This document shows, one piece after another, positions 1 through 64,000 of a stretch of DNA of 64,000 nucleotides. How positions within the stretch are numbered: position 1 is the first letter of the stretch; the number at the start of each line of letters is the position of its first letter. The translations under genes and the position numbers were made by a program. Source of the stretch: an archaeon GW2011_AR20 (GTDB lineage: Archaea; Nanobdellota; Nanobdellia; SCGC-AAA011-G17; GW2011-AR20); assembly GCA_000830315.1 (NCBI GenBank), contig CP010426.1, positions 60,670 through 124,669 of the forward strand. Direction: 5' to 3'. The notes beneath the pieces were generated by a model. That model was not told the origin of the DNA. It made no database searches and saw nothing but the letters and a program-made list of their open reading frames with translations.

Positions 1-682
1 TACAATTAACTGTACAAGGCAAACGGATTATGCTTCTTGTATTTAAGGTAACACTTGAATCAAGATTTATGTTATTTTTTAATAAATAATTAAGAAGTTC
101 TTTTCTCTTTTCCTTGTAATATAGCTCTCTTTTAATCGGGTCTTTAATGTTGATTTTGGTTTTATCTTTGAAGAATACATGAAAACCCTTTGCCCCTGTA
201 AATCTTATTGATTCTAGATTATAACCCAATTTAGTCATAATTTCTATTAAATTAATTGCGTCTTTTCTTGCATCTTCAAGATTTATATTATCAATATCAA
301 AAACTAAATCGTTGTATAAAAATAAATTATTTGTTAAATTTGGGCTTAATGAACCGATTTTTCTGGGGTTTAACCAAGCAGATGTTGAATAAAAAACAGC
401 TGTCGGTAAATACCTTAATAAATACTTTCTTAAAGTTTTAACATCTCTTATCTGATCATTTATTTTAATTACCCCATCTCTTAAAAAAAACCTGAAATGC
501 CTCCATTTGCTATCTTTTGGCAGATATAGTTCGCAATTTTCATAATATCTTCTTAATTCTTTATCAGACTTGTTAAATAAGATGTTTAATTTATTTACCG
601 CCTTAATTAGCTTATAATAAACTAGGTAATTCCTCAAAAATTCTCTTATCTTATGGGTAAAATAAAGCGATTTTTTTAGCAT
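1..682 (-). CDS. Partial CDS (start at 682, runs off window start): archaeo-eukaryotic primase small subunit (PriS)-like, N-terminal ~227 aa
   Basis: Own reverse-strand translation from ATG at 680-682 is open to position 1 with no stop; absent from supplied ORF track, consistent with edge truncation. Contains LVFDIDNINLED (primase motif I-like DxD) and ~30 aa later FTGAKGFHVFF (motif II-like). Confidence 0.5.
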   Translation of the reverse strand, partial: MLKKSLYFTHKIREFLRNYLVYYKLIKAVNKLNILFNKSDKELRRYYENCELYLPKDSKWRHFRFFLRDGVIKINDQIRDVKTLRKYLLRYLPTAVFYSTSAWLNPRKIGSLSPNLTNNLFLYNDLVFDIDNINLEDARKDAINLIEIMTKLGYNLESIRFTGAKGFHVFFKDKTKINIKDPIKRELYYKEKRKELLNYLLKNNINLDSSVTLNTRSIIRLPCTVNC

Positions 683-683
683 T

Positions 684-1904
684 TTAATATCTTTTTATAT
701 AAATGTAAAATATTATAAATGATATTATTTCTGAAATCAAGGTAGTAATGCTAGCGCCGATATAACTATATCTTGGTATAAAATAAAAATTTAATAGAAT
801 ATTCAGTCCAGCACCAAACAAAATAACATTTCTAACAATCCTTTGTTTATTTATTGAATTTAAAAAAGTTTTAATAATTATATTCAGGGTTATAAAAATG
901 TAAAATATGCTTAATATTCTTAAGGCATTAGTTGCCTGTAAAAATTGTTCGCCATATACTATTAGAATTATTTTATCTGCGAAGATTAATACAAATAAGC
1001 TTATTAAAATGCTTATTAAAAACGCGTATTTTAAAGATTTTTTAAGCAATTTATTTAGTGGTTTTTTTGATCTTTTATGATATAAGGACATTATTGGAAA
1101 TATGGTTTGTGCCAATATCAGGGGTATAAAAGTAGAATGCACTATTAGTCTAGTTACTGCATTATATAACCCTACTGCTGCATTATCTTTTAATAGAAGT
1201 GCTAACATTATTATGTCTATTTTAAAATAAACTAAAGAAAAAATTGTATTTAAACCAAAAGGGAGTGCATTTTTAAATAAATTTTTGGCAAAATTTAGGC
1301 TAAACTTATGCTTTAATCTGAAAAAATATTTCTTGAGTAAGCCATAGTTAATTAAAGCCATAAAAATATTTACGAAAATTGTTGCTGTCGCTAATCCCAC
1401 GATTCCATAACCTAAGGTTATGGAGCCCATATAAAGAACAAATAATAAAATTGCATTAAAAATTTTAGAAAATGCGTTAAACTCCATTTTTTGAAATGCA
1501 TTAAAAATGGAATTAAATGAGCCAGAAATTGAGGAAAATATGAAAGATATTCCAAGTAAATATATCGTTAATGTTGTATCGTAAGGGTTTTTTATTATAT
1601 TTATAAAAATTATTATAAAAAATAATGTCAATATTGATAAGATAACCTTTAGAATTAATAAATTGCTCAAATAAACTTGTGCTCTGTTTTTAAATTTAGA
1701 TATTTCCCTTATTGAGTATGTATTTAATCCTAAATCGGTAAATATCATAAAAAATGATGTAAATGCCAAAGCAAAACCCCATTTACCATAATCGACTACG
1801 CCCAATTTTCTAGCTATGAAAATTGTTATAAGAAAAAATATTAATTTTTCTATTATTGAAGCCGTTAATAATACAAAGTTGTTCTTTAATATCTTATTTT
1901 TCAT
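684..1904 (-). CDS. Polysaccharide biosynthesis / Wzx-like flippase family polytopic membrane protein
   Basis: 406 aa, about 12 hydrophobic segments, organisation typical of MOP-superfamily oligosaccharide flippases; overlaps next gene by 4 nt (operon). Confidence 0.5.
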   Translation of the reverse strand: MKNKILKNNFVLLTASIIEKLIFFLITIFIARKLGVVDYGKWGFALAFTSFFMIFTDLGLNTYSIREISKFKNRAQVYLSNLLILKVILSILTLFFIIIFINIIKNPYDTTLTIYLLGISFIFSSISGSFNSIFNAFQKMEFNAFSKIFNAILLFVLYMGSITLGYGIVGLATATIFVNIFMALINYGLLKKYFFRLKHKFSLNFAKNLFKNALPFGLNTIFSLVYFKIDIIMLALLLKDNAAVGLYNAVTRLIVHSTFIPLILAQTIFPIMSLYHKRSKKPLNKLLKKSLKYAFLISILISLFVLIFADKIILIVYGEQFLQATNALRILSIFYIFITLNIIIKTFLNSINKQRIVRNVILFGAGLNILLNFYFIPRYSYIGASITTLISEIISFIIFYIYIKRY

Positions 1905-3388
1905 TTTGCTTCATAAACATAAACCTTCTTATTATAAACCTCTTTTAAAAAACCACAATTGATCTTATCATAATCATAAACTAAATTAATGTCATTTTTT
2001 TCTAATATTTCTTTCTTGGTTTCACAGTTGGAGTTATAAAACTTATTAACTAATTCTTCATTCCCGCCCCGTAGATTAGATAAAGGCATTGCTACAACAT
2101 AATTCTGGCTTATTGGGTAAACGCCGAAAGCTGTTAATAAATTAGTCATCATTAAATTGTTTTCACCATAATTTTCCCTTACCCATTTCAATGCAAGGTA
2201 ATCATCTTCATTAATAAAATGTAGCGGTAAAAAGCGTTTATCGTCTATTTTATAATAATTATTAAATTGATTTATAAAAATTAATGCAAAAATTAAAATT
2301 ATAATAAATAAAGCTAAACTTTTATCATATTTTTTAATAAAATCGTAAACATTTTCTAGCAGATAATACAGACCAATTCCGGATAATGGCGCTAGGCCGA
2401 TTAATAAATAAAAAAACGCCCTTTGGTAAGGCAAAAACAAAGTAAAATTCAAAATAGAATACATAATTACCAAAACCAGGCAGATTAATGGCCATATCAA
2501 TAGTATTCTATTCAACCTTTTCCTGTAAACATAAATTATTCCGATTACAGCAAATAAAAATGCGATTAAGCCATACATCATAAATATTGAATAATTAAAT
2601 TCAAATGCCCCGGTCCATCCATACCTAAATATAAAAATATTAAATAAATGTTTTAAATTATTCCTGAATAAGAATAAGGCAATAAATATTGGGGCCAATA
2701 AGAGCAGGAAATAAGTACGATTTATTTTTTTTTCTAAAAAAAGATAGATAAATAAGATTAAGGTTATTAATATGGTTGATAGGGGATAAACAAAAATTGA
2801 GGTTATATAAAATAACATGCTTAGGTAATTCAATCTTTTATTTTTATGCAAAAAGCAATAAAAAAACAGATACATTAAAAATATGGAAAAAGTTAATGGA
2901 ACCAAGAACCATATTCCCATCAAATTAACGTTATTCTTGATGCTCAAGAAAAACAAGCTTGACAGGAAAGAAATGTAAAAATTATTGGTTAATAATAAAA
3001 TCAGCAAAATCAATCCAAGAAGATAAATAATGGTAAATATTGCAGGCAAATATTGGTAATTTAAAATTGGGTCTGTGTTTGTTAGGGTAAAAAATTGTGC
3101 TAGAAAACTATGAAATCCAGATTCTAGATTAAGCTTTGGCCTCGAATCCTTAATATAAGGATTTAATTCGGGAATTTTTTGGTTTTTCATTAAATAAACA
3201 GTTTGGGCCAAGTGTGTCCATTCATCCCCGTGCAGAGGATATTGATAGTAATTGTTTTCTTTTTGGACAATAAAATCCGGTTCATGCGGGTCTTGGTAAT
3301 AATAACCATAATCTAGATGAACTTTATAAACTAAAAAAAATACGAATGGTATTAAGATAATTAAGAGTAATTTATGATAATTTTTCAT
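1901..3388 (-). CDS. Polytopic membrane protein, possible GT-C-type glycosyltransferase
   Basis: 495 aa, many TM helices, acidic HGDEW motif in first extracytoplasmic loop, translationally coupled to the flippase-like gene. Confidence 0.3.
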   Translation of the reverse strand: MKNYHKLLLIILIPFVFFLVYKVHLDYGYYYQDPHEPDFIVQKENNYYQYPLHGDEWTHLAQTVYLMKNQKIPELNPYIKDSRPKLNLESGFHSFLAQFFTLTNTDPILNYQYLPAIFTIIYLLGLILLILLLTNNFYISFLSSLFFLSIKNNVNLMGIWFLVPLTFSIFLMYLFFYCFLHKNKRLNYLSMLFYITSIFVYPLSTILITLILFIYLFLEKKINRTYFLLLLAPIFIALFLFRNNLKHLFNIFIFRYGWTGAFEFNYSIFMMYGLIAFLFAVIGIIYVYRKRLNRILLIWPLICLVLVIMYSILNFTLFLPYQRAFFYLLIGLAPLSGIGLYYLLENVYDFIKKYDKSLALFIIILIFALIFINQFNNYYKIDDKRFLPLHFINEDDYLALKWVRENYGENNLMMTNLLTAFGVYPISQNYVVAMPLSNLRGGNEELVNKFYNSNCETKKEILEKNDINLVYDYDKINCGFLKEVYNKKVYVYEAK

Positions 3389-3436
3389 GCTTGAATGATA
3401 AGTAGATTTTTATATAAATATTGCGAAAAAAAAAGG

Positions 3437-3444
3437 TTTATATA
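3437..3444 (+). promoter_or_regulatory. Candidate archaeal TATA box upstream of surface-protein gene
   Basis: TTTATATA about 32-39 nt upstream of ATG at 3476 in a divergent intergenic region. Confidence 0.3.
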
Positions 3445-3475
3445 TGGGGTTGTTTAATAAAGTCTAGTGATATAA

Positions 3476-5833
3476 ATGAAAAAATGGCTTTTAATATTTA
3501 TTGTTATGCTAGTTTCTCTTTATAATGTGGGTGCTGCGTTGCCAGATGTAAGTTTAAGTGCGAGTGCTTACGGAGACTACGTTGTCCTAAGATGGTCATA
3601 TGAAATAATAGAGCAAAGCCCTTATGGAAGTTATGGTGTTGAGCAAGGTTATTATGAAGAAGGTGGCGCTTCAACAGCCCAAAGACCGACTATAAATTAT
3701 TTCATTGCGAATCCAACATCTATATCAAACCCAAACCAATCCGTTTATCTTTCATGGTCTGTTGATCAAGCTGATTCGTGTACAGGCTCCGGTCCCGGAT
3801 TCACAGGTTCAAAAGCAGTAGGAGATGAAGTACAAAGCGTTACTCCAACCTCAACAACAAATTATACTTTAACATGTACGAATTCGGCTGGAAGTATTTC
3901 TAGGTCCATTAATATTATTGTTTCTTATGGGAGTTATGGCGGAAGTTATGGCACAACCCAAGCAATAAGAAAAATAACAAGCAATGCAGTTTTAGATAAT
4001 ATAAAAGATCTTTTCTCAAGATTAATAGATGCTATAAAAAATCTGCTTGGACTGCAGACCGCTGGTTCTGCAATAAACTACGATTTCGAGATTTATAGAA
4101 ACTCTCAATTAATCGCATCAGGTGATAAATATGAGTTCAATTGTGAAAGCAATCAATGTAGTTATAGGGATAATCGCTTAAGAAACGAAAACTACAATTA
4201 TTATGTTAAAATTAAAAACGTTGAAGGGACCGAATCAAGAAATTCTAATTCAATTAATGTAATAATAAATTTCGATAGTGGGGGCGAGACAGCTCCGAGT
4301 CCAGGTATCCCCCCTCCAAGAATAACGATAGCGAGTGTTGATGAGGATAACGATGAACCTTATGAAACAACAAACTTTATGCCGAGAATTAGTTTAAATA
4401 CAGATGAGTCTGCTAATTGTAAAATTTCTCTCGCTGACATTTCATATACAAACATGGTTCATTCATGCCCAAACAATGAGCTGAAAACAAGCCATATTTG
4501 CAATTCTCCTGAAAACTTAAGTTTGGGAGAGAAGATTCTTTATGTAGCATGCCAAGACGAATCTGGAAATTCAAACAATGAAACAAATAACAAAGAAGTT
4601 AGATTTACAATCATCAATAGAACTTCAGTAGCATCAACGAGTTTAGAGAATATAGAAGTTTATCCAAGTGCGTTTTTGATGGAAATTGGCTCTTCAAGAT
4701 TATTAAAGTTCAATGACCCGCAAGTTACTTCAGCTTATGGGACTAATGAAAGTTTAAATTATGTGTGGTCAAAAGAAGGGGTAAGCTGTAATGTATTAAA
4801 TGGAATGGTTTCTGCATTGAAAGAAGGGAATTGTAAAGTCATAATAAATAACCGCGATAGGAGTGCAAATGGGATATCTCATGTAAAAGTTATAAACAGA
4901 TCCATTTACAGTCAAATGATAGTGTTCTCCTACGATAAAAATGAATTAACCTTTAATGATAACACAACCATTCAGCTGAACTTATCAAAAAATATCAGCG
5001 GCGGGATAATAATTAAATTTTATAATACAAGTCCTGTCGGAACACCAAATAATCTAAAACTCTTGAACAAATACTTGCTGATAGAGGCAGATGATTTGAT
5101 AACAAATAACCTTAATAATGTGGTCCTATCAATGACCTATAATAAAGTCTTCTTAAACAACAATAACATAAACGAGGATTTATTAAAAACTTATTATTAT
5201 AGTGACCTAAATGATGAGTGGATAGGATATTCTAGTTCTATAGACAAGAATTCAATGCGGGTTTCTATAGGATTAAATCACTTGTCATTATTCGGCTTGT
5301 TTGGGCAAACCGAATCATCATCACAGGGAGGGGAAGGAGGGAATGCGGGGGGTGCAGGAGGAGAAGGAAGATGCATAGAACAGTGGTCATGTGGATCATG
5401 GGGTCCTTGTATAAACAACCAGCAAAGAAGAACATGCGCTGATTTAAATAGCTGCAACAACAGGAACCCAAGAATAGCAAAGCCGGTGGGATACACTTCA
5501 TGTTCCCAAGGAGATGACTTTCTACAAAATCAGCCGAGTGAAGAATCTGATGTCAGGAACATCTTTGGCGAGACTCCCCAACCATCGGAAGAAAAAAATA
5601 ATTTAATTAATTATCTAATAATATCTCTACTACTGGCAGGAGCAATAGTTTTTGTATTTAGAAAGAGAATATTCAGGAAAAAAACCGGAATTGCTGATAA
5701 TAACTTAGATGCCATAATTGGGTTAGTAAAAAGAATAAGAGCAAGAGGGTATAGTGATGATGAAATTAAGCAAAAATTGTATGACGAGGGCTTTAATCAG
5801 AAGCAGGTAGAAAAAATATTCAGGAAATTATGA
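3476..5833 (+). CDS. Large secreted cell-surface protein with N-terminal signal peptide, Gly-rich linker, Cys-rich module and C-terminal TM anchor with basic tail
   Basis: 785 aa; MKKWLLIFIVMLVSLYNVGAA signal; GGEGGNAGGAGGEG linker; CIEQWSCGSWGPC...C module; C-terminal LINYLIISLLLAGAIVFVFRKR. Confidence 0.5.
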   Translation: MKKWLLIFIVMLVSLYNVGAALPDVSLSASAYGDYVVLRWSYEIIEQSPYGSYGVEQGYYEEGGASTAQRPTINYFIANPTSISNPNQSVYLSWSVDQADSCTGSGPGFTGSKAVGDEVQSVTPTSTTNYTLTCTNSAGSISRSINIIVSYGSYGGSYGTTQAIRKITSNAVLDNIKDLFSRLIDAIKNLLGLQTAGSAINYDFEIYRNSQLIASGDKYEFNCESNQCSYRDNRLRNENYNYYVKIKNVEGTESRNSNSINVIINFDSGGETAPSPGIPPPRITIASVDEDNDEPYETTNFMPRISLNTDESANCKISLADISYTNMVHSCPNNELKTSHICNSPENLSLGEKILYVACQDESGNSNNETNNKEVRFTIINRTSVASTSLENIEVYPSAFLMEIGSSRLLKFNDPQVTSAYGTNESLNYVWSKEGVSCNVLNGMVSALKEGNCKVIINNRDRSANGISHVKVINRSIYSQMIVFSYDKNELTFNDNTTIQLNLSKNISGGIIIKFYNTSPVGTPNNLKLLNKYLLIEADDLITNNLNNVVLSMTYNKVFLNNNNINEDLLKTYYYSDLNDEWIGYSSSIDKNSMRVSIGLNHLSLFGLFGQTESSSQGGEGGNAGGAGGEGRCIEQWSCGSWGPCINNQQRRTCADLNSCNNRNPRIAKPVGYTSCSQGDDFLQNQPSEESDVRNIFGETPQPSEEKNNLINYLIISLLLAGAIVFVFRKRIFRKKTGIADNNLDAIIGLVKRIRARGYSDDEIKQKLYDEGFNQKQVEKIFRKL

Positions 5834-6276
5834 AAAAAGGTTTTATCTTTTCATTGGATTCATTTTTTGCAATAATATTATTCACATTAGTTATATTTTT
5901 GATTTATGTATTCTCAATAAATTCCTTCGGATTGAACCAGCAGTATTTTTTTTCTGAAGACTTGCTTACAACGCTTTCAAATGTAAAGATAAGCGAGCTC
6001 GATTTATCAAATTATCCCGACATAAATAGTATGGTATCATCTGGAAAAATAAATTACACAGAAGCAACAATTGTAGAACAGATAGTAAATTTCCAGCTGA
6101 ATGATGATCAGGAATCTTCAAACCTTTTCATTGACGACATATTTATCAAAGTAGCTGATGAGAGTCTAAAAACAGCCATTTTCATAGGAAATGTTAAAAT
6201 TTATGGGGCAGATCCTGAAAACGTAAAGAATTTATTGTCAAGAACAAGGTTGGCGATTGGTAAAAAAAATTCTTAA
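5830..6276 (+). CDS. Small N-terminally anchored protein, possible class-III-signal (pilin-like) protein
   Basis: 148 aa; MKKG followed by hydrophobic FIFSLDSFFAIILFTLVIFLIYVF; start overlaps upstream gene stop. Confidence 0.3.
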   Translation: MKKGFIFSLDSFFAIILFTLVIFLIYVFSINSFGLNQQYFFSEDLLTTLSNVKISELDLSNYPDINSMVSSGKINYTEATIVEQIVNFQLNDDQESSNLFIDDIFIKVADESLKTAIFIGNVKIYGADPENVKNLLSRTRLAIGKKNS

Positions 6277-6281
6277 AAAAA

Positions 6282-7223
6282 TCAGCATTCAGTCCTGTCA
6301 TAATAATCAATGTGTTGAGTATCTAATTTGAAATTGCTTGGCATTCCAAATACACAAGAACCAACAACCCCATTTAAATATTGATAATCTAAACTTGAAA
6401 GCCCGGAAGGATTTGAATAATAATTTGGATCGAGAATGCTCTCAATTCCATTCGAACTTGGTGTGAAATCCCCTTCTAATCTAACTAAAAAACTCGGTGC
6501 ATTTGAGTTTGCCCTGAAATAAACTTTTTTGATGTGATCATTAAAATCATTGATGTCTGAAAAATCACCATATGGGGTTTTTCTTATTCTTACCCCGAAT
6601 TTGCCAAGTTCTGGCTCAATTAGGTAAAATGGATCGCGATAATTTTCAACATTTAGGGTAGAGTAGATATTTGCATTGTTTATTTCCCAACTAACTTCAT
6701 TTTTGATATCACTTACTCTGTACTTAAAGTTCATGCTAACCTTCAAAGTCCATGGTGTTTCATGACTAATCGTTAAAGAATTAATTGCATTATCAACATC
6801 CTCTTGCGTATATTCAAGAGTCGCACCTTGCTGTTCTGCCAAAAGTCTTATTTCATTTAAGGTATTGTTTAATGTATAATCCAAAGAACCCTGAAACATA
6901 GATTCCTGTATCCCCCCGCCATATCTACCGTTGCTTATTACCTGTTTAAGATAATCTAACGAATCCGGCGCATAAGAATTATTTGATTCATAGTCCAGCA
7001 ATGATATAATAGCCTGATTTGAGGAGGCCCCCAGTGCATCTGGAAGATATGTTGAATTCAGGTTCTTAACAAAGCTGTTCAGAGTTTCAACTTTTACATT
7101 AACAGTCTGGATTTTAGTCTGGAATCTATTATTGACATTAATCAAAAAGATAATGATTACTATAGACAAGAGAATTACGACAATAAATGTAAATACAATC
7201 CCTTTTTTGTTCACGAAATCCAT
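6282..7223 (-). CDS. Hypothetical N-terminally membrane-anchored extracellular protein
   Basis: 313 aa; MDFVNKKG + hydrophobic helix; last gene of a 3-gene minus-strand operon (8522 to 6282). Confidence 0.4.
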   Translation of the reverse strand: MDFVNKKGIVFTFIVVILLSIVIIIFLINVNNRFQTKIQTVNVKVETLNSFVKNLNSTYLPDALGASSNQAIISLLDYESNNSYAPDSLDYLKQVISNGRYGGGIQESMFQGSLDYTLNNTLNEIRLLAEQQGATLEYTQEDVDNAINSLTISHETPWTLKVSMNFKYRVSDIKNEVSWEINNANIYSTLNVENYRDPFYLIEPELGKFGVRIRKTPYGDFSDINDFNDHIKKVYFRANSNAPSFLVRLEGDFTPSSNGIESILDPNYYSNPSGLSSLDYQYLNGVVGSCVFGMPSNFKLDTQHIDYYDRTEC

Positions 7224-8185
7224 GATTTTATCTTTAAATAAACTGTATTTAATAATTCAGAATTAAAAGGATAGCATTGATCTATACACGGGGGGTTCTC
7301 ATTGTTTAGAGTTAAGGTACTTTCATCATCATTAAAATTGCCCAAAGAGTCGAATCCATATGCCTTTATTTTAAATTCCATATTATCACATTTTCTACTG
7401 TCCCAATCAAACCGAAAGTCGTATGCGCCTGTTCTCGGGGCACTTACATCTTGGCTAAACAACAGGTTACAATTTTTTGTACCCGAGCATCTAAAAGAGC
7501 AGTAATCATTGCTAGTTGGGTTATTCATATTCACGGGCTTAAATTCATCTGTTCTTGGATCTTTTTTAAATAGATATATTTCCCCCTTAGCAACTTCTTG
7601 CAAACTTTGAACGCGGGCATTTAAGGGAATTATATTATTTGTTCCTGTTGCTGTTAAAACAACTGCCGGATTAATTTGAATGCAGTTGGTTGCTTTAATA
7701 TTGCTTGATCTTAAATCCGAGGTCGTTGCTGTAAAACATTCGGTGTCTCCTCCAGTTGATGAAACAGTATAACTAAATTTCCTTAAACAAGTTGTTTCGT
7801 CTTTTGCGCAGTTTGATGTTCTTGCTTTTTGACCGCTTAAATCAGTTCCTTCCAAAAGCTGCATCTCATCTGTTTTATCTCCACTTAAGTGGGCTATAAC
7901 AGTAATCTCAACGGTTGCTCCAGGATTTGCTTTTGCAGCTGTGATAATCTCTATGCTACCACAAGATCCACAATCAGAATCGCATGGAGAGCATTTTCCG
8001 TAACTTTGCATGTCGCAAGCACCCCAGTCACCATAAGTCTGTGGACAAAACCCATCCTTTATAAAATTACAGTCAACATCGTAGTCAGCGCATATTTGAA
8101 CCCCCGTACAAATGGCAGATTCTGCAGAGCCCATATAAAACAAGCTGATAAAAATGACCAATGAGACAATTATCGGTCCTTTCAT
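7211..8185 (-). CDS. Cysteine-rich secreted protein
   Basis: 324 aa; signal peptide MKGPIIVSLVIFISLFYMGSAESA; numerous Cys; 13-nt overlap with downstream gene. Confidence 0.4.
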   Translation of the reverse strand: MKGPIIVSLVIFISLFYMGSAESAICTGVQICADYDVDCNFIKDGFCPQTYGDWGACDMQSYGKCSPCDSDCGSCGSIEIITAAKANPGATVEITVIAHLSGDKTDEMQLLEGTDLSGQKARTSNCAKDETTCLRKFSYTVSSTGGDTECFTATTSDLRSSNIKATNCIQINPAVVLTATGTNNIIPLNARVQSLQEVAKGEIYLFKKDPRTDEFKPVNMNNPTSNDYCSFRCSGTKNCNLLFSQDVSAPRTGAYDFRFDWDSRKCDNMEFKIKAYGFDSLGNFNDDESTLTLNNENPPCIDQCYPFNSELLNTVYLKIKSWIS

Positions 8186-8186
8186 T

Positions 8187-8522
8187 TTAACACAATTCCC
8201 TTAACCCTTGATTAACTATTTTATTGCAATTTTTTAAGGCTAAATTAACTTGGTCGAGGCATGATTGTTTTGTTGCATCGGATTTTATTTCATTACATCT
8301 GTCGATATTACCTTCGGCAACTGCCAAGTTTATGGTTGATGAATAACAGCCATATAGGCATGCCTCTGTTTTGCAAGTTTCGCCGCACGATTTCTGAACA
8401 GTAGTTTCCCCGCCTAAATCGGTTTTCTCTTGAACGTTAAGATTTTTTAAGTAGCTTATAACAATAAGTACAACAACTAATGCTACCAGAAATATAATTA
8501 AGTTATTATACTTTTTATTCAA
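8187..8522 (-). CDS. Small Cys-rich membrane-anchored protein
   Basis: 111 aa; N-terminal TM helix; 8 Cys; stop abuts next gene start. Confidence 0.35.
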   Translation of the reverse strand: MNKKYNNLIIFLVALVVVLIVISYLKNLNVQEKTDLGGETTVQKSCGETCKTEACLYGCYSSTINLAVAEGNIDRCNEIKSDATKQSCLDQVNLALKNCNKIVNQGLRELC

Positions 8523-8624
8523 TATATCACCTCTAAATTTTAGTAGGTTTAGTTACTATTTAAATATTATTGTTTGGTTCAAATTACGATTAATTTATAT
8601 ATTTTTAGGTTTAATTAGATATAT

Positions 8625-9485
8625 ATGAATTTGTTGCAAAAACTTGCATTATATGGATTAACGATCGGGGGTTTAAGCGGATTATTTTATAATAAAGCCG
8701 ATTCCCAGATTATTAATCATCATAAGAATAAGTTAGAGCATATTGTCAGCAATCATAATTCCTTTAATTTTAGCAATAATCTAGAAGATGGGCTGGAAGA
8801 ACAGGATGTCTTGTATCTTAAAAATGGAAGTATAATACGCGGCAAAATTATTGAGATGCTGCCGGATAAAACTGTAAAAATTAGAACTGCAGACGGAAGC
8901 TTATTTGTCTATCAAATGACCGAGGTTGAAAAAATTGTAATGGAAGAAGCTAAAAAAGAGGAAACAGCACCGGCGAAATACGCGGAAGATACAATGAAAA
9001 AAGAGGAAGTGCCAGACAAAATGTACAATACCCAAATCTCATTTGGCTATGGCAATTCATTCGGCGGTTTTGGTGCATCCTTGCAGGGAGAGCTGTCAGA
9101 AAATATTTCGGTGCACGCTGGGGGAGGATATTTTCCCCTGTCCAAGATTTACAGCAATGCAAAAGACATGTTCATGGTCGCGGGAGGAATTAAAATATAT
9201 TTCAATAAAAAATCTCCCGCAAGGTTTTTTCTTGATTCGCAATTTGGAATGCTTGGAGGCGAATACAAAGAAACAACAACTTATTCTGGAAGAACAACGA
9301 CAAGCAACAAAGAGCAACAGGCATTATACGGACCGGGTGCTTTATTGGGGGGAGAAATTTTTCTTGGCGACGGCGCTTTTGGCTTATTATTTGCAGGAGG
9401 CGCTTCTTACAATCTCGCTAAAATAACTTGGAAAGAAATCGGGGTTGTTGGAGCCCTTGATTTGGGACTGGCTGTAAGATTTTAG
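8625..9485 (+). CDS. Secreted Gly-rich beta-rich protein (bacterial-type signal peptide)
   Basis: 286 aa; MNLLQKLALYGLTIGGLSGLF signal; Gly/aromatic-rich C-terminal half; TATA-like TTTATATAT at 8594-8602. Confidence 0.4.
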   Translation: MNLLQKLALYGLTIGGLSGLFYNKADSQIINHHKNKLEHIVSNHNSFNFSNNLEDGLEEQDVLYLKNGSIIRGKIIEMLPDKTVKIRTADGSLFVYQMTEVEKIVMEEAKKEETAPAKYAEDTMKKEEVPDKMYNTQISFGYGNSFGGFGASLQGELSENISVHAGGGYFPLSKIYSNAKDMFMVAGGIKIYFNKKSPARFFLDSQFGMLGGEYKETTTYSGRTTTSNKEQQALYGPGALLGGEIFLGDGAFGLLFAGGASYNLAKITWKEIGVVGALDLGLAVRF

Positions 9486-9559
9486 TCTGCTCTTTTAATA
9501 ATTTTAAAAAGATTTGTTCAAAAAGTTAAGCTTATATATTTTTGCACCTGTAATTCAAT

Positions 9560-10051
9560 ATGGTTCTGATGAGAAAACTAACTTTGCTTGGATTAATGAC
9601 AGCGGGTTTAAGTGGAATTCCATCTTGCTCTGAAAAAAGCACAACTACTACAGAAAACAGTAACACTGAAACAACAAAACGCGAATACAAGCATGTTGTA
9701 TTTAAAGCTTTATGCAGAGACGAAAGCGAAAACAGGGATAGGGGATTAGTTTTAACCGTCATGATTTTTGACGAAGCATCAAACAATAGAATAGAGCTAG
9801 GAGGTACGGGATCAAATGGAGGCTATTGCTCAATAAAATTGGATATAAGTGGTAGCTATCGTATAGAACTTTTTGAATATATTAATAACCAAAGAAAATG
9901 TGTTGCACAAATTAAAAACTTTAATTATAATAATTATCCCAGCTACTGGTCAGATAATTGCGATGCGGGATATTCTGGAAGCGCCCCCATACTTTACGGT
10001 TTTGAATCATGCTATAATATTTCTGCAATCAATGGTTGCTGGGGTCAGTAA
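9560..10051 (+). CDS. Putative lipoprotein
   Basis: 163 aa; signal peptide ending in lipobox-like GIPSC. Confidence 0.35.
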   Translation: MVLMRKLTLLGLMTAGLSGIPSCSEKSTTTTENSNTETTKREYKHVVFKALCRDESENRDRGLVLTVMIFDEASNNRIELGGTGSNGGYCSIKLDISGSYRIELFEYINNQRKCVAQIKNFNYNNYPSYWSDNCDAGYSGSAPILYGFESCYNISAINGCWGQ

Positions 10052-10479
10052 AAATGATATCTTTGAAGAAAATGTTTTTTTATGGAATGACCTTAGTTTC
10101 ATTAAATTTATTGTCATGCAACAAAGAATCATTAACGGAGGTTGTAGAAGAGACCGATTATTTAGCACCACTTATAGGAACATGGCAGATGCTTGAACAA
10201 AACAATCAGCACGTGCCATATGACGTTAAAAAGATTTTCAGCAGAAACAATTCATATACCTTTTCTGTTGAGGATACCATAAACCATTCTTTCCGTTCCT
10301 TTAGGGCAAGCATTTATGAAATCAATGAAAGCAAATATAAAGCGGAGATAAAAGAACAGTATGGCGAATGGCACGTTAATGCTATCGGGCGATTGGAAGA
10401 ATGGAATTATCGCATAATTGGCAACCAGCTATACGAAGATGGCAATGAAGAACTGTATAATGTTTATATTAAGAAATAA
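10036..10479 (+). CDS. Putative lipoprotein
   Basis: 147 aa; signal peptide with lipobox-like LLSC; overlaps upstream gene. Confidence 0.35.
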   Translation: MLGSVKMISLKKMFFYGMTLVSLNLLSCNKESLTEVVEETDYLAPLIGTWQMLEQNNQHVPYDVKKIFSRNNSYTFSVEDTINHSFRSFRASIYEINESKYKAEIKEQYGEWHVNAIGRLEEWNYRIIGNQLYEDGNEELYNVYIKK

Positions 10480-10654
10480 ATTATAATTTTTATGGGTTTA
10501 TTCTAGTAACTCACAAATAAATATTAAGCGACATAAATTTTGTTTTAATTTTTATGCTTTTTGATATTCAACAATCGAGATTTGATAAGTTAAAACCTTT
10601 GTCATATATTAAAAAATAGAAAAGTTTATATATTAGTTCTGTTACATCACTTTT

Positions 10655-11284
10655 ATGAATCAATCTATAATAAACAAAATTGGAGAAATATCTACAATAA
10701 AGGATATAGAAAAAAAACTGAATATTAAGAGAGTTACAGCTATAAATTATGTTCACCTATTAAGAAAAAATGGCCTAATAAAAACATGGTATAAAAGAGA
10801 TAAAAGTAGGCTATATATAATAAAAAAGCTAGCAAAGCCAATAATCGGAAATGAAAGTTTTTATGATATAATTAATAAATATTCTCCAATGAAGCTTGCA
10901 TTTAGATCTAATTATAGGGTAATTGGCAGAAAAATAGGTGTGGAAGAAGCAATAATAAGAGCAATAGAAACAAAACACCCAAAGGTGATTTTGGCAAGCT
11001 TGGCCTTATTTAACCATTTAAACGACTGGCCTTTATTATTAAAGTTATCTAAAAAATACAATGTTAGGAGGAAGGTTGGAGCATTATATGAATTAACAAA
11101 AACATTTATGAGGATAAGAAGAATTGATAAAAGAACTTTAAAGGCTTTATTAAAAGCAAAGAATGAACCAAAGTTTATAGTTGATAATTTTAAGACTAAA
11201 GATTTTAAAGATATAGAAAAAAAATGGAATATTTTTTTGCCATTTAATAAAGTTGATATCTTGGAGTATGAACAATGGTGGTAA
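10655..11284 (+). CDS. wHTH protein, AbiEi-like antitoxin/regulator candidate
   Basis: 209 aa; N-terminal HTH-like segment (ISTIKDIEKKLNIKRVTAINYVHLLRKNGLIK); 10-nt overlap with downstream nucleotidyltransferase-like gene. Confidence 0.35.
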   Translation: MNQSIINKIGEISTIKDIEKKLNIKRVTAINYVHLLRKNGLIKTWYKRDKSRLYIIKKLAKPIIGNESFYDIINKYSPMKLAFRSNYRVIGRKIGVEEAIIRAIETKHPKVILASLALFNHLNDWPLLLKLSKKYNVRRKVGALYELTKTFMRIRRIDKRTLKALLKAKNEPKFIVDNFKTKDFKDIEKKWNIFLPFNKVDILEYEQWW

Positions 11285-11946
11285 ACTTAGAATCCCAAAA
11301 TGAATTATTTTTAATTATAGGCAAAGAATTAAAAAAGAGGGTAGAATGTTATGCTATTGGCGAATCTGCAATGATATATCATGGGGCAAAAAGAGAGACC
11401 AAAGATATAGATCTTGTTTTTTCAAACGAAAGAGACCAAAAAGAAATTGTAAATCTTTTAAAAAGAAATGGGTTTAAAGAAAGATTAACAAGATTGGTAT
11501 ATATTAAAAGATTAGCACATTTAAAAAAACAAAGCCCCATAATGCTGGAAAAAGATGAATTTAGAATAGATTTATTTAATCAAAAAGTTATATGTTTTTA
11601 TTTGACAAAGGAGATAGAAAACAGGGTAACAGACCTATTTGAATTTGGTAATTTATTTGTTAAAATTATCAGCCCAGAAGATATAATATTATTAAAATGC
11701 GCCACAGAAAGGGCGGGCGATAGAATAGACGCCTTGGAGCTGATAAAACTTTTCAAAATTAATTGGGATATTATAATAAATGAAAGCGTTGAACAAACTA
11801 AATTGGGGGAGAACATTTTTCCAGTATTCCTTTATGATTTCTTGCTTGAGCTAAAAGAAGATCTAAAAGCAGAAATTCCAAATGATGTTTTAAAGAAATT
11901 AATGGAAATTTCTGAAAAAGAATTAAGCAAAAGACTAAAAAAATAA
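11275..11946 (+). CDS. Nucleotidyltransferase-fold protein, AbiEii-like toxin candidate
   Basis: 223 aa; G-E-S motif followed by DIDLV (GS...DxD pattern of Pol-beta-type NTases). Confidence 0.35.
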   Translation: MVVNLESQNELFLIIGKELKKRVECYAIGESAMIYHGAKRETKDIDLVFSNERDQKEIVNLLKRNGFKERLTRLVYIKRLAHLKKQSPIMLEKDEFRIDLFNQKVICFYLTKEIENRVTDLFEFGNLFVKIISPEDIILLKCATERAGDRIDALELIKLFKINWDIIINESVEQTKLGENIFPVFLYDFLLELKEDLKAEIPNDVLKKLMEISEKELSKRLKK

Positions 11947-12005
11947 ACTTTATTATTACTATAAAGTAACGAAATATTTATAAAGTCTAAAAACATGCTA
12001 TTTCT

Positions 12006-13325
12006 ATGAAAACCTGGCAAAGATTAGCCTTATTAGGAAGCTTATTTGGAGCATTAAATCTTGGTTTTAATAGCCAAAGTAATGCACAAACGCAAACCAA
12101 GAAGGTTAGAATTGTTGATGCAATACTGAATTGTGTTGACTCATTGAGGAATGTTGCAGGAATTCCAAATTTAAAAATCACTTGGGATGGCAATGCCTAT
12201 ACAACAAATTCAGAGGGCTATGTTGATCTGGTAACTGGTGTAAAAGATGACTATGATAACCAAAACAAAGATTTCCTAAATGTTTCTTTGCAGAATAATA
12301 GTTTAAATTTTAGTTACAATGGTAACGCCAGCATAAAATTCTATGATATTTTAGGCAGGGAAATTAAATCTTATGACGATTCTGAAAAGAACATTAACTG
12401 GGATTTTACAAATAGTTCAAATCATAGAATCAATTCCGGAACTTATTTTTATGTTCTGAATAAAAATGGGAACATTAAAGCAGGAAAATTGGTATTTGGA
12501 AAAGATTTCGGGGTTTATTTGGGAAATGAAACAAATGACAAAAAAGCAAATGTTATTTTAGAAGATAGAATACTAGCTAAGACCCAAGTTTTAGAAAATC
12601 AAACTTTAAGCATAAAAGATGAGGAGATGCTAAGTACAGACGGAACAAATAATCTGGGGGAATATTTTGACATTGAAGCTAATTATTCGGGCTTGGATGA
12701 AGTTCCGGATACAATTAATATGATTCCTGTTTTGCCTTTTGAATCAGCTAATTACAGGAATATTCTGCATTTCGTTAAGTATATAACAAAAACAGACGGG
12801 ACAACCCCAAATACAAGATTGAAGCGTTTCGAACTTCCAATAAAATCTTTTAGAAATGCTTCTACTGCACCGAATTCAAACTATGTTGCTGCATTTGATT
12901 CCGCCACTTCATCGAATCATGACAATTCTTGGGAAAGCATGACCTCATTTAATCATAAAGGACATATGTTGCCAAAAATGAATTTGTTTGAGGAAGTTTT
13001 TGTTGACCCAGATACGGGAATCACACTGGATTATACGAGTAATTTCAGTCATATGATATTTGATAAAAGAGATCCCAATAACTCTCCTTTACATGCAATC
13101 GTTTACGTGGATAAAGATAACTTAAGTAATAATCTGGCAATAATTAGTGATACTAAACACGAGAACGGACACGGGTTATTTGGGACAGACGTTCATAGTT
13201 CAGACTCGAAACATGCTATGCTCGGCGGGGGGGGTTTAGTAATATCTAACGGTGAAGGTAAATCAATTAGGATAATATATTCGTTATCAAATTTGGATGA
13301 TATAAAAATATATAAAGAAGATTAA
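12006..13325 (+). CDS. Secreted protein with HExxH-type motif (possible zinc metalloprotease)
   Basis: 439 aa; signal peptide MKTWQRLALLGSLFGALNLGF; HENGH near C-terminus. Confidence 0.35.
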   Translation: MKTWQRLALLGSLFGALNLGFNSQSNAQTQTKKVRIVDAILNCVDSLRNVAGIPNLKITWDGNAYTTNSEGYVDLVTGVKDDYDNQNKDFLNVSLQNNSLNFSYNGNASIKFYDILGREIKSYDDSEKNINWDFTNSSNHRINSGTYFYVLNKNGNIKAGKLVFGKDFGVYLGNETNDKKANVILEDRILAKTQVLENQTLSIKDEEMLSTDGTNNLGEYFDIEANYSGLDEVPDTINMIPVLPFESANYRNILHFVKYITKTDGTTPNTRLKRFELPIKSFRNASTAPNSNYVAAFDSATSSNHDNSWESMTSFNHKGHMLPKMNLFEEVFVDPDTGITLDYTSNFSHMIFDKRDPNNSPLHAIVYVDKDNLSNNLAIISDTKHENGHGLFGTDVHSSDSKHAMLGGGGLVISNGEGKSIRIIYSLSNLDDIKIYKED

Positions 13326-13354
13326 ACTTGATACTCTATAAAAAAATAAACAAA

Positions 13355-13783
13355 TTATTTAATAAAATATTCTTTATGTTTGTAGGTATAATAAAATATT
13401 ATTATATTAATAATTATATCAGCCATAAGCATTACAAAACTTAGATAAACTGCTTTTGCAATAAAATTTACATCATTGCCGTCAATGGGTTTCTTTGATA
13501 CTAAAAAAACAATGGTAATAATTAAAGTATAGATTATAGAATATAACGTTGACATATAAATTACATATCTTCCGAATTTATATCTTTTATTTATACCAAA
13601 AATAATAACACCGGCTATTATAATAAATACAAGGTTTGTTAAAGTTTCGAATAAATTTTCTTTGAATAAATCAAATAAATTTAATAAAATATAAATAATA
13701 AAATACACCTTTATAAGTTTGAAACCTGCTGGTGTTCCTTGTTTATTTTTGTTAGATGATTTTTGCATTTGATTGTTATGCAA
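13355..13783 (-). CDS. Small integral membrane protein
   Basis: 142 aa with about 4 hydrophobic helices. Confidence 0.35.
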   Translation of the reverse strand: MHNNQMQKSSNKNKQGTPAGFKLIKVYFIIYILLNLFDLFKENLFETLTNLVFIIIAGVIIFGINKRYKFGRYVIYMSTLYSIIYTLIITIVFLVSKKPIDGNDVNFIAKAVYLSFVMLMADIIINIIIFYYTYKHKEYFIK

Positions 13784-13794
13784 TTTAAGATGAA

Positions 13795-15690
13795 TTAGAT
13801 TGTTTTAACAATTATGTTGCTAAACTCCCCATATTCTTTGTTACTAAAATTAGTTAAGTAACAACAAGATTGTGTGTTACCTATCCTAAAGCAATCTGGT
13901 TCATCAGAGTCAATTGCATCTTTCCAATAAGGTTGATTTTGTCCATAAAAGCTTGTTGCACTAGTATAGGGATCTCTCCATCTCGCTAAACAAGATTGAC
14001 CAGGTTCTCCGGTTGAATTTCCGACAGTTCCCTTGTAACAAGCGGCAAATGCAAATGCAACTACGCAAGTTTGAGCATCCAGATCCCAGGTAAAACCATC
14101 AGGGCAACCACATGCTCCATCAATACAATATAACCCAGAACAACATTCAGCATCGCTTGTACATCCACTTGTAAGTCCGCCTGCAAAAGTAAAACTTCCA
14201 GACAAACTGTCTGCACCATCTGGTCTAAATTCGCTTCCGACTTCGCCGTCCCAAAATGCGGCTGCTCTTGGTGTAACTGTTCTGCCACAACACGCTACGG
14301 GAACTGAAGGAATTTTCCAGTTAGTGTTGATGTTTCCGCTTGTTGACAACATTGTGCTAAGTGTTATCCCTGAAATATCACCACCGGTAAATTGAATGTC
14401 ACAACTTCCGCTTGAATCTTGCGCATCAATTTGCAATTTATCAACTTGGGGGCAATAAAGACCAGAATAACCTGCATTAACCTTAATATTCTCATCTTGT
14501 TCACATAAATCAGATGCTCCGCTAATATAAGAACAGCCAGAAATCTTATTACATTTATCTCTATTCAAACCATTACAAGAGGTTACCACACATTTGTATG
14601 ACTCACTTAATTGTTTTTTCCATTCGCATCCAGGTCGTGATCTACAATATTCTAAATCTTTAAATTGATAACAATCAATGCTTGGGGTTCCTGTACAAGA
14701 ACCTCCAACACATAAAGTACCATCCATAGAAACAGCTCCCAAATCACATTGACAATCTTCATCTACTTTATCGATTTTCCCATCACAATCGTCATCTAAA
14801 CCATTATAACATAATTCTGTTTGAGGTAAAACTTGCCCGGTACAAGAGTAAAGAAATGAGCCGGCAGAACAAGTCTGAGTTCCATCTCTACATATTCCTC
14901 TATTTCTAGTATCTAATGAACCTGTATAACAGGCTCGCACAATATTCTCATCAGAAATACCATTACAATTATTGTCAGCACCATCGCATATCTCTGGATC
15001 ATTCCTCTTATCATAATAAGAACATTGACTACCATCACACAGGTCTTCCGTACAAACATTGTTATCGTCGCATAGACTATCTTCAGCATACCCAAATATA
15101 CCGTTGTGACAAACATTACATTGGGTGTTGACTTTTATCTGACCTTCTTGACACACACAAGCACCATTATCACAAATAGGGGTTTCTCCAAAACATAAGA
15201 TGGGATCATTAGAACAAACTCCGCTTAAGCAAGAATCTGTAGTACATGAATCGTCATCTGAACAAGATTCGGCGACTTGGAATTTGGTACATCCGTTGTC
15301 AAGGCCTACACAGTTTAATGCATCGAGTCCGCTACAAGAAACAGGAGAACTTCTTTCATCTCCACATTCTCTACAATTTTGACAGGAACCACTAGAACAA
15401 ATTGTCCCTGATTCACAATAGCTAGCAAAAAGCCATTCAGTACAACCATTTGTATTAAGAATTGTATCACAAACCTCAATAACAGTAGAACTTTTACATT
15501 GAACCGAGCCATCAAAGCATGATTGGCAACTTTGGCAATATCCCGAAGATCCGGGATTGATGCATACATTACCATAACTACACTCTGAATCGGAGCTGCA
15601 TGCAGCATTTACATCATTGGAATTATAAATAGAAAAAATTGAAATAATTAAAACTAAGCAAACTAACCTAACAACCTCTTTTTTCATCAA
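13795..15690 (-). CDS. Large cysteine-rich secreted protein with repeated Cys-knot/EGF-like modules (candidate adhesin)
   Basis: 631 aa; signal peptide; very high Cys content in recurring CxxxC / DxNxC patterns. Confidence 0.5.
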   Translation of the reverse strand: MMKKEVVRLVCLVLIISIFSIYNSNDVNAACSSDSECSYGNVCINPGSSGYCQSCQSCFDGSVQCKSSTVIEVCDTILNTNGCTEWLFASYCESGTICSSGSCQNCRECGDERSSPVSCSGLDALNCVGLDNGCTKFQVAESCSDDDSCTTDSCLSGVCSNDPILCFGETPICDNGACVCQEGQIKVNTQCNVCHNGIFGYAEDSLCDDNNVCTEDLCDGSQCSYYDKRNDPEICDGADNNCNGISDENIVRACYTGSLDTRNRGICRDGTQTCSAGSFLYSCTGQVLPQTELCYNGLDDDCDGKIDKVDEDCQCDLGAVSMDGTLCVGGSCTGTPSIDCYQFKDLEYCRSRPGCEWKKQLSESYKCVVTSCNGLNRDKCNKISGCSYISGASDLCEQDENIKVNAGYSGLYCPQVDKLQIDAQDSSGSCDIQFTGGDISGITLSTMLSTSGNINTNWKIPSVPVACCGRTVTPRAAAFWDGEVGSEFRPDGADSLSGSFTFAGGLTSGCTSDAECCSGLYCIDGACGCPDGFTWDLDAQTCVVAFAFAACYKGTVGNSTGEPGQSCLARWRDPYTSATSFYGQNQPYWKDAIDSDEPDCFRIGNTQSCCYLTNFSNKEYGEFSNIIVKTI

Positions 15691-15751
15691 TTTAAATAAG
15701 AATTAAGGATATAAAAACCTTACTAAAAGAAAACCTTTTATAGTATGGTTA

Positions 15752-16297
15752 TTGTTTAATATCATGCCTGTAAATATTTCAACTGCAGTAGACAGTTTAG
15801 TTGAGCTAGTAAATAATAAAAAAAGAATTCCCTTAGAAGAAGCTGCAAAAGAATTGGGACTGCCAGAGCATATAATAAATGAGTGGGCTGTTTTCTTGGA
15901 AGAAGAGGAAATATTAACAATTGAATATCAGTTTACAACCCCTTTCTTGATAGCTAAAGGCAAAAAAACTGTGGAAGAGTCAAGGGATTATTCACAGGAC
16001 ATTGAGATATTAACCAGGCAGATAGAAATAATGCAGTCTGGCTTAAACAAGATTGTCATTAAACATGCTATTGTCATTAAAGATGTTGATGACGTCAAAA
16101 TAGCATTGACAAAAAAATTAAGCAGGGAAGATATGATTTACACACAAAAGTTTGTCTTGGATTATGAAATTAAGCAATTGCTGCATAAAGTAAGCAGATT
16201 GAAAGTCTTCAACAAAGAAAATTACGATGAGATAAATAAAGAATTTGAAAATATTAAAAGAAGAAAGCAAATATTTGATAAAAACTTGACCAGATAA
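15752..16297 (+). CDS. Hypothetical protein upstream of pilus locus
   Basis: 181 aa ORF, no recognised motif. Confidence 0.3.
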   Translation: MFNIMPVNISTAVDSLVELVNNKKRIPLEEAAKELGLPEHIINEWAVFLEEEEILTIEYQFTTPFLIAKGKKTVEESRDYSQDIEILTRQIEIMQSGLNKIVIKHAIVIKDVDDVKIALTKKLSREDMIYTQKFVLDYEIKQLLHKVSRLKVFNKENYDEINKEFENIKRRKQIFDKNLTR

Positions 16298-16382
16298 AAA
16301 TGTTAATTTTATTTTACATATTTTAAATTTTCTTAGCAGAAAGATTTATAAATGTCCCGATTATGGTACAATTGTACTAAAA

Positions 16383-16895
16383 ATGGGACAAATAAATAAA
16401 ATAGAGAACTTATTCTTTGAAAATCCGTCTAGGGAGTTTTATCTCAGGGAAATCAGCAAATTAATAAAAATACCAAAAACCACCGTTCAAAGAAAATTAA
16501 TAGATTTAAAAAATAAAGAATTGATTAATAAGCTCAAGACCAAGCCCCATCCAAGATATAGGGCGAATACAGAGAATTTCTACTATAAATACTACAAAAA
16601 AAACAGGATTATAGAGAATTTATACAAATCTAATTTAATTGAATTCTTAATTAAAGAAGCAAATCCAAGCGCTATAATTCTTTTCGGAAGTTGTGCTAAG
16701 GGAGAATATGATGCTAAAAGCGATATAGACTTATTTTTGGGGTCTAATGAATTTAGATTAGATCTAAAAAACTATGAGGAAAAATTAAAGCATAAAATAA
16801 ATATAATCTTTAAGCAAAACATAGGCGATTTCAATACGGAACTGAAGAATAATATTATAAATGGGGAAAAACTATATGGTGTTATAAGAATATGA
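16383..16895 (+). CDS. Nucleotidyltransferase-domain protein (MNT-like) with N-terminal wHTH
   Basis: 170 aa; ILFGSCAKGEYDAKSDIDLFL (GS-x9-DxD NTase signature). Confidence 0.5.
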   Translation: MGQINKIENLFFENPSREFYLREISKLIKIPKTTVQRKLIDLKNKELINKLKTKPHPRYRANTENFYYKYYKKNRIIENLYKSNLIEFLIKEANPSAIILFGSCAKGEYDAKSDIDLFLGSNEFRLDLKNYEEKLKHKINIIFKQNIGDFNTELKNNIINGEKLYGVIRI

Positions 16896-17059
16896 TAAAA
16901 GAAATCATGGATTGGGAAATTTGTTTAAAAGAACACATTAAAAATATTAGAAATAGGATTTATTACGAAGGCGTGTTTGCTAGAGAATCTTATTTAGATA
17001 AAAATGAGTTAGAATTAAACCACATTATAGAATTATTAAAAAGATTAATAAATGAATAA
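16892..17059 (+). CDS. Small ORF (55 aa) overlapping NTase gene stop (ATGA), possible cognate partner
   Basis: ATG at 16892 overlaps TGA of upstream gene; not in ORF track (<60 aa); no HEPN Rx4-6H motif seen. Confidence 0.25.
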   Translation: MIKEIMDWEICLKEHIKNIRNRIYYEGVFARESYLDKNELELNHIIELLKRLINE

Positions 17060-17109
17060 AATCTTAATAAAGCTAAATAAAAAAGAGGTGATGGCTTTTT
17101 GCTATGTAA

Positions 17110-18567
17110 ATGGTTGTAAAAGAGACATATAGCTTCTACTCTGAGAATATTCCGATAACTGTAACTATAGAGAGTACAAAGGATGAATTTGTGCTAGTCT
17201 ATAATGTAAGCATTGCAAAAATAAGCCCAAATACAGAGATTATTCTTGATAAAATAAAGCAGGAAATCTCCAGTAAGGTTAAACTTGGATTAAGTGATAT
17301 TTCGGATTTAAAAAAATCGGAATTTGTGAGGAAAAGATTTGAGGATGCAATATTATATCTGCTAAATAAATATCTTCCAACAATTTCGGATGACATTAAA
17401 AAATTTCTCACAACATATTTGATGCACAAGGCACTTGGCTTGGGGAAGATTGAATTGTTGCTTGATGATAAAAATCTTGAAGAAGTTGTTATTAATAATG
17501 CAGAAGAGCCGGTGTGGGTTTATCACCACAAGCATGGCTGGTTAAAAACAAACATAAAACTTGAGAATGAAGAGCAGGTTAAGCATTACTCGTCATTAAT
17601 TGGAAGAAGGGTCGGAAGAAGCATTTCTCTGCTTACCCCATTATTGGATGCACAATTAGAAACAGGAGACAGGGTAAATGCAACATTAAACCCCATTTCT
17701 ATAAAAGGAAACACAATTACATTCAGGAAGTTTGCAACAAAACCAATCACAATGACAGACATGATTAACCAGAAAACAATTTCCATCTCAGCTGCTTCTT
17801 TAATATGGCTGGGAATAGAATATGAGCTGAGCGCGTTAGTAACCGGGGGCACGGCGACGGGAAAAACTTCTTTCCTCGGGGCAATATGCTCTTTCTTCCA
17901 GCCAAATCAGAGGATTATCTCTGCTGAGGACACTGCTGAACTAAGACTCGCAAAATACCTGCAATGGATCCCCATGTTGACAAGACAGCCGAATGTAGAA
18001 GGAAAGGGAGAAGTTACCCTGCTCGACTTAATAGTCAATTCATTGAGGATGAGGCCGGACAGAATTGTTGTTGGTGAGATAAGAAGGCAGAGGGAAGCTG
18101 AAACCTTGTTTGAGGCAATGCATACTGGACATAGTGTTTATGCAACATTGCATGCAAATGATGTAAATGAAACAATAAACAGAATTACAAACCCGCCCCT
18201 TAATATTCCAAAAAATTTGCTTCCTGCTATTTCAATGATAATTGTAATGTACAGAAACAGAAGAACAGGAATAAGGAGAATTTACCAGATAGCTGAAATC
18301 CTGAGTAATGCAGAGCCAAATGTTTTATTGCAACTAGATTTGAGGCAGGATAAAATTTTGACTGTTAACAGATCATCAAGATTAATGCCTGAATTAGAAT
18401 TAACTACCGGATTAACGACACAGGAGATTAACCAAAATTTGAAGGAAAAATCATTGATCTTAACATGGTTAGCAAAGAAAAATATCAATGAGGTAAATGA
18501 CATCGGAAAGGTAATTGCTACTTATTACACAAACAAAAATGCCGTTTTAAACCTGCTTAAAAAATGA
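17110..18567 (+). CDS. Type II/IV secretion-family ATPase (archaeal pilus/archaellum assembly ATPase, FlaI/PilB/VirB11-like)
   Basis: 485 aa; Walker A GTATGKTS; Asp-box and His-box region ...IVVGEIRRQREAETLFEAMHTGHSVYATLHAN. Confidence 0.8.
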   Translation: MVVKETYSFYSENIPITVTIESTKDEFVLVYNVSIAKISPNTEIILDKIKQEISSKVKLGLSDISDLKKSEFVRKRFEDAILYLLNKYLPTISDDIKKFLTTYLMHKALGLGKIELLLDDKNLEEVVINNAEEPVWVYHHKHGWLKTNIKLENEEQVKHYSSLIGRRVGRSISLLTPLLDAQLETGDRVNATLNPISIKGNTITFRKFATKPITMTDMINQKTISISAASLIWLGIEYELSALVTGGTATGKTSFLGAICSFFQPNQRIISAEDTAELRLAKYLQWIPMLTRQPNVEGKGEVTLLDLIVNSLRMRPDRIVVGEIRRQREAETLFEAMHTGHSVYATLHANDVNETINRITNPPLNIPKNLLPAISMIIVMYRNRRTGIRRIYQIAEILSNAEPNVLLQLDLRQDKILTVNRSSRLMPELELTTGLTTQEINQNLKEKSLILTWLAKKNINEVNDIGKVIATYYTNKNAVLNLLKK

Positions 18568-19364
18568 TAATTCCAATTTTAGCAAAAAAATTTCCTTATT
18601 TGAAGATAGGGCTTATGCAAGCTGATATAAATCAGACTCCCGAGCAGTTTATTAAAAAAAGTCTTATTACAAGTTTAATTGTAAGCATAACATTAACGCT
18701 TGCTTCAATAATGGTTTTTTCAAGGCTGGAGGTTAGTTTATTAATCCCCTTATTATTGTTCCCGGTTATTTATATTGCCGTGTTTTTCTTTTTCATGCAT
18801 TCGCCAACTGCAAAATCAAATAAAGTCGTCCGTGAAATAGACCGTGAGATTGTTTATGCCGGAAGATTTTTATTAATTGAACTAAGCGCGGGAATTCCAC
18901 TGTTTGATTCAATAAGAAATGTCTCTTACGCCTATCCGACGATTGGAAGATACTTTAAAAAAATCGTTGATAAAGTTGAAACAGGAATGCCGATAGAGCA
19001 GGCGATAAACGAAGTTATAGAAATCACTCCAAGCGATAATTTCAGGAAAGTTTTATTTCAGATTCTCAATTCAATGAAAACCGGGGGAGATGTAAGCAAG
19101 GCCCTGGAAAGCATAACAGAGCAGATTTCCAAGGAACAATTAATTAAAATCAAAGAATATGGGAAAAAATTAAACCCCATGGTTTTGTTTTATTTGTTAA
19201 TTGCTGTTATACTTCCTAGTTTGGGGGTTACAATACTTTCTTTGATGTCAACGTTTACTGGATTAACATTATCGTTGTCAAATTTAATAGGAATTAACTT
19301 TGCCATAGGTGTATTACAGTTTTCATTTTTATCAATAATCGGAAATCTGAGGAAAGGTGTGTAA
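18564..19364 (+). CDS. Pilus platform membrane protein (T2SS-F / TadB-TadC / FlaJ-like), part 1
   Basis: 266 aa polytopic membrane protein immediately downstream of and overlapping the ATPase gene. Confidence 0.55.
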   Translation: MIIPILAKKFPYLKIGLMQADINQTPEQFIKKSLITSLIVSITLTLASIMVFSRLEVSLLIPLLLFPVIYIAVFFFFMHSPTAKSNKVVREIDREIVYAGRFLLIELSAGIPLFDSIRNVSYAYPTIGRYFKKIVDKVETGMPIEQAINEVIEITPSDNFRKVLFQILNSMKTGGDVSKALESITEQISKEQLIKIKEYGKKLNPMVLFYLLIAVILPSLGVTILSLMSTFTGLTLSLSNLIGINFAIGVLQFSFLSIIGNLRKGV

Positions 19365-20359
19365 TGGAATCAGGATTGATAATAAAAGCCAGAAAAAAGT
19401 TTGAAAATGAATTGATAAAATCCGACATTAAGATTGATGTAAATAAACTATTAATTCAGTCTTCCATAGGAACATTTGTTTTAAGCATAATAATATTATT
19501 GTTTTTCAGGACCCAGTTAAAGCTTGCTGCTAATTTTACAAGCTCGTTAATAAGCTTTTATATGCTATCTTTGCTAATTGCCTTGGCCATCGCAATATTT
19601 TTTATTTATTCCTGGATAACTTTAAAGAAAATAAAAAGAAAAAAGGAAATTGAAAATGTTCTTGCAGATTACTTGCAGTTGGTTGCTACAAACTTGAATG
19701 CGGGGATGCCTATTGACCAGGCAATGTGGTATGCTGTAAGAGAAAGATTCGGAATTTTGGCGAATGAAGTTGAGGTAATTGCAAGAAAAGTTACCAGTGG
19801 TTATGATTTGGAGCAGGCATTAATGGAATTCACAGATAAATATGATTCTGATTTGCTAAAAAAAAGTATGGTATTATTAGTTGAAGGATTGAAATCAGGC
19901 GGGGAACTGGCAGGTTTAGTGAGCAAGATATCCTGGAATATCAAAGAAACACAGGTGCTTGAAAGAGAAATAAGTGCAGAGGTAACGACCTATGTAATCT
20001 TTATAACATTAGCTGCGATTATAATAGCCCCATTTTTATATGCATTATCCCACAGGATCATTATTTTAATGAGTGAAATACTTGCAAGCATTAATGTTGA
20101 AAGCATAGCTGGTCTGGGAAACAATTTACCGTTAAGTTTTTCCGGCGGCGAAGCAATTTCTCCAAGCGATTTCAAGACATTTGTTTTTATCAATCTGGGG
20201 ATAAGCGCTGTCTTAGCGGCCATGATAATCTCAACAATCAAAAAAGGAAACATTAAGTCTGGGTTAAAATCAATTCCGATTTTTTTAGCAGTGAGCATAA
20301 TTATATTTTTAATAGCATCTATAATACTAACTGCGGTATTCAAGAACATAACAGTATAG
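19364..20359 (+). CDS. Pilus platform membrane protein (T2SS-F / TadB-TadC / FlaJ-like), part 2
   Basis: 331 aa polytopic membrane protein; start overlaps previous stop. Confidence 0.55.
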   Translation: MESGLIIKARKKFENELIKSDIKIDVNKLLIQSSIGTFVLSIIILLFFRTQLKLAANFTSSLISFYMLSLLIALAIAIFFIYSWITLKKIKRKKEIENVLADYLQLVATNLNAGMPIDQAMWYAVRERFGILANEVEVIARKVTSGYDLEQALMEFTDKYDSDLLKKSMVLLVEGLKSGGELAGLVSKISWNIKETQVLEREISAEVTTYVIFITLAAIIIAPFLYALSHRIIILMSEILASINVESIAGLGNNLPLSFSGGEAISPSDFKTFVFINLGISAVLAAMIISTIKKGNIKSGLKSIPIFLAVSIIIFLIASIILTAVFKNITV

Positions 20360-20393
20360 CAAGATTTATTAATAACCAAAATTCAACATTATT

Positions 20394-20843
20394 ATGAAAA
20401 GAGCTCAAACTGCTATGGAGTTTTTGATGACATATGGTTGGGCGATATTAATAATTTTAGCGGTTATTGCAATATTATTCAGCTTAGATGTATTTAATCC
20501 AAAAGTTCCAAATAATTGTGTTTCTGTTTCTCCTGTAACATGCTACGATATCAAATTAGCAGACGATGGTTTTATGCAGATTACCTTAAGCAGTTCAGAC
20601 ACAGACACGGCAACATTAACAAGCATAACATTAACCAATCCAAGCACAGCACCGGGCTCATGCATACCTTCTCCAAATACAATTCCTGTTGATGCAAAAT
20701 ATACACTAAATTGCGATTTAAGCACTGACGTTTTAACATCTGGAACAAGGTTTGAAGGAAATGCAAATATAGGTTACAGGTTATCCGGCGGCACAATTGA
20801 TCATGGAATTGTTGTTAAATTCTCCGGCACCATAGAGGATTAA
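20394..20843 (+). CDS. Archaeal type IV pilin-like protein with class III signal peptide
   Basis: 149 aa; N-terminus MKRAQTAMEFLMTYGWAILIILAVIAILF (the QTAMEFLMTYGWAIL class-III/DUF361-type motif). Confidence 0.7.
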   Translation: MKRAQTAMEFLMTYGWAILIILAVIAILFSLDVFNPKVPNNCVSVSPVTCYDIKLADDGFMQITLSSSDTDTATLTSITLTNPSTAPGSCIPSPNTIPVDAKYTLNCDLSTDVLTSGTRFEGNANIGYRLSGGTIDHGIVVKFSGTIED

Positions 20844-20916
20844 TAGGCTAAAAACAATAGATTTATATATTATTAAATAGTATTAATTTTATTAGGATAA
20901 TATAAAGAGGTGGTAA

Positions 20917-21402
20917 TTGATGCATAAAAATCATAATAAAAAAGCTCAAACTGCTATGGAGTTTTTGATGACATATGGTTGGGCGATATTAATAGTTCTA
21001 ATTGTCTTGGCTGTATTATTCTCATTTGGTGTGTTTAACCCCGGAACAGGACAGAATACTTGTAGAAGCGATGATACTGGTGTTTTATGTAGAGATGTAA
21101 AATTAGATGACAGCGATAATCAATTACAATTGCGTTTAAGAGCATCTGGCGTAAATACTGTTACATATGTCGCTGCAAGTGCGATAACATTAAATGGAGT
21201 TGCATGTGCAGTTACAAATGATGGCGATGGAAATGCTGATGGAACAATGACAAATGTAAAAACACAAGATGTTACAGTTACATGTGCTTCAACATTAGCA
21301 ACAGGAGATGCGTTCAGTGGTAAATTTGTAGTAAGCGCAACAAAAGTTGGTGGATTAGCTCACGATGTTATACTAACCATTGAAGGAACAGCAGAAGCTT
21401 AA
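20917..21402 (+). CDS. Archaeal type IV pilin-like protein with class III signal peptide
   Basis: 161 aa; KKAQTAMEFLMTYGWAILIVLIVLAVLF. Confidence 0.7.
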   Translation: MMHKNHNKKAQTAMEFLMTYGWAILIVLIVLAVLFSFGVFNPGTGQNTCRSDDTGVLCRDVKLDDSDNQLQLRLRASGVNTVTYVAASAITLNGVACAVTNDGDGNADGTMTNVKTQDVTVTCASTLATGDAFSGKFVVSATKVGGLAHDVILTIEGTAEA

Positions 21403-21457
21403 TTTTCTTTTTTCTTTATTTAATTATATTTAAATATTAGTTAATTTTTATATAATC

Positions 21458-21937
21458 ATGAGAAAAGCCCAGACAGCAATGGAATTTCTAATGACATATA
21501 GCTGGGTCGCAATAATAATGCTAATTGTATTGGCTGCTTTATTTGCTTTAGGGGTATTTAACCCTAACATAAACAAAGGAATTTGCAATTCAGAAGTTCC
21601 ATTTAGCTGTACAGATATCAAATTAGGTGAAAATACTGATTCATTGTCATTATCCCTCAGGGCATCTGGTGTAAAATATATCGGTTATAACATAAATAAT
21701 GCTGTAAAAATAAATGATGTAAATTGCCCGATAACAGATGATGGGGACCCTGCTCCAAATAATTTGGACGAGAAAATGGTTAATGCAAAAACAGCTTATG
21801 TTGAAGTTAAATGTGATGCGGGTGCTCTGAACTTAATCAAAGACGATGAATTTAGTGGGAGCATAATTTTGGATTACACTGAAATTAATGGGTTAATGCA
21901 TAATGCAGAAATAACATTTAATGGGCTTGTTGAATAA
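21458..21937 (+). CDS. Archaeal type IV pilin-like protein with class III signal peptide
   Basis: 159 aa; MRKAQTAMEFLMTYSWVAIIMLIVLAALF. Confidence 0.7.
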   Translation: MRKAQTAMEFLMTYSWVAIIMLIVLAALFALGVFNPNINKGICNSEVPFSCTDIKLGENTDSLSLSLRASGVKYIGYNINNAVKINDVNCPITDDGDPAPNNLDEKMVNAKTAYVEVKCDAGALNLIKDDEFSGSIILDYTEINGLMHNAEITFNGLVE

Positions 21938-22224
21938 TGAAATTCAAGTTTTATAACAAAAATTTTGGATTAATGTTTAGAAATATTAAAAATAATGCTG
22001 CTGTCTTAAAAGATTACAATAATGAATATTTGCATACTTTTTTTGTTTTTTATCCGATTGATATTGTATTTCTAGATAGCAAATTCAAAGTTATTAAGAT
22101 TAAAAGAAGGGTTAAACCGTTTACATTAAAAATCATGGGAGAAAAAAAGGCAAAATATGTTTTGGAGTTCAGAACAGGAAATACAAAAAATATAAAAATA
22201 GGGAAAAAAATAAAACTACGATGA
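21937..22224 (+). CDS. Small basic hypothetical protein
   Basis: 95 aa; start overlaps pilin stop, stop overlaps next gene. Confidence 0.3.
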   Translation: MKFKFYNKNFGLMFRNIKNNAAVLKDYNNEYLHTFFVFYPIDIVFLDSKFKVIKIKRRVKPFTLKIMGEKKAKYVLEFRTGNTKNIKIGKKIKLR

Positions 22225-23558
22225 TAGAAGTTTTTGCAATTGGTGGCTATAGCGAAGTTGGAAAAAACATGACTGCCATTAAAGTAGATGATGAAATAAT
22301 CATTCTTGATATGGGGCTTTACCTGCCTGCTGTTTTGAAGTATGAAGAAGGGGATCCTCGTGAATTAACAACAAAGGATTTAATTAAAATAGGGGCTATT
22401 CCAGATGATGAAGTTCTTCACAAGTATAAAAATCAGGTCAAGGCAATTGTTCTAGGACACTGCCATCTGGATCATATTGGCGCGGCTCCTTTTTTAGCCA
22501 GGCATTATGACTGTCCTGTAATCGGAACAAGATACACAATTGAAGTCCTAAAAAAATTGCTTGAGGAGCATGAATATAAGCTAGAAGGGAGGCTAAAACC
22601 GATAAATTCAGGCACTCATCTTGAAATCTCTGAAAACTTAAAGATAGAATTCATTAACATCACACATTCGACACCGCAAACAGTTTTGATTGCAATCCAT
22701 ACAAAATATGGAATTATTTTTTATGCCAATGATTTCAAGCTAGATAATTATCCTGTAATTGGGGCTAAACCAAACTATGATAGATTAAAGCATTTGGCTG
22801 AAAAAGAAAATGTTTTATTGTTAATCATGGATTCTTTGTATTCAAATTCAGAAGGAAAAACCCCGAGCGAAAAAGTCGCGAAAGAAATGCTTAAGGATGT
22901 TTTGCTCGGAACAAAAAGCGAAGGCAATTTAATCATCATTACAACGTTTTCAAGTCACATCGCGAGATTAAAGAGCATAATTGAATTCGGCAAAAACTTG
23001 AATAGAAAAATTGTATTCCTTGGAAGAAGCTTGTTTAATTATGTCAAGGCTGCTGAAGCTTCAGGTATCGTTAATTTCAGCAAGAATGTTGAAATTATTG
23101 GATACAGGTCTTTGGTGAAAAAGAAATTACGGGAGATAGAAAAACAGGGGAGAAGCAATTATCTTATTGTTTGTACAGGTAATCAAGGCGAGCCAGACGC
23201 AATATTAACTAAAATAGCAAATAAAAAAGACATACAATTTGAATTACTGCCGAACGATGTTATAATTTTTTCATGCAGAACAATTCCTACGGAGATGACA
23301 ATTAAGAATCGTGAAAATTTGGAAAAAAGACTTAAGCAGTTCCATGCAAGAATTTTCAAGGAAGTTCATGTTTCCGGGCATGCATTTCATGAAGATCATA
23401 GGGAAATAATTAATTTGCTAAAGCCCAAGCATATCCTGCCCATACATGGCGATCACGAGATTACGAAAGGATTGGAAATTTTGGCCCTGGAACTAGGATA
23501 TAAATTAAACAAGACGGTCCATCTTGGCGAGGATGGAAAAATAATAGAGATTAATTAG
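22221..23558 (+). CDS. Metallo-beta-lactamase / beta-CASP ribonuclease (archaeal RNase J-like)
   Basis: 445 aa; HCHLDHIGA (HxHxDH) motif; size and layout of archaeal RNase J. Confidence 0.65.
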   Translation: MIEVFAIGGYSEVGKNMTAIKVDDEIIILDMGLYLPAVLKYEEGDPRELTTKDLIKIGAIPDDEVLHKYKNQVKAIVLGHCHLDHIGAAPFLARHYDCPVIGTRYTIEVLKKLLEEHEYKLEGRLKPINSGTHLEISENLKIEFINITHSTPQTVLIAIHTKYGIIFYANDFKLDNYPVIGAKPNYDRLKHLAEKENVLLLIMDSLYSNSEGKTPSEKVAKEMLKDVLLGTKSEGNLIIITTFSSHIARLKSIIEFGKNLNRKIVFLGRSLFNYVKAAEASGIVNFSKNVEIIGYRSLVKKKLREIEKQGRSNYLIVCTGNQGEPDAILTKIANKKDIQFELLPNDVIIFSCRTIPTEMTIKNRENLEKRLKQFHARIFKEVHVSGHAFHEDHREIINLLKPKHILPIHGDHEITKGLEILALELGYKLNKTVHLGEDGKIIEIN

Positions 23559-24027
23559 TTTTAAACTGCAATAAGCTCGAGCTTGTTTCTTCTAAAATTT
23601 TTCCGCTTTTTGTGTCCACTTTAATGTTAATTAAATTAAAATCAGTTGTTACCAAACTGATATTCCACAATAATTTTGAATCTAAGCTCTGGATTATGAT
23701 TATTTCTTTTGTAAAATTCTTATTTTTGTATTTTGGCTTGACTAATTTCACGACATTATCAAAACCGAATTTAACGTCATCCAGGTTTATCTCTTCAATT
23801 TTTTTAGATGCGGAGAATATTTTTTGATTATCTGTAAACTTTATACTTTTATCAACCAGAAAAGTGGATATCTTGTTTTTCTTCGGCAAATAATAATCAA
23901 ACTGCCACCCGCTTGACTTCTCTTCGTCTTTTAGCAGAAAAACGCTGCATAAGTAGGCATTTTTATGCTTATTTTTCCAGGATTTGAATTTTTCATCCTT
24001 CATTAACTGTTGGTATTCTTTAATCAT
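23551..24027 (-). CDS. Hypothetical protein
   Basis: 158 aa; 4-nt overlap with thrS start. Confidence 0.3.
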   Translation of the reverse strand: MIKEYQQLMKDEKFKSWKNKHKNAYLCSVFLLKDEEKSSGWQFDYYLPKKNKISTFLVDKSIKFTDNQKIFSASKKIEEINLDDVKFGFDNVVKLVKPKYKNKNFTKEIIIIQSLDSKLLWNISLVTTDFNLINIKVDTKSGKILEETSSSLLQFKTN

Positions 24028-25727
24028 TTAATTTCCTTGTTTTGAATTTCCTTTAAAACATCTTTTAGAAAGCTTTCTAATTTTACATCAAACTTAACTT
24101 TTCCGTCTCTTGTTCTTACTGCCAAAGTTTTCTTCTTTTGTTCTTTATCGCCGATTGTAAGCATATAGTTAATTTGCCTAATCTGGGCCTCTCTTACTTT
24201 CTTTGGAATGCTTTCATTTCTGTCATCTAATTCAACGCGGATATTGTCTTCTTTTAATTTATTGTAAACTTCTTTTGAAAATTTCAAATTATTTTCATTA
24301 ATGTTCATCACAATTACTTGCACGGGACTTAGCCATAAAGGAAATTTACCTGAAAAATGCTCTGTTAATATTCCGATAAATCTTTCAAAACTCCCGAATA
24401 TTGCTCTGTGAATCATGGCAACATGATGTTTCTTGCCGTCCTTCCCTTCATACATTAATTCAAGACGCTGTGGCATCTGAAAATCTAGCTGTATTGTAGC
24501 AAGTTGCCAGTCACGATTTAAAGAATCCTTAATATGAATGTCAATTTTTGGACCGTAAAAAGCGCCATCTTTTTCTTTAATCTCGTATTTAACTTTATTA
24601 GTTTTTAATGCTGCTTCCAAGGCTTTTTCTGCTTTTTCCCAAGTTTTTTTATCGCCAAGTGCTTTATCTGGCATTGTTGCAAGTTTGAAATTTGGTTTAA
24701 AATCAAATATTGAATAAAATTTCTTGACCAAATCAAGAACCTTTGTAACCTCTTCTTGTATCTGGTCTTCTCTGCAGAATATATGGGCATCATCCATTGT
24801 TATCTGACGAACGCGGAACATGCCGCCTAAAGCCCCCGACAACTCATTTCTATGTAATCTCCCTATTTCACTTAATTTTATTGGCAAATCTTTATAGCTG
24901 CGTAATTTTGAAGAATAAACTAAAGTTGCTTCGGGGCAATTCATCGGTTTAAGATAATAATTTTCCTTATCCAAATCTAAAGGAAACATATTCTCCTTGT
25001 AATGCTCAAGGTGTCCTGATTTTTTAAATAAATCTTCCTTGACGATTATGGGGGTGTTAATTTCCTTGTAACCATCTTTATCGTGAATTTCTCTCCAGTG
25101 TCTTTCAAGTTCTCTGAAAACTATCATTCCATTTGGCAACCAAAAAGGTGCTCCTGGACTAACTTCATTAAAAAAGAATAGTTCTAGTTCCTTTCCTATT
25201 TTTCTATGGTCTCTTTTTTCAGCTTCTTCTAATCTTTTTAAATAATCTTTAAGCTCATCTTTTGTATTCCATGCTGTTCCGTATATCCTGGTTAATTGCT
25301 TGTTTTTACTGTCTCCTTTCCAGTAAGCCTGGGCAATTTTAGTTAATTTAAATGCTTTTAACTCCGACGTATTTTTTACATGTCCCCCCTTACATAAATC
25401 ATAATAATTTCCATGTTTGTAAAACTGAACTTTTTCTCCCGGAATTTCTCTTAATAATTCTAATTTGTATTTCTGGTCTTTAAGGAATTTTTCGGCGTCT
25501 TTTCTCTTCATCAAAACCCTTTCAAAATTTAATTTTTTATTGCCAATTTCCTGCATTTTTGCTTCGATTTTCGGCAAATCTTTTTCTGTAATGTTAAGGT
25601 TGTCAAAGTCGTAGTAAAATCCGTCTTCTATGCTTGGCCCGATTGCCATTTTAGCATCTGGATAAAGTTCTTTTACTGCGCTTGCTAATAAATGTGCACA
25701 AGAATGACGTAATGCATCTAAATCCAT
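24024..25727 (-). CDS. thrS: Threonyl-tRNA synthetase (starts at editing domain; no N-terminal TGS domain)
   Basis: 567 aa; RHSCAHLLA motif at N-terminus; class II aaRS core and C-terminal anticodon-binding region. Confidence 0.8.
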   Translation of the reverse strand: MDLDALRHSCAHLLASAVKELYPDAKMAIGPSIEDGFYYDFDNLNITEKDLPKIEAKMQEIGNKKLNFERVLMKRKDAEKFLKDQKYKLELLREIPGEKVQFYKHGNYYDLCKGGHVKNTSELKAFKLTKIAQAYWKGDSKNKQLTRIYGTAWNTKDELKDYLKRLEEAEKRDHRKIGKELELFFFNEVSPGAPFWLPNGMIVFRELERHWREIHDKDGYKEINTPIIVKEDLFKKSGHLEHYKENMFPLDLDKENYYLKPMNCPEATLVYSSKLRSYKDLPIKLSEIGRLHRNELSGALGGMFRVRQITMDDAHIFCREDQIQEEVTKVLDLVKKFYSIFDFKPNFKLATMPDKALGDKKTWEKAEKALEAALKTNKVKYEIKEKDGAFYGPKIDIHIKDSLNRDWQLATIQLDFQMPQRLELMYEGKDGKKHHVAMIHRAIFGSFERFIGILTEHFSGKFPLWLSPVQVIVMNINENNLKFSKEVYNKLKEDNIRVELDDRNESIPKKVREAQIRQINYMLTIGDKEQKKKTLAVRTRDGKVKFDVKLESFLKDVLKEIQNKEIK

Positions 25728-25757
25728 AAAATTAAGTAATATTAAGGTTATTTAAAA

Positions 25758-26309
25758 TTAACTTTTATATTCATTTAAACTTTCAACCAAATCTTTTTCT
25801 GGTTTGTGTAAAGCATCATTATAAGCCCATTCAAGAGCTCTATATGCTGCTTCATATCCGTATTTTGATATCTCATGATCGGAATTGGATACATAACGAC
25901 CCATTACAGCAGATGCATATCCAAAGTTTATATGGCTATGACCTCTTAATGGCTTATCTAATTCTACTTTTATACATAAACTTGTTGCTTCAATAATTCT
26001 GCCTTCAAGAGAAATTCCTTTATATTTGGTTTTTATTGGTATATGATTTTTTCTTATGTTTTCTTCTATCTCTTCATACTTCTTCCATTCTCTTTTATGT
26101 TCTTCAATTTTTTGATGAACATAATTTAGTATTTTCTCTTCCCCTAATTTTGATATATGGGTGGGAACAACTTCATGTATTTCATGATAACATCCTTCTT
26201 CTACTTTCTCGGCATAAGTAAATTCAACTTTTCCAAAATGCTCTCTAAATCTAAGACCTTCTTCTGGTAAAATTATGTCTAATAAATTTTTATCAATTGT
26301 TCCTGTCAT
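25758..26309 (-). CDS. Hypothetical protein (gene 4 of tight 4-gene operon)
   Basis: 183 aa; no recognised motif. Confidence 0.35.
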   Translation of the reverse strand: MTGTIDKNLLDIILPEEGLRFREHFGKVEFTYAEKVEEGCYHEIHEVVPTHISKLGEEKILNYVHQKIEEHKREWKKYEEIEENIRKNHIPIKTKYKGISLEGRIIEATSLCIKVELDKPLRGHSHINFGYASAVMGRYVSNSDHEISKYGYEAAYRALEWAYNDALHKPEKDLVESLNEYKS

Positions 26310-26316
26310 TTTAGTT

Positions 26317-26619
26317 TTATTTATATTTCTTTAATAAATTAAAAATATCTTCTATATACTGAACCCCTTCTAGAAAATAAGTATCATAATTAGGGTCAAA
26401 TTCTCCGGCATTAAATGGTTGGCTCATTCTTCCATACCAACTACCTCCCATTCCCCCAGAAATCCCGCCATCTAAGATGCTTACAGATTTAGCATTTGCA
26501 TCTTTGATTAGAGCTTCTAATCTATAATTATCCGGCACACTAATTGGGGCGATACCTTTCAAGTGTTCTGCTGTATCTTTATCTGTTACAATATATGCAA
26601 CTTTAATTTGTTTTGTCAT
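26317..26619 (-). CDS. Hypothetical protein (gene 3 of operon)
   Basis: 100 aa; Gly-rich GGISGGMGGSWYG segment. Confidence 0.35.
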   Translation of the reverse strand: MTKQIKVAYIVTDKDTAEHLKGIAPISVPDNYRLEALIKDANAKSVSILDGGISGGMGGSWYGRMSQPFNAGEFDPNYDTYFLEGVQYIEDIFNLLKKYK

Positions 26620-26620
26620 T

Positions 26621-27235
26621 TTATTGGTTAATTTTTACCGCAGATAAAAGAGATTCATTTGGAGATTTTTTTCTATATAGCACCTCTATCAACGTATCCA
26701 ACGCAATTATTGTATGTTTTGAACAAAAATCAGCATCTGGGATTCTAAAGGAATATTTTTGTGCTTTGAATAATGCAGATAGATAAGGAAGATCCTCTCT
26801 TAAATAAATCGCTCTCGGAAATTGATTTGGCGATGACGAATATTGCAATGCGGAAGAATTCGGAGGCAGTAACCTAGACTCTAAAGTTATGCCTTTATGC
26901 CAGACAAAATCTATTTCTTCAAGGATTAATTGCTTGTTAGGACCAAAAGATCTTTGCTCATAAAATCTGTAAATTAAATTAATTCCATCTATGGGCTTAT
27001 AAATGCTATCTCCGTTTGGATTCAATTCAAACAGTGCATAATAATCAAGTTTTTTGCCTGAACGCTGTTTTGGAGTTTCCAGTAAAAATTTGAACTTAGG
27101 ACTTTTGTCTTTAACTTTTACTTTCCATCTTAAATCTTCAATTTCTCTTAAGTTTAATTCTAAATCTAATTTCTGCCTTCGAAAATCTTTGCCACTTTCC
27201 GCCTGTGAATATGAGTATATTAATTCTTTTGTCAT
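26621..27235 (-). CDS. Hypothetical protein (gene 2 of operon)
   Basis: 204 aa; 1-nt gap to neighbours. Confidence 0.35.
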   Translation of the reverse strand: MTKELIYSYSQAESGKDFRRQKLDLELNLREIEDLRWKVKVKDKSPKFKFLLETPKQRSGKKLDYYALFELNPNGDSIYKPIDGINLIYRFYEQRSFGPNKQLILEEIDFVWHKGITLESRLLPPNSSALQYSSSPNQFPRAIYLREDLPYLSALFKAQKYSFRIPDADFCSKHTIIALDTLIEVLYRKKSPNESLLSAVKINQ

Positions 27236-27236
27236 T

Positions 27237-28280
27237 TCAGTCTCTCCGAGATAAACTTTGACTATTTATCTTATTATCAGATATAGAAGTAAATGAAAAA
27301 ATTTCGCCACATAATTTTTCATCAAGACTTGCTAATAATCGATTATCTTGTGTTGAAAATATGGCGTATTCTCCTCCATTATATTCTTCTCCAAATTGCC
27401 TAACATCATATAAAGTGTTGCCGTGATTTACAAAATGGATAATTTTTCCTCCTCTAACATTTAATACAGGTTGTAACTCTGCAGGATCAGACAGAGTATC
27501 AAAAAATTTATTGTGGGAAAAATCCAATAATCTATCATTAAGCACGATAAATCTTGACCAACATTTTCTTTTTGCCACTGGTTTTTTATTCAAAATATCA
27601 AAAATAATTCCATCAATCCTTGATCCATAAAGATTTCCATTATAAGTGATTAGCTCAACGAAAGTATTTTCTTCCATTCTATTTGCCTCAAAAATCAATT
27701 TATTATCTAAAGTTTTATAAACTCCTGCGCGCCCATCATCGCAGAATGTTTCATCAGACGAGTCATATAAAACATTTTTGTGAGAACATATTGCATGGAT
27801 AGCACGATTCCTTGTAGCGATTGGTTTAATTCCCTTTTTTGTAGGATCCTTATCATAAATTTTATGATAAAGCCCATTTTCTTCATTGCCATTATACCAC
27901 ACATAATATAGTTTATTATCTTGAGCATAAACTTGGGTAATGTGGCCGTCAGACTTGCTCAATGCTTTTCTCCCTCTTGAATCATTTATAGTATTAAAAA
28001 TAAAACTATCCTGGGGAGTTGACCAAACATCAAACAATTTTCCCCTATCCAAATACAAAAAGCCATCAGAATTAAATGAATATACATAGTCCCCTACATG
28101 GGTCTTATTAGGGGGTCTTTCAGCTATTACCTCAATTTCTTGATTACTTAGATTTAATTTAAGGACATATGAATGATTTGATAAAAAGTTGTGTGCGCAT
28201 AAATAAAGACCATCTAAATTTTCTCCATTATTATTTTTTGTCATTTTGTCTTTCTCCTTAATTATTTTAAAACCACCCAT
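27237..28280 (-). CDS. Hypothetical protein, repeat-rich (possible beta-propeller) (gene 1 of operon)
   Basis: 347 aa; recurring hydrophobic-Tyr/Asn-Gly segments. Confidence 0.35.
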   Translation of the reverse strand: MGGFKIIKEKDKMTKNNNGENLDGLYLCAHNFLSNHSYVLKLNLSNQEIEVIAERPPNKTHVGDYVYSFNSDGFLYLDRGKLFDVWSTPQDSFIFNTINDSRGRKALSKSDGHITQVYAQDNKLYYVWYNGNEENGLYHKIYDKDPTKKGIKPIATRNRAIHAICSHKNVLYDSSDETFCDDGRAGVYKTLDNKLIFEANRMEENTFVELITYNGNLYGSRIDGIIFDILNKKPVAKRKCWSRFIVLNDRLLDFSHNKFFDTLSDPAELQPVLNVRGGKIIHFVNHGNTLYDVRQFGEEYNGGEYAIFSTQDNRLLASLDEKLCGEIFSFTSISDNKINSQSLSRRD

Positions 28281-28347
28281 ATAAATAATTTCTTGACAAA
28301 AATATTCCTATAAGAATATTTATAAATATAGGAAAATTCATTAAAGC

Positions 28348-28893
28348 ATGGTATTTGACATAACCCAATTAAAGAAAATCAGAAAACAGTTGAATTTAAC
28401 ACAACATCAATTTGCGATAAAAGCTGGAATAAGTCAAAGCATGGTTGCTAAAATAGAAGCAGGTAAATTAGACCCAACATACTCTAATATAAAAAAGATA
28501 GAACAAGCATTGGAATCATTAACTAAACAAGAGGAAAAGGAAGCCAAAGACATTATGATTAAAAATATTATCTCTGTAAATCAAAATGAAAAAATTTCAA
28601 ATATAATAAAAATAATGAATAAACATTCGATATCCCAATTGCCTGTACTGGATAATGAAAAAGTAATTGGATTAGTTTCGGAATCATCGATTTTGAACAA
28701 AAATTTAAAAGGCATAAAAAATTTAACAGCCAAAGGCATCATGGAGGAAGCACCTCCGATAATAGGCAAAAATGCCAGACTAGAGGTTATAAAACAGTTA
28801 CTGAGATTTTATCCATTAATATTAGTTAAAGAAAGGGGGAAATTGATAGGATTGATTACAAAAGCTGATTTAATTAATAGCTTAGTTTCATAA
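28348..28893 (+). CDS. HTH (XRE-like) + CBS-domain regulator
   Basis: 181 aa; LNLTQHQFAIKAGISQSMVAKIEAG HTH; two CBS-like segments. Confidence 0.55.
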   Translation: MVFDITQLKKIRKQLNLTQHQFAIKAGISQSMVAKIEAGKLDPTYSNIKKIEQALESLTKQEEKEAKDIMIKNIISVNQNEKISNIIKIMNKHSISQLPVLDNEKVIGLVSESSILNKNLKGIKNLTAKGIMEEAPPIIGKNARLEVIKQLLRFYPLILVKERGKLIGLITKADLINSLVS

Positions 28894-28941
28894 ACATTAT
28901 TTACCCAAAAATATTTAAACTAGCTTATACCCTTAATCAAG

Positions 28942-30489
28942 ATGAAGAAACTTGCCTTAGCATTAATTTTTCTTTTTTTTGTACCTTTTGTTACTGCAGA
29001 AATTGATGTTTTAACCCAGGCAGAGGACTTCTATAACATAAATGAGAGAATTCCTGTAAAAATTGTCGTTGCACATACGCAAGAAGAAGACGGATTTGTT
29101 AAAGCGGGAGCGATATGCGACAATGCAAATTTGGATTATTTTGTCAGTCCGATTTTATTAAAGACAAGCCCTCAAGAACTAACTATTCCTGATTTAAAAT
29201 TAACCAAAACCATGGCTGGGAAATGCTCTTTAGAAATTTCTTTGCTTGACTCGAGTAATGCTTTAATTGAGAAAGAAGTTGTTAAGGTTTTTGAAATAAG
29301 CTCTGAATTAATATTAAGCACTTCGTTGAATAAAGACACCCTCTCGCCGGGCGAAGAACTAAAAATTAAAGGTGATCTAAAAAACATACGCGGAGAATTG
29401 CTTGATAAAGGCCAGGTTAAAATATTCCTGGATGAAAATGAATTTAGCACTGAATTAAATAAAGGTGAATTTTCCTACACTTATTCGATTCCAAGCAATA
29501 TCAAATCAAATTCCCATTCATTAAAGATAAGCTATGAAGATGGTTTTGAGAACAAGGCAAGCAAGGAGTTCAGCATTTTTATTGCACCAAGACCAAGCAA
29601 ATTAAAAATTTTAATTAATAAGCTTGATTTCCTGCCGGACGATCAAATAACAATAGAATCATTGCTTTATGACCAGGCAGATGACTTAATGGAAAATGAT
29701 GCGGAAATTAAGGTTTATGGTCCCGATGGAAAATTATCAAGGCAGGGAACAAATAAACTGGATTTTAATTTGGAGGATCATGCCTTGCCAGGATCTTGGG
29801 TAATCAAGGCAAGCACAGATGAATTTAAGGTGGAAAGCACCTTCAATGTCGCGGAAGTTAAAAAAGTTGAAGTTTATGTTGAGGATGGCATAGTCTATGT
29901 AAGAAATATTGGAAACGTGCCATATGATGATGAAGTTGAAGTCAAGGCAATAGGAGAAGACGGCAAGGAATTTACAAAAAGAGTTCAAGTTGATCCTAGT
30001 GAATCGAGAATAATTAAATTAAGCGACGAGTTAAAGGAAGGAATTTATAACTTAAATCTCGCAACAAATGGCGAAGCAAAAAGCTTTGAAGAAGTAAGTG
30101 TTCCGGAGAGTGACGACCCATTGTATGTTACAGGAAAATCAGTCAGCAATACAATAAATGATTTAATTGATAAGCCTCTATTGTTATTCGCAATACTCCT
30201 TGCAATCATATTGGGAGGTTATTTCACAATTAGAAATAGAAGAATAAAGCAATTTAGGAAAGAGAAGGAAATACAGCAGGGATATACAAGGGCAAGGGAA
30301 ATAGAACAGCAAAAAATTAAGCAGGGGATTACTCCAAGAAAATTCAATATAAACAAAGACGAAGCAAAAGACTTCACAAGCCAGATGCTGAAAAGAATGG
30401 ATGAAAAAAGGCAGAATAATGAAAACCCCTCCAGCAAATCCAGAAGAGATGAGGATAACAAACCGGGATTATTTGGAATGTTTAACTAA
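28942..30489 (+). CDS. Secreted surface protein with C-terminal TM anchor and basic cytoplasmic tail
   Basis: 515 aa; signal peptide MKKLALALIFLFFVPFVTA; C-terminal LLLFAILLAIILGGYFTIRNRR. Confidence 0.4.
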   Translation: MKKLALALIFLFFVPFVTAEIDVLTQAEDFYNINERIPVKIVVAHTQEEDGFVKAGAICDNANLDYFVSPILLKTSPQELTIPDLKLTKTMAGKCSLEISLLDSSNALIEKEVVKVFEISSELILSTSLNKDTLSPGEELKIKGDLKNIRGELLDKGQVKIFLDENEFSTELNKGEFSYTYSIPSNIKSNSHSLKISYEDGFENKASKEFSIFIAPRPSKLKILINKLDFLPDDQITIESLLYDQADDLMENDAEIKVYGPDGKLSRQGTNKLDFNLEDHALPGSWVIKASTDEFKVESTFNVAEVKKVEVYVEDGIVYVRNIGNVPYDDEVEVKAIGEDGKEFTKRVQVDPSESRIIKLSDELKEGIYNLNLATNGEAKSFEEVSVPESDDPLYVTGKSVSNTINDLIDKPLLLFAILLAIILGGYFTIRNRRIKQFRKEKEIQQGYTRAREIEQQKIKQGITPRKFNINKDEAKDFTSQMLKRMDEKRQNNENPSSKSRRDEDNKPGLFGMFN

Positions 30490-31104
30490 TTCGTCTGCTT
30501 TATTAAAAATATCTTTGCTTTTATCCTTAATTTTTGAAACTTGTTTTTCTAAAGGAAATAAACTCTTATCCTGCTTTCTGTTTCCGTATTTTTCAAAAAA
30601 AGTGAATATTGAGGGATCATAGCGTTTTTTATGATTTGGATGTTTTTCATTGCTATAACCGAGGGGAATTATCGCATAGACATCAACATTTTCAGGTATG
30701 CTCAATTCCCGCTTAACCATTGCATCATCAAACGCCCCGACCCAGCATGTTGATAATCCTGAATCTGCCGCAAGCAATAGAATATTCTCAATGAATGCCG
30801 CACAATCCTGTTTTGCATAAAGATCGCCTTTAACCTTGTAGAATTTCTTGACATAATTTACATTTCCGCAGATAACCAAATGAACAGGGGCTTCCTTCAT
30901 CCATGTCTGGCTTAAAGAAGCAACACTTAGAGAATATCGTTTTAATTTATCCTTAACAACAATAACCTGCCATGGCTGTAAATTTCCTGCGCTCGGGGCA
31001 AGAGAAGCGTGGTTTATTATCTTACCAATGTCCTTATCATCGACATCCTTATCAGAATATTTTCTGCAAGAATATCTTTTTTGCAAGAGTTCAACCAAAT
31101 TCAT
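30469..31104 (-). CDS. Nitroreductase-family flavoprotein
   Basis: 211 aa; LLQKRYSCRKYSDKDV...LAPSAGNLQPWQVIVV N-terminal signature. Confidence 0.6.
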   Translation of the reverse strand: MNLVELLQKRYSCRKYSDKDVDDKDIGKIINHASLAPSAGNLQPWQVIVVKDKLKRYSLSVASLSQTWMKEAPVHLVICGNVNYVKKFYKVKGDLYAKQDCAAFIENILLLAADSGLSTCWVGAFDDAMVKRELSIPENVDVYAIIPLGYSNEKHPNHKKRYDPSIFTFFEKYGNRKQDKSLFPLEKQVSKIKDKSKDIFNKADELVKHSK

Positions 31105-31144
31105 TTCAAAAACTTTAAATGCTAGTAAATATTTAAAGGTTGCT

Positions 31145-32830
31145 ATGAACTATATTGAGTTAGTTAGAGTTTACCTTGAGCTTGAAAAAACCACCAAAAA
31201 GCTGGAGAAGACAGATATTATTGCAAATTTTCTCAAACATGTTTCAGGCAGCGAGATTAAGGACGTAATCTATTTATTAGAAGGAAGGGTTTTTCCAGAA
31301 TACGACGAAAGAAAAATAGGGATGAGTTCTAGATTAATATTAAAAGTCATCTCAAGTTCAAGCGGGGATTCTATTAACGATGTCGAGAAATTATGGAAAG
31401 AAACAGGGGACTTGGGAAAAGTAGCAGAACAACTAATGAATAAGAGAAAACAAATGACCCTTGCCAAAAAAGAGTTAACAGTTAAAAAAGTAATTGAAAA
31501 CATTCGTAAACTATCGCAATTCACAGGACACGGAACAGTCGATAAAAAAATCAATTTAATTAGTGAATTGCTAAACTCAAGCGGCCAGGAAGAATCAAGG
31601 TTTATTGTTGCAACAATCTTGGAGGAATTGCGTGTAGGTGTTTCAACAGGATTAATAAGAGATGCTCTTGCAAAGGCATTTGATGCGGATGTTGAAAACG
31701 TTGAAAGAGCATATAATTTGACAACAGACTACGGCGAAGTTGCTGAATTGTTAAAAGAAAATGGGATTAAAGCCTTAGAAAAAATCTCTTTAAAGCCAGG
31801 AACTCCGGTTAAATCAATGCTTGCTGTTTTGTCAGAAAGTGTTGAAGAAGCCTTTGAAGCACTTGGTAAACCTACACAATTTGAATATAAATTGGATGGC
31901 TTTCGAGTTCAGATAAGTAAAGATAAGGATATCAAAGTATTCACGAGAAATTTGGAGGATGTTACCAAACAATTTCCGGATATTGTAAAATTTGTTAAGG
32001 AAAATGTTAAGGCAAAGAATTTTATTTTAGACGGCGAGGCTGTTGCATATGACAAAAAAACTAAAAAATATCTGCCATTCCAGACTATTTCCCAGAGAAT
32101 TAAAAGAAAATATGACATTTATGAAATGGTTAAAAAATTTCCAATAGAATTAAACTTGTTTGATGTTGTTTACTCCAACGGTAGAAACTTAATAAATGAA
32201 CCTTTACTTGAAAGGCGCAAAGTTCTTGAGGGAATAACAAAGCAAGTTCCAGGAAAAATAATTTTAACAAAAAAATTAGTTACAGATGATGAAAAAAAGG
32301 CAATAAAATTTTTTGAAGAATCTTTAAATGCCGGCAATGAAGGAGTAATGATTAAGAATATTGATTCAACCTATGTTGCTGGAAGATATGTTAATGGATG
32401 GATGAAATTAAAGAACATTCTTGAACCTTTGGATCTAGTTATTGTCAAGGCAGAATATGGTGAAGGCAAGAGAGCGAAGTGGCTAAGCAGTTTTACTATA
32501 TCTTGCAAATCAGGAAATGAATTACTGGAAGTTGGAAAAGTCGGCACAGGGATTAAAGAGAAGGGTGAAGGTTTGACTTATAATGAAATGACTAAGTTGC
32601 TTAAGCCGTTAATAATGCATGAAGATGACAAGGAGGTTATTGTAAAGCCAAAGATCATAATTGAGGTTGGTTATGAAGAAATACAAAAAAGTCCGAGTTA
32701 TTCCAGCGGTTATGCGCTTCGTTTCCCGAGATATTTGAGAAGAAGAGACCCTGAGAAAAGTTTAAACGAGATAAACACAATAAAGGATATAGAAAAGATT
32801 TACAATTCCCAGAGAGCTAAAAAATTGTAG
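31145..32830 (+). CDS. lig: ATP-dependent DNA ligase (archaeal/eukaryotic type)
   Basis: Adenylation motif I EYKLDGFRVQI (KxDG); start moved to Met at 31145 (MNYIELVRVY...) to avoid 77-nt overlap with convergent gene; about 562 aa. Confidence 0.8.
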   Translation: MNYIELVRVYLELEKTTKKLEKTDIIANFLKHVSGSEIKDVIYLLEGRVFPEYDERKIGMSSRLILKVISSSSGDSINDVEKLWKETGDLGKVAEQLMNKRKQMTLAKKELTVKKVIENIRKLSQFTGHGTVDKKINLISELLNSSGQEESRFIVATILEELRVGVSTGLIRDALAKAFDADVENVERAYNLTTDYGEVAELLKENGIKALEKISLKPGTPVKSMLAVLSESVEEAFEALGKPTQFEYKLDGFRVQISKDKDIKVFTRNLEDVTKQFPDIVKFVKENVKAKNFILDGEAVAYDKKTKKYLPFQTISQRIKRKYDIYEMVKKFPIELNLFDVVYSNGRNLINEPLLERRKVLEGITKQVPGKIILTKKLVTDDEKKAIKFFEESLNAGNEGVMIKNIDSTYVAGRYVNGWMKLKNILEPLDLVIVKAEYGEGKRAKWLSSFTISCKSGNELLEVGKVGTGIKEKGEGLTYNEMTKLLKPLIMHEDDKEVIVKPKIIIEVGYEEIQKSPSYSSGYALRFPRYLRRRDPEKSLNEINTIKDIEKIYNSQRAKKL

Positions 32831-32957
32831 TGTAACAGTATACCTAAAAACAATAATGTTTATATATAAGTAAGTTTACCTTTTTAGAAGTAATAACGAT
32901 AATATACTTGATAATAATAAAAAAAGAGGGGGTTTATTTCCTAGGAGGGACTAATAC

Positions 32958-33776
32958 ATGATTGTAAAAGAGGATTTTTTAAATAAACTACGTCAATATT
33001 TTGGCCTAAACTTATACGAAGCTAAGATATGGACTGCTTTGCTTTCTCGTGGTGTTTCAACCGCAGGTGAATTAGCCGATATTGGAAATGTTCCAAGATC
33101 AAGGGCATATGATATTCTTGAATCATTAGAAAAAAAAGGATTTGTTTTAATGAAATTAGGAAAGCCAATAAAGTACTTGGCAGTTGAGCCGAAAGAAGTT
33201 GTTGAAAGGGTTAAGAAATTAATGAGGGAAAATGCAGAAGACCAAGTTAAAAATTTAGAAAGTTTAAGAGGAACTGACTTGCATAAAGAATTAGAATTAC
33301 TGCATAAACAAGGAATAGAATTTGTAGAGCCGACTGATTTATCAGGTGCAATAAGAGGAAGACATAATATTTACTCGCATTTAGATTTAATGGTTAGGGG
33401 TGCTGAAAAATCTGTAACATTAATGACAAGCAGCAAGGGTTTGCAAAGAAAAGCTGAGGCGTTAAAGCCGGTCTTTGAAAAATTAAAAAGAAAGGGCGTT
33501 AAAATAAGAATAGCTGCTCCATTAACTAAGGAAAATATGCAGGTAGCAAAAGAATTGAGCAAATTTGCAGAAGTTAAGCACGTTGACAAGATAGGATCAA
33601 GATTCTGCGTTGTTGACGGCAAGGATTTAACATTTATGTTAATGCATGATGACAATGTGCATCCAAGCTATGATGTTGGTGTTTGGGTAAGCACACCCTA
33701 CTTTGCTGGTGCACTTGAAAATATGTTCAATTTAGCCTGGCAGGATATGAAACCGATGAACTCTGTTAAAAATTAA
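32958..33776 (+). CDS. TrmB-family wHTH transcriptional regulator
   Basis: 272 aa; N-terminal LNLYEAKIWTALLSRGVSTAGELADIGNVPRSRAYDILESLEKKGFV. Confidence 0.55.
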   Translation: MIVKEDFLNKLRQYFGLNLYEAKIWTALLSRGVSTAGELADIGNVPRSRAYDILESLEKKGFVLMKLGKPIKYLAVEPKEVVERVKKLMRENAEDQVKNLESLRGTDLHKELELLHKQGIEFVEPTDLSGAIRGRHNIYSHLDLMVRGAEKSVTLMTSSKGLQRKAEALKPVFEKLKRKGVKIRIAAPLTKENMQVAKELSKFAEVKHVDKIGSRFCVVDGKDLTFMLMHDDNVHPSYDVGVWVSTPYFAGALENMFNLAWQDMKPMNSVKN

Positions 33777-33783
33777 TTTATTT

Positions 33784-34461
33784 TTATCTTCTCCATTTAT
33801 TTATCCAGTCATCAAGCTTAAAGTACATTAAAATGCCGGCAAAGACTGTTCCAAGCGTCCCAAATATCTGGTCTAACATGCTGTCAAAATCTGCATTCTG
33901 AAAATAATCAAAGTACATTTTCGTGCCAAATAACTGGTCATTAAGCAACTGAAACCTTTCCCACAATACAACCCCAAAAATTATGTTAAAAATAAATGCG
34001 AATAAAATAACTTCGTTCTTCCTTATTTCTTTTTTAGCAATCTTATTTTTTATTACATAATACAAAATTCCCCAGAGAATTGTGTAAAATATCGCGTTTG
34101 AAAAATGAAGATAACTATCAATATCAATCGGCAAATATTTTAATCCCAAGGGAAGTCCTGCCCCGCTTATTAAAAATATAAGAACAAAAATCTCAAGCAC
34201 ATTTAATAGGTTTTTATTATACTTTTGGCTTATCCATGATATCTTGTATAAATTCCTGGGCAACAACATTAAAACAGGTGTAAGAACAATCCAGATAAAG
34301 GCAAGGTAATATTCTTTCTTTAATAGATAAATTATCCCGAGGATGAAAATTGCCAATATTGCCAGGTTATAGATTACCTTGAAGAATTTCATGATTATGG
34401 TTAAACAATTACTTTTATAAATCTTATTTTTAATTAGCAGATTATGAAAAAAGTCGAGCAC
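33784..34461 (-). CDS. Integral membrane protein, hypothetical
   Basis: 225 aa; about 6 TM helices. Confidence 0.35.
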   Translation of the reverse strand: MLDFFHNLLIKNKIYKSNCLTIIMKFFKVIYNLAILAIFILGIIYLLKKEYYLAFIWIVLTPVLMLLPRNLYKISWISQKYNKNLLNVLEIFVLIFLISGAGLPLGLKYLPIDIDSYLHFSNAIFYTILWGILYYVIKNKIAKKEIRKNEVILFAFIFNIIFGVVLWERFQLLNDQLFGTKMYFDYFQNADFDSMLDQIFGTLGTVFAGILMYFKLDDWINKWRR

Positions 34462-35364
34462 ATTAAAATCAGTAAGGAAATGAAAGTCAATGATTTAATT
34501 CTTGCAATGGGAAAAGCAGGAGTAATGCAGGCCGGCAAGCTCGCTTTAGCAGTTGATATTTTGGAAGAAGCAATCAATGATAAGGAATGCAAGGTATTTT
34601 TCGGATTGGCTGGCGCGATGGTTCCTGGAGGAATGAAAGAAATTATTTTAGATTTAATAAATAACAAGTGGATTGATGTTATGGTTACTACAGGGGCTAA
34701 TTTAACCCATGATTTGGGAGAATCCTTGGGTTATGAGCATTATCAAGGTGATGAAAATATGGATGACAATAAATTAAGAAAAGAAGGTTACAATAGAATT
34801 TACAATAGCCTGATGCCAAATGAGATATATATCGGATTAGAAAAATTCATTAAAGGTAATTTTGATGAATTAAGCAAAGCAAAAAATATCAAGGAATTTT
34901 TGAATATTCTCGGGAAATTGGCTCCGGAAAACACAATCGTAAATGCCTGCTATAAAAATAATATTCCTTTATTCTGTCCTGCATTGGCCGATTCTGGAAT
35001 TGGGTTGATGGTTTGGGGGCAGATAGCACAGGGTAAAACTACAGATGTAAATGCATTCGATGATTTAAAGGAAATTTTAGATATTTCATGGACGTCTAGA
35101 AAATCTGCTGTCTGGTATGTCAATGGCGGGGTTCCTAAAAATTATATTCAGCAGGCAATGCAATTGTCCCCAAACAAGGCGGTTTATGGCGTGCAGATTA
35201 CAACAGACCGGGAAGAGTCTGGCGGAAGTTCAGGGGCAAAATTAAAAGAAGGGTTAAGCTGGGATAAGATGAGTGAGAAAGCAAAATTTGTAGATGTTTC
35301 TCTCGATAGCACGGTAGCATTGCCATTGATTACTGCTGCGTTAAAAACAAGGTTTAAATATTAA
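34444..35364 (+). CDS. Deoxyhypusine synthase-like protein
   Basis: 306 aa; NAD-binding-like Gly-rich segments, VMVTTGANLTHDLGE region; aIF5A substrate encoded in same window. Confidence 0.5.
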   Translation: MKKVEHIKISKEMKVNDLILAMGKAGVMQAGKLALAVDILEEAINDKECKVFFGLAGAMVPGGMKEIILDLINNKWIDVMVTTGANLTHDLGESLGYEHYQGDENMDDNKLRKEGYNRIYNSLMPNEIYIGLEKFIKGNFDELSKAKNIKEFLNILGKLAPENTIVNACYKNNIPLFCPALADSGIGLMVWGQIAQGKTTDVNAFDDLKEILDISWTSRKSAVWYVNGGVPKNYIQQAMQLSPNKAVYGVQITTDREESGGSSGAKLKEGLSWDKMSEKAKFVDVSLDSTVALPLITAALKTRFKY

Positions 35365-35444
35365 TTTGCTTTTTCGTAAAATTCTTTTATCTTCTTAATG
35401 ATGATTTATGCATTAAAAATTAAATATGAATGAAGTTTAAATAT

Positions 35445-38400
35445 TTAACCACAGGCACCTTCTATAAAAGTGCATTTCGGGCTTGTGCATTTCCAGCAGT
35501 TGACAGATCCTCCAAATCTAATTAAAAGGGAGCTGCAATTGGGACAAACTCTACCAGAGATTCCGCTTTCTTGATTGCTTTCACTAGAAGATGGGATAGA
35601 ATGTTCATTGCCATTACCATTTTTATTATTCATTCCTAGCAAAAATTTTACTTGATCTTCATTCACATTTCCATTACCATTTTTAGATTTCAAAAAATCA
35701 CGAACGTAGTCTTCTTTTAATTCAAATTCTTCATTATTTAACATTCGATAAACCTGCTCAAATTTCTTATGCCTTTTTAATTTATTAATTCTTAATTCAG
35801 ACTTAACTGGAGGCATATCTGCAAGCTCTTTCATCCCCAAATATTCAATACCATAAATCTTGCTCAATAAACTTCTTAATGAGCTACATTGGTTTATGTA
35901 AGGATATCCAGACACAGAGCCATAGATTTCTGCAGATTTTACGCCAAGTCCTTTTTCAACGAATTTTTTTAAATTCATGCCGTGCTGAAGCTGGAATGAA
36001 ACGTCAATGCCTTGTTGTTTTAAATTTTCCTCTAAAAATGTTCCTGCATCGGCCATGTGCAAAAATACCTCGCTTGGCATCAAGGTGTCTTTATACTCTG
36101 TTGTTATAATTATCAGGCTTTTGCCACCAACTTTAACTTTTATTTTATATGAATCGCCTAATTCCGGGGGTTCTTTTGATTGTCCCCAAACTTTTTTCTC
36201 TAAACTATCTGTCAAAAATTCTTCGGTTTCTTTGACATTTAATGGCTGAGATAATTTACTTCCATCTCTATAAGCAGCAACTGCTTTTAATCCAAGTTTC
36301 CATGCCTTGAGATAGAAATTATAAAAGTCTTCTCTAGTAGCTTCATGAGGCATGTTAAATGTTTTTGATATTGCTCCTGATATAAACGGTTGGGAAGCTG
36401 CCATAATCATAAGATGATCGTCTATGCTCAAAGATTTCTTGGCTTTCTTTGGTTTAAGCGCCGTAAGAAATACAGGTAAATGTTCTTCTTTAATATCTGG
36501 TGAACCTTCAATAGTATTATTTTCTGCTATATACTCTAATATTAATTCAATTTTTTTGTCAGAATATCCTAGCATTCTTAAACCAAGTTCAGGTCCTTTC
36601 AAACCCTTTAGTTCAATTCTACCTCCCCCAGAAAGTTTTTTATCTGCGACAAATATGGCATAAGGTTCTCCGCCCAAGGTTTCGTTTTCCATCCACAACC
36701 CTATTGTACCTACCGGGGCGATTACAGTAGCTTGTGCATTTCTATAACCATACTCTTTCCCTAAACCTATTGTTTCATTCCATGTATCAAGGGCAACATC
36801 AAATAAAGAGCTTAATAAGTTTTGGTGGGGTATTTTATTTTTGTTAACCTTAAATAGGTGGTCTCTATGCATGTTCATCACTTTTAACATTGGTTCTTTA
36901 TTATCGTTAAACCTCTCAAATGGTCCCATTTCCTTAGCAATTAAAGAAGATTGCCTATAAACTCTGCCGGTTAATATCGCTGATAAAACAGACGTAAGCG
37001 CCTGTGCTTCTTCACTACCATAAGACAAACCGTAAGACATTATTAATGCTCCAAGATTAGAATAACCTGTGCCAATTGTTCTATGTTTATGAGTCATTTC
37101 GGCTATATTTTTTGTTGGATAGCTTGAATAATCTACAAAAATTTCCTGGGCCGTTGATACAATATCTATGGTATGTGTATAACCCAAAACATCAAAAGAC
37201 CCGTCAGCTTTTCTGAATTTCAATAAATTAAGTGATGCCAAATTACAAGCTGTATCATCTAAGTATAAATATTCTGAACATGGATTTGAACTGTTTTGGT
37301 TACCATCGTTTGGCGTGGTATGCCAAAGGTTTATTGTCGTATCATATTGAAGCCCGGGATCCCCAGAATACCATGACGCATCAGAAATTTGCATTAAGAT
37401 TTCTCGTGCTTTAACTGTTTTTGCAATTTCGCCAGAGGTTATATATCTTAAATCCCAGGTGCTATCTTTTTCAACAGCGTGCATATAATCATCTGGAACC
37501 CTAATTGAGATATTTTCATTTTGAAAAGATAAAATGTCCTGATAAACTTCTCCTTCCCAGTCTGTATTAAAACCCATAACATCTAATGCACGTGCTATTT
37601 CCTCTTGTCTTTTTTTAACATTAATAACTTCCTCGACATCCGGATGACTTACATCAAAGGTGGCCATTTTCGCAGCCCTTCTTGTTTTTCCGCCTGATTT
37701 TATTAATCCAGCCCATACATCATAGCCTTTCATCCAAGAAACTGCTCCAGAAGATTTTCCACCCCCTTTTATTGGTTCGTCTCTAGCACGACGTGTGGAA
37801 AAATTAGAGCCTGTTCCAGAACCATCTTCAAAAATGCTTGTTTCTGTAACTTGATGTCCAACTATTGAGTCCAAATCATCTCCGGTTTTTAAGATAAAAC
37901 AAGCAGAGCATTGCGGCCTTTCATAACTATCGTTCACTGGAATAGCTTCTCCTTTTTTGTCATCCCATGCGAATTTTTTTCCTTCTTTGCCTTTAAAACC
38001 ATAAATATGATTTAAACCAACATTAAACCATACAGGAGAATTAAATGCTGCTCTTTGATCTGTTAAAATAAAAACAAGTTCATCATAAAAAGTCTGGTAA
38101 TCTTCTTGCGATGCAAAATATCCTCTTTTCAGTCCTTCATCTGCAACGGTTTTTGCTACCCTATAAATCACTTGCTTTGCACTTGTCTCTTTGCCAATTT
38201 TAGGAACATCGGCAGATTTAGCATATTTATCAGCCAGAACCATTTCCGCAGGAGTTCCCCAATGTTTTGGCAATTCAAGATACTTGTCAACGACAGGTTT
38301 GTCTGGATCTGCGCGATTCTCTGTTATAATATGCCTGGTTTCCCATTGAAAATAATCAAAGGGGTCCTTTCCTGGTTCTGTATAAAGACGATTAAATTTT

Positions 38401-38483
38401 AAACCCTTATTACCATTTCCAGAATATTTTGTAATTTCTTCTAAATTCGAGACGGGTTCCTTTGTCGCGAGTCCTACAGCCAT
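35445..38483 (-). CDS. nrdJ: Ribonucleotide reductase, probable class II (adenosylcobalamin-dependent) with C-terminal zinc ribbon
   Basis: 1012 aa; active-site-like NPCSEY...LDDTACNLASLNL; C-terminal CPNCSS...CWKCTSPKC; no NrdB-like partner nearby; NrdR gene immediately upstream. Confidence 0.75.
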   Translation of the reverse strand: MAVGLATKEPVSNLEEITKYSGNGNKGLKFNRLYTEPGKDPFDYFQWETRHIITENRADPDKPVVDKYLELPKHWGTPAEMVLADKYAKSADVPKIGKETSAKQVIYRVAKTVADEGLKRGYFASQEDYQTFYDELVFILTDQRAAFNSPVWFNVGLNHIYGFKGKEGKKFAWDDKKGEAIPVNDSYERPQCSACFILKTGDDLDSIVGHQVTETSIFEDGSGTGSNFSTRRARDEPIKGGGKSSGAVSWMKGYDVWAGLIKSGGKTRRAAKMATFDVSHPDVEEVINVKKRQEEIARALDVMGFNTDWEGEVYQDILSFQNENISIRVPDDYMHAVEKDSTWDLRYITSGEIAKTVKAREILMQISDASWYSGDPGLQYDTTINLWHTTPNDGNQNSSNPCSEYLYLDDTACNLASLNLLKFRKADGSFDVLGYTHTIDIVSTAQEIFVDYSSYPTKNIAEMTHKHRTIGTGYSNLGALIMSYGLSYGSEEAQALTSVLSAILTGRVYRQSSLIAKEMGPFERFNDNKEPMLKVMNMHRDHLFKVNKNKIPHQNLLSSLFDVALDTWNETIGLGKEYGYRNAQATVIAPVGTIGLWMENETLGGEPYAIFVADKKLSGGGRIELKGLKGPELGLRMLGYSDKKIELILEYIAENNTIEGSPDIKEEHLPVFLTALKPKKAKKSLSIDDHLMIMAASQPFISGAISKTFNMPHEATREDFYNFYLKAWKLGLKAVAAYRDGSKLSQPLNVKETEEFLTDSLEKKVWGQSKEPPELGDSYKIKVKVGGKSLIIITTEYKDTLMPSEVFLHMADAGTFLEENLKQQGIDVSFQLQHGMNLKKFVEKGLGVKSAEIYGSVSGYPYINQCSSLRSLLSKIYGIEYLGMKELADMPPVKSELRINKLKRHKKFEQVYRMLNNEEFELKEDYVRDFLKSKNGNGNVNEDQVKFLLGMNNKNGNGNEHSIPSSSESNQESGISGRVCPNCSSLLIRFGGSVNCWKCTSPKCTFIEGACG

Positions 38484-38661
38484 TTTTATAAAACCTTCCC
38501 AGAATTAACATAAAAAATTGAGCGTTTTGTCAATATTAAAATCATGATATCACCTTTTTAGTTATCTCTTCCTTCCATTTAGTAAATCTAATTCTTCTCT
38601 TAGAAGCTTATATGCTTCCTGAAGCTCTTTGTAGGCTTCATTTAAGTTTTGTTTTTTCATT

Positions 38662-39117
38662 TTACCTCTTCTTTACCAGATCTTTAAGTTCTTTTTCAAA
38701 GTCTGTAACATCTGCAAAGCTCCTGTAAACAGAAGCAAATCTTATGTAGGCTATTTTGTCCAGTTTTTTTAATTTTGAGACTATTTTCTCCCCAATTACG
38801 CTGCTTGCAACCTCTTTTGACTTAAGCTTGCGCAATTCAGCCTCAACCTTGTTAACTATGTCGTCAACTTGCTCGCAACTTACTGGTCGTTTTTCGCATG
38901 CCTTAAGTATTCCCCGTTTTATTTTTTCAGGATCAAAACTTTCTCTTCTTCCATCTTTCTTGACTATAATCAATCCCAAATCCTCAACTCTTTCGTAAGT
39001 TGTAAAGCGTTTCTTGCACTTGAGGCATTCCCGCCTTCTCCTAGTTACATCAAAGTCTTCTGTTTCTCTCTTATCCACTACCTTGGTCTCTTCATAAAAA
39101 CAAAACGGGCATTTCAT
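38662..39117 (-). CDS. nrdR: NrdR-family transcriptional repressor (Zn ribbon + ATP-cone)
   Basis: 151 aa; MKCPFCFYEETKVVDKRETED...RRRRECLKCKKRFTTYERVE closely matches the NrdR N-terminus; ATP-cone region follows. Confidence 0.8.
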   Translation of the reverse strand: MKCPFCFYEETKVVDKRETEDFDVTRRRRECLKCKKRFTTYERVEDLGLIIVKKDGRRESFDPEKIKRGILKACEKRPVSCEQVDDIVNKVEAELRKLKSKEVASSVIGEKIVSKLKKLDKIAYIRFASVYRSFADVTDFEKELKDLVKKR

Positions 39118-39172
39118 ATGGAATTACAACCTTCTAATGAATACAACCTATTGTGTATCACTTATGCCATCA

Positions 39173-39188
39173 ACACAATATATAGCAC
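39173..39188 (+). promoter_or_regulatory. NrdR-box-like 16-mer (ACACAATATATAGCAC) upstream of nrdR, with partner inverted repeat TATTGTGT at 39149-39156
   Basis: 13 of 16 positions match my recalled NrdR-box consensus acaCwAtATaTwGtgt; lies 56-71 nt upstream of nrdR start. Confidence 0.25.
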
Positions 39189-39204
39189 TTTAAATTATAA
39201 GTAG

Positions 39205-39228
39205 TATTTAAATATTTCTGTGGTAAAA
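39205..39228 (+). repeat. 24-nt intergenic motif TATTTAAATATTTCTGTGGTAAAA (copy A)
   Basis: Near-identical copy at 50725-50748 (1 mismatch), with flanking similarity over about 35 nt. Confidence 0.6.
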
Positions 39229-39264
39229 ATGCTATTTTAGAAAAAATATTTGCGAAAATCAGTT

Positions 39265-57243: not shown

Positions 57244-57987
57244 TTAGAAAAAATTTTGGAAATTTTTGAAAATTATCTTTTCGACTTCACTTTTATCCAA
57301 ATTTTTTATTTTTGAGATGACTTTGATTGTCTCGACGATAAAACTTGGTTCATTCATTTTATCTTTGTAAGGACTTAAATACGGCGAATCTGTTTCTGTC
57401 AAAATTTGATTTAAATTAAAATTTTTTACAATATTTTGGAAATGTTCACTCCTAACAACATTGCATGGTATTGATAACATAAAATTATTTTTTTCAATTT
57501 CTTTAACCAATTTAAAATTTCCAGTAAAACTGTGAAACAATGCTTTCTTAAATTTTAATTCTTTCAATAAATTTATGCATTCTGCTTCTGCTTTTCTCGA
57601 ATGTATTATCAGGGGTTTTTTGATTTTTTCTGCCAATTCAATTATTTTAATGAAAACTTCTTTTTGTTTATTCAAATTTTTATTGTGATGCAGATCTAGT
57701 CCGACCTCTCCTATTGCAACAATTTTATTTTTATTTATCTTAATGAATTCAAGATTTTCTTCGATTTCCTCAAAAGTAGATTTAATTATTTCATCCGGAT
57801 AAAAACCAATTGCGGCTTTAACAATATCATATTTTTTGCATAGTTCAAGAATTTTTTTATTATCTTCAAGATTAATTCCGTTGGTAATTATCGCTACAAA
57901 ATTATTTTTCCTTGCAGTATTAACAACTTTATCTAATTTATCATCAAAATAAGGATCTGTTAAATGTGCGTGCGCATCAATGAGCAT
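57244..57987 (-). CDS. TatD-family metal-dependent hydrolase/DNase
   Basis: 247 aa; MLIDAHAHLTD N-terminal signature. Confidence 0.7.
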   Translation of the reverse strand: MLIDAHAHLTDPYFDDKLDKVVNTARKNNFVAIITNGINLEDNKKILELCKKYDIVKAAIGFYPDEIIKSTFEEIEENLEFIKINKNKIVAIGEVGLDLHHNKNLNKQKEVFIKIIELAEKIKKPLIIHSRKAEAECINLLKELKFKKALFHSFTGNFKLVKEIEKNNFMLSIPCNVVRSEHFQNIVKNFNLNQILTETDSPYLSPYKDKMNEPSFIVETIKVISKIKNLDKSEVEKIIFKNFQNFF

Positions 57988-58021
57988 AAGGGTAATATGA
58001 AAAAGTTTTATTTAAGGTTAA

Positions 58022-59173
58022 CTAAAATAAGTTTATTATCCACTTAAATAGTTTTAATAAATAAGGAAGCAGGTTAATTACAATCAGAGTCAGGCTAATA
58101 AAACTTACGACCTTAAAGATTTGCATTGCTTTTCTATCATTAAAGAAACTTAACATTGCAACATAAAACATTCTTCCTCCGTCAATCGGGCCAAGGGGAA
58201 GTAAATTAAACAATCCGATTCCCAGACTTATAACCCAGAGCCAATAAATAAGCATGTTAAACCATTTTACCAAAGGTAAAATAAATTCAGGAATATTATT
58301 TTTGACAGCAACATTGTTTGTTACACTTACACCAACATAATATTTATCATTTTTAAATTCTGGTTTAACTTCAAATTCGCCTTTATCTGTAATAAAATTA
58401 ACGCTTTCGCCATTGGAATCTTGAATTACTGTAACGAGTCGTCCTTGATCCAAAACTTCTTCGTTGTTGATTTGAGTGATTAAAGTTCCTGAGGTTAATC
58501 CAGATAATGCTGCGGGACTATTCTGCTCCACATTAACGATGTTTACACCATCTACAACAAATAAATTAGATTGCAATGGTAAAAATATAAAAATAAAAAA
58601 CAGTAAAAATAAAAATCCCAGGACAATATTTATGAAAGGTCCTGCGCTAATGATTGTTAATTGCTTTTTATTAGAAGCTTTCTTCATGATTTTTTCATCA
58701 GGTTCTACAAAGGCTGCCAATATTGGTCCGAGAAATGCGAATCCGGAACTTTTTATTTTAATATTGTACAGGCGCGCATAAACTCCGTGTGCAAATTCAT
58801 GGATTACGGCTACAAAAAATATTGCAATAATCCAATGCCAAAAACTTAGCACTGGCAAACCAGGTATTGAAATTCCGGGCAGGACAGGAGCAAGTACGGG
58901 TGCTGAATCAGGAACAAAGATTAAACCGTAAGTTCCTTTTATTAAAATATAAAAAATAGACAACATTCCAATAAAACCGATAAAAACACTGAAGTAGCCT
59001 AAGAAATTTAATAATTTAGGATATTTTTTTGCAAGTTTGTCCATTAATAATAATCCGAGTTTTGTTCTGTATAATAATAAGAGACCCTCTTTGGAAAACT
59101 TTTTTTTATTTTTTATATAAAAAAGAACCAATAATCCGTAGAATATCAAAGCGAATATTAAATCAAAATTCAT
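58022..59173 (-). CDS. Site-2 protease (M50 family) with PDZ-like segment
   Basis: 383 aa; HEFAHG (HExxH) within a TM helix; multiple TM segments. Confidence 0.7.
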   Translation of the reverse strand: MNFDLIFALIFYGLLVLFYIKNKKKFSKEGLLLLYRTKLGLLLMDKLAKKYPKLLNFLGYFSVFIGFIGMLSIFYILIKGTYGLIFVPDSAPVLAPVLPGISIPGLPVLSFWHWIIAIFFVAVIHEFAHGVYARLYNIKIKSSGFAFLGPILAAFVEPDEKIMKKASNKKQLTIISAGPFINIVLGFLFLLFFIFIFLPLQSNLFVVDGVNIVNVEQNSPAALSGLTSGTLITQINNEEVLDQGRLVTVIQDSNGESVNFITDKGEFEVKPEFKNDKYYVGVSVTNNVAVKNNIPEFILPLVKWFNMLIYWLWVISLGIGLFNLLPLGPIDGGRMFYVAMLSFFNDRKAMQIFKVVSFISLTLIVINLLPYLLKLFKWIINLF

Positions 59174-59332
59174 TTTTTCCTTACTACCCTGAAGCTTTTA
59201 CCACCGCATTTCCTGCATACGAGTTTTTTCTGTATGACTTTTATCGGTCTGCTCCTCATTCTTGTCTTACATTTTTTGCATACAAATATATTATGAAAAA
59301 GACGTGCGTTCGCTTCTGGAAATTTTACCATT

Positions 59333-59722
59333 TTATTTTACCTGTCTTATTATTTTTTGATCCATTACAACCCAATATACAACCTGGATTCCCTCTTTAA
59401 TCTGGTTCTTTAATTCATCCGGTATTAATATGTCGAATGTTTCGTAAGTTTCTATATCCATGACGTTTGCTTTGTTTTCATGAACGCTTAAAACCTGCGC
59501 TTCTTTTTTCTCAACTATCGGAACATCTATCTTATCTGATGTTGGTGAAATGAAGATTCTTTTCTTATCATCAAAAACCCCCATTGCCTCAACCCTTGCC
59601 TTTGTGCTTCCATGCTTTCCAGGCTTGGAAATTTGTATATCTTTAATGACGCATGGCGCATTATCAATAACAACATAGCCTCCAACCCTTAAACTGCCAA
59701 CCGTCACAACTTTTTTATCCAT
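59333..59722 (-). CDS. Translation initiation factor 5A (aIF5A)
   Basis: 129 aa; hypusine-loop-like SKPGKHGSTKA. Confidence 0.8.
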   Translation of the reverse strand: MDKKVVTVGSLRVGGYVVIDNAPCVIKDIQISKPGKHGSTKARVEAMGVFDDKKRIFISPTSDKIDVPIVEKKEAQVLSVHENKANVMDIETYETFDILIPDELKNQIKEGIQVVYWVVMDQKIIRQVK

Positions 59723-59780
59723 TATAAATGAAATTGCTTTATGAATGTTTATAAAAGTTTTGTTTTTCCAAATGAAAAGA

Positions 59781-59790
59781 TTTATATAAA
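59781..59790 (+). promoter_or_regulatory. Candidate archaeal TATA box upstream of FKBP gene
   Basis: TTTATATAAA 20-29 nt upstream of ATG 59810 (leaderless-type spacing). Confidence 0.3.
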
Positions 59791-59809
59791 TTTATTTTAG
59801 AACAAGTTT

Positions 59810-60460
59810 ATGAAATTAAAGAAAAACGATTTTATTGAAATAGATTACGTTGGCAGGATTAAAGATGATAATAAAATCTTTGATGTCACAAGCGAGGAAG
59901 TTGCTAAAAGAGAAAATTTGTATCATAAAGAGCATAAATACAAACCAATTATAATATGTCTTGGTTTCAATGATATTATCAAGGGGTTGGATGAAGAATT
60001 AATAAACAAAGATCTCGGTAAATATGTCATAGAGATTCAAGCAGAGAAAGCTTTTGGGAAAAAAACTTATAGTTTAATTAAGTTAGTTCCTAATTCGATA
60101 TTCAAGGAAGGATTAAGGCCCTTTCCTGGGATGCAGGTTAACATAGAGGGTTTGATGGGAACAGTAAGAAGCATTTCTGGCGGCAGAAGCTTAATTGATT
60201 TTAATCATCCTTTGGCTGGAAAGGATTTAATTTATGAAGTTGAAATTAAGAGAATTGTTACAAATACGGAGGAAAAATTAAAGTCTTTATTGGAATTAAA
60301 ATTAGGAAATGAGGTTGAAGTTAGCATAAGTGATAACAAGGCAGTAATAAAACTCGAGATAAAACAGGATCTGAAGAAAATATTAGAGGGAGAGATAAAA
60401 ACCAGGATTCCTGAGATAAAAGAAATTGTTTTTGAGAAACAACCACTAGAGAATAAATAA
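59810..60460 (+). CDS. FKBP-type peptidyl-prolyl cis-trans isomerase (long archaeal form)
   Basis: 216 aa; FKBP-like N-terminal domain with insert-in-flap-like region. Confidence 0.65.
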   Translation: MKLKKNDFIEIDYVGRIKDDNKIFDVTSEEVAKRENLYHKEHKYKPIIICLGFNDIIKGLDEELINKDLGKYVIEIQAEKAFGKKTYSLIKLVPNSIFKEGLRPFPGMQVNIEGLMGTVRSISGGRSLIDFNHPLAGKDLIYEVEIKRIVTNTEEKLKSLLELKLGNEVEVSISDNKAVIKLEIKQDLKKILEGEIKTRIPEIKEIVFEKQPLENK

Positions 60461-60474
60461 ATTTAAATATTAGC

Positions 60475-61602
60475 ATGTTTTCATTATGTAAGAAAATGGA
60501 ATACCAAAACCCGCAGCAAAAAGCAAGTTTATCATTTAAAACTATTGCACAAAAAACTTCTAACATTGATGAGGAATTGGAGCAGTTATTAAACAACCAG
60601 AAAGCCAAGATCAAAGTTATTGGATGTGGCGGCGCTGGCAATAATACAATAAACAGAATGAGCGAGATTGGAATCACAGGAACAGAAACAGTAGCAATTA
60701 ACACAGATGCTCAGGATTTACTTTATACAAATGCCCATTCCAAGATACTTATTGGAAAAGAAGTTACAGGCGGCTTAGGTGCCGGAAGTATACCCCAGAT
60801 AGGAGAAGAAGCTGCCAAGGAAAGCGAACAGGACATTAAACATATTTTAACTGGTTGCGATATGATTTTTATTACAGGCGGTTTAGGGGGAGGAACAGGA
60901 ACAGGAAGCATGCCTGTGGTAGCAGATGTTGCTAAAAAATTAGGAATATTAACTGTTGGTGTGGTAACATTGCCATTTAGCATGGAAGGGCAAAGAAGAT
61001 ATGAAAATGCGATAATGGGCTTAGAGAAATTAGAGAACATTGTTGATACGTTAATTGTTATTCCAAATGATAAATTATTAGAATTAGCCCCTGATTTACC
61101 TCTGCATACTGCTTTTAAAATTGCGGATGAAATTTTAACAAACGCTGTAAAGGGAATAGCTGAATTAGTTACAAAAGCGGGTTTAGTTAATCTGGATTTT
61201 GCCGATATTAAAACTGTCATGGGGAAGGGAGGCGTAGCAATGATTGGTGTTGGTGAAAGCGACACAGAAAGCAGGGCAGTTGAAGCTGTGGAGAAAGCCC
61301 TGAATAATCCTTTATTAGATGTTGATATTACAGGTGCAAATGGCGCTTTGATAAATGTTATGGGCGGTCCTGACATGACATTGGAAGAAGCCAGAAAAGT
61401 TGTTGAAACAGTTTCTGAAAAATTAGATGAGGATGCGAGAATAATCTGGGGTGCTCAGATTTCAGAAGATATGGACAAAACCATTCGTGCAATGCTGATC
61501 ATTACAGGTGTTTCGAGTCCGCAGATTTTAGGACCAAAAAGAGGAAATGTAAAAAAGAAGAGAGATATTCAAAATGAACTTGGCATTGAATTCATAAGTT
61601 AA
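60475..61602 (+). CDS. ftsZ: Cell division GTPase FtsZ
   Basis: 375 aa; tubulin signature GGLGGGTGTGSMPVVA; VIGCGGAGNN nucleotide-binding segment. Confidence 0.9.
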   Translation: MFSLCKKMEYQNPQQKASLSFKTIAQKTSNIDEELEQLLNNQKAKIKVIGCGGAGNNTINRMSEIGITGTETVAINTDAQDLLYTNAHSKILIGKEVTGGLGAGSIPQIGEEAAKESEQDIKHILTGCDMIFITGGLGGGTGTGSMPVVADVAKKLGILTVGVVTLPFSMEGQRRYENAIMGLEKLENIVDTLIVIPNDKLLELAPDLPLHTAFKIADEILTNAVKGIAELVTKAGLVNLDFADIKTVMGKGGVAMIGVGESDTESRAVEAVEKALNNPLLDVDITGANGALINVMGGPDMTLEEARKVVETVSEKLDEDARIIWGAQISEDMDKTIRAMLIITGVSSPQILGPKRGNVKKKRDIQNELGIEFIS

Positions 61603-61650
61603 TTCTCATAAATCGTTATATTTATAAATGCATTTTTTAAGTTTTTAAAT

Positions 61651-61851
61651 ATGTTTGAGCCGGAATTTCAAAAACCTACTTTCAGGCAAAAAATCAAGGA
61701 TTTTATAGTTGAAAGTGGCAGGGTATTTAGGTTGACTAAAAAACCCAGCAATGAAGAATTCAAGATAATAGCCAAGGTAGCCGGAATCGGGGCATTAGTA
61801 ATAGGATTTATAGGGTTTTTGATACATTTAATCGCTCAATCAATAAAATGA
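61651..61851 (+). CDS. secE: Protein translocase subunit SecE / Sec61-gamma
   Basis: 66 aa; single C-terminal TM helix; position upstream of spt5-rpl11. Confidence 0.7.
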   Translation: MFEPEFQKPTFRQKIKDFIVESGRVFRLTKKPSNEEFKIIAKVAGIGALVIGFIGFLIHLIAQSIK

Positions 61852-62321
61852 CAAAAATATTTGCTTTGAGAACAACGGCAAACAGAGAAGAACAGGTACT
61901 GGAGTTTGTTAGTTCAAACGCTAAAAAAAAGAACTTAAATGTCTATTCTCTGGTAAGACCTCACGGAATGAAAGGTTATATCTTCATTGAGGCAGAGACA
62001 AAAGACGATGCCGAAAATGCTTATCGCGGGGTCCCATATGCACGTGGACTGCTTCCAAGCCCTGTTGCTTATCAGGAAATAGAGCACATGCTTGAACAGG
62101 CAAAAACCCAATTTAACATTAAGAAGAATGATATTGTTGAGATCATTTCAGGTCCGTTTAAAAGAGAGAAAGCAAAAATTTCTAGGATTGACAAGCAGAA
62201 AGAAGAGGTTGTTGTTGAATTGCTTGAAGCAGCTGTTCCAATTCCAATTACAGTAAAAATGGACTCTGTAAAGGTCATAAGAAGGGAAGGCGAGGAAGCT
62301 GTTGAGGAAGAAGATGACTAA
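61848..62321 (+). CDS. spt5: Transcription elongation factor Spt5 (NusG homologue)
   Basis: 157 aa; NGN-like N-terminus and KOW-like NDIVEIISGPFKREKAKI; conserved secE-spt5-rpl11 order. Confidence 0.8.
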   Translation: MTKIFALRTTANREEQVLEFVSSNAKKKNLNVYSLVRPHGMKGYIFIEAETKDDAENAYRGVPYARGLLPSPVAYQEIEHMLEQAKTQFNIKKNDIVEIISGPFKREKAKISRIDKQKEEVVVELLEAAVPIPITVKMDSVKVIRREGEEAVEEEDD

Positions 62322-63093
62322 GGAAAAAATCCAGTTGATGATTGAGGGCGGAAAAGCTGCTCCGAATGCAGAGCTCTCGCAAAAACTCGGCCCATTGGGA
62401 ATAAATATAATGAATGTTGTAAGCTCAATTAATGATAAAACAAATGCTTTTAAGGGAATGAAGATTCCGGTTAAGATTGTTGTTGACACAAATTCTAAAA
62501 ATCTTGATTATGAGATTGGAAGTCCGCCTGTTTCTGAGTTAATCAAAAAAGAAATTAATGCCGAGAAAGGTTCAGGAACGCCGGATAAAGAAAAAATTGG
62601 AAATCTTGCGATTGAACAAGTAATTAAAATTGCGTTGATGAAAAAAGATGGTATGCTTGTAAAAACATTAAAGGCTGCTGTAAAAAATGTTGTGGGAAGC
62701 TGCAATTCATTTGGTGTTTTGGTCGAGGGGAAGAAAGCAGTTGAAATAAACAAAGAAATTGATTCTGGACTTTATAATAATAAAATTGATTCTCAGTTAA
62801 CAGAAATAAGCAATGAAAGGCTGGAGCAACTTAAATTACAGTTAGAAGAAGTTAACAAAGAAATTAAGAAACAGATTGAGAAAGAAAAGGCTCTTGCTGA
62901 AAAACTTGCAGAAAAGAAGCCGGAAGTTGCAAAGGTAGAGGCTCCTAAAGAAGGGGAAGCTGCTGCAACTCCTGTTGTTGGTGGAAAAGTTCCTGCTGGA
63001 AAGGTTGAAGCTGGTAAAGAAGCTGCCCCTGCAGTTCCTGCTGTTGGTGGAAAAGCTCCCGCTAAAGAATTTGAGAAAAAAGGTAAAAAATAA
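62302..63093 (+). CDS. rpl11: Ribosomal protein uL11 with about 100-aa C-terminal coiled-coil and Ala/Pro/Lys-rich extension
   Basis: 263 aa; N-terminal LMIEGGKAAPNAELSQKLGPLGINIMNVV; extension ...EAAATPVVGGKVPAGKVEAGKEAAPAVPAVGGKAPAK. Confidence 0.7.
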   Translation: MRKKMTKEKIQLMIEGGKAAPNAELSQKLGPLGINIMNVVSSINDKTNAFKGMKIPVKIVVDTNSKNLDYEIGSPPVSELIKKEINAEKGSGTPDKEKIGNLAIEQVIKIALMKKDGMLVKTLKAAVKNVVGSCNSFGVLVEGKKAVEINKEIDSGLYNNKIDSQLTEISNERLEQLKLQLEEVNKEIKKQIEKEKALAEKLAEKKPEVAKVEAPKEGEAAATPVVGGKVPAGKVEAGKEAAPAVPAVGGKAPAKEFEKKGKK

Positions 63094-63137
63094 TTCTTCA
63101 ATAGTTTTATAAATTAAATTTTCTTATCCTATTCTGT

Positions 63138-63238
63138 GGGGATATGGTCTAGCTTGGAATCCTAACAAAAATTAGGGTGAGTAATTATGATGAGAGGTTT
63201 GGGACCTTTCGACCCCGGTTCAAATCCGGGTATCCCCA
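63138..63238 (+). tRNA. tRNA-Pro (anticodon TGG) with about 28-nt non-canonical intron in the D-arm
   Basis: Acceptor GGGGATA/TATCCCC + A; intact anticodon arm AGAGG-TTTGGGA-CCTTT (63193-63209); T-arm CCCGG-TTCAAAT-CCGGG; 48 nt between acceptor and anticodon stem versus about 19 expected, containing hairpin CCTAA-CAAAAA-TTAGG. Confidence 0.55.
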
Positions 63239-63282
63239 CTTATTACGAAACCTTTTTAAAACAATTGTATACTAAATAAAAC

Positions 63283-63495
63283 ATGGCAACAAAAAAGGTC
63301 GGTTCTAGTGGACGTTTTGGTGCACGTTATGGTAGAAGATTAAGGCAAAAAGTTACTGAAATCGAAAAAAAATTAAAACAGTGGCATAAATGCCCTTACT
63401 GCAATAAAAAAAGAGTAAGAAGGTTGGCAGCAGGAATCTGGTTTTGTAGATCCTGTAAATCAAAATTCACTGGAAAAGCATACGAGGTTAAATAA
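63283..63495 (+). CDS. rpl37ae: Ribosomal protein L37Ae (eL43)
   Basis: 70 aa; GRFGARYG N-terminal motif and CPYC...CRSC zinc ribbon. Confidence 0.8.
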   Translation: MATKKVGSSGRFGARYGRRLRQKVTEIEKKLKQWHKCPYCNKKRVRRLAAGIWFCRSCKSKFTGKAYEVK

Positions 63496-63632
63496 TGGTA
63501 GTGCATAAATGTTTCGATTGCGGAAAAATAATCAAGGCAGAATATTTAAAGAAAAAAGTAAGATGTCCTTATTGTGGTTCTAAGATTTTATACAAACCGA
63601 GGGTAATCTCTTCGGTAGTCAAGGCAGATTAG
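63495..63632 (+). CDS. Small Zn-ribbon protein, probable RNA polymerase subunit Rpo12/RpoP
   Basis: 45 aa; MVVHKCFDCGKII...RCPYCGSKILYKPR; ATG overlaps L37Ae stop by 1 nt; not in ORF track. Confidence 0.5.
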   Translation: MVVHKCFDCGKIIKAEYLKKKVRCPYCGSKILYKPRVISSVVKAD

Positions 63633-63633
63633 A

Positions 63634-63957
63634 ATGGATAAAGATTCAGAAAAAAAAGTTCAAGAATTACAATTAATTGAGCAAAATCTATCTAATTTAT
63701 TGATGCAGAAACAAACTTTTCAGGCAAGATTACTGGAAAATGAAAATGCGTTGAAGGAATTAAACGAAACAAAAAAGCAAAGTTACAGAATTATTGGAAA
63801 CATTTTAGTTGCAATGGACAAAGAAAGATTAAAAAAAGATTTAGAAAGTGAAAAAGAAATCTTTGATTTAAGGATCAAAAACATTGAAAAACAAGAGGAT
63901 AAACTAAAGGAGCATGCACAAAGGTTACAGGCAGAAGTTTTAAAAAATTTAAAATAA
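63634..63957 (+). CDS. Prefoldin beta subunit-like coiled-coil protein
   Basis: 107 aa; two coiled-coil segments around a central beta-hairpin-like region; conserved archaeal neighbourhood with L37Ae. Confidence 0.6.
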   Translation: MDKDSEKKVQELQLIEQNLSNLLMQKQTFQARLLENENALKELNETKKQSYRIIGNILVAMDKERLKKDLESEKEIFDLRIKNIEKQEDKLKEHAQRLQAEVLKNLK

Positions 63958-64000
63958 AAAATGGTGAATGAACAAATTGGTGTAATATTATCAACATTAA

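What the first reader, a model, noticed from the sequence alone, without database searches (positions are those of the whole stretch)
3476..8522. Cluster of anchored and cysteine-rich surface proteins, including a 3-gene overlapping operon
A 785-aa secreted protein with Gly-rich linker, Cys-rich module and C-terminal anchor, a small KG-hydrophobic N-anchored protein, and a minus-strand operon (8522 to 6282) of three secreted or anchored Cys-rich proteins with overlapping start/stop codons. None has recognisable enzymatic motifs. Plausible cell-surface or attachment apparatus, possibly pilus-associated minor subunits.
Basis: inference. Interest (0 to 1): 0.45.

Follow-up and report, generated by a model that had tools for sequence, protein, structure and literature searches.

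The report
Pilus accessory/adhesin gene module in a DPANN archaeon
These five unannotated surface-protein genes of the tiny groundwater archaeon Woesearchaeota AR20 are most likely the minor-pilin and adhesin accessory set of its type IV pilus, so they are candidates for how such symbiotic archaea attach to surfaces or hosts.

Summary
All five ORFs exist as described and none matches Pfam, NCBIfam or PDB sequences. Corrections: ORF C has only 2 Cys, and only the C/D junction overlaps.

The window is Woesearchaeota archaeon GW2011_AR20. It also holds a type IV filament (TFF) core at 15.7-21.9 kb: ATPase, two platform proteins and three pilins.

- **ORFs B and C** carry prepilin-type leaders (KKG|FIFSLD..., NKKG|IVFTF...).
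- **ORF C's family** is large: 1166 50%-identity clusters, with no Pfam hit in the 60 members sampled. Of 155 members, 142 keep [KR][GAS]|hydrophobic.
- **TFF linkage:** 25 of 31 loci with at least 9 kb of flank carry a TFF marker. Often C sits in the same operon, just upstream of the ATPase.
- **Usual upstream gene:** a 600-1600 aa protein, commonly with a vWA domain. Its N-terminus is homologous to ORF B and its C-terminus ends in a φxφ[RK]xW motif.
- **AR20-type lineages:** this is replaced by stand-alone B plus D, a Sec-secreted, Cys-rich protein with two Ig/CARDB-like domains that ends in the same motif. E and A are conserved companions.

I rate it a new variant of a known kind, of moderate interest.

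The parts
3476..5833 (+). ORF A, 785 aa. Sec-type signal peptide, several beta-rich (Ig-like by eye) segments, a Gly-rich linker, a 6-Cys module (CIEQWSCGSWGPCINNQQRRTCADLNSC...), a C-terminal TM helix (708-733) and a 52-aa cytoplasmic tail. A type I membrane surface protein, variable between lineages.
   Evidence: Searches give the features. No Pfam hit for the whole protein or for seven pieces of it. Partial homologues sit at the same position in L005, L007, L053 and L115.
5830..6276 (+). ORF B, 148 aa. A stand-alone pilin-like domain with a prepilin-type N-terminus, MKKG|FIFSLDSFFAIILF. It is homologous to the N-terminal domain of the large (often vWA) proteins that precede C in other lineages, and to the ~170-aa 'QxW.xD' minor-pilin-like family.
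   Evidence: define the family. hhalign scores: 96.4% probability, E 1.3e-9; 88.5-93.9%. ATGA overlap with A.
6282..7223 (-). ORF C, 313 aa. Member of a large unannotated family with a prepilin-type N-terminus (NKKG|IVFTFIVV, no acidic residue at +5), a long N-terminal helix, an alpha/beta domain and a C-terminal Cys pair. Candidate large minor pilin.
   Evidence: 1166 clusters; no Pfam; N-terminal statistics; AF2 model; context.
7211..8185 (-). ORF D, 324 aa. Sec signal peptide, a 12-Cys N-terminal region, two Ig/CARDB-like beta-sandwich domains, and a C-terminal LKIKSWIS tail of the φxφ[RK]xW type. Candidate adhesin or tip-associated protein.
8187..8522 (-). ORF E, 111 aa. N-terminal signal anchor plus a small ectodomain with 8 Cys. 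First gene of the E-D-C unit. A GAGGTGA Shine-Dalgarno-like site lies at 8527-8533 and a TTTAAATA box at 8557-8564 upstream of its TTG start.
   Evidence: Conserved as the first gene in type-2 loci.
6275..6281 (-). A7 run on the + strand, which reads as T7 on the - strand directly after C's stop codon. It is the only spacer between the convergent A-B and E-D-C units. An archaeal terminator-like T-run (inference).
   Evidence: junction sequence.
15752..16297 (+). 181-aa cytoplasmic protein upstream of the ATPase. In relatives its homologue lies 40-140 nt downstream of C, or divergent from E.
   Evidence: 12 of 59 loci.
17110..18567 (+). Type IV filament assembly ATPase (T2SSE).
   Evidence: PF00437, E 9.5e-33.
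18564..20359 (+). Two platform proteins (T2SSF/TadC-like), at 18564-19364 and 19364-20359.
   Evidence: PF00482, E 2.4e-17 and 3e-16.
20394..21937 (+). Three paralogous pilins with K[RK]A|QTAMEFLMTY(G/S)W N-termini and Glu at +5 (20394-20843, 20917-21402, 21458-21937).

Best explanation
The five genes are the accessory (minor-pilin and adhesin) module of the type IV filament system of Woesearchaeota AR20, whose core genes lie at 15.7-21.9 kb in the same window.

Shown:
- B and C carry short basic leaders ending in K-G, followed by a ~20-residue hydrophobic helix. This is the hallmark of prepilin-type (class III) signal peptides.
- C's family is large, keeps that site, and is encoded inside or beside TFF loci in most long contigs.
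- In most lineages the gene just upstream of C is a 600-1600 aa protein. Its N-terminus is a B-type pilin-like domain, its middle often holds a vWA domain, and its C-terminus ends in φxφ[RK]xW.
- In AR20-type lineages that gene is absent. Instead there is a stand-alone B and, at the position upstream of C, the Sec-secreted Cys-rich two-Ig-domain protein D ending in the same motif.

Inferred:
- A prepilin peptidase, not found in the window, cleaves B and C after the Gly.
- Their N-terminal helices enter the filament made of the three QTAMEF pilins, driven by the ATPase and platform proteins.
- C is the largest subunit and lacks an acidic residue at +5, like bacterial GspK. It acts with B in a priming or tip complex.
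- D is the adhesive part and is held on that complex non-covalently, possibly through its C-terminal W-strand.
- E (small, membrane-anchored, 8 Cys) and A (large, C-terminally anchored, variable) are envelope partners of unknown role.
- The likely output is attachment of this putative symbiont to surfaces or host cells.
For: - **Identity:** P0001 is 100% identical to QT11_C0001G0076 of archaeon GW2011_AR20. PMC8421398 describes it as Woesearchaeota and a putative symbiont.
- **TFF core in the window:**
- **Prepilin-type N-termini:** B and C. B family: M1, F5, I6, F7, S8, D10 invariant. C family: 142 of 155 members have [KR][GAS]|hydrophobic; residue -1 is G 100, A 30, S 12; +3 is F in 127 and +4 is T in 126; median leader length is 7 residues.
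- **Family size:** 1166 clusters at E<=1e-3 and 726 at 1e-10. None of 60 sampled members has a Pfam hit.
- **Context:**
  - L011: ATPase, two platform genes, pilins, three small pilin-like genes, a 605-aa protein, then C, all on one strand.
  - L012 and L013 are similar.
  - L014 has the AR20-type E-D-C/B module divergent from the 182-aa gene, ATPase, platform genes and pilin.
  - 25 of 31 loci with at least 9 kb of flank carry a TFF marker; 15 of 31 carry an ATPase or platform gene.
- **B versus the N-terminus of the large protein:** hhalign 96.4%, E 1.3e-9. All complete upstream ORFs of 600 aa or more hit the B HMM.
- **vWA domain:** hits at E<=0.01 in 6 of 8 large proteins tested (4 above Pfam's gathering score), plus CARDB in one and VWA_2 in L013.
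- **C-terminal motif:** 51 of 84 upstream-of-C ORFs against 10 of 751 background ORFs.
- **C model:** helix 6-76 followed by an alpha/beta domain.
- **Literature:** archaeal clade 1 / system 1 T4P have two TadC genes, at least 5 minor pilins and large adhesins (PMC4858521; bioRxiv 10.64898/2026.04.22.720090).
Against: - No prepilin peptidase (Peptidase_A24) was found among the window ORFs scanned, so processing is unproven.
- Neither B nor C hits Pfam Class_IIIsignal, Pilin_N or any NCBIfam pilin model.
- In AR20 the module is 7.2 kb from the TFF core, on the opposite strand, and abuts glycan-synthesis genes.
- D shows no detectable homology to the large proteins beyond the ~6-residue tail. 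A chimera-scoring test of the strand-complementation idea gave no signal.
- 6 of 31 long loci show no TFF marker.
Confidence: 0.68

Rival explanations
1. C, and perhaps B, is part of the type IV filament machinery but not of the filament. On this view it is a bitopic membrane assembly or alignment protein, working like PilN/PilO/GspM or archaellum FlaF/FlaG: an uncleaved N-terminal TM helix, then a long helix and an alpha/beta ectodomain that links the platform to the envelope.
For: The AF2 model has one very long helix (6-76) followed by a compact alpha/beta domain, a topology also typical of bitopic alignment proteins (own knowledge). No significant fold match to pilins was found. No peptidase gene was found in the window. 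TFF linkage fits this reading equally well.
Confidence: 0.15
2. The cluster is a pilus-independent envelope complex: anchored, disulfide-rich surface proteins tied to the neighbouring glycan and S-layer biogenesis genes. On this view the K-G-hydrophobic N-termini are ordinary signal anchors.
For: Directly upstream lie a Polysacc_synt flippase and a 12-TM protein, followed by glycosyltransferases. In L005 the A-like gene abuts sugar-modifying enzymes. 6 of 31 long loci lack TFF markers. A has the Sec signal, C-terminal TM and conserved Cys layout of S-layer-like proteins.
Against: 25 of 31 long loci have TFF markers, and several place C in the same operon as the ATPase, platform and pilin genes. 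L014 places the same E-D-C/B module divergently against the TFF operon. B is homologous to pilin-like domains. Archaeal pilins are themselves commonly N-glycosylated (own knowledge), so a glycan-gene neighbourhood does not discriminate.
Confidence: 0.12
3. The TFF system is not an adhesive pilus. It is a short pseudopilus, working like a T2SS or a bindosome, and B and C form its tip. It would export or present D, E, A or other Cys-rich proteins encoded nearby.
For: The operon logic matches T2SS pseudopilins: several small E5-bearing subunits, then a large subunit without E5 as the last gene (GspK analogy from own knowledge). Many secreted Cys-rich proteins lie between the module and the core. 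Sulfolobus bindosomes show that a TFF can present non-pilin proteins.
Against: Three paralogous major-type pilins with globular domains are present. vWA and CARDB modules fused to a pilin domain suggest adhesion. No ABC transporter or substrate-binding protein lies nearby. Archaea have no outer membrane to cross.
Confidence: 0.08

Closest known systems
Archaeal clade 1 / 'system 1' type IV pili (Epd pilus of Methanococcus maripaludis and relatives), with their minor pilins and predicted adhesins (Makarova et al. 2016, PMC4858521; bioRxiv 10.64898/2026.04.22.720090)
   Same: One ATPase plus two TadC/platform genes. Several class III signal peptide proteins besides the major pilins. Large predicted adhesins encoded in the locus. 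Reported in DPANN.
   Different: The adhesins described there carry DUF2341 (PilY-like). Here the relatives carry vWA or CARDB, and AR20 carries a Sec-secreted Cys-rich two-Ig-domain protein. No Pfam model or name covers families B, C, D or E. Homology to EpdB/C/D or to any arCOG could not be tested here. AR20's module is detached from the core by 7.2 kb.
Bacterial modular pilins and pilin-fused vWA proteins (Streptococcus sanguinis PilB; TadG of Tad pili). Own knowledge; TadG is also cited in PMC4858521.
   Same: A pilin-like N-terminal domain carries a grafted vWA adhesion module, as in the 600-1600 aa proteins upstream of C in most lineages.
   Different: There is no sequence homology to the bacterial proteins. 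In AR20 the pilin-like domain (B) stands alone, and the putative adhesive protein (D) is a separate Sec substrate without vWA.
GspK-GspI-GspJ pseudopilus tip and the PilVWX-PilY1 priming complexes of bacterial T2SS and T4P (own knowledge; PDB 3ci0, 2ret, 2opd)
   Different: The structural similarity is not significant and there is no sequence similarity. C is archaeal, with a different N-terminal consensus (G|xFFTxI).
Type IV pili of episymbiotic Saccharibacteria (CPR) (PMC9894109, PMC12206443)
   Same: An ultrasmall, host-dependent lineage in which type IV pili are proposed or shown to mediate attachment to the host. This is a functional analogy for why the module could matter.
   Different: That system is bacterial and has experimental support. 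Nothing is known experimentally for Woesearchaeota.

Membership tests
Prepilin-type (class III signal peptide) proteins of archaeal type IV filaments | Short basic leader ending [KR]-[G/A/S], followed directly by ~20 hydrophobic residues | tested here: met
   B is MKKG|FIFSLDSFFAIILFTLVI and C is MDFVNKKG|IVFTFIVVILLSIVIIIF. The feature is conserved in 142 of 155 family C members and in all 17 aligned B members. It is not met by A and D (Sec-type) or E (signal anchor).
Prepilin-type (class III signal peptide) proteins of archaeal type IV filaments | Match to curated models (Pfam PF04021 Class_IIIsignal, PF07790 Pilin_N; NCBIfam archaeal pilin or archaellin N-terminal models) | tested here: not met
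   No hit at E<=0.1 in Pfam or E<=1 in NCBIfam for B or C. The window's own obvious pilins also fail these models, so the test is insensitive for this lineage.
Prepilin-type (class III signal peptide) proteins of archaeal type IV filaments | Cleavage by a dedicated prepilin peptidase (PibD/FlaK/EppA, Peptidase_A24) | not testable with these tools
   No A24 peptidase was found among the window ORFs scanned. The only unassigned multi-TM ORF (33784-34461) shows no GxGD-type motif by eye. The rest of the 829-kb genome was not available.
Prepilin-type (class III signal peptide) proteins of archaeal type IV filaments | Encoded with a TFF ATPase and platform protein | tested here: met
   Present in the same window at 17.1-20.4 kb. 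In the same or an adjacent operon in L011, L012 and L014. 25 of 31 long loci carry TFF markers.
Prepilin-type (class III signal peptide) proteins of archaeal type IV filaments | Pilin fold: a long N-terminal alpha-helix packed against a beta-sheet | tested here: inconclusive
Modular pilin / TadG-like vWA adhesin | Pilin-like N-terminal domain fused to a vWA (or other adhesive) module in one polypeptide | tested here: not met
   Met by relatives: L013 VWA_2, and vWA hits in 6 of 8 large proteins, one also with CARDB. Not met in the window: B is the pilin-like domain alone, and D has no vWA and no pilin-like N-terminus.
GspK/PilX-type tip minor (pseudo)pilin | Largest minor subunit, no acidic residue at +5, last gene of the minor-pilin set | tested here: met
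   In family C, +5 is F, L, I, V or M. C is the last gene after three small pilin-like genes and the large protein in L011-L013. This is a functional resemblance only.
GspK/PilX-type tip minor (pseudo)pilin | Structural or sequence homology to GspK/PilX | tested here: inconclusive
CARDB / Ig-like extracellular adhesion domains (for D) | Beta-sandwich fold matching CARDB, PKD or fn3 | tested here: met
S-layer-like, C-terminally anchored Cys-containing proteins of archaeal T4P loci (as described for arCOG05471 in PMC4858521) | Sec signal, large ectodomain with conserved Cys, single C-terminal TM helix | tested here: met
   ORF A has these features, matching the description. Homology to arCOG05471 was not tested because no sequences were available.

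The most novel reading that the evidence does not exclude
Family C, together with the W-tailed protein encoded upstream of it, may form a pilus-tip host-recognition module shared across DPANN and not previously recognised. On this reading the large protein is a B/QxW-type pilin fold with the adhesive domains (vWA, CARDB) inserted before its last beta-strand.

In the AR20 lineage this gene would have undergone fission. The pilin fold, minus its last strand, became ORF B. A new Sec-secreted Cys-rich Ig-domain adhesin (D) kept the terminal φxφ[RK]xW strand. D would then dock onto B or C in trans by beta-strand complementation, giving an exchangeable, non-covalently attached pilus adhesin.
Probability: 0.25. 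Interest if true: 0.65.

Novelty: new variant of a known kind. Interest (0 to 1): 0.45.

Why it matters
DPANN archaea are ultrasmall and mostly host-dependent. How they find and hold on to surfaces or hosts is largely unknown.

This analysis makes three contributions:
1. It gives a TFF-linked role to five 'hypothetical' genes of the first closed Woesearchaeota genome.
2. It defines a large unannotated family (ORF C type, about 700-1100 clusters at 50% identity) that travels with pilin-fused vWA proteins.
3. It points to a lineage in which the adhesive part appears to have been swapped for a separate Cys-rich Ig-domain protein.

These are concrete candidates for pilus tip and adhesin components. 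They can be tested by complex prediction, by metaproteomics of sheared filaments, or in cultivable DPANN co-cultures. The four families could also be added to annotation models for archaeal TFF systems.

Tried and rejected
- **Pfam and NCBIfam** on all five ORFs, and on seven pieces of ORF A: nothing above noise.
- **PDB sequence searches** with C and D profiles and with ORF A: nothing.
- **Word-indexed homologue searches** made families B, C and D look tiny (20, 15 and 7 proteins). The exhaustive profile search showed C is in fact large.
- **Genome-collection scan with the B profile:** only two loci, both Nanoarchaeota/Woesearchaeota MAGs.
- **The search for related loci with broad C alignments** failed for lack of a conserved stretch. 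It was replaced by a degenerate DNA pattern scan.
- **Is D the C-terminal remainder of the large vWA protein?** hhalign of D against a 605-aa large protein, and of the C-terminal 60, 120 and 200 aa, gave no similarity.
- **Does the W-tail complete a B/QxW-type fold?** Chimera scoring against the QxW HMM gave no gain over shuffled or random tails (a first attempt had a bug). Only the short motif and the positional evidence remain.
- **Prepilin peptidase in the window:** not found.
- **Small minor-pilin-like genes** of type-1 loci (137, 152 and 179 aa) and the 112-aa gene of type-2 loci: no homologues in the window.
- **D as a class III protein (MKG|P...):** rejected, because homologues have ordinary Sec leaders.

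Full report
**1. What is in the sequence**

ORF listing confirms all five reading frames at the stated coordinates. Public assemblies call the same five genes.

- **A (3476-5833, +, 785 aa):** a hydrophobic signal-like N-terminus, a GGEGGNAGGAGGEG linker, a 6-Cys module, a TM segment at 708-733 and a 52-residue tail.
- **B (5830-6276, +, 148 aa):** starts MKKG|FIFSLDSFFAIILF and has no Cys.
- **C (6282-7223, -, 313 aa):** starts MDFVNKKG|IVFTFIVV and has only 2 Cys.
- **D (7211-8185, -, 324 aa):** a Sec-type leader and 19 Cys.
- **E (8187-8522, -, 111 aa):** an N-terminal anchor and 8 Cys.

A/B overlap by ATGA and C/D overlap by 13 nt. A GTG start for C three codons downstream of the ATG would instead give a GTGA-type overlap. 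D and E are separated by 1 nt. The description is therefore right apart from "three Cys-rich proteins" and "overlapping start/stop codons".

None of the five matches Pfam or NCBIfam above noise. None matches a PDB sequence.

**2. Source and surroundings**

ORF C is 100% identical to QT11_C0001G0076 of archaeon GW2011_AR20, from Rifle aquifer samples. PMC8421398 describes this as the first closed Woesearchaeota (DPANN) genome and a proposed symbiont.

The window also carries a complete type IV filament (TFF) core:
- a 181-aa accessory gene at 15752-16297
- a T2SSE ATPase at 17110-18567
- two T2SSF platform genes at 18564-20359
- three paralogous pilins with K[RK]A|QTAMEFLMTY(G/S)W N-termini at 20394-21937

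One ATPase plus two platform genes is the layout of archaeal clade 1 / system 1 pili. These are known to have many minor pilins and large adhesins, and they are reported in DPANN (PMC4858521; bioRxiv 10.64898/2026.04.22.720090). The preprint notes that some DPANN subsystem 4A loci also have two platform genes, so the subtype is not settled.

**3. Families**

Word-indexed searches found only 15, 20 and 7 relatives for C, B and D. An exhaustive profile search with the C alignment found 1166 50%-identity cluster representatives at E<=1e-3 (726 at 1e-10). Among the 150 listed, most are ~300 aa matched end to end. None of 60 sampled members has any Pfam hit.

Of 155 near-full-length members, 142 have [KR][G/A/S] followed by 20 hydrophobic residues. 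Residue -1 is G in 100, A in 30 and S in 12. Position +3 is F in 127 and +4 is T in 126. The median leader length is 7 residues, and there is no acidic residue at +5.

The B family has an invariant M1, F5, I6, F7, S8, D10 N-terminus.

These are the sequence hallmarks of prepilin-type leaders. Restriction of residue -1 to small residues is what a peptidase site would need and a plain signal anchor would not (inference).

**4. Linkage to type IV filament loci**

Contexts of distant C members:
- **L011:** ATPase, platform, platform, 75 aa, pilin, pilin, three small pilin-like genes (137, 152 and 179 aa, with G|Q..xE or G|QxWYxD N-termini), a 605-aa protein, then C, all on one strand.
- **L012 and L013:** the same order, with 846- and 1253-aa proteins.
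- **L014 (34% identity to C):** the AR20-type E-D-C/B module lies divergent from the 182-aa gene, ATPase, platform genes and pilin.

A degenerate DNA pattern for APSFLxRL...GIES retrieved 119 metagenome loci. Local HMM analysis of 124 distinct C loci gave these results:
- 25 of 31 loci with at least 9 kb of flank have a TFF marker, and 15 of 31 have an ATPase or platform gene.
- A homologue of the 181-aa gene lies within 700 nt downstream of C in 12 of 59 loci.
- A QTAMEF-type pilin lies within 1.2 kb in 18 of 59 loci.

The common order is therefore large protein, C, 181-aa gene, ATPase, platform genes, pilins. In AR20 the module is inverted and separated from the 181-aa gene by a 7.2-kb block (8.6-15.7 kb) of other secreted proteins.

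**5. What precedes C**

In 63 of 84 loci (loose pattern; background 4.5%) or 51 of 84 (strict pattern; background 10 of 751, Fisher p ~1e-48) the ORF just upstream of C ends in φxφ[RK]xW. Examples are TEVQVRxW and VEVRVW, and the ORF usually overlaps C's start. These counts are not phylogenetically independent.

Every complete upstream ORF of 600 aa or more (26-28 cases, 605-1633 aa) hits the ORF B HMM at its N-terminus, with the motif [KR][GAS]|[VIFY]FF[ST]xDA[LI]IA. hhalign of the B family against the 605-aa protein gives 96.4% probability and E 1.3e-9 over 120 columns. Six of eight large proteins tested show vWA matches at E<=0.01, four of them above Pfam's gathering score. One of the six also has CARDB, and L013 has VWA_2. 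These are pilin-fused adhesin-like proteins.

B is also homologous to the ~170-aa "QxW.xD" pilin-like family of the same operons (88.5-93.9% probability). B's alignment stops ~14 residues before that family's terminal W-strand.

Nine further loci share the AR20 architecture (type 2): E (8 Cys), then D (19-23 Cys, Sec leader, tail K[IV][KR][ST]W), then C, convergent with a stand-alone B and usually an A-like gene.

**6. Structures**

**7. Most likely mechanism**

Shown: prepilin-type N-termini on B and C; conserved synteny with TFF genes; B's homology to pilin-like domains fused to vWA modules; D's secreted Ig-like nature.

Inferred:
- A prepilin peptidase encoded elsewhere cleaves B and C.
- Their helices enter the filament built from the QTAMEF pilins.
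- C, the largest subunit and one lacking an acidic +5 residue like GspK, acts with B as a priming or tip complex.
- D supplies the adhesive surface and is retained through its conserved tail.
- E and A are envelope partners.

I give ~0.68 to "pilus accessory/adhesin module". I give only ~0.25 to the specific fission and strand-complementation idea. hhalign finds no D versus large-protein homology, and a chimera-scoring test gave no signal.

**8. Rivals**

- C may be a bitopic assembly protein rather than a filament subunit (0.15).
- The cluster may be a pilus-independent envelope complex tied to the adjacent glycan genes (0.12).
- The system may be a pseudopilus or bindosome-like device rather than an adhesive pilus (0.08).

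None of these is excluded. All but the second keep the cluster inside the TFF system.

**9. Comparison and novelty**

The kind is known: archaeal type IV pili with minor pilins and adhesins. Modular vWA pilins and GspK-type tip subunits are bacterial analogies, recalled from my own knowledge apart from TadG, which PMC4858521 cites.

The following appear to be new:
- an unannotated, widespread family (C) coupled to W-tailed, pilin-fused vWA proteins
- the AR20-type variant, in which a stand-alone pilin domain and a separate Sec-secreted Cys-rich Ig protein replace that fusion

I found no paper describing these families. I could not test whether they are divergent members of arCOG minor-pilin families.

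Verdict: a new variant of a known kind, with interest 0.45.

Noticed in passing
window 8625-9485 (+): A 286-aa secreted protein in an archaeon. It has a sub-threshold match to a Leptospira N-terminal domain (NF047433, E 2e-7, 30.7 bits against a cutoff of 43) and a Gly/aromatic-rich C-terminal half ending ...GLAVRF, which resembles a bacterial outer-membrane beta-barrel terminus. It is conserved next to the module in L007.
   Followed up: partly
window 12006-13325 (+): A 439-aa secreted protein with a T9SS type A sorting domain match (TIGR04183, 23.7 bits against a cutoff of 23). The match is at residues 97-163, not at the C-terminus. A bacterial (Bacteroidota-type) domain is unexpected in a DPANN archaeon. 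L007 has a 163-aa protein with a weak Por_Secre_tail hit.
   Followed up: no
window 13795-15690 (-): A 631-aa secreted protein with 68 Cys (10.8%) and MopE-type 'putative metal-binding' repeats (PF11617, E 2e-6). L014 has a 348-aa protein with 31 Cys and CDxxDNDCDG-like repeats next to its module.
   Followed up: no
window 9560-10051 and 10036-10479 (+): Two small proteins with lipobox-like N-termini (...GLSGIPSC, ...LNLLSC). The reading frames overlap by 16 nt. Both are conserved in L007.
   Followed up: no
window 10655-11946 (+): A cytoplasmic gene pair (209 aa, and 223 aa with DUF6036/DUF2204 nucleotidyltransferase-like hits). It sits inside the block of secreted-protein genes that separates the module from the TFF core, and is conserved in L007. 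Possibly a toxin-antitoxin-like or mobile insertion.
   Followed up: no
window 1901-3388 (-): A 495-aa protein with ~12 hydrophobic segments and no Pfam or NCBIfam hit. Its stop overlaps the start of a Polysacc_synt flippase gene (684-1904), and glycosyltransferases lie further upstream in L001. It may be an unrecognised glycan polymerase or oligosaccharyltransferase-like enzyme.
   Followed up: no
L014 2518-5532 (-): The TFF ATPase of this relative is 1004 aa because an intein with a LAGLIDADG homing-endonuclease domain is inserted in the T2SSE domain, near the GGTASGK Walker A site.
   Followed up: no
L012 8019-8910 (+): Directly after the C homologue lie two paralogous ~140-aa proteins. Each has an N-terminal anchor, a poly-Gly linker and a C-terminal 8-Cys knot (…CTGTCTVGTCTAEGKSCYC). 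They are conceptually like ORF E but not detectably homologous to it.
   Followed up: no
L011-L013, L016, L034 etc. (alignment A6): The ~170-aa 'QxW.xD' pilin-like family gives weak Pfam DUF7287 hits (2 of 11 members, best E 0.001). A neighbouring 152-aa pilin-like protein hits DUF7266 (E 5.6e-5). This hints at a link to uncharacterised Pfam DUF families.
   Followed up: partly
window 44632-44717 and 63175-63238 (+): Rfam finds tRNAs here (61 bits, and 29.1 bits at threshold) that ARAGORN did not report. They may be intron-containing or atypical archaeal tRNAs.
   Followed up: no
window 53552-56440 (-): A 962-aa ORF with no Pfam hit and no hydrophobic segment. It is the largest unannotated cytoplasmic protein in the window.
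   Followed up: no
window 5677-5833 (ORF A residues 734-785) and homologues in L005, L007, L053, L115: The cytoplasmic tail of the A-type proteins keeps the motif G[YF]SxxEIxxxLxxxG[FW]xxxx[IV]xxI[FM]. It gave only weak hits to small three-helix domains (DUF7626, E 0.0016; RecX_HTH1, E 0.026). It may be a docking site for a cytoplasmic partner.
   Followed up: partly

Follow-up and report, generated by a model that had tools for sequence, protein, structure and literature searches.

The Cys-rich gene analysed here lies in a window of 64,000 nucleotides from the archaeon GW2011_AR20 (contig CP010426.1), and the features of the locus are presented in Table 1. The open reading frame runs without interruption, and it corresponds to the database entry AJF62244.1 (QT11_C0001G0086), which is listed as a "hypothetical protein" in the complete genome of the Woesearchaeota member GW2011_AR20. 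The original prediction gave the protein 631 residues, which agrees with the codons counted from TTG, while the ATG at 15687 is more likely to be the true start; the protein would then have 630 aa, which is its length in all database entries, and a TATA-like box lies upstream. The spacing between this box and the ATG suggests that the gene has a leaderless archaeal mRNA. Given the homologues found for three of its parts, a GC3 typical of the genome, and the existence of near-identical population variants, the ORF is a genuine gene. Recent horizontal transfer was ruled out by GC3, and a phage origin was ruled out because nothing was retrieved from PHROGs or viral contigs.

Table 1 Coordinates of the Cys-rich gene, its protein regions and its neighbours, numbered from the first letter of the window
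Feature	Positions	Strand	Remarks
Whole ORF	13795..15690	(-)	631 codons from TTG; stop 13795-13797
TATA-like box TTTTTATAT	15708..15716	(-)	~25 nt upstream of ATG, inside 61-bp divergent intergenic region
Signal peptide, residues 1-29	15604..15690	(-)	n: MMKKEVVR; h: LVCLVLIISIFSI; c: YNSNDVNA↓A
N-terminal Cys-module region, residues 30-230	15001..15603	(-)	31 Cys, 15 %
Complete MopE-type unit, residues 231-312	14755..15000	(-)	no other part has broad homologues
Post-MopE Cys modules, residues 313-395	14506..14754	(-)	11 Cys
M1, residues 396-509	14164..14505	(-)	unannotated ~105-aa all-beta domain family
M2, residues 510-631	13798..14163	(-)	unannotated C-terminal 12-Cys domain family
Convergent neighbour, secreted 439-aa HExxH protein	12006..13325	(+)	T9SS-CTD-like beta-sandwich, ~residues 87-166
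142-aa (137-aa in ENA) multi-pass membrane protein	13355..13783	(-)	12 nt downstream, same strand
Archaeal type IV pilus-like operon, divergent	15752..21937	(+)	divergently transcribed

The protein was predicted to be secreted, and this was confirmed by a Sec-type signal peptide with n, h and c regions and a VNA↓A cleavage-type site. Its hydrophobic segment is the sole one of the protein, with none outside residues 1–27. A lipoprotein reading was ruled out, as Cys11 is 10 residues away from the start and Val occupies position -1. No recognisable anchor was found in the sequence (C-terminal transmembrane helix, PGF-CTERM or lipobox), and plain release of the protein is therefore conceivable. 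The claim of extreme Cys-richness was likewise borne out: 68 residues are Cys (10.8 %), against a median of 0.68 % for the 59 long ORFs of the window and 6.1 % for the next highest. The Cys spacing is far more regular than in shuffled sequence, with spacings of 4–8 dominating, and CC, CxC and CxxC are rarer than in shuffled sequence. The mature protein is strongly acidic (83 D+E vs 35 K+R) and has a single His. Its 67 Cys are an odd number, which counts against the disulfide-stabilised surface or extracellular protein favoured below, and its 2 N-glycosylation sequons, where ~6 would be expected, are atypical for heavily glycosylated archaeal surface proteins. The source aquifer was acetate-amended (anoxic); extracellular disulfide formation is not self-evident there, and this too has to be counted on the negative side. 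No NCBIfam match was obtained for the whole protein, and a phmmer search of PDB sequences returned only a chance CRISP fragment (E = 0.13).

The N-terminal region contains a "CSSDSEC" knot (residues 31–52), two tandem repeats of ~54 aa, A and A′ (residues 50–103 and 101–154; z = 7), each opening with CQxCxxC, and two Dicty_CTDC-like "CxDxxxCTxDxC" modules (143–166 and 207–235) that are related to each other at z = 5.2, the z values being derived from Smith-Waterman scores against shuffles. Similarity was also found between residues 31–52 and 510–529 (z = 4.2), and residues 313–395 contain repeated C-x7/8-C-x5-GC-[WY]-type motifs with a weak repeat signal (z = 2.1). Apart from this weak signal, the internal module repeats are statistically real. 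A BLAST self-comparison of the whole protein gave no off-diagonal HSPs, and the Dictyostelium CTDC repeat (PF00526) scored 16.8 bits, below its 27-bit gathering score. The CxxCxxC strings were ruled out as Fe-S motifs, with no Fer4 match and no CxxxCP after them. The original prediction had described recurring C-x3-C, D-x-N-x-C and C-T-E-D-L-C patterns. The first is absent from the protein (~7 expected by chance), and the other two occur once each, at residues 209 and 213; what was observed thus stood for the ORF, export, Cys-richness and repeats, and failed for most of the listed motifs.

Residues 231–312 consist, in this order, of an acidic loop ICDGADNNCNGISDE, a 4-Cys module CYTG..T...GICRDGTQTC.AGSF..C, a linker QVLPQTE and a second acidic loop LCYNGLDDDCDGKIDKVDE. 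PF11617 ("Cu-binding_MopE", putative metal-binding motif) matches the stretches 232–248 and 294–312 of these loops and is the sole family above Pfam threshold in the protein, by a small margin (28.4 bits vs the 27-bit cut-off) and graded "faint" by precomputed annotation. An intracellular metal-binding family, as the alternative explanation of the Cys pattern, was not what emerged, PF11617 occurring in secreted proteins. In an alignment with 118 homologous segments, most of the 60 %-consensus positions are occupied in the unit by the consensus residue or by Asp/Asn in an equivalent role; the exceptions include Phe for Trp and Leu/Tyr-Asn in the second loop. Identities of the unit in one alignment were 40–48 %. 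Its nearest relatives are proteins of Myxococcota, CPR and DPANN, and "MopE-related" proteins are also present in other Woesearchaeota and in Nanoarchaeia MAGs. The homologues score 150–310 bits over 12 % of the query span, owing to the many tandem units of typical members. None of the 120 homologues that a search with the whole protein retrieved matched residues 397–631, and a profile of the unit gave nothing significant against Pfam and PDB sequences. From their residues, the two acidic loops may bind Ca2+.

The PF11617 match in two loops raises the reading that the protein scavenges copper or another metal like MopE/CorA of methanotrophs. MopE is said (Helland et al. 2008) to bind copper through two His and a Trp-derived kynurenine, in contrast to the single His of the mature AR20 protein. 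Moreover, the loops are rich in Asp and Asn, hard ligands of Ca2+ type, and no MopE match at E ≤ 1 was obtained for the whole protein (phmmer) or the unit profile (hmmsearch) against all PDB sequences, which makes metal scavenging very improbable.

The protein was also proposed to consist of cystine-knot or EGF-like modules throughout and to be eukaryote-like, which would make it an adhesion protein of eukaryotic type, possibly acquired from a eukaryote. A few features do point in this direction. M2 opens with a hairpin CGCPDGFTWDLDAQTC (residues 527–542) that fits the PROSITE EGF_2 pattern, the single occurrence in the protein (0.03 expected by chance; P ~0.03 against shuffles) and one possible EGF-like hairpin. 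Below-threshold Pfam scores were obtained for Dickkopf_N, Dicty_CTDC and EB (E = 0.007; 16.8 bits vs a threshold of 24.3, residues 507–536), and cEGF matches two M2 members. Foldseek aligned 22–30 residues of M2 to the EGF domains of factors IX and X (E 1.5–3, probability < 0.2), and the acidic loop of the MopE motif resembles the teneurin Cys-rich motif (PMC3278476). Against this, EB was the sole EGF-family model reported at E ≤ 10, a cut-off at which Pfam gave no EGF, TSP, DSL, LDLa or knot family for the whole protein, and the PROSITE patterns EGF_1 (used in approximated form), EGF_CA and LDLRA were absent. Cystine-knot families, searched as sequence families (knottins, growth-factor knots), had no Pfam or NCBIfam match; nor did the LDLRA_1 signature or Pfam Ldl_recept_a and TSP_3, one D-x-D-x-D-G-x-x-D string being present. 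All significant homologues are prokaryotic; the sole above-threshold family is prokaryotic too, with its nearest relatives in Myxococcota, CPR and DPANN, and codon usage is native. The EGF/knot reading is therefore largely refuted, and a eukaryotic type or origin of the protein is highly unlikely. What survives of the original interpretation is an exported, extremely Cys-rich, modular protein; even its being unusual for archaea holds only in part, as MopE-related proteins are present in other Woesearchaeota and in Nanoarchaeia MAGs, and archaeal genomes also contain M1 and M2.

M1 and M2 are two previously undescribed domain families, whose profiles gave nothing significant against Pfam and PDB sequences. 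In a homologous-protein search by coarse word index, the M1 profile had 0 matches and the M2 profile 5. M1 has the signature C..G......G.C....Q.DA....C.I...G..GI....W..P..P..C.G..V....G.F., and in AF2 models made separately for the two domains it is predicted to form an Ig/FN3/CBM-like sandwich (pLDDT 86). Elsewhere M1 accompanies dockerin, CARDB, PKD and beta-helix modules; its copy number reaches 4, and the proteins can be as long as 2898 aa. This fold and these partners, together with the surroundings of the gene described below, make the extracellular binding role within the proposed adhesin function plausible.

M2 has the core signature C...W..P....YW.DA....DCF...N..ACC....EYG.Y. and was found at the extreme C-terminus in all relatives (15 proteins). 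The family is small, with ~17 clusters in 1.8 billion representatives; 2 relatives were found in named genomes, both Woesearchaeota, and the others lie on metagenomic contigs. Many M2 proteins are short (123–290 aa). The M2 model is of moderate confidence (pLDDT 73) and had no structural neighbour in the fold search, and among 16 members no Pfam model reached threshold, Por_Secre_tail and CHU_C included.

A search for related loci was run with a 4-sequence M2 alignment. The M2 genes adjoin a gene for a secreted HExxH protein in 5 of 6 loci, and the N-terminal parts of the M2 proteins differ. At one locus (L002), the M2 gene occupies the same slot and shares 51 % identity over M2, with a different N-terminus made of 3x DSHV repeats; a split or fusion there was ruled out, as the ORF upstream of this gene is unrelated to the AR20 protein. 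At another (L006), M2 lies on a 1266-aa protein; this locus has M2 twice, and a HExxH gene is absent within 12 kb. The HExxH neighbour of one locus is only 29 % identical to that of the window. As most loci with the M2-HExxH pair belong to rather closely related organisms, the linkage may in part reflect inherited synteny. In the window, the sandwich of the 439-aa HExxH protein was matched to 8glj_D (E = 8.5e-4), and its best peptidase match had E = 0.6. The HExxH motif is C-terminal and invariant among the partner proteins.

The gene for the multi-pass membrane protein is probably co-transcribed with the Cys-rich gene, and it is not conserved in related M2 loci. On the other side, the pilus-like operon contains a 181-aa leader gene, an inserted HTH-nucleotidyltransferase gene, a T2SSE ATPase gene, two T2SSF genes and genes for three pilins with class-III signals (K(R/K)AQTAMEFLMTYGWA...). 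The Cys-rich gene is thus located inside a surface-structure island, with the pilus ATPase, PilC-type genes, pilins and other secreted proteins around it. AR20 has been proposed to be symbiotic, and pilus or archaellum genes have been linked to adhesion (PMC8421398, PMC5994134).

Two explanations start from the gene pair itself. First, M2 may be a C-terminal sorting, processing or docking tag that is recognised, and perhaps cleaved, by the co-encoded HExxH protein, with interchangeable cargoes. M2 always sits at the extreme C-terminus of unrelated cargoes (Cys modules plus M1, the DSHV repeats, the 1266-aa protein), the HExxH gene is adjacent in most loci, and the partner combines the invariant HExxH with a T9SS-CTD-like sandwich. 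Set against this, M2 is unlike any known sorting domain and its family is small, the HExxH protein is a putative peptidase whose best peptidase match is poor, and L006 has two M2 copies in the absence of a nearby HExxH gene; we consider such a tag unlikely. Second, the protein could be a released effector, such as a disulfide-rich toxin, an antimicrobial or a protease inhibitor, acting with or against the HExxH protease. The AR20 protein has no recognisable anchor, the many short M2 proteins look like small secreted Cys-rich effectors, and the gene is paired with that of a putative metalloprotease. No similarity to known toxins or inhibitors was found, though, and an Ig/CBM-like domain such as M1 on a long modular stalk would be more usual in a surface protein, so that an effector is rather improbable.

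On balance, the protein is somewhat more probably than otherwise a Sec-exported, disulfide-stabilised, strongly acidic modular surface or extracellular protein of Woesearchaeote AR20 with an adhesin-like binding role. Given that M2 is constant, the N-termini are unrelated and the HExxH gene is almost always adjacent, we take a surface-displayed binding protein as the working model. After removal of the signal peptide, ~365 residues of small modules, presumably bridged by Cys, would build a long stalk resistant to proteases, which would include the complete MopE-type unit, carry the M1 sandwich and end in the lineage-specific M2. M2 is the constant element: related Woesearchaeota have retained, at this position, a gene that ends in M2 and whose N-terminal part is unrelated. 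It may serve as a shared module for docking or processing, directed at the envelope of the cell itself or at the HExxH partner. The variable N-terminal part would then provide reach and specificity. More speculatively, and with little likelihood at present, there may be a Woesearchaeota-specific M2 display or docking system, in which the HExxH protein recognises, processes or tethers M2 cargoes at the surface beside the type IV pilus machinery. If true, it would be a previously unknown archaeal route by which a host-dependent DPANN cell decorates its surface.

For Woesearchaeota and other DPANN archaea, a life attached to other cells is assumed, and their surface molecules are almost entirely "hypothetical proteins". 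One such hypothetical surface protein now has a domain map, which includes a widespread prokaryotic Ca-loop/Cys unit and two undescribed families, one of them (M1) an Ig/CBM-like module found in giant surface proteins of archaea. The conserved pair of genes, encoding an M2 protein and a secreted HExxH protein by a type IV pilus operon, provides candidates for surface display and host contact, and the tempting but unsupported view of a eukaryote-like EGF adhesin is corrected.

In comparison with known systems, the EGF-like, LDLa, TSP3 and teneurin modules of eukaryotes share with the AR20 protein small extracellular modules of disulfide type. The two Asp/Asn-rich C-D-G-x-D-N-x-C-x-G-x-x-D-E loops of the unit look like the Ca2+ sites of LDLa and TSP3, a likeness confined to the acidic loop, and there is no evidence of common descent with any of these modules. 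With the copper proteins MopE/CorA, the AR20 protein shares just the short C.DG.DN.C.G..D loop, the defining feature of PF11617, and outside this loop no homology exists; MopE/CorA of methanotrophs are a different protein family (PMC6189053). The T9SS CTDs ("Por_Secre_tail") and archaeal PGF-CTERM are paralleled in that M2, too, is confined to the C-terminus of varied cargoes, and its genes are linked to one for a putative protease with a CTD-like sandwich of its own. T9SS CTDs have no sequence or fold similarity to M2, and PGF-CTERM contains a transmembrane helix while M2 has none, the likeness being positional only; under the tag reading above, the M2-HExxH pair would be the archaeal counterpart, in function, of a CTD-and-protease display system such as T9SS CTD/PorU. 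In DPANN/CPR and other prokaryotes, large modular surface proteins are built with Ig-like, CARDB, PKD and dockerin modules, and M1 co-occurs with exactly those. The proteins with PF11617, named "MopE-related" or "putative metal-binding motif-containing", are large, secreted and rich in Cys; they consist of repeats and are found mostly in Myxococcota, but also in CPR/DPANN. The AR20 unit shares their ~62-aa consensus at 40–55 % identity, matching P..E.CDG.D.DC.G..DE.....CY.G...T...G.C..G.QTC..G.W..C.G...P..E.C..G.D.DCDG..DE nearly position by position, and they also carry flanking CTDC-like modules, as the AR20 protein does. Many tandem units are typical of them, whereas the AR20 protein has no tandem array and one complete unit bracketed by two loops. 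On present evidence, the AR20 protein belongs to the broad class of secreted, Cys-rich modular proteins of prokaryotes, in which it is interesting rather than extraordinary.

The reading frame of the Cys-rich secreted protein spans 631 codons counted from a TTG, and the ATG at codon 2 (15687) is used as the start in every database copy, giving a protein of 630 aa (AJF62244.1, "hypothetical protein QT11_C0001G0086") whose population variants share 99% identity or more. A TTTTTATAT box lies ~25 nt upstream, inside the 61-bp divergent intergenic region, a position that, judged from the sequence, would be consistent with a leaderless archaeal transcript. The GC3 of the gene (0.23) falls within the genome range (0.21–0.36), and its raised overall GC stems from codon position 2, where GC is high because of the Cys/Gly/Ser/Ala-rich composition; thus, GC3 and codon-position GC compared with the genome gave no sign of recent transfer.

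The protein is exported, Cys-rich and strongly acidic. It contains 68 Cys (10.8%), compared with a median of 0.68% and a next highest value of 6.1% among the 59 long reading frames of the window, and 83 D+E against 35 K+R. The only hydrophobic stretch of the whole protein, residues 1–27, has the classical n/h/c layout of a signal peptide, ending in VNA/A. The signal peptide and extreme Cys content of the original prediction were therefore borne out. Given that a recognisable anchor is absent, a released effector or inhibitor is a less probable alternative. The repetitive architecture held up statistically, but not through the motifs named for it: the "recurring" C-x3-C never occurs (~7 expected by chance), and D-x-N-x-C and CTEDLC occur once each. 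Support came instead from two tandem repeats of ~54 aa (residues 50–103 and 101–154), each beginning with CQxCxxC (z = 7), two mutually similar CTDC-like CxDxxxCTxDxC modules (z = 5.2), and a knot that reads CSSDSEC at residue 31 and CTSDAEC at residue 510 (z = 4.2). Cys spacing is very regular, with spacings of 4–8 predominant and CC, CxC and CxxC rarer than in shuffled sequences.

A single Pfam family, PF11617 ("Cu-binding_MopE, putative metal-binding motif"), passed its threshold, at 28.4 bits with a cut-off of 27. A search of 5.8 billion proteins returned 273 homologues, named "MopE-related" or "putative metal-binding motif" proteins and all aligned to residues ~231–312 only; residues 397–631 had no match. 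Alignment of 118 segments defined a sharp ~62-aa unit (P..E.CDG.D.DC.G..DE.....CY.G...T...G.C..G.QTC..G.W..C.G...P..E.C..G.D.DCDG..DE), with which our protein agrees at nearly every position; it carries a single complete copy, bracketed by two acidic loops. The unit profile matched no solved structure, and NCBIfam and PDB sequence searches with the protein were empty. PF11617 covers a short loop alone and is poorly specific (PMC6189053), and a teneurin Cys-rich motif resembles this loop (PMC3278476). A copper scavenger, as MopE proper, is disfavoured by the single His and the lack of homology beyond the loop. The EGF or cystine-knot assignment is likewise disfavoured: Dickkopf_N, Dicty_CTDC and EB scored below threshold, and no EGF-family model besides EB, nor TSP or DSL, appeared even at E ≤ 10. 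The sole PROSITE EGF_2 pattern is CGCPDGFTWDLDAQTC, at the start of M2. Nor do the homologues bear out the proposed eukaryote-like character; they are prokaryotic, mostly Myxococcota with some CPR (Uhrbacteria) and DPANN (Woesearchaeota, Nanoarchaeia). The modules are prokaryotic, of kinds typical for extracellular proteins.

An exhaustive HMMER scan of residues 397–631 against 1.84 billion representatives resolved this part into two independent families, M1 and M2. M1 is found in ~60 proteins of up to 2898 aa, in 1–4 copies each, alongside dockerin, CARDB, PKD, Big_7 and right-handed beta-helix modules; one of these proteins is encoded in a genome with an archaeal-type LeuRS. M1 matched neither Pfam nor PDB sequences, and its AF2 model is a confident all-beta sandwich (pLDDT 86, pTM 0.79). 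M2 is restricted to ~17 clusters of mostly short secreted proteins and in every case forms their extreme C-terminus; both relatives traced to named genomes belong to Woesearchaeota MAGs. Its AF2 model reached moderate confidence only (pLDDT 73, pTM 0.58). The metagenomic variant P0149 lacks 16 residues (WDLDAQTCVVAFAFAA; residues 534–549) at the EGF-like hairpin/M2 junction, including Cys542, so that 66 mature Cys are expected against an odd 67 in the reference; either a genuine indel or an error of assembly could explain this. Several short secreted M2 proteins (in locus L002, and P0152, P0163, P0171, P0184, P0190, P0197 and P0207) carry three N-terminal ~45-aa repeats, C..C..E..(I/V)F.LY...DSH(V/I)....Y..K(V/I)CC, an undescribed repeat that possibly forms a three-fold lectin-like domain.

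Coordinates of the gene, its neighbours, the domains and features of related loci
Feature	Location	Coordinates	Strand
Gene under study	window	13795–15690	-
M1	protein	residues ~396–509	
M2 (12 Cys)	protein	residues 510–631	
P0149 deletion	window	~14044–14091	
ORF, pilin-like hydrophobic N-terminus	window	5830–6276	+
ORF, pilin-like hydrophobic N-terminus	window	6282–7223	-
Second Cys-rich secreted protein (324 aa, 19 Cys, 5.9%)	window	7211–8185	-
HExxH protein	window	12006–13325	+
Complete archaeal type IV pilus-like operon, divergent from gene under study	window	15752–21937	+
HTH(TrmB)-nucleotidyltransferase, between leader gene and ATPase	window	16383–16895	
RNase J, MG423 subfamily	window	22221–23558	+
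ThrRS	window	24024–25727	-
RtcB	window	46915–48063	-
HExxH protein	L002	7097–7975	
HExxH protein	L003	408–1745	
HExxH protein	L004	7120–8982	
HExxH protein	L009	1905–3194	
M2 protein with DSH(V/I) repeats	L002	5533–6315	+
1266-aa M2 protein	L006	4751–8551	+
CBASS-like cluster	L004	12017–17016	
CBASS-like cluster	L005	9468–14467	

The gene sits in a surface-structure island. The pilus-like operon comprises a 181-aa leader gene, the HTH(TrmB)-nucleotidyltransferase, a T2SSE ATPase, two T2SSF genes and three pilin genes, whose products have 4 Cys each and class-III signal peptides of the form K(R/K)AQTAMEFLMTYGWA; the nucleotidyltransferase gene seems inserted, because it is missing from the syntenic L002 operon. 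Further secreted or pilin-like ORFs lie at 3.4–8.2 kb, among them the second Cys-rich protein, which adjoins the two ORFs with pilin-like N-termini. It has no Pfam match, but orthologues occur in L003 (31% identity, E = 9e-43) and in L009; this lineage seems to be characterised by disulfide-rich exoproteins. Elsewhere in the window, ThrRS scores 697 bits with the TIGR00418 profile and only 216 bits, which is below cut-off, with the archaeal PRK03991 one, and RtcB aligns with the C-terminal part of the "intein-containing RtcB" profile.

Downstream of the gene, a non-conserved 142-aa membrane protein gene precedes the convergent HExxH gene. Its secreted 439-aa product belongs to an unannotated family with an invariant C-terminal HExxH and a T9SS-CTD-like beta-sandwich (weak Por_Secre_tail/CHU_C matches; PDB 8glj_D, E = 8.5e-4), and is probably a Zn-metallopeptidase. 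In L002, from a related Woesearchaeote, a 260-aa protein fills the slot between the pilus leader and HExxH genes; its M2 shares 51% identity with that of the protein under study (E = 2e-32), and its N-terminus is unrelated, with three C..C..E..LY..DSHV..Y..K.CC repeats. M2 and HExxH genes are also neighbours in L003, in L009 and in L004/L005, which are more distant (HExxH protein 29% identical, E = 8e-18), hence in five of six distinct M2 loci, largely from fairly close relatives. The sixth, L006, has no HExxH gene within 12 kb of its M2 genes. There, the 1266-aa protein, which lacks Pfam annotation, has an M2-like domain at its end (tblastn E = 2e-5), and a second M2 gene (178 aa) follows 1.5 kb downstream; therefore, a single locus can contain a duplicated M2. 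The L004/L005 contig also carries, within ~10 kb, a DNA methylase/HNH/Vsr module, and its CBASS-like cluster includes two SMODS/DncV-like nucleotidyltransferases, E2-CBASS and a patatin. M2 is the evolutionarily constant, genetically linked element. A narrower and more novel reading, which we consider rather improbable, is that M2 tags proteins for display or sorting and that the HExxH protein serves this tag.

Housekeeping proteins of the window, and those encoded around the gene, are identical to proteins of archaeon GW2011_AR20. AR20 is the first complete Woesearchaeota (DPANN) genome. A symbiotic lifestyle has been proposed for it, and roles of its FlaI/FlaJ-type genes in motility or adhesion have been discussed (PMC8421398, PMC5994134). 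We lean, by a modest margin over even chances, towards a secreted modular surface or adhesin-like protein, which retains the adhesin proposal of the original prediction and drops its EGF or cystine-knot character. What is new here are the two domain families, neither described before, and the M2–HExxH gene pair conserved in Woesearchaeota. In such a surface protein, disulfide pairing of the Cys residues would make the stalk rigid, M1 and/or M2 would bind a ligand, M2 may dock to the HExxH partner or the envelope, or be processed by one of them, and the two C-D-G-x-D-N-x-C-x-G-x-x-D-E loops might, like those of LDLa and TSP3, bind Ca2+.

Follow-up and report, generated by a model that had tools for sequence, protein, structure and literature searches.

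The locus described here raises the question of which filament is assembled by an archaeal gene set composed of a secretion-type ATPase, two overlapping membrane protein genes and three tandem pilins, and of the role that this filament may play. It lies in a window of 64 kb (the whole stretch of DNA that was analysed) with a GC content of 32%, whose nearest relatives are Woesearchaeota/Nanoarchaeota MAGs. The region very probably codes for an archaeal type IV pilus, both its assembly machinery and its subunits, of a type that Woesearchaeota share with other cluster-2 DPANN archaea; the reading of the locus as a non-motility pilus is supported, and a plausible role for it is to attach the cell to surfaces or to a host.

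Organization of the locus

The locus comprises about nine genes (Table 1). The ATPase, the two overlapping membrane genes and the three tandem pilins, which had been described in a sequence-only reading of this DNA, were all recovered as ORFs, and the first three are likely to be co-translated since their start and stop codons overlap: the ATPase stop and the F1 start share ATGA, and the F1 stop and the F2 start share TAATG. The start of the DUF192 gene overlaps the stop of pilin 3, and the same gene also overlaps the start of the RNase J gene. The description of the locus as compact does not hold, as conserved components, namely X181 and the minor-pilin-like genes, sit outside positions 17110-21937.

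Table 1. Features of the pilus locus and its neighbourhood; positions refer to the window, and a slash marks the putative cleavage site.
Feature	Position	Strand	Remarks
Minor-pilin-like protein A	5830-6276	+	class-III-like N-terminus MKKG/FIFSLDSFFAIIL
Minor-pilin-like protein B	6282-7223	-	class-III-like N-terminus NKKG/IVFTFIVVIL
Cys-rich secreted protein, candidate pilus-associated adhesin (weak)	13795-15690	-	631 aa; signal-peptide-like N-terminus, MopE-type Cys motif
X181, winged-helix and helical/coiled-coil protein, predicted cytoplasmic	15752-16297	+	181 aa; conserved partner upstream of the ATPase
Type IV pilus assembly ATPase (T2SSE/PilB/FlaI/CpaF superfamily)	17110-18567	+	485 aa
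Platform protein half 1, F1 (one T2SSF domain; TadC-like, N-half-like)	18564-19364	+	266 aa
Platform protein half 2, F2 (one T2SSF domain; TadB-like, C-half-like)	19364-20359	+	331 aa
Pilin 1, candidate major pilin	20394-20843	+	149 aa; best conserved of the three
Pilin 2	20917-21402	+	161 aa counted from a TTG start; ATG is the next codon
Pilin 3	21458-21937	+	159 aa; TYSWVAII motif variant
DUF192 protein	21937-22224	+	Pfam DUF192, E 2.4e-14

The assembly ATPase

The FlaI/PilB-like identity attributed to the ATPase is borne out by Pfam T2SSE (E 9.5e-33), which places the protein in the T2SSE family, and its Walker A (GGTATGKT), Asp box (EDTAEL), Walker B (IVVGEIR) and His box (GHSVYATLH) motifs are intact. 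Homologues in Woesearchaeota share 60-87% identity with it, and the closest relatives of solved structure are afGspE (2OAP, 254 bits), FlaI (181 bits) and CpaF (168 bits); the identity with a gammaproteobacterial TadA retrieved in the same scan is only ~34%. None of the NCBIfam equivalog cutoffs is reached: the best match is the FlaI model, with 250 bits where 550 are needed, and the TadA-family model gives 190 bits where 373 are needed. A weak PilB3_C domain (26-30 bits; cutoff 27) is found on homologues with 62-67% identity, and no match at E <= 1 on the ATPase of the window itself.

The rank of the FlaI model among these matches, together with the FlaI label given by JGI to some homologues, could suggest that the locus encodes an archaellum and serves motility. 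This is extremely unlikely, as the score falls far below the FlaI cutoff, the pilins carry no archaellin (Arch_flagellin) domain, and neither the window nor the related loci contain FlaF/G/H/X/CDE or a KaiC-like P-loop protein; moreover, archaella use a single two-domain FlaJ while the platform is split here. The lack of archaellum-specific genes in the window, already remarked on in the sequence-only reading, was found again in the search for an archaellin domain and a FlaH-like P-loop protein.

A platform encoded by two genes

Both membrane proteins belong to the T2SSF family, as had been supposed, each with a single Pfam T2SSF domain (E 2.4e-17 for F1 and 3e-16 for F2). They are paralogues (BLASTP E 2e-9; hhalign E 1e-14) with four hydrophobic segments in F1 and six in F2 according to a hydropathy scan, and F1 aligns to positions 31-250 of the UpsF profile, which has 484 positions. 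In hhalign comparisons F2 is clearly closer to TadB (E 9e-13) than to TadC (E 2e-5), and for F1 TadC scores slightly above TadB.

The split had been presented as a departure from the single FlaJ-like gene often found in archaea; it is instead the known TadB/TadC-type fission, reported in Epd and Tad, in DPANN and in many systems of euryarchaea. In particular, the fission was described by Denise 2019 (PMC6668835), Makarova 2016 (PMC4858521) reports two tadC genes for clade 1 as well as for many systems of clade 2, and a two-gene platform in DPANN is reported in a 2026 preprint (10.64898/2026.04.22.720090).

The pilins and their processing

The pilins have in common the N-terminus [KR][AGS]/Q-x-A-x-E-[FY]-LMTYGWAIL, in which [AGS]/Q comes after a short basic leader and is itself followed by a glutamate at +5 and a hydrophobic stretch of ~20 residues; an alignment of 22 sequences shows no variation at Q(+1), A(+3), E(+5), L, M, T, Y or W. 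The mature N-terminus QTAMEFLMTY is shared by the three pilins of the window, whose pairwise identity is 69-81% in the first 32 mature residues and 29-38% in the C-terminal domain, in full agreement with the near-identical N-termini and divergent C-terminal domains originally noticed. Of the claim that they carry class III signals, the cleavage motif and the one N-terminal hydrophobic helix stand, while the match to Pfam Class_IIIsignal (PF04021) is not significant (E 5.3), so that the putative signal is assigned from motif and architecture and not from an HMM.

The mature proteins have ~145-150 aa, and pilins 2 and 3 contain four Cys each. They match no curated pilin family, and a pilin HMM scores pilin 2 at 182 bits. 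Structure prediction, which had been suggested as a check, gives an AF2 model with an N-terminal helix and an Ig-like beta-sandwich of ~110 aa, a predicted fold that resembles solved archaeal type IV pilins; a Foldseek search of the PDB with the model returned nothing at E <= 0.001.

The sequence-only reading had seen no prepilin peptidase in the window, and motif and Pfam searches of the polytopic ORFs of the 64 kb for an A24 class III signal peptidase were indeed empty; a class III signal peptidase was likewise not found in any related locus examined. Prepilin peptidases are commonly encoded away from the pilus locus (PMC4858521).

X181 and other neighbouring genes

The gene for X181 stands directly upstream of the ATPase gene in 17/17 non-redundant related loci, and in the window a toxin-antitoxin-like insertion parts the two. 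In three loci (L010, L011 and L016) the X181 stop and the ATPase start share 4 nt, and in a single MAG (L014) the two genes form one continuous in-frame ORF, a fusion that may be an artefact of assembly or of an indel. No signal peptide or transmembrane segment was detected in X181, which is most likely, as far as sequence and gene context indicate, a cytoplasmic partner of the ATPase. It is unlikely that this winged-helix protein simply regulates transcription of the pilus operon locally, with no structural partnership with the ATPase. In fact, the winged-helix domain is acidic, with a net charge of -1 to -8 in 25/25 aligned members of the family, its third ("recognition") helix, EHIINEWAVFLEE, has no basic residue, and the members carry helical or coiled-coil tails of 100 to 900 aa; the stop-start overlaps and the in-frame fusion with the ATPase also speak against a regulator.

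Homologues of minor-pilin-like protein A adjoin the X181-ATPase module in L001, L009, L012, L014, L020 and L023, and those of protein B in the same loci with the exception of L014; protein A is, judging from these neighbourhoods, a displaced part of the conserved pilus surroundings. Partial homologues of the 631-aa Cys-rich protein occur in two loci, immediately before X181 in L012 and in its vicinity in L005, which weakly suggests a pilus-associated adhesin. The DUF192 gene adjoins the pilins in L005, L007, L008, L009, L011 and L016 and is found nearby in L001, and it may be either a member of the system or an instance of merely conserved synteny.

Conservation in DPANN archaea

The order X181-ATPase-F1-F2-pilin(s) is kept in every related Woesearchaeota/Aenigmatarchaeota locus examined and reappears in more distant loci that were retrieved with an X181 profile. 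The pilus cluster, including its two-gene platform, is widespread in these archaea, and it has been described previously: conserved type-IV-pilus-like loci of DPANN are reported in PMC11291902. The cluster-2 loci of that study (Hamm et al. 2024) belong to matching taxa, i.e. Woesearchaeota, Pacearchaeota, Nanoarchaeota and Aenigmarchaeota, and correspond in composition to the locus of the window, with a CpaF-type ATPase, a TadC-type platform, PilA-type filament proteins and a coiled-coil protein. The coiled-coil proteins of cluster-2 DPANN were likened by Hamm et al. to viral attachment proteins (PMC11291902). The locus of the window may correspond to either of the two loci distinguished there, and X181 may correspond to their coiled-coil protein (CCP); however, it looks cytoplasmic, has an N-terminal winged helix and is in one case fused to the ATPase.

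Proposed assembly and role of the pilus

The following scheme combines the observed family assignments, gene order and motifs with modelled folds. The three prepilins would enter the membrane by means of the hydrophobic helix at their N-terminus and would be cleaved between Ala(-1) and Gln(+1) by a class III signal peptidase presumably encoded elsewhere in the genome. The ATPase, as a hexamer, would dock on a platform formed by a putative heterodimer of the two single-T2SSF-domain proteins, F1 and F2 together replacing the internally duplicated PilC/FlaJ protein, and ATP hydrolysis would extrude the processed pilins, which would leave the membrane and build up a helical filament. The conserved QxAxE[FY]LMTYGWAIL helices would form the core of this filament and the divergent, disulfide-containing Ig-like domains its surface. 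Minor-pilin-like proteins A and B probably act as primers of assembly or occupy the tip. X181, encoded upstream, would most likely act on the cytoplasmic side together with the ATPase. The most likely function of the filament would be to fasten the cell to a surface or to a host.

A short pseudopilus or uptake filament, devoted to DNA uptake or to bindosome-like substrate scavenging rather than to adhesion, is improbable, even though DPANN archaea depend on their surroundings for nucleotides and metabolites, type IV filaments in other lineages carry out DNA uptake and substrate binding (PMC6668835; 10.64898/2026.04.22.720090) and no sequence feature of the locus specifies adhesion. The class III signals found here are not attached to a substrate-binding-protein domain, the neighbourhood contains no ComEC/DprA-like or Ced-like genes, and the nearby large Cys-rich secreted protein and minor-pilin-like genes suit an adhesive pilus better.

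Comparison with known pili

Crenarchaeal adhesive pili (Aap; Saccharolobus, Pyrobaculum; PDB 8q30, 8fjs, 6w8u, 8fk7) share only 11-18% sequence identity with the window pilins, and their platform is encoded by one gene, their signal motif differs and they are heavily glycosylated, while no N-x-S/T sequon is present in the pilins of the window. The euryarchaeal PilB3/PilC3-type pili (clade 2/System 2, Haloferax volcanii), whose function is adhesion, are approached by the ATPase, since afGspE is its closest solved relative and PilB3_C appears weakly on its homologues, though not on the ATPase of the window; in contrast, the window pilins are not of the DUF1628/PilA type (no Pfam match) and use Q+1/E+5. 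According to the 2026 preprint, System 2 platforms are single genes (10.64898/2026.04.22.720090).

The Epd pilus of Methanococcus maripaludis (System 1, clade 1 of Makarova 2016) resembles the locus in its split platform, in Q+1/E+5 and in the presence of several pilin paralogues, and System 1 is reported in some DPANN (Sivabalasarma & Albers 2026 preprint, 10.64898/2026.04.22.720090). It could accordingly be proposed that the window encodes a true Epd-like pilus, a direct archaeal sister of bacterial Tad/Flp whose pilins are processed by an EppA-type peptidase. Two single-T2SSF platform genes are in fact a hallmark of Epd and Tad (PMC6668835; 10.64898/2026.04.22.720090), F2 is TadB-like and F1 weakly TadC-like, Q+1, E+5 and F/Y+6 occur in EppA substrates and Flp pilins (PMC3875500), with +1 Gln and +5 Glu invariant in the 22 aligned sequences, and NCBI names the ATPase homologues CpaF/TadA. 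This proposal is nevertheless rather unlikely. The ATPase leans to the afGspE/PilB3 type, scoring afGspE and FlaI above CpaF and the FlaI model above the TadA model, and the weak PilB3_C of its homologues is typical of euryarchaeal clade 2 ATPases. The short major pilin of Epd/Flp (~55-60 aa, no globular domain) has no counterpart among the window pilins, which are 149-161 aa long and have a predicted Ig-like domain. The genes follow the order ATPase-TadC-like-TadB-like instead of tadA-tadB-tadC, and no EppA-, TadZ- or FlaH-like gene is present in the locus. Epd is encoded by an 11-gene cluster and dispersed loci, and its accessory genes (EppA, MinD/FleN and others) are absent from the smaller locus of the window.

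Bacterial Tad/Flp pili (T4cP) share with the locus of the window an ATPase gene followed by two single-T2SSF genes, the second of them clearly TadB-like, and the E-[FY] pair of the pilins recalls the Flp motif. In contrast, TadZ, the secretin (RcpA), TadD and TadE/F/G are missing from the window locus, the platform paralogues are in reversed order with respect to tadB-tadC and the pilins have a far greater length. L017/L018 provides a genuine Tad locus with which to compare it.

Organization of the Locus

The ORF map matches to the base the gene positions of the sequence-only reading, and the interpretation of the locus as a type IV pilus system is supported by the presence of one T2SSE and two T2SSF proteins together with the lack of archaellum genes. 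The ATPase has intact Walker A (GGTATGKT), Asp box (EDTAEL), Walker B (IVVGEIR), and His box (GHSVYATLH) motifs, and its gene shares an ATGA with that of F1, the first half of the platform, which in turn shares a TAATG with that of F2, the second half; these codon overlaps indicate translational coupling. The best 120 database homologues of the ATPase are 60–87% identical to it, and the homologues in this range are labelled Candidatus Woesearchaeota or Nanoarchaeota; together with the 32% GC of the window, this identifies the organism as a DPANN archaeon, so that its earlier description as small and AT-rich was right. Inteins were observed in ATPase homologues at two different sites, a mini-intein within the P-loop (GGTASGK/C...HN/TS) of homologue P0067 and a 500-aa LAGLIDADG intein within the Asp box (VED/S...HN/TRELE) in the related locus L016 (7995–11027).

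Features of the window
Feature	Position	Strand	Remarks
Secreted protein, 785 aa	3476–5833		overlaps start of minor-pilin-like gene A
Minor-pilin-like A	5830–6276	+	MKKG/FIFSLD..., class-III-signal-like; homologues adjoin module elsewhere
Minor-pilin-like B	6282–7223	-	NKKG/IVFTF..., class-III-signal-like; homologues adjoin module elsewhere
Gene preceding B	7211–8185	-	hydrophobic N-terminus
Gene preceding B	8187–8522	-	hydrophobic N-terminus
HTH and nucleotidyltransferase pair	10655–11946		DUF6036/AbiEii-like
Cysteine-rich secreted protein, 631 aa	13795–15690	-	MopE-type Cys motifs
X181, 181 aa	15752–16297	+	winged helix and helical/coiled-coil region
MntA-like nucleotidyltransferase	16383–16895		N-terminal HTH; inserted between X181 and ATPase genes
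55-aa ORF	16892–17059		possibly truncated HEPN toxin; overlaps nucleotidyltransferase gene
ATPase, 485 aa	17110–18567	+	Pfam T2SSE, E 9.5e-33
F1 membrane protein, 266 aa	18564–19364	+	exactly one Pfam T2SSF domain, E 2.4e-17
F2 membrane protein, 331 aa	19364–20359	+	exactly one Pfam T2SSF domain, E 3e-16
Pilin 1	20394–20843	+	small protein, ORF map
Pilin 2	20917–21402	+	small protein, ORF map
Pilin 3	21458–21937	+	small protein, ORF map
DUF192 gene	21937–22224		one-base overlap with pilin 3 stop, four-base overlap with RNase J start (22221)
tRNA	44632–44717		86 nt; Rfam
tRNA	63175–63238		64 nt; Rfam

An archaellum locus was rejected: the ATPase scores 250 bits against the FlaI equivalog model, whose cutoff is 550, and neither an archaellin domain, nor FlaF/G/H/X/CDE genes, nor a KaiC-like P-loop protein was found in the window, in agreement with the earlier statement that archaellum-specific genes are not visible there. 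Equally, the reported absence of a prepilin peptidase from the window was borne out by a search of every polytopic ORF by motif (G.GD[..][KR] and G.[GA]D), TM count, and Pfam.

The Split Platform and the Subtype of the System

The two membrane genes had been considered a departure from the single platform gene often present in archaea; two genes with a single T2SSF domain each are indeed real, but the arrangement is not unusual. The TadB/TadC and Epd platform genes carry one T2SSF domain each and originated by gene fission (Denise et al. 2019, PMC6668835), clade 1 and numerous clade 2 loci have two tadC-like genes according to Makarova et al. (2016, PMC4858521), and a 2026 preprint (10.64898/2026.04.22.720090) lists a pair of platform genes as characteristic both of "System 1" (methanogens, Thermococcales, DPANN) and of some DPANN 4A loci.

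F1 and F2 are paralogues (BLASTP E 2e-9; hhalign E 1e-14). The scan also recovered a genuine gammaproteobacterial Tad locus (L017/L018), and comparison with its proteins shows a clear resemblance of F2 to TadB (hhalign E 9e-13 with TadB vs 2e-5 with TadC), whereas F1 is only marginally TadC-like (2e-7 with TadC vs 3e-6 with TadB). The part of the UpsF profile that F1 matches is its N-terminal half. These profile matches modestly suggest that the order F1–F2 would be collinear with an unsplit platform, an N-half-like protein being followed by a C-half-like one, and reversed with respect to bacterial tadB-tadC. The split platform and the Q+1/E+5 motif of the pilins speak for an Epd/Tad assignment; against a simple assignment of this type are the length of the pilins, the ranking of the closest ATPase relatives, with afGspE (254 bits) ahead of FlaI (181) and CpaF (168), and the PilB3_C domain, which is borderline in the ATPase homologues.

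The Pilins

The three pilins have in common the N-terminus [KR]A/QTAMEFLMTY and are 69–81% identical over the first 32 mature residues, the remainder being only 29–38% identical; matches of this kind are far beyond chance. In an alignment of 22 sequences Q(+1), A(+3), E(+5), and the stretch L-M-T-Y-x-W are invariant. A Gln at +1 together with a Glu at +5 characterizes the pilins that EppA processes in Methanococcus maripaludis (PMC3875500), and the F or Y that follows the Glu is reminiscent of Flp pilins. Searches of Pfam and NCBIfam gave no significant family for the pilins, with Class_IIIsignal reaching only E 5.3, all of their database homologues are annotated "hypothetical", and a literature search for the MTYGWA motif found no paper. 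The AlphaFold2 model of pilin 1 (pLDDT 84.8) comprises a 29-residue N-terminal helix and a seven-stranded beta-sandwich, with nothing significant retrieved from the PDB by Foldseek. These pilins are of the archaeal type with a globular domain, unlike the short Flp/Epd major pilins, and the four cysteines that each of them bears at conserved positions probably form two disulfides per pilin.

A further feature is the scarcity of N-x-S/T sequons, of which the window pilins contain none (about 5 expected). None is present either in the 13 database homologues most similar to them, giving 0 vs about 28 expected for the 16 sequences, and the pilins of related loci have 13 vs 33 expected. Over all window ORFs the sequons are 117 vs 142 expected, and the other secreted proteins do not show depletion. 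At the sequence level this absence suggests selection against N-glycosylation, in which these pilins would differ from most studied archaeal pilins.

Conserved Neighbourhood and Extent of the Module

The order ATPase, F1, F2, usually followed by one to three pilins that carry this N-terminal motif, was found in all 12 archaeal loci recovered from species-representative genomes and also in contigs encoding close ATPase homologues. In one Woesearchaeota relative (L003) the genes downstream of the platform (10420–12413) encode repeat-rich proteins with a long run of 'SGNA/VFGNA'-type repeats and not pilins, which must therefore be encoded elsewhere in that genome.

The extent first proposed, 17110–21937, includes the core genes but leaves outside X181, the minor-pilin-like pair, and the DUF192 and RNase J genes. 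The trio pilin–DUF192–RNase J, whose last two members lie within 21937–23558 in the window, is syntenic in most related loci; the literature search on DUF192 gave nothing useful. Homologues of both minor-pilin-like genes are located directly beside the module in five related loci (L001, L009, L012, L020, and L023), with A present also in L014, and the two products are probably minor pilins; in the window about 8.5 kb of other genes displace them from the module. Gene B is the last of three overlapping minus-strand genes, each with a hydrophobic N-terminus, and the whole 3476–8522 region possibly represents a fuller minor-pilin/tip set, within which only A and B are linked to pilus loci elsewhere. 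The cysteine-rich secreted protein, with partial homologues beside the pilus module in L012 and L005, is a candidate adhesin.

X181, a Probable Partner of the ATPase

Wherever the sequence of a locus reaches far enough upstream, an X181 homologue directly precedes the ATPase, and the pairing is conserved in 17 of 17 non-redundant archaeal loci. When 1.84 billion representatives were searched with a profile, 1420 family members were identified (E <= 0.001). They range in length between about 60 and more than 1100 aa, the shortest including many probable fragments, and in all of them the conserved domain is N-terminal. The possibility that the long members (860–1040 aa) are ATPase fusions was discarded, as Pfam T2SSE is absent from them: ten long members do not contain an ATPase domain, the two of these that were inspected have long coiled-coil or helical-repeat tails, and the long members are accordingly regarded as forms with an extended helical tail. 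Four distant members placed on contigs (365, 388, 904, and 959 aa) all lie directly upstream of a T2SSE ATPase, with two single-T2SSF genes following in the three contigs that reach far enough.

X181 is more plausibly a cytoplasmic, ATPase-associated protein than a DNA-binding regulator. Such a role would account for the conserved pairing, the overlap of its stop codon with the ATPase start in L010, L011, and L016, the union of both domains in one 644-aa ORF in L014 (the sole fusion seen, in a single MAG), the absence of TM segments, and a winged helix whose net charge lies between -1 and -8 in each of the 25 aligned members, with a "recognition" helix free of basic residues. Hamm et al. (2024, PMC11291902) described coiled-coil proteins whose genes neighbour CpaF/TadC/PilA genes at two conserved loci of cluster-2 DPANN, and likened them to viral attachment proteins; X181 is probably one of them. 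We tentatively propose, while giving it somewhat less than an even chance, that the X181 family is instead cytoplasmic and supplies the DPANN pilus motor with an obligatory subunit, and is not an extracellular attachment protein: the acidic winged helix would dock on the ATPase, the variable helical tail (100 to 900 aa) would serve as a scaffold, ruler, or positioning device, and the protein would fill the role that TadZ/MinD, FlaH, or PilM have in other type IV filament machines. Such a subunit, the conserved pair of minor pilins, and pilins with few sequons and with disulfide bonds would together define a distinct DPANN-specific type IV pilus subtype.

In the window the X181 and ATPase genes are separated by the MntA-like nucleotidyltransferase gene and the 55-aa ORF (16383–17059). 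Insertions at the same site occur in L007 and L008, the latter with a homologous nucleotidyltransferase (3583–4095), and toxin-antitoxin genes seem to have landed repeatedly at this site.

Function and Significance

Woesearchaeota and other DPANN archaea are very small, have for the most part not been cultured, and are believed to live attached to hosts. Adhesion or host attachment would be the most reasonable function of the filament, because related archaeal pili (Epd, PilB3/PilA, Aap) are adhesive, a cysteine-rich secreted protein is encoded in the neighbourhood, and DPANN archaea live attached to hosts; the uptake of DNA or of a substrate is an improbable alternative. Among the surface-structure gene sets of DPANN this locus ranks with the most conserved, and the high conservation of the ATPase makes the locus a reasonable candidate for an attachment organelle as well as a practical marker of one.

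According to a 2020 groundwater study (bioRxiv 10.1101/2020.05.14.094862), DPANN genomes lack type IV pilus components, and pili served there to identify cells as CPR bacteria. The statement is contradicted by the window and by later work (PMC11291902), and the criterion by the window and its many homologues; bacteria-centred annotation has missed the DPANN pilus locus. The system is well conserved and of an already reported kind, and the added value is modest, consisting of a fuller parts list (X181 and the two minor-pilin-like proteins), a well-defined pilin motif that finds subunits missed by curated HMMs, and evidence for a coiled-coil partner working with the ATPase inside the cell.

Other Features of the Window

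Two tRNAs were detected by Rfam and missed by ARAGORN, the first possibly intron-containing and the second a borderline match exactly at the gathering score. The second pair of HTH and nucleotidyltransferase genes resembles a further module of the toxin-antitoxin or abortive-infection kind.

Follow-up and report, generated by a model that had tools for sequence, protein, structure and literature searches.

Four genes of no recognisable family, set almost end to end on one strand, raise the question of whether they encode the parts of a single undescribed system or are held together by something else. They belong to archaeon GW2011_AR20, a groundwater member of the Woesearchaeota (DPANN), and were studied within one 64-kb stretch of its DNA, here called the window. 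On the minus strand, and in the direction of transcription, they are gene A (27237..28280 as annotated, 347 aa), gene B (26621..27235, 204 aa), gene C (26317..26619, 100 aa) and gene D (25758..26309, 183 aa), together QT11_C0001G0100-0103. An earlier note on this DNA had described the four and their tight packing, and both observations stand. Judged by the codon preferences of 25 long window genes, all four are coding in frame (the minimum log-likelihood ratio per codon is 0.13-0.29; the training genes average 0.19), with gene C second-best and orphan gene B likewise coding-like, while antisense or shifted ORFs overlapping them score negative. Their GC content, like their codon usage, is native. 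The only other strain available (L106) differs in this block by nothing more than two compensating indels in B. The note's impression that no family could be recognised is borne out by Pfam, NCBIfam, PADLOC and PHROG, which returned no significant family for any of the four, and by the lack of a PDB sequence match; no enzymatic domain (nuclease, ATPase, methyltransferase or other) was detectable with Pfam or NCBIfam, and the four were not assigned to a known housekeeping pathway, the outcome that the note itself had named as telling against its idea.

The reading favoured here, at a probability of roughly 0.55, is that A to D constitute one accessory transcription unit, on a conserved promoter divergent with a gene for an XRE-type HTH-CBS protein, whose slot recruits lineage-specific genes and whose expression would be gated by a CBS ligand. 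The gaps between the genes measure 1, 1 and 7 nt and leave no space for intergenic promoters, which argues for transcriptional coupling and makes it probable that the four are co-transcribed. The divergent gene (28348..28893, plus strand, 181 aa) carries an N-terminal XRE-type helix-turn-helix (Pfam HTH_3, E 1.1e-13, residues 8-56) followed by a CBS pair (Pfam CBS, E 1.2e-19, two stretches), is annotated in QT11 as a 'putative transcription regulator, containing CBS', and thus has the architecture of the XRE-HTH plus CBS regulators. The characterised archaeal CBS regulator HhpR is described as made up of four CBS domains (PMC11705074); the window regulator matches it in the CBS part alone, and far below the cut-off. 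Seven distinct contexts have the regulator gene as a divergent neighbour, and its homologues (35-82% identity) stand beside D-containing units in L095, L090, L103, L097/L099, L102 and L088.

Between the regulator gene and gene A lies a strandless bidirectional promoter/operator element of about 47 nt (28280..28326), delimited by an alignment of 11 loci. It comprises a TATA-like box facing gene A (28280-28291), a second facing the regulator (28317-28326), the palindrome ATATTCTTATAGGAATAT (28302-28319) between these back-to-back boxes, and the motif TTGTCAA, a layout that is classic for autoregulated divergent operons. The alignment has 21 invariant columns; the arms TATTC and GAATA are fixed, the 6-nt spacer varies and the half-site centres are about 11 bp apart, all as expected for the operator of a dimeric HTH protein. 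The element is near-invariant although the regulators of these loci are only 35-82% identical and their D proteins 48-57% identical. The palindrome occurs once in the window, against 0.23 expected, and TATTC-N6-GAATA once in 887 kb of unrelated loci. In all aligned loci the ATG of the first gene follows the right-hand TATA-like box by 22-39 nt, a spacing that bears on the start of gene A. Its annotated ATG at 28280 falls inside the conserved TATA-like box, whereas the MTK start at 28244 is preceded by GGAG, fits the spacing and is the call made in other assemblies; gene A most likely spans 27237..28244 and encodes 335 aa.

We infer from these sequences the binding of the regulator to the operator, the co-transcription of A to D and the kind of ligand. 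In the proposed mechanism, a regulator dimer would bind the palindrome between the two boxes and so control both its own gene, which is probably leaderless, and the A-B-C-D unit, with the response set by a small adenosyl-type ligand sensed through the CBS pair. S-adenosylmethionine (SAM) would be the leading candidate, since metK (methionine adenosyltransferase) occupies the place of A-B-C in other lineages; it is only a guess, since CBS pairs bind many adenosyl ligands. SAM-responsive control of metK is known through SAM riboswitches and MetJ-type repressors, and CBS domains bind SAM in other archaeal proteins. The likeness here is that metK directly follows the operator in three loci, with the CBS regulator adjacent in one of them (L088). 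The differences are that control would use a protein operator and a CBS sensor, and that in the window the operator precedes A to D rather than metK. A literature search found no characterised XRE-CBS regulator of metK, of this operator or of D-family genes.

What, then, is conserved? To judge by comparison across related DPANN archaea, conservation is confined to the regulator, the operator and D, the last gene. Gene D falls in a small DPANN family, uncharacterised and with about 22 members. Its 21 homologues (E 1e-34 to 1e-76, 46-69% identity, 85-98% coverage) share with it 17 invariant alignment columns and the motifs IRKNHI, LEGRIVEAT and VELDKP; the charged residues conserved in D cluster as R86, K87, N88, E102, R104, E116, D118 and K119. 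Its structure is predicted with confidence (pLDDT 88) and matches no solved fold; neither its sequence nor its profile gave anything significant against the PDB, no relative of known function was found by fold or sequence, and the viral collection held no relative. Across a census of 17 distinct D contexts, a small sample in which many contigs are short, D is always the last gene, after a variable slot. In the window that slot holds A-B-C; it holds a 157-aa orphan in L095, orphans of 232 and 77 aa in L103 and metK in L088, L101 and L105 (three loci, about two lineages), and is empty in L090, L097, L102, L084 and L104. No relative of A, B or C occurs in the 17 distinct other D contexts, and the cargo proteins of those loci show no similarity to them. 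A, B and C would accordingly be lineage-specific genes recruited between operator and D, and D may be an accessory factor tied to SAM or adenosyl metabolism. With no more than the switch and the last gene shared among related archaea, the locus looks like a regulated accessory operon rather than a new four-part system.

The cargo itself is of two kinds. The protein of gene A, in which the earlier note had suspected a beta-propeller on account of its repeats, is indeed a cytoplasmic six-bladed one, an all-beta toroid of four-stranded blades that superposes on known propellers, and it is probably a protein-binding scaffold. Its sequence is only 9-12% identical to the six-bladed YWTD/LDL-receptor, TolB and Kelch propellers, and no Kelch, YWTD (LDL-receptor class B), WD40 or NHL profile in Pfam or NCBIfam matched it at E up to 1; ten of its relatives likewise matched no repeat profile there. 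It belongs instead to an unnamed family with a repeat of about 38 aa (consensus ALCSHxGxLYDxG..I..TL.N..IA.R.), represented by 34 phmmer matches (E 7.7e-12 to 1e-3, two to four matched stretches each) and by tblastn matches in L107 and L108 (E 1e-14 to 1e-15). The repeat register is discernible in the family alignment, and A is a degenerate member, 16-28% identical to the others, which are cytoplasmic proteins of 250-320 aa, one of them fused to a Ser/Thr kinase. An exhaustive HMMER search with A returned only these remote repeat-family relatives, a genome-contig scan and a viral scan returned none, and 5.8 billion clustered proteins held no relative below about 98% identity with common exact 5-residue words. 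B and C, by contrast, are species-restricted orphans. The same collection gave no such relative of B, every copy of which is at least 98% identical; B has no family, PDB, viral, metagenome or phage match and no predicted membrane segment. C forms a cluster of two near-identical members, with no relative in metagenome, viral or phage scans and no family or PDB match. The Gly-rich loop that the note had pointed out is present in C as the stretch GGISGGMGGSWYG; a P-loop it is not, as it lacks the GK[ST] of the Walker A motif GxxxxGK[ST] and has no Pfam match.

The alternative that survives best, though unlikely, is that A to D are unrelated, lineage-specific hypothetical genes that happen to lie on one strand, the palindrome serving only the autoregulation of the HTH-CBS gene or being a general promoter feature. 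The species restriction of A, B and C and the many unrelated neighbourhoods of D fit such a view, as does the distribution of the operator, which precedes the D-containing unit in 11 of the 17 distinct contexts and is absent from the other six, including those of the two closest D homologues (L091 and L092); these two have in common another conserved upstream element, unlike the TATTC-N6-GAATA operator. Against it, the operator is kept upstream of D or of metK-D in L084, L104, L105 and L101. The first three have no neighbouring regulator gene (the L101 contig stops upstream), so that the operator tracks the D-containing unit and not the regulator alone. Nor does chance arrangement account for gaps of 1-7 nt, which force transcriptional coupling, or for the constant place of D behind a variable slot.

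The earlier note had itself proposed something more ambitious, that the four genes are one undescribed system for anti-virus defence or modification, whose products would act together as a complex. This is now highly improbable. Tight packing, an accessory block in a variable hotspot and an XRE-type regulator next door would all suit such a system, as would a faint likeness of the regulator's CBS part to a CBS anti-phage protein model (51.6 bits, where the cut-off is 260). The common start context AAATGACA of all four genes might be added. The MTK and MTG starts to which the note drew attention are real and unusual (5 of 63 ORFs in the window begin with MT, and AAATGACAAAA occurs five times against 0.32 expected). 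As a sign of cassettes or paralogy they were dropped: an Spt5/NusG-like gene at position 61848 uses AATAAAATGACAAAA, the same context, which makes a favoured initiation context the simpler reading. On the other side, the 17 other D contexts contain none of A, B and C, relatives of B and C are lacking altogether, and no enzymatic domain, viral relative or phage relative supports the idea. PADLOC (PADLOC-DB 2.0) matched no known anti-phage system; its only hit, at chance level (E 0.0023), paired 60 residues of D, which has no RT domain, with a DRT reverse-transcriptase model. Variable gene content beside conserved flanks, here both the interval that ends at thrS and the slot between operator and D, does recall defence islands and other accessory hotspots; the block differs from them in having no known defence protein, nuclease, ATPase or mobile-element gene, and in that some slot content elsewhere is housekeeping (metK). 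A type II toxin-antitoxin pair with an XRE antitoxin was also ruled out, as the HTH gene is divergent and CBS-bearing and A to D match no toxin family. Tight packing by itself is no proof of a system: here three genes out of four are additions specific to the species, and the nearest relative does without the block. Of the note's co-transcribed module, then, the coupling and the probable co-transcription hold; a conserved functional module is what the 17 D contexts, from which A to C are absent, speak against.

The dispensability of the block is seen in the closest relative (L002), with a ThrRS of 83% identity. There the same genes flank a site that lacks both A to D and the HTH-CBS gene, so that conservation of the gene neighbourhood, which the note had offered as a check, fails at the syntenic site. 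The interval from a gene for a 515-aa membrane protein to thrS holds a different gene set in each relative. Such variation between close relatives at a hotspot with lineage-specific inserts, together with the orphan genes and a regulator of a type common in proviruses, might suggest that the block of about 3.2 kb is what remains of an integrated virus or mobile element. That origin is scarcely credible: the locus has no integrase or transposase, the nearest tRNA gene is 12 kb off, no direct or inverted repeats or att sites flank the block beyond AT-rich chance matches, its composition is native, and 2.9 million viral contigs and 50,697 phage records yielded no relatives. Further, about 24 nt similar to the 3' end of D survive at the syntenic site of the closest relative, a trace that points to deletion there and not to insertion in the window.

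Least credible of all, and rejected, is a ThrRS accessory module co-transcribed with thrS to replace a missing TGS domain or editing function: A to D do share the strand of thrS and lie immediately upstream of it (the note had them downstream, the reverse of the order of transcription), with a 30-nt spacer, and the window ThrRS has no N-terminal TGS domain, but the orthologues of L002 and L005 equally lack it and have no genes upstream, D homologues adjoin thrS in no other locus, and the spacer between the D stop codon and the thrS start (25728..25757, minus strand) contains the TATA-like TTTTAAATAA (25748-25757) in a promoter region that is near-identical in L002, where no gene precedes thrS. 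By this sequence evidence thrS keeps its own promoter, separate from the A-D unit.

A large part of the genes in the tiny genomes of DPANN archaea is unnamed, and for that reason any handle on their regulation is useful. The predicted XRE-CBS regulator and its sharply conserved operator would be among very few such pairs in Woesearchaeota-like archaea, and metK gives them a plausible connection to SAM synthesis. A bolder and rather improbable extension is that regulator, operator and D form a DPANN-specific regulon sensing an adenosyl metabolite, perhaps SAM, whose slot repeatedly captures new genes; D would then be a previously unseen fold in SAM or adenosyl metabolism or a partner of the regulator, and the slot a gene nursery or exchange point in reduced symbiotic archaea. 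More immediately, the locus offers two testable objects besides the regulator-operator pair: the D family, with a confident predicted structure that has no counterpart among solved folds, and the unnamed CSHxGxLYD family of beta-propellers, which includes a protein-kinase fusion.

Four consecutive, tightly packed minus-strand ORFs, as the earlier note described them, are borne out by the coordinates of A (27237-28280, 347 aa), B (26621-27235, 204 aa), C (26317-26619, 100 aa) and D (25758-26309, 183 aa), by A/B, B/C and C/D gaps of 1, 1 and 7 nt, and by in-frame coding scores: under a codon-usage model trained on 25 long genes from the window, minimum log-likelihood ratios per codon were 0.13-0.29 in the genes' own frames against a training mean of 0.19, and overlapping ORFs in other frames or on the opposite strand scored negatively. 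Likewise sound was the view that the proteins fall into no recognisable family, as none had a meaningful match in Pfam, NCBIfam, PADLOC or PHROGs and all four had zero matches among PDB sequences. The cluster was, however, misplaced as lying downstream of thrS; the minus-strand order A-B-C-D-thrS puts it upstream. The proteins correspond exactly to QT11_C0001G0100-0103, each annotated as hypothetical, in the 829-kb genome of archaeon GW2011_AR20, a member of the Woesearchaeota within DPANN (AR20 is placed among Woesearchaeota in PMC5994134), and a 479-kb JGI contig matches the window. The true start of A is most likely the MTK codon at 28244, giving 335 aa, since this form is called in other assemblies, GGAG lies just before the codon, and the ATG at 28280 falls within a conserved TATA-like box. 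The window holds five copies of AAATGACAAAA against 0.32 expected (28236-28246, 27227-27237, 26611-26621, 61846-61856 and 12533-12543), three marking where A, B and C begin and one the beginning of an Spt5/NusG-like gene at 61848; D starts with AAAATGACAGG, and only 5 of 63 ORFs open with MT. This recurrent start may be a favoured initiation context.

D belongs to a family of its own: its 21 homologues are 46-69% identical to it, and the family shows 17 invariant positions together with the motifs IRKNHI, LEGRIVEAT and VELDKP. Its confident predicted model (pLDDT 88) runs from a three-stranded sheet through a long helix and a four-stranded SH3-like sheet to C-terminal helices, and the family profile found no relative in PDB or Pfam. 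In 17 distinct genomic contexts surveyed around D homologues, neither A nor B nor C has a relative; the four genes are not a conserved module, and the four-gene system that had been proposed is not supported. What precedes the D unit in 11 of the 17 is an intergenic element, at 28280-28326 in the window, with the strikingly conserved consensus TTTATAAATATTC[CT]TAT[AT]GGAATATTTTTGTCAA[AG]AAAT(T)ATT(T)ATA: a TATA-like box toward a divergent regulator gene, a palindrome (28302-28319) of fixed arms TATTC/GAATA around a 6-nt spacer of variable sequence, and another TATA-like box pointing in the opposite direction. The palindrome occurs once in the 64-kb window, and the arms-only pattern once in 887 kb of unrelated loci. 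The regulator (28348-28893, plus strand) joins an XRE-type HTH to a CBS pair (Pfam HTH_3, 1e-13; CBS, 1e-19), and homologues 35-82% identical stand divergently upstream of D units in comparison loci (L095, L090, L103, L097/L099, L102 and L088). The element is present without an adjacent regulator gene in L084, L104 and L105, and the L101 contig ends upstream of it; its persistence in these four loci indicates that it tracks the D-side promoter. At every locus the first-gene ATG lies 22-39 nt past the right-hand TATA-like box, and the gaps within A-D are too small for intergenic promoters. Between operator and D is a slot of changing content: A-B-C in the window, a 157-aa orphan in L095 (which also starts ATAAAATGACAAAACAA), orphans of 232 and 77 aa in L103, metK (methionine adenosyltransferase; TIGR01034, E 2e-165) in L088, L101 and L105, with the slot empty in the five remaining element-bearing contexts. 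Regulator gene, operator, a slot of variable content and D together make up the unit. The element is missing from six of the 17 contexts, including those of the two closest D homologues (L091 1209-1285 and L092 1-110; D 63-69% identical), which lack TATTC-N6-GAATA and have in common another conserved upstream element containing TATTGAGTATTTTTTAATTTATAAATTTAATGAGTTTTT, divergent in L091 from a 165-aa gene starting MTKK. Downstream of the D homologue in L090 (1815-3209) come two genes for receiver-domain (response-regulator-like) proteins and a 123-aa orphan, a hint that D units may have ties to phosphorelay signalling as well.

The null reading, that these are unrelated orphan genes sharing one strand, is plausible for A-C, although it leaves the operator's tracking of D unexplained. 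B and C have near-identical copies only, all from one species-level population, and searches of metagenome, viral and phage collections found no relatives; a second assembly of that population (L106) is identical across 3.9 kb except in B (2070-2684, residues 62-66), where two compensating indels alter residues 62 and 64-66, owing either to misassembly or to a local frameshift that is tolerated. A had self-matches only in a word-indexed search of 5.8 billion clusters, and an exhaustive HMMER search over 1.84 billion representatives brought up 34 remote relatives (E 8e-12 to 1e-3), 250-320 aa long, which consist of ~38-aa repeats that follow the signature ALCSHxGxLYDxG..I..TL.N..IA.R and one of which (P0035) is fused to a Ser/Thr kinase. 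The repeat family is absent from Pfam; A is a degenerate member of it, the earlier guess of a beta-propeller was correct, and a role as protein-binding scaffold is probable. Two loci (L108 54-3589; L107 1-1327) show the surroundings of such relatives: tandem paralogues that immediately follow a 622-aa protein bearing HEINH and DTSGSM (MIDAS-like) motifs but belonging to no Pfam family, and the best A relative beside an adenosylhomocysteinase gene fragment. A four-part defence or modification system, as first suggested for the packed cluster, is disfavoured: its members lack co-occurrence, enzymatic or defence domains and viral or phage links are absent, and the PADLOC check for defence gave A-D no meaningful match.

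Synteny was anchored on the conserved neighbour ThrRS across 80 loci. The closest relative, L002 (ThrRS 83% identical), keeps the window's gene order on one flank (TrmB, DNA ligase, nitroreductase, a 519-aa membrane protein) and on the other (thrS, a 158-aa ORF, RNase J, DUF192), with only 74 nt between membrane-protein gene and thrS, and lacks the regulator and A-D there. Since the site is likewise empty in L005, and holds three paralogous Cys-rich secreted proteins in L003 and a TrmB-like gene with two small ORFs in L004, the interval 25728-28941, bounded by thrS and the membrane-protein gene (28942-30489), is a variable hotspot. The junction alignment finds in the L002 spacer a nearly unchanged thrS TATA-like promoter and ~24 nt resembling D's last codons, a remnant that suggests deletion there rather than insertion in the window lineage. 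A mobile-element remnant is accordingly disfavoured, given this putative scar, native codon usage and a lack of the usual signs of integration: neither an integrase nor a tRNA nor a flanking repeat marks the block. An accessory role for thrS (24024-25727, minus) is disfavoured too, because the promoter retained in L002 shows thrS to have its own and TGS-less ThrRS orthologues exist without the upstream genes. The enzyme itself opens at the tRNA_SAD editing motif, lacking the N-terminal TGS domain, and its closest relatives outside DPANN (Ignavibacteria and Thermoflexus, 55-59% identity) suggest a bacterial-type enzyme gained by transfer. The 158-aa ORF (23551-24027, minus), which overlaps the thrS stop codon by 4 nt (ATGA), recurs after thrS in L002 (76% identical), L003 (47%) and L060 (30%), matches no Pfam or NCBIfam family, and is a possible conserved partner of the TGS-less ThrRS, coupled to it in translation. 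Elsewhere on the plus strand, Rfam calls an 86-nt tRNA (44632-44717), probably intron-containing and archaeal, that ARAGORN does not, and a borderline 64-nt tRNA match (63175-63238) right at the gathering score.

For the regulator and D, the reading we prefer is regulatory. A dimer of the HTH-CBS protein would bind the palindrome, its half-site centres some 11 bp apart, and, seated between back-to-back TATA-like boxes, would govern its own gene, apparently leaderless, as well as the A-D transcript; we put this architecture at about 0.55. For the adenosyl ligand that the CBS pair may sense, SAM is the foremost candidate: CBS pairs of archaea are known to bind it, and in other lineages metK stands in place of A-B-C behind this operator. 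The adenosylhomocysteinase gene fragment lying divergently beside the best A relative, a single observation, is a further hint; as the ligand, SAM is nonetheless a tentative choice. Literature searches turned up no characterised regulator of XRE-HTH plus CBS type for this operator, D or metK. The most far-reaching interpretation, and an improbable one, would be a regulon specific to DPANN and responsive to SAM or an adenosyl compound, with a slot that captures genes and an effector of new fold. The locus is best read as a ligand-gated divergent operon, of a familiar kind and not a demonstrably new system, and it brings together a predicted regulator-operator pair, two orphans and two families yet to be characterised, D and the repeat family of A.

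Follow-up and report, generated by a model that had tools for sequence, protein, structure and literature searches.

A predicted NrdR-controlled ribonucleotide reductase operon with two conserved micro-ORFs on an archaeal promoter in the DPANN archaeon GW2011_AR20

Nearly all work on NrdR concerns bacteria, and the large published surveys of NrdR boxes consulted here cover bacterial genomes only (PMC13584703). The protein itself has been reported from 22% of archaeal genomes (PMC13584703). A preliminary description of a locus in the tiny groundwater DPANN archaeon GW2011_AR20 (i.e. AR20) had called NrdR chiefly bacterial; it is not exotic in archaea. The locus places nrdR beside a ribonucleotide reductase (RNR) gene, raising the question of whether a bacterial-type repressor controls this enzyme from an archaeal promoter and what the short reading frames between the two genes contribute. 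The analysis covered a 64-kb stretch of the 829-kb AR20 genome (i.e. the window; 32% G+C), and the searches for operators and RNR genes were made within it. Genes for deoxyhypusine synthase and an ATP-dependent DNA ligase are also present in the window, in agreement with the archaeal setting proposed earlier. An NrdR-controlled nrdRJ-type RNR operon on an archaeal promoter is the best explanation of the locus, with a probability of about 0.7. The NrdR system is already known; the micro-ORFs are new, and functions are suggested for them here from comparative sequence data.

Table 1. Positions of the features of the nrdR-nrdJ locus in the window
Feature	Position	Strand	Basis or remark
TATA-like box TTTAAATA, with a conserved AAAT before it	39205-39212	-	predicted archaeal promoter of the operon
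NrdR box 1, GTGCTATATATTGTGT in the direction of transcription	39173-39188	-	6/6 core positions
16-bp linker between the boxes	39157-39172	-	canonical spacing 15-16 bp (PMC13584703)
NrdR box 2, ACACAATAGGTTGTAT	39141-39156	-	5/6 core positions, G at position 9
nrdR, 151 aa, Zn-ribbon and ATP-cone	38662-39117	-	Pfam PF22811 and PF03477; TIGR00244 equivalog
sORF1, predicted helical microprotein of 32 aa, MKKQNLNEAYKELQEAYKLLREELDLLNGRKR	38562-38660	-	conservation, selection, synteny
Conserved block aaGGTGATatnATGATTTTAnnnnnnACAAAAmGCTCAAtTTTTT	38512-38556	-	nucleotide conservation in relatives
sORF2, leader-like ORF of 19 codons, MILILTKRSIFYVNSGKVL	38486-38545	-	stop 2 nt upstream of the nrdJ ATG
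nrdJ, adenosylcobalamin-dependent class II RNR, 1012 aa, Cys-rich C-terminal tail	35445-38483	-	GenBank AJF62269.1
Approximate homology breakpoint relative to L081, ~24 codons into nrdJ	38412	.	drop in DNA identity

By their profile matches, both nrdR and nrdJ are true members of their families. The identification of NrdR from a Zn-ribbon and an ATP-cone was confirmed by TIGR00244, which matched with 194.5 bits (cutoff 124.65) over model positions 1-147 of 147. The Zn-ribbon (PF22811, 64 bits, residues 1-42) is followed by the ATP-cone (PF03477, 83.6 bits), and two CxxC motifs (i.e. C3-x2-C6 and C31-x2-C34) are present in the translation. NrdR aligned over its full length with the solved NrdR structures of Escherichia coli and Streptomyces coelicolor, the best solved-structure match being that of E. 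coli (147 bits, residues 1-146). Asp15 and Arg17 of S. coelicolor NrdR contact C4 and G13 of the box (PMC13584703); both residues are kept in AR20, where K12-V-V-D15-K-R17 aligned to KVIDSR of E. coli. A class II RNR directly beside nrdR had also been proposed and was supported by NF005122 with 938 bits (cutoff 859), as well as by TIGR02504 (495 bits, cutoff 400) and by the domains PF02867 (368 bits) and PF08471 (53.9 bits). The C-terminal Zn ribbon suggested for this enzyme is a possible one: the tail CPNC-x13-CWKC-x4-C-x7-C has the CxxC...CxxC...C...C form and aligned with the CPSC...C..C...C tail of the closest relative (i.e. L081), but the TSCPD model that matches the relatives did not match AR20 NrdJ. 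The coordinates given in the preliminary description (i.e. those of the box, the half-box and the 32-aa ORF) were correct, and nrdR and the 1012-aa RNR were as described.

A neighbour-joining tree placed the DPANN NrdRs in one group, within which Patescibacteria were nested, with support from 84 of 100 bootstraps; this grouping does not support a recent bacterial origin of nrdR. Comparison with L081 gave 95% identity for NrdR and 41% for NrdJ over its full length; at the DNA level, identity was 90.6% over 40110-38412, beyond which only patchy matches of 65-73% were observed. Six RNR lineages were distinguished and at least five RNR replacements were found behind the nrdR-sORF1 module, and the comparison indicates that the RNR gene has been replaced repeatedly, in situ. 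Horizontal transfer, raised as a possibility for both genes, is seen for nrdJ; NrdR, as a member of a DPANN-wide group, does not appear to be a recent import.

Upstream of nrdR, a palindrome with 13 of 16 matches to the NrdR-box consensus and an inverted partner at 39149-39156 had been reported. The palindrome was borne out, as ACACAATATATAGCAC (plus strand of box 1) differs from ACACWATATATWGTGT at three positions. The partner, TATTGTGT, is present at its reported position but is the right half of a full 16-bp box rather than a separate inverted repeat; this box 2, ATACAACCTATTGTGT on the plus strand, also has three mismatches. The highly conserved positions of NrdR boxes are C4, A6, A8, T9, T11 and G13, and the allowed linkers are 15-16 bp or 26-27 bp (PMC13584703). 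Box 2 is off the core at position 9, which counts against the model; a central AG also occurs in box 2 of E. coli nrdAB (PMC13584703). The first base of box 1 lies 71 nt upstream of the nrdR ATG. No other box pair and no strong single box were found between nrdR and nrdJ. A third box over the nrdR start codon was rejected, as its score was just 13 out of 22 and its conservation is explained by coding.

At 32% G+C, such palindromes could be products of chance without regulatory function, and part of the data would fit this explanation. Single boxes with three or fewer mismatches occurred four times in the window as compared to 1.45 expected, with four or more in 5 of 100 shuffles, and these lone boxes are not significant by themselves. 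In so AT-rich a window, chance is likewise expected to produce pairs when only the six core positions are scored. A weighted scan with the full consensus, however, gave the pair with its 16-bp linker a score of 37 out of 44, the highest in the window, where the next unrelated pair scored 31; the best pair in 300 simulated windows scored 34. The pair also sits exactly upstream of nrdR. Paired boxes scoring ≥33 were present in 29 of 39 unique archaeal nrdR upstream regions, whilst none of 1395 control windows reached a score of 31. Across these 29 archaeal operators, C4 and G13 were invariant; 25 had a linker of 16 bp and four one of 15 bp. Flanks and linker sequences drift while C4, G13 and the spacing stay. 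In many related loci the operator was the best-scoring pair and was located 52-81 nt upstream of nrdR. Chance is effectively refuted as an explanation and has a minute probability; the palindromes are predicted to form a genuine, canonical tandem NrdR operator.

The TATA-like box is (nearly) invariant in 16 aligned relatives. In the near clade it precedes box 1 by 16-17 nt; in DPANN loci that are further removed, TATA-like elements precede box 1 by 13-26 nt. As the AR20 operator begins 16 nt downstream of the TATA box, it should cover the transcription start, which would lie at about 39182, inside box 1.

Within the 178-nt interval between nrdR and nrdJ, the 32-aa ORF noted previously (i.e. 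sORF1) proved to have the properties of a gene. Its ATG is 1 nt past the nrdR stop codon, with AGAGGT 5 nt upstream of the ATG. The length of 32 codons is unremarkable, as 54 ORFs of ≥30 aa were found within 8 kb, and the frame is accepted as real because it is conserved. Eighteen distinct DNA versions had a mean pN of 0.19 and a mean pS of 0.80, with minimum changes of 28, 22 and 56 at codon positions 1, 2 and 3, respectively; 13 residues are invariant, a heptad pattern is conserved and synonymous sites are saturated. The peptide includes the stretches ELQEAYK and LLREELDLLNGR. A search with the sORF1 sequence recovered 20 loci, all with the same context and all confined to one Woesearchaeota-like clade: sORF1 was always between nrdR and an RNR gene, with nrdR directly upstream in 19 loci and the remaining one cut off at that point. 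The homologues are 32-37 aa in length, and their position with respect to the nrdR stop ranges from -17 to +14 nt with the frame kept. An AF2 model of sORF1 consisted of one helix (residues 2-31, pLDDT 90).

The exact sORF1 sequence was absent from a collection of 15 billion proteins, indicating that it is unannotated in the AR20 genome, and it had no Pfam or NCBIfam match. A phmmer search of 1.84 billion representatives returned only three small proteins and one repetitive match of 885 aa, with neither fusions nor other homologues. The idea that sORF1 is a fragment split from a larger protein, or is fused to one, was rejected on this search and on the lack of Pfam and NCBIfam matches. An HMM of sORF1 run on six-frame ORFs of 80 species-representative loci matched L001 only, and a 25-aa ORF behind nrdR in L002 was not a significant match (E = 8). 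The comparative data identify sORF1 as a real, unannotated microprotein under purifying selection. It is most likely a small partner of NrdR (e.g. one modulating its oligomeric state) or has another role in the RNR circuit, the link to NrdR being suggested by synteny.

A second micro-ORF (i.e. sORF2) and a conserved block, both overlooked in the preliminary description, lie between sORF1 and nrdJ. The block, whose motif has one copy in the window and one per related locus, holds a Shine-Dalgarno-like site (38549-38554), the start and first 11 codons of sORF2 and a terminal T6 (38512-38517). The sORF2 ATG is 22 nt ahead of GCTCAA in 15 of 16 versions, the exception being L087 with AAG at this position and an ATG at -25, and a GGTGAT site lies 4-5 nt upstream of the fixed ATG in most versions. 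Beyond the conserved part, the frame stays open across 7-15 non-conserved codons in 15 versions (combined chance ~1e-8), and in 13 versions the RNR start follows its stop after 1-8 nt. Both L084 and L086 contain a duplicated unit, in the same frame, that fills the gap between sORF2 and the RNR gene. Third codon positions in the block are invariant and first positions variable, with substitutions tolerated at codon 8 (R/S/G) and codon 3 (L/S/A/T); the constraint is thus at the nucleotide level and the peptide may be irrelevant. The arrangement suggests that sORF2 is most likely a translated leader that hands ribosomes to nrdJ by termination-reinitiation, whilst its conserved nucleotide block is probably a cis-acting signal.

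Several other accounts of this interval were rejected. A known RNA element (e.g. a B12 riboswitch) between nrdR and nrdJ was not supported, as the interval had no Rfam match at gathering thresholds or at E ≤ 1 and its predicted RNA did not fold better than shuffled sequences (z = -1.17). The 16 aligned versions of the block gave no prediction of a conserved RNA structure either. The motif GCTCAATTTTT is not a generic genome signal, as the window showed no enrichment of it. A ribosomal shift at the T run into an overlapping 33-aa ORF (38410-38511) was discarded because several relatives have a stop in that frame within 9-12 nt and because the T run, as read from the sequence, does not form a canonical slippery heptamer in frame. 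As runs of T5-T6 are common inside genes of this AT-rich window, the T run of the block proves neither termination nor a promoter.

Successive frames (i.e. nrdR, sORF1, sORF2 and nrdJ), every one of them preceded by a Shine-Dalgarno-like site, are separated by 1, 16 and 2 nt; from this close packing, we infer co-transcription of all four. The lack of NrdR boxes between nrdR and nrdJ points indirectly in this direction too. In the proposed operon, the TATA box would direct transcription starting within or just before box 1. The ATP-cone of NrdR would sense a rise in dATP relative to ATP, and an NrdR tetramer would then sit on both 16-bp boxes, whose centres are 32 bp or three helical turns apart, covering the start site and the first ~45 transcribed bases. 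Recruitment or escape of RNA polymerase would be blocked and the whole transcript turned off. With one packed transcript carrying the four frames, NrdR would control both itself and the class II RNR.

The conserved block gives rise to a competing explanation, in which NrdR controls only itself and sORF1 whilst nrdJ is expressed mainly, and largely independently of NrdR, from an internal promoter. The AATTTTTTAT at the end of the block could be a weak TATA box of such a promoter, an observation that counts against the single-transcript model since nrdJ would then escape NrdR control. This internal promoter is improbable, and it is equally doubtful that its BRE-like element would be ACAAAAmGC and its TATA box AATTTTTTAT. 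The block is conserved by nucleotide rather than by codon, is the last conserved sequence ahead of the swapped RNR cassettes and precedes the RNR start by 30-100 nt, a distance that is workable for a promoter with a short leader. The putative box, however, matches the TTTAAATA-type box of nrdR in the same genomes poorly, and the distance from block to RNR start varies widely. An internal promoter alone also leaves unexplained the Shine-Dalgarno-like site and ATG at fixed offset and the frame that is open to the RNR gene. In L088, moreover, nrdR, sORF1 and the RNR gene are still packed although the block is absent, and it would be odd for a dedicated RNR repressor to spare the adjacent RNR gene.

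The same block might instead be an untranslated, purely cis-acting RNA or DNA signal (e.g. a partial oligo-T terminator, an attenuator or a protein-binding site) with an incidental frame, an explanation that is unlikely but somewhat less so than the internal promoter. Invariant third positions alongside amino-acid-changing substitutions at first positions are as expected for such a signal. Archaeal intrinsic terminators take the form of T runs, and a T6 run ends the block. An incidental frame does not account for the reading frame being open in all 15 versions beyond the conserved part, for the abutting stop and RNR start, for the strong GGTGAT ahead of a fixed ATG or for the in-frame duplications, and the searches for RNA structure and Rfam families produced no signal element. 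For sORF1, a comparable doubt is that it is a mere translational-coupling spacer or clade-specific hitch-hiker with no role in RNR regulation. Its narrow distribution (i.e. L001 only among the species representatives) fits this idea, as does the functioning of NrdR without it, sORF1 being missing from other DPANN nrdR-RNR operons (e.g. L003, L014 and L018). Selection on the peptide, with its invariant residues, heptads and saturated synonymous sites, argues otherwise; so do its survival through the RNR replacements, the shifting offset to the nrdR stop with an intact frame and the fact that it was never met apart from nrdR. A spacer or hitch-hiker is accordingly judged to have a low probability. 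In the preferred model, the 32 aa of sORF1 would form an amphipathic helix patterned in heptads, and the gene remains linked to nrdR whatever RNR lies downstream. A more elaborate version, offered tentatively and with less than an even chance, is that sORF1 is a clade-specific, coiled-coil-type protein that is co-translated with NrdR, binds NrdR or RNR and tunes the oligomeric switch, that sORF2 and the block form an archaeal leader or attenuator, and that together they make up a portable module behind which RNR genes are exchanged.

S. coelicolor provides the precedent for this arrangement with its nrdRJ operon (PMC9110341 and PMC13584703, citing Grinberg et al. 2006, PMC1636249). NrdR binds two boxes that are 15-16 bp apart and overlap the start site (PMC9110341, PMC13584703). 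Both operons have nrdR followed by a class II nrdJ and two 16-bp boxes upstream of nrdR with a 15-16-bp linker (16 bp in AR20, 15 bp at the S. coelicolor nrdRJ site). The S. coelicolor boxes overlap the transcription start, and those of AR20 would do so at its predicted position, a location that would imply autoregulation. Both NrdRs combine a Zn-ribbon with an ATP-cone and have D15 and R17. As the host is a DPANN archaeon, the AR20 operator is downstream of a TATA box and not within a sigma-70 promoter, and AR20 also differs in having two conserved micro-ORFs between nrdR and nrdJ. E. coli NrdR (9fvr, 9fzf, 9fxk and 9gex; PMC12176259) shares the box consensus family with AR20. Unlike in AR20, E. 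coli nrdR has no adjacent RNR gene and its product controls three RNR operons, with no small partner protein described.

Translated leaders precede regulated genes such as pyrBI and trp, and termination-reinitiation occurs in polycistrons. sORF2 resembles these leaders in being a short ORF with its own ribosome-binding site, a stop abutting the next start and a U-rich tract, and differs in its archaeal host and in that no terminator or antiterminator hairpins were found. Its conserved part corresponds to the 5' half of the leader and the T run; the likeness to pyrBI and trp is functional and homology is not claimed. Small accessory proteins (e.g. NrdH, NrdI and YfaE) are encoded in RNR operons, and sORF1 is likewise a small gene inside such an operon and conserved with it. 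It is far smaller than these proteins (32-37 aa), consists of one predicted helix, lacks a redox motif and tracks nrdR rather than a given RNR class.

The operator indicates that the bacterial grammar of core bases and spacing is intact in DPANN archaea, just downstream of a TATA box, and thereby offers a simple system in which to test the action of a nucleotide-sensing repressor of bacterial type on archaeal transcription machinery. The micro-ORFs are candidates for extra layers of control over an essential enzyme, in organisms whose genomes are tiny. For few microproteins can coding status be demonstrated by comparative data alone, and sORF1 is one of them; if the proposed role is true, sORF2 and its block would add a translational layer to RNR control. 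The exchange of RNR genes behind a fixed regulator, operator and leader suggests how the known horizontal mobility of RNRs can proceed without regulatory rewiring.

The coordinates in the preliminary description of the nrdR-nrdJ region were all found to be correct on re-reading the window, and both genes carry a GenBank annotation. The 151-aa product of nrdR contains the NrdR Zn-ribbon and ATP-cone, scored 194.5 bits with the NrdR equivalog model (cutoff 124.65) and aligned along its whole length to the NrdR structures solved for E. coli and S. coelicolor. The 1012-aa product of nrdJ scored 938 bits with NF005122 and 495 bits with TIGR02504, which identifies it as a class II, B12-dependent RNR; these scores agree with the arrangement first proposed, NrdR upstream of a class-II-like RNR. 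The archaeal context was likewise borne out, as the window also has genes for deoxyhypusine synthase and for an ATP-dependent DNA ligase of three domains and the closest NrdRs came from Woesearchaeota and Nanoarchaeota metagenome-assembled genomes.

Table. Features of the nrdR-nrdJ region in order of transcription (window positions)
Feature	Position	Strand	Remark
TATA-like box	39212-39205	minus	TTTAAATA
NrdR box 1	39188-39173	minus	GTGCTATATATTGTGT
Linker	between box 1 and box 2	minus	16 bp
NrdR box 2	39156-39141	minus	ACACAATAGGTTGTAT
Leader	between box 2 and nrdR	minus	23 nt, with GAAGGT
nrdR	39117-38662	minus
sORF1	38660-38562	minus	32 codons; 1 base after nrdR
Gap	between sORF1 and sORF2	minus	16 bases, with AAAGGTGAT
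sORF2	38545-38486	minus	19 codons
RNR gene nrdJ	38483-35445	minus	1012 codons; 2 bases after sORF2

An NrdR site consists of two 16-bp boxes, 15-16 bp apart, each with six highly conserved positions (C4, A6, A8, T9, T11 and G13), of which C4 and G13 are critical (PMC13584703, PMC9110341). The latter two bases are reported to be read by D15 and R17 (PMC13584703), both of which are kept in the window NrdR. Box 1 matched 6/6 of the highly conserved positions, and its 13/16 match to the full consensus was reproduced. The "inverted partner" TATTGTGT noted previously is present; it is not a separate element, being the end of a second complete box with three mismatches to the consensus, as in box 1. 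This box 2 matched 5/6 positions, with a G at position 9 producing a central AG, as reported for box 2 of E. coli nrdAB (PMC13584703). Chance occurrences of single boxes and of six-position pairs are not rare in this 32% G+C window. A weighted full-consensus scan, the type of check originally suggested, scored the operator pair at 37/44, the best in the window, as compared to 31 for the next unrelated pair and a maximum of 34 in 300 simulations under a first-order Markov model of the window. For many DPANN archaea and some bacteria, in loci of 6-12 kb fetched through NrdR homology, the best pair of the whole locus was located 52-81 nt before nrdR. Pairs scoring at least 33 were present in 29 of 39 non-identical archaeal nrdR upstream regions, while 0/1395 control windows from the same loci reached 31. 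C4 and G13 were invariant in both boxes of these 29 operators, with linkers of 16 bp (25 operators) or 15 bp (4).

A TATA box with a preceding AAAT was invariant in the near clade (i.e. the closest, Woesearchaeota-like relatives carrying sORF1), 16-17 nt upstream of box 1. The centre of an archaeal TATA box usually lies ~26 nt from the start site, which places the expected start of transcription a few bases into box 1; NrdR, when bound, would thus cover this site and the initial ~45 bases of the transcribed sequence. A further conserved block, TTTTTCTAAAT (39236-39246, minus strand), was observed about 25 nt before the TATA box in 16/16 aligned relatives; it could terminate the gene upstream or act as a promoter-distal element.

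The 32-aa ORF noticed between nrdR and nrdJ, sORF1, followed nrdR in every close relative examined. Its start ranged from 17 nt before to 14 nt after the nrdR stop codon, indicating that the ORF is retained in more than one register with respect to nrdR. A metagenome-contig scan with peptide-only patterns produced 20 confirmed sORF1 loci, 19 of which had nrdR directly upstream; the remaining contig (L093) is cut off there. For the 18 distinct versions of its DNA, the minimum number of changes was 28, 22 and 56 at codon positions 1, 2 and 3, with mean pN of 0.19 and mean pS of 0.80, and the window and its relative L081 differed only synonymously (pS 0.29, pN 0.00). An eight-sequence alignment contained 13 invariant residues, with hydrophobics (L6, Y10, L13, Y17, L20, L24 and L27) readable in a 4-3 heptad spacing, and an AF2 model consisted of one helix (residues 2-31, pLDDT 90). 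Exhaustive phmmer searching of 1.84 billion representatives returned only three small proteins related to it and a single repetitive match, which is probably compositional, with no fusion to NrdR or RNR. Among 80 species-representative loci, sORF1 was present in L001 only. The exact window sequence was absent from a 15-billion-protein collection, indicating that sORF1 is unannotated in this genome. By its conservation, selection and synteny, sORF1 is thus a genuine microprotein gene, restricted to one clade and linked to nrdR.

The RNR gene behind this module exhibited a very different pattern. Window and L081 DNA were 90.6% identical over 40110-38412, including the first ~24 nrdJ codons, after which the match collapsed; NrdR and sORF1 were 95% and 100% identical, versus 41% for the collinear NrdJ proteins. 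For other relatives, homology to the window stopped at 38512 and returned at the deoxyhypusine synthase gene. Six RNR lineages (the window; L081/L082/L088/L097; L087; L108; L084/L086/L098/L102/L106; L001), with 24-45% identity between lineages and a differing domain make-up in two, were found behind NrdRs that each share 75% identity or more with the window NrdR. A search of 5.8 billion clusters returned just two close relatives of the window NrdJ, followed by bacterial sequences at 43-46% identity; by this search it is nearly an orphan. The RNR gene has thus been exchanged in place on several occasions, with the regulator, operator and micro-ORFs left where they were. The first ~15 RNR residues (MAVxxSKESSVSNLE-like) were common to the window (38412-38483), L081 (from 4999), L082 (from 4499) and L001 (from 926) on bodies of 25-41% identity, which suggests recombination junctions within the 5' end of the RNR gene.

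Descent of the regulator was examined with a neighbour-joining distance tree of ~150 residues. All DPANN NrdRs grouped together, apart from other bacteria, in 84/100 bootstraps, and the sORF1-bearing clade in 65/100; three Patescibacteria and one "Gammaproteobacteria" MAG were nested among the DPANN sequences. As the fetched loci are biased towards relatives of the query, the tree speaks to long residence of nrdR in DPANN and not to its ultimate origin. Of the horizontal transfer previously raised for both genes, replacement thus stands for the RNR gene and long residence takes its place for nrdR. The CPR NrdRs of L010, L012 and L059 (Levyibacteriota/Patescibacteria) and that of L078 fell inside the DPANN cluster, which hints at DPANN-CPR exchange between groundwater cohabitants; in L010 and L012, nrdR is preceded by a box pair and followed by an RNR gene.

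Between sORF1 and the RNR gene, relatives have a common block, aaGGTGATatnATGATTTTA......ACAAAAmGCTCAAtTTTTT, of which the window and each related locus have a single copy. Its ATG lies 22 nt before GCTCAA in 15/16 versions, the exception (L087) having AAG at that codon and an ATG at 25 nt. Third codon positions of the block (ATT, TTA, ACA, AAA, TCA, ATT, TTT) never varied whereas first positions did, and sORF1 synonymous sites are saturated in the same genomes, indicating a constraint on nucleotides. No conserved RNA pairing was found in the aligned block versions, and no significant RNA fold or Rfam match in the sORF2/block region. Past the T run, sequence and length diverged, and the sORF2 frame remained open for a further 7-15 codons in 15/15 versions (combined chance probability ~1e-8, treating versions as independent). 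In 13 versions its end lay 1-8 nt upstream of the RNR start, and in L084 and L086 a second like unit, in frame and with TCAATTTTTT, occupied the gap that was left. Our reading is that sORF2 would be a translated leader which is coupled to the start codon of the RNR gene and carries a cis-acting signal; an internal promoter or a partial terminator is a possible alternative. L088 lacks the block, and sORF1 abuts its RNR gene. The tandem in-frame duplication (L084 about 5575-5699 and the L086 equivalent) precedes a TSCPD-type RNR, each unit consisting of a Shine-Dalgarno-like site, ATG, ~11 codons and TCAATTTTTT, so that nrdR and the RNR gene are separated by three successive micro-ORFs.

Neighbouring features were also recorded. 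Immediately upstream of the operon is an ORF of 189 aa (39265-39834, minus strand) without a match in Pfam or NCBIfam; the gene at this place in L081 is also of 189 aa, and a 192-195-aa AAA_28 protein is found there instead in L084, L086 and L089. An ORF of 50 aa (39886-40038, plus strand), the product of which has two CxxC motifs (MKCEMC...CNSC), ends on the first base of a tRNA-Thr gene (40038-40111); 50-aa genes were called at the equivalent position in L081, L082, L084, L087 and L089, so this is probably a conserved small zinc-ribbon protein. LAGLIDADG homing-endonuclease-like genes (L082 150-857, L087 2573-3490, L089 1-375) occur a few kb upstream of the operon in several relatives, and none was seen near it in the window. 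Rfam detected an 86-nt tRNA (44632-44717, plus strand; 61 bits), which may be an intron-containing archaeal tRNA, and a 64-nt tRNA-like match at the gathering score (63175-63238, plus strand; 29.1 vs 29 bits), neither reported by ARAGORN. Large ORFs at 3476-5833 (plus), 53552-56440 (minus) and 1901-3388 (minus), of 785, 962 and 495 aa, had no Pfam match at E <= 0.001.

The presence of NrdR in "some archaea", and in 22% of archaeal genomes, has been reported before (PMC9110341, PMC13584703), and a 2026 NrdR-box survey was confined to bacterial genomes (PMC13584703). The literature searched contained no paper that connects NrdR to DPANN archaea and none on small ORFs within nrdRJ operons. From the window and relatives that are all metagenomic contigs, we infer the start site, co-transcription, repression and the functions of both micro-ORFs. 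By every sequence-level feature of membership the operon resembles the nrdRJ operon of S. coelicolor and would work alike, so that an nrdR-nrdJ operon with NrdR boxes is, as judged by sequence, a known kind of system; what is new here lies in its micro-ORFs and in an RNR gene that is exchanged as a module.

Follow-up and report, generated by a model that had tools for sequence, protein, structure and literature searches.

A 24-nt repeat in a DPANN archaeon probably marks two near-consensus core promoters, one facing nrdR and one facing an unannotated micro-ORF

Two nearly identical 24-nt sequences lie between genes in the window, the 64,000-nt stretch of archaeal DNA analysed here. Our analysis suggests that both copies are probably archaeal core promoters, each composed of a BRE and a TATA box on the minus strand, and that they drive two unrelated transcription units. 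One unit would be an NrdR-controlled ribonucleotide reductase (RNR) operon and the other a micro-ORF, and we consider it likely that closeness to the promoter consensus of their own genome accounts for most of the resemblance between the copies. The motif is most likely gene-control sequence of an ordinary, well-known kind, of which these are new instances.

Results

The repeat exceeds chance moderately

Copy 1 (TATTTAAATATTTCTGTGGTAAAA) occupies positions 39205-39228 and copy 2 (TATTTAAATATTTCTATGGTAAAA) positions 50725-50748, both given as plus-strand sequence. They lie on the same strand, differ by a single G/A mismatch and are both intergenic, as the original prediction had described for two unrelated intergenic regions. 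The extended similarity that it reported is also present: an ungapped extension in the same register (39198-39238 versus 50718-50758) is identical at 33 of 41 positions (80%) and then stops. The core, TATTTAAATA, is palindromic and TATA-like, as claimed, and the motif containing it reads as promoter sequence. This core is generic and unspecific to the two motif sites. It occurs four times in the window, and the other two occurrences, at 8557 and 21427, are both upstream of genes, at about -66/-68 of gene 8625 and about -29/-31 of gene 21458, respectively.

A third copy of the 24-mer was absent from the 64-kb window with up to three mismatches allowed. The distinctive half, TTTCTRTGGTAAAA, had no other match in the window with 0 or 1 mismatch; two mismatches gave five matches, none of them sharing the TATA context. 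Outside coding sequence, no further copy of the element was found in the 64 kb even with 2 mismatches in 14.

A shuffle test for the specific 24-mer gave 0 matches in 100 shuffles. The suited null counts every repeat, direct or inverted, that reaches 24 nt or more with no more than one mismatch at any place in the window, and we generated it with dinucleotide-preserving shuffles over the whole window or inside 300-nt or 100-nt blocks. Such a repeat was reached in 13-15% of shuffles (11% in a larger run), and with both copies intergenic in 1.0% (3/300), figures to be read knowing that shuffling breaks the promoter consensus common to both copies. The window holds other near-exact repeats, namely two of 22 nt, two of 21 nt and ten of 20 nt. 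Among the 171 TATA-anchored promoter pairs in the window, copies 1 and 2 match at 23 of 24 positions, and the remaining 170 pairs match at 14.2 on average (sd 2.1, maximum 19). The repeat is beyond chance, moderately and not overwhelmingly. Because the copy pair is an outlier by both measures (23/24 against a maximum of 19, and about 1% of shuffles), shared consensus alone is insufficient to account for the full identity.

Promoter layout of the host

The window has a GC content of 32%, and its proteins are archaeal, including pilins with class III signal peptides, aIF5A, Spt5, SecE, TrmB, Cdc6/Orc1, and RtcB together with archease. Its NrdR shares 100% identity with that of archaeon GW2011_AR20. 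The host is a DPANN archaeon from groundwater, and the window DNA is also present in Rifle-type groundwater metagenomes. Loci L001-L005 are identical to the window, hence uninformative for comparison.

Upstream of 24 genes in the window, a TATA 8-mer (TTTATATA, TTTATAAA or TTTAAATA) begins 26-33 nt, mostly 29-30 nt, before the ATG, which implies mostly leaderless mRNAs. These boxes are preceded by an A/G-rich tract of the cGAAAta type with a T-rich tract beyond it, and the window consensus reads ttttaaaawa-RRnaa-ya-TTTAWATA. The TTTAAATA box of the motif is also found 29 nt before the start codons of genes 21458 and 45916, and genes 12006 and 43460 are preceded by cGAAATA-TTTATAAA, which resembles the AGAAATA-TTTAAATA of the motif. 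The motif therefore illustrates the promoter of an uncultured DPANN archaeon, in which a BRE-like (C/A)GAAA and a TTTAWATA box stand 29-30 nt before mostly leaderless starts. It also carries a warning: long near-identical AT-rich strings in such genomes may simply be two good promoters.

Both copies read as probable minus-strand core promoters

In archaeal promoters, TBP binds the TATA box, while TFB reads the BRE and sets the direction of transcription. On the minus strand the motif reads TTTTACCAY-AGAAATA-TTTAAATA, that is, nine bases, a purine-rich BRE-like tract and a TATA box, and it fits the window consensus everywhere except for the CC at -11/-10. The TTTAAATA box, of the TTTAWATA type, reads at both sites on either strand. 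To compare the two strands, we derived a weight matrix from 17 of the window's leaderless promoters. The minus strand scored higher at site 1 (12.1 against 8.1 on the plus strand), at site 2 (14.5 against 4.0) and at a matching locus in another genome, L008 (12.8 against 1.0); the matrix likewise preferred the nrdR strand in three orthologous nrdR promoters. As the matrix is weak in its BRE region (at most 0.6 bit per position), these scores are supporting and not decisive.

Both sites combine a TATA box of the expected type, an upstream purine BRE, a downstream unit in matching orientation and conservation at orthologous loci. With archaeal BRE/TATA core promoters they share the 8-bp TTTAWATA-type TATA box, the upstream purine tract, the orientation towards a gene and the architecture of the 24 window promoters. 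They differ from this genome's mostly leaderless promoters in that both motif units are predicted to be leadered, by about 66 and 23 nt, and from archaeal core promoters in that the identity between the two continues for nine bases past the BRE. We hypothesize that TBP on the TATA box and TFB on the BRE would impose the minus-strand direction at both copies, and that transcription would start about 29-30 nt past the 5' end of the TATA box.

The motif might instead act as a plus-strand or bidirectional promoter. Site 2 would then supply the 118-aa gene with a second start and a leadered transcript, and site 1 would produce an RNA that is antisense or short and non-coding. The core of the TATA box forms a perfect palindrome, the plus-strand score at site 1 is non-negligible (8.1), and genes 50786 and L008:7557 lie 59 and 69 nt past the TATA 5' end on the plus strand; moreover, archaeal TATA boxes can fire both ways (PMC6640164). 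The plus side, however, has no BRE-like tract (scoring 4.0 at site 2 and 1.0 at L008), and the 118-aa gene is preceded at -29 by a conserved TATA box of its own. Reading along the plus strand from site 1 leads into a convergent gene at its 3' end, where neither an ORF nor an RNA family is present, and the plus-strand downstream sequence differs between the copies. As in the BRE-TATA-BRE arrangement of Pyrococcus furiosus (PMC6640164), a symmetric TATA box in AT-rich DNA could recruit TBP either way, but here a recognisable BRE is present on one side only. We regard plus-strand or bidirectional activity as clearly unlikely and keep to the minus-strand core promoters in what follows.

Copy 1 is probably the promoter of nrdR and carries a predicted NrdR operator downstream

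Read on the minus strand, copy 1 (39205-39228) consists of TTTTACCAC (39228-39220), the BRE-like AGAAATA (39219-39213) and the TATA box TTTAAATA (39212-39205). The unit downstream of it, also on the minus strand (35445-39117), contains nrdR (38662-39117) and a class II ribonucleotide reductase (35445-38483). Pfam supports both genes, with Zn_ribbon_NrdR plus ATP-cone in the nrdR product and Ribonuc_red_lgC plus Ribonuc_red_2_N in the reductase. The placement of one copy upstream of nrdR in the original prediction was right. That copy had, by contrast, been described as opposite in orientation to nrdR, which is an artefact of reading the plus strand. Since the minus strand carries the BRE and TATA box and has the higher matrix score, copy 1 is correctly oriented for nrdR. 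The gene order of nrdR and the class II RNR is kept in four relatives (L084-L087), and the two genes are presumably co-transcribed.

We compared nrdR loci of relatives at 95, 87, 85 and 79% NrdR identity, whose upstream regions align cleanly. The promoter is kept at 87%, 85% and 79% NrdR identity, and the nrdR promoters of L085, L086 and L087 conserve TTTTAYCAYRGAAATnYTTAAATA. On the nrdR strand, the motif region reads TTTTACCACAGAAATATTTAAATA in the window, TTTTATCACGGAAATGCTTAAATA in L085, TTTTATCATAGAAATATTTAAATA in L086 and TTAAATCACGGAAATCTTTAAATA in L087. Mean pairwise identity among these promoters is 94% in the TATA box, 79% in the BRE and 78% in the nine upstream bases, against 45% in the 10-nt spacer that follows and 52% far upstream. 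The hexamer CTACTT, directly 3' of the TATA box on the minus strand (39199-39204), is 100% identical across the four lineages and absent from copy 2. Upstream of the promoter, the minus-strand block GATTTTCGCAAATATTTTTTCTAAAATAGCAT (39229-39264) is also conserved, with 74% mean pairwise identity versus 52% farther upstream, and it is retained even where the upstream neighbour gene differs.

The nrdR start codon lies 95 nt past the TATA 5' end, with predicted NrdR boxes between. NrdR binds two 16-bp boxes joined by a linker of 15-16 bp, with key positions C4, A6, A8, T9, T11 and G13 (PMC13584703). In the window, box 1 (GTGCTATATATTGTGT, 39173-39188, minus strand) has 6/6 key positions; box 2 (ACACAATAGGTTGTAT, 39141-39156, minus strand) follows after a 16-bp linker and has 5/6, with the caveat that single 5/6 matches are common in this AT-rich window (714). 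Our operator prediction is based on the pairing of the boxes, the linker length, the ACAC...GTGT ends and conservation. Box 2 has 6/6 key positions in L085, L086 and L087, again with a 16-bp linker, and the distance from the TATA 5' end to box 1 is exactly 24 nt in all four lineages. The predicted operator spans 39141-39188, with nrdR and the class II RNR downstream, and is conserved in three further lineages.

According to the leaderless rule, in which the TATA 5' end lies 29-30 nt before start codons, transcription at site 1 would begin at about 39182-39183. Given the 24-nt spacing between TATA and box 1, the predicted start therefore falls inside box 1. Our model is that NrdR loaded with dATP/ATP would cover the transcription start and the stretch transcribed first, and so block the polymerase, which would amount to NrdR repression at site 1. 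The 24-nt motif is not itself an NrdR box, since every 16-mer overlapping it has fewer than five of the six key positions, and neither site 2 nor L008 has paired boxes. We also considered a third box, upstream of box 1 at helical spacing, and rejected it: CAGAAATATTTAAATA, the 16-mer whose centre lies 32 nt upstream, has neither C4 nor G13.

NrdR is found in 22% of archaeal genomes (PMC13584703), so its presence here is not new. Like the NrdR-repressed nrdRJ promoters of the Streptomyces coelicolor type (PMC13584703), site 1 has the nrdR/class II RNR pair, two 16-bp partially palindromic boxes and a 16-bp linker. Unlike them, it has an archaeal BRE/TATA promoter in place of a sigma-70 promoter, and box 1 lies over the predicted start. 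What we appear to have, then, is a bacterial-type predicted NrdR operator grafted onto an archaeal promoter, at a fixed spacing over the predicted start, and this outranks the motif itself in interest.

Copy 2 points towards a conserved micro-ORF

On the minus strand, copy 2 (50725-50748) consists of TTTTACCAT (50748-50740), AGAAATA (50739-50733) and TTTAAATA (50732-50725), and it faces an unannotated, acidic micro-ORF of 24 codons, MYDEDGFIEDPYDDPHQDDGEPLF (50605-50679, minus strand), which is convergent to oapC/arvC. A GAGG ribosome-binding site (50687-50690) stands 8-11 nt before the ATG and is conserved in the two relatives that keep the junction between oapC and the 118-aa gene, L079 and L080. 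The corresponding peptides are MFEDEFIEDPFDDNNDKDEGEPLF in L079 and MYKIFEDDELIEDPYEDEGEPLF in L080. Across the window and these two relatives, indels are in frame, start and stop are conserved, and third-position changes within conserved blocks are synonymous. This pattern indicates that the micro-ORF is probably a real, conserved coding gene. The TATA 5' end precedes its ATG by 53 nt in the window, 45 nt in L079 and 42 nt in L080. Transcription at site 2 would start at about 50702-50703, with a short leader that includes the ribosome-binding site, and copy 2 would thus yield a short leadered mRNA for the acidic 24-codon micro-ORF. A conserved, unannotated acidic micro-protein gene beside the oap/arv-cdc6 cluster is, like the predicted operator, of greater interest than the motif. 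Farther along, the ORFs of 34-36 codons that follow cdc6 have strong ribosome-binding sites and turned out to be real micro-genes.

A minus-strand BRE/TATA upstream of the micro-ORF is retained as ATAGAAATC-TTTAAATA in L080 and as ATAAATC-TTTAAATA in L079. The distinctive TGGTAAAA (TTTTACCA on the minus strand) is lost at site 2 in both, and TTTTACC is found in neither; in the distinctive region L080 has ATTTTTTT, and L079 is missing about 6 nt. The segment between the two site 2 TATA boxes evidently evolves fast, judging from these alignments.

The second of these TATA boxes, TTTATAAA (50757-50764, plus strand), belongs to the 118-aa gene and stands 29 nt ahead of the ATG at 50786. The encoded protein has no Pfam domain and is a member of a DPANN family that is large (1881 matches) and well conserved. 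We compared loci of this gene at 95, 94, 89, 86, 83 and 77% identity. In all relatives compared, its own TATA box stands about 29 nt before the ATG, the distance being the same in L079-L083. The motif is absent, and the neighbours are different, in L081-L083, L088 and L089, the last two representing the 95% relative with a different upstream neighbour. Copy 2 had been noted upstream of gene 50786 as a candidate promoter or operator. It is unlikely to be the promoter of that gene, since copy 2 faces the minus-strand micro-ORF and the gene has its own conserved TATA box at -29; having that box, the 118-aa gene does not need the motif.

The original prediction had also raised the idea of a shared promoter or operator. 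Its promoter part is supported, as the motif reads as promoter sequence; a shared operator or regulon is not supported, given the loss of the distinctive sequence at site 2 in the two closest relatives, the lack of a third copy in the window and the confinement of paired NrdR boxes to site 1.

Matches outside the window and the nine upstream bases

The exact 22-mer had two matches in 185,579 species genomes, one in the bacterium Hanamia and one in a Pacearchaeota MAG (L008). The Hanamia match was discarded as a bacterial chance hit. A TATA-relaxed 21-mer had 37 matches in a metagenome collection of 241 million records, of which only L064 and L066 (both site 1), L077 (site 2) and L075 (the L008 locus) are of this lineage. 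The others come from scattered unrelated organisms, several being inside long ORFs and some resembling bacterial sigma-70 promoters. A 17-mer search of viral contigs was also set aside: it gave 33 unrelated matches, among them L031, which has 25 identical bases but inside a phage ORF (EFKYFYGKIE).

At L008 the motif lies in a divergent intergenic region and in a non-orthologous promoter, between a minus-strand gene for a 130-aa Zn-ribbon protein with a weak MazE/AbrB-like match and a plus-strand gene for a probable signal peptidase. The L008 match is unlikely by composition alone. By a rough estimate, however, 0.1-1 such matches would be expected by chance among DPANN promoters, the motif being near-consensus, and L008 counts for us as weak evidence. 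Across 198 kb of DNA from the lineage, the extended form CAYRGAAATnYTTAAA was confined to the four nrdR promoters, site 2 of the window's own genome and L008/L075.

The nine additional identical bases may have arisen by chance, in a spacer that evolves fast, from an upstream element common to both promoters, or through a micro-conversion. In the second case, an activator would bind the 9-11 bases that precede the BRE (TTTTAYCAYRG, minus strand), or these bases would modulate promoter strength; we consider this unlikely. The copy pair is a 4-sd outlier among promoter pairs, and a repeat of this length with both copies intergenic appears in about 1% of shuffles. Within the upstream part, A-Y-C-A-Y-R-G is kept in the nrdR promoters of four lineages, at 78% identity against 45% in the neutral spacer, and the restriction of the extended form to nrdR promoters, site 2 and L008 points the same way, as does a third exact 22-mer in a non-orthologous promoter of a different Pacearchaeota genome (L008/L075). 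In archaea, activators are known to bind immediately upstream of the BRE, as at the GvpE UAS (PMC2241852). Against this, neither of the two closest relatives has the element at site 2 (AAAAAATAT stands there in L080, and L079 has a shortened region); the element also shows no dyad symmetry and has no further copy outside coding sequence in the 64 kb. Furthermore, the 185,579 species genomes and 241 million metagenome records together supplied one extra lineage-specific match.

If such an element were shared, it might co-regulate the RNR operon, the micro-ORF beside the oap/cdc6 cluster and the Pacearchaeote gene for the Zn-ribbon/AbrB-like regulator; we give this a low but real probability. 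With the same reserve, TTTTAYCAYRG can be pictured as the site of a putative DPANN activator that couples dNTP supply (nrdR and class II RNR) to the origin-adjacent acidic micro-protein. If true, membership of the activator's regulon would turn over quickly between lineages.

Under a micro-conversion, an ancestral site 2 promoter sharing about 17 bases with the nrdR promoter would have been overwritten over about 24 bases in the AR20 lineage, with no selected function. The differences between the window and L080 do cluster in one patch (ATTTTTTT versus GGTAAAAT, plus a G/T change in the TATA box), which is bounded by the conserved TTATTTAAA...ATTTCTAT and TAGTTA, and the likeness to site 1 ends abruptly on both sides. 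Direct evidence that these organisms undergo ectopic conversion over so short a stretch is lacking, however; the spacer evolves quickly by indels anyway, as seen in L079, and the L008 copy would be left unexplained. We hold this explanation to be quite improbable.

Other readings of the two sites

Site 2 lies in the neighbourhood of oapA-oapB-oapC and cdc6, between oapC and cdc6, and its TTTCTGTGGTAAAA presumably resembles the cores of archaeal origin recognition boxes (ORBs). OapA corresponds to ArvA, the vesiculation GTPase of haloarchaea (PMC10927574). A binding site for Orc1/Cdc6 would nevertheless be very improbable here. A single copy is present, 866 nt from cdc6. Neither an inverted partner nor an array turned up across 47900-53700 or past cdc6 in four relatives, and L079-L083 lack the distinctive half at the orthologous position. 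A distance of 11.5 kb separates this copy from the one at nrdR, the 2 kb examined at L008 place no cdc6 beside the motif, and the small ORFs that follow cdc6 are genes and not repeats. With no array, no partner and no conservation, we rejected the ORB reading.

A small structured element had also been suggested, which we considered as an RNA or part of an RNA gene. One of six folds, that of site 2 on the plus strand, reached z = -2.4. The minimum free energies, however, were weak, between -4.5 and -9.6 kcal/mol, the copies adopt different folds, their flanks are unrelated, and an Rfam search gave no match at E<=1. With folds this weak and dissimilar, we regard a structured RNA as extremely improbable, and this part of the original prediction is not borne out.

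Copy 2 on the plus strand reads TATGGTAAAAT, like a bacterial extended -10 promoter (TRTGnTAAAAT), and the metagenome match L053 has TTGACA-17 nt-TATGGTAAAAT. The archaeal gene content of the window rules out a promoter of this kind; because the host is an archaeon with TBP/TFB-type promoters, the match is coincidental.

We also rejected the possibility that the copies are attachment-site or mobile-element repeats. The 11.5 kb between them has a housekeeping content of tRNA genes, adenylate kinase, archease, rtcB and oapABC, no integrase was seen there (Pfam on a subset of the genes), and the gene order from adk to oapC is the same in L080 and L082. Within this stretch, rtcB is interrupted by two 32-nt insertions, at 48076-48107 and 48193-48224, which possibly deserve a follow-up of their own.

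A predicted bacterial-type operator follows the archaeal promoter of nrdR

Downstream of the nrdR promoter, which probably serves nrdR and the class II ribonucleotide reductase, we identified a predicted NrdR operator on the minus strand (39141-39188), consisting of two boxes separated by a 16-bp linker, with orthologues in the three relatives' nrdR loci (L085-L087). In the window and in these relatives, an archaeal BRE/TATA promoter is joined to a predicted bacterial-type NrdR operator at an invariant distance of 24 nt. Since the spacing between the TATA element and the operator does not vary, box 1 covers the predicted start site. The predicted nrdR leader is about 66 nt long, in contrast to the otherwise mostly leaderless genome. 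On the 5' side of the promoter lies a conserved 36-nt block (39229-39264; minus-strand GATTTTCGCAAATATTTTTTCTAAAATAGCAT), with 74% pairwise identity, which survives in relatives carrying a different upstream neighbour gene. This block could be a T-run acting as a terminator or insulator, or an additional regulatory site.

Two short insertions interrupt the RNA ligase gene

Comparison with L080, a related locus where rtcB is an intact gene of 485 aa, revealed that the window rtcB (minus strand, about 48442-46915) is broken by two 32-nt insertions, at 48076-48107 and 48193-48224 on the same strand. They spread the gene over three reading frames. Each insertion is single-copy, and their sequences are unrelated to one another. 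The related locus L079 carries the first with 100% identity, between flanking codons that differ from those of the window; the second is present in the window only. There is a hairpin within each, and a short exon-exon helix can form around it, but a clean canonical bulge-helix-bulge fold is seen for neither. They may be mini-introns that interrupt the mRNA of the ligase itself or translational bypass elements, or else the gene may be a pseudogene. The genome also carries a tRNA (44632-44717, plus strand) whose anticodon loop region holds an extra 15 nt and which Rfam detected but ARAGORN overlooked; since this tRNA contains an intron, the ligase encoded by rtcB is presumably needed. About 60 nt upstream of it lies a T-arm-like sequence, ACGCAGGTTCAAATCCTGTC (44557-44589), in which neither Rfam nor ARAGORN called a tRNA.

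Small genes in the origin neighbourhood

The 118-aa protein gene (50786-51142, plus strand) is a conserved origin-neighbourhood gene. Its product has no Pfam domain and 1881 homologues, the best 120 of which share 70-95% identity, and it lies near cdc6/orc1 in all six relatives fetched, in most of them also near oapABC. Motif copy 2 faces an unannotated acidic micro-ORF of 23-24 codons (50605-50679, minus strand), convergent with the oapC/arvC end, which it slightly overlaps. It has a GAGG ribosome-binding site and a C-terminal GEPLF, and is conserved in L079 and L080 (ATG at 6242 and 5008, respectively). Its acidic tail with a hydrophobic tip is reminiscent of tails that mediate protein interactions, for example the C-terminus of bacterial SSB.

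Immediately 3' of cdc6/orc1, two or three plus-strand genes of 34-36 codons form a cluster (53229-53533), and in the window every one of them is preceded by a strong ribosome-binding site (GGAGG/GAGGT). Gene callers assign these genes to no family, and the position of the cluster is kept across relatives (L080 6650-6957, L081 11590-11888, L082 12628-12914 and L083 12491-12711). Upstream, an inverted repeat, TTTAAACC-tttg-GGTTTAAA (51549-51568), located 46-65 nt 5' of the cdc6/orc1 start codon, is a candidate regulator site.

The metagenome contig L006 is identical to the window as far as 51148 (L006 position 3363), beyond which it carries different genes (a 284-aa ORF and ribosomal protein S2). 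Either a rearrangement between strains or a chimeric assembly accounts for this switch, which falls just after the 118-aa gene.
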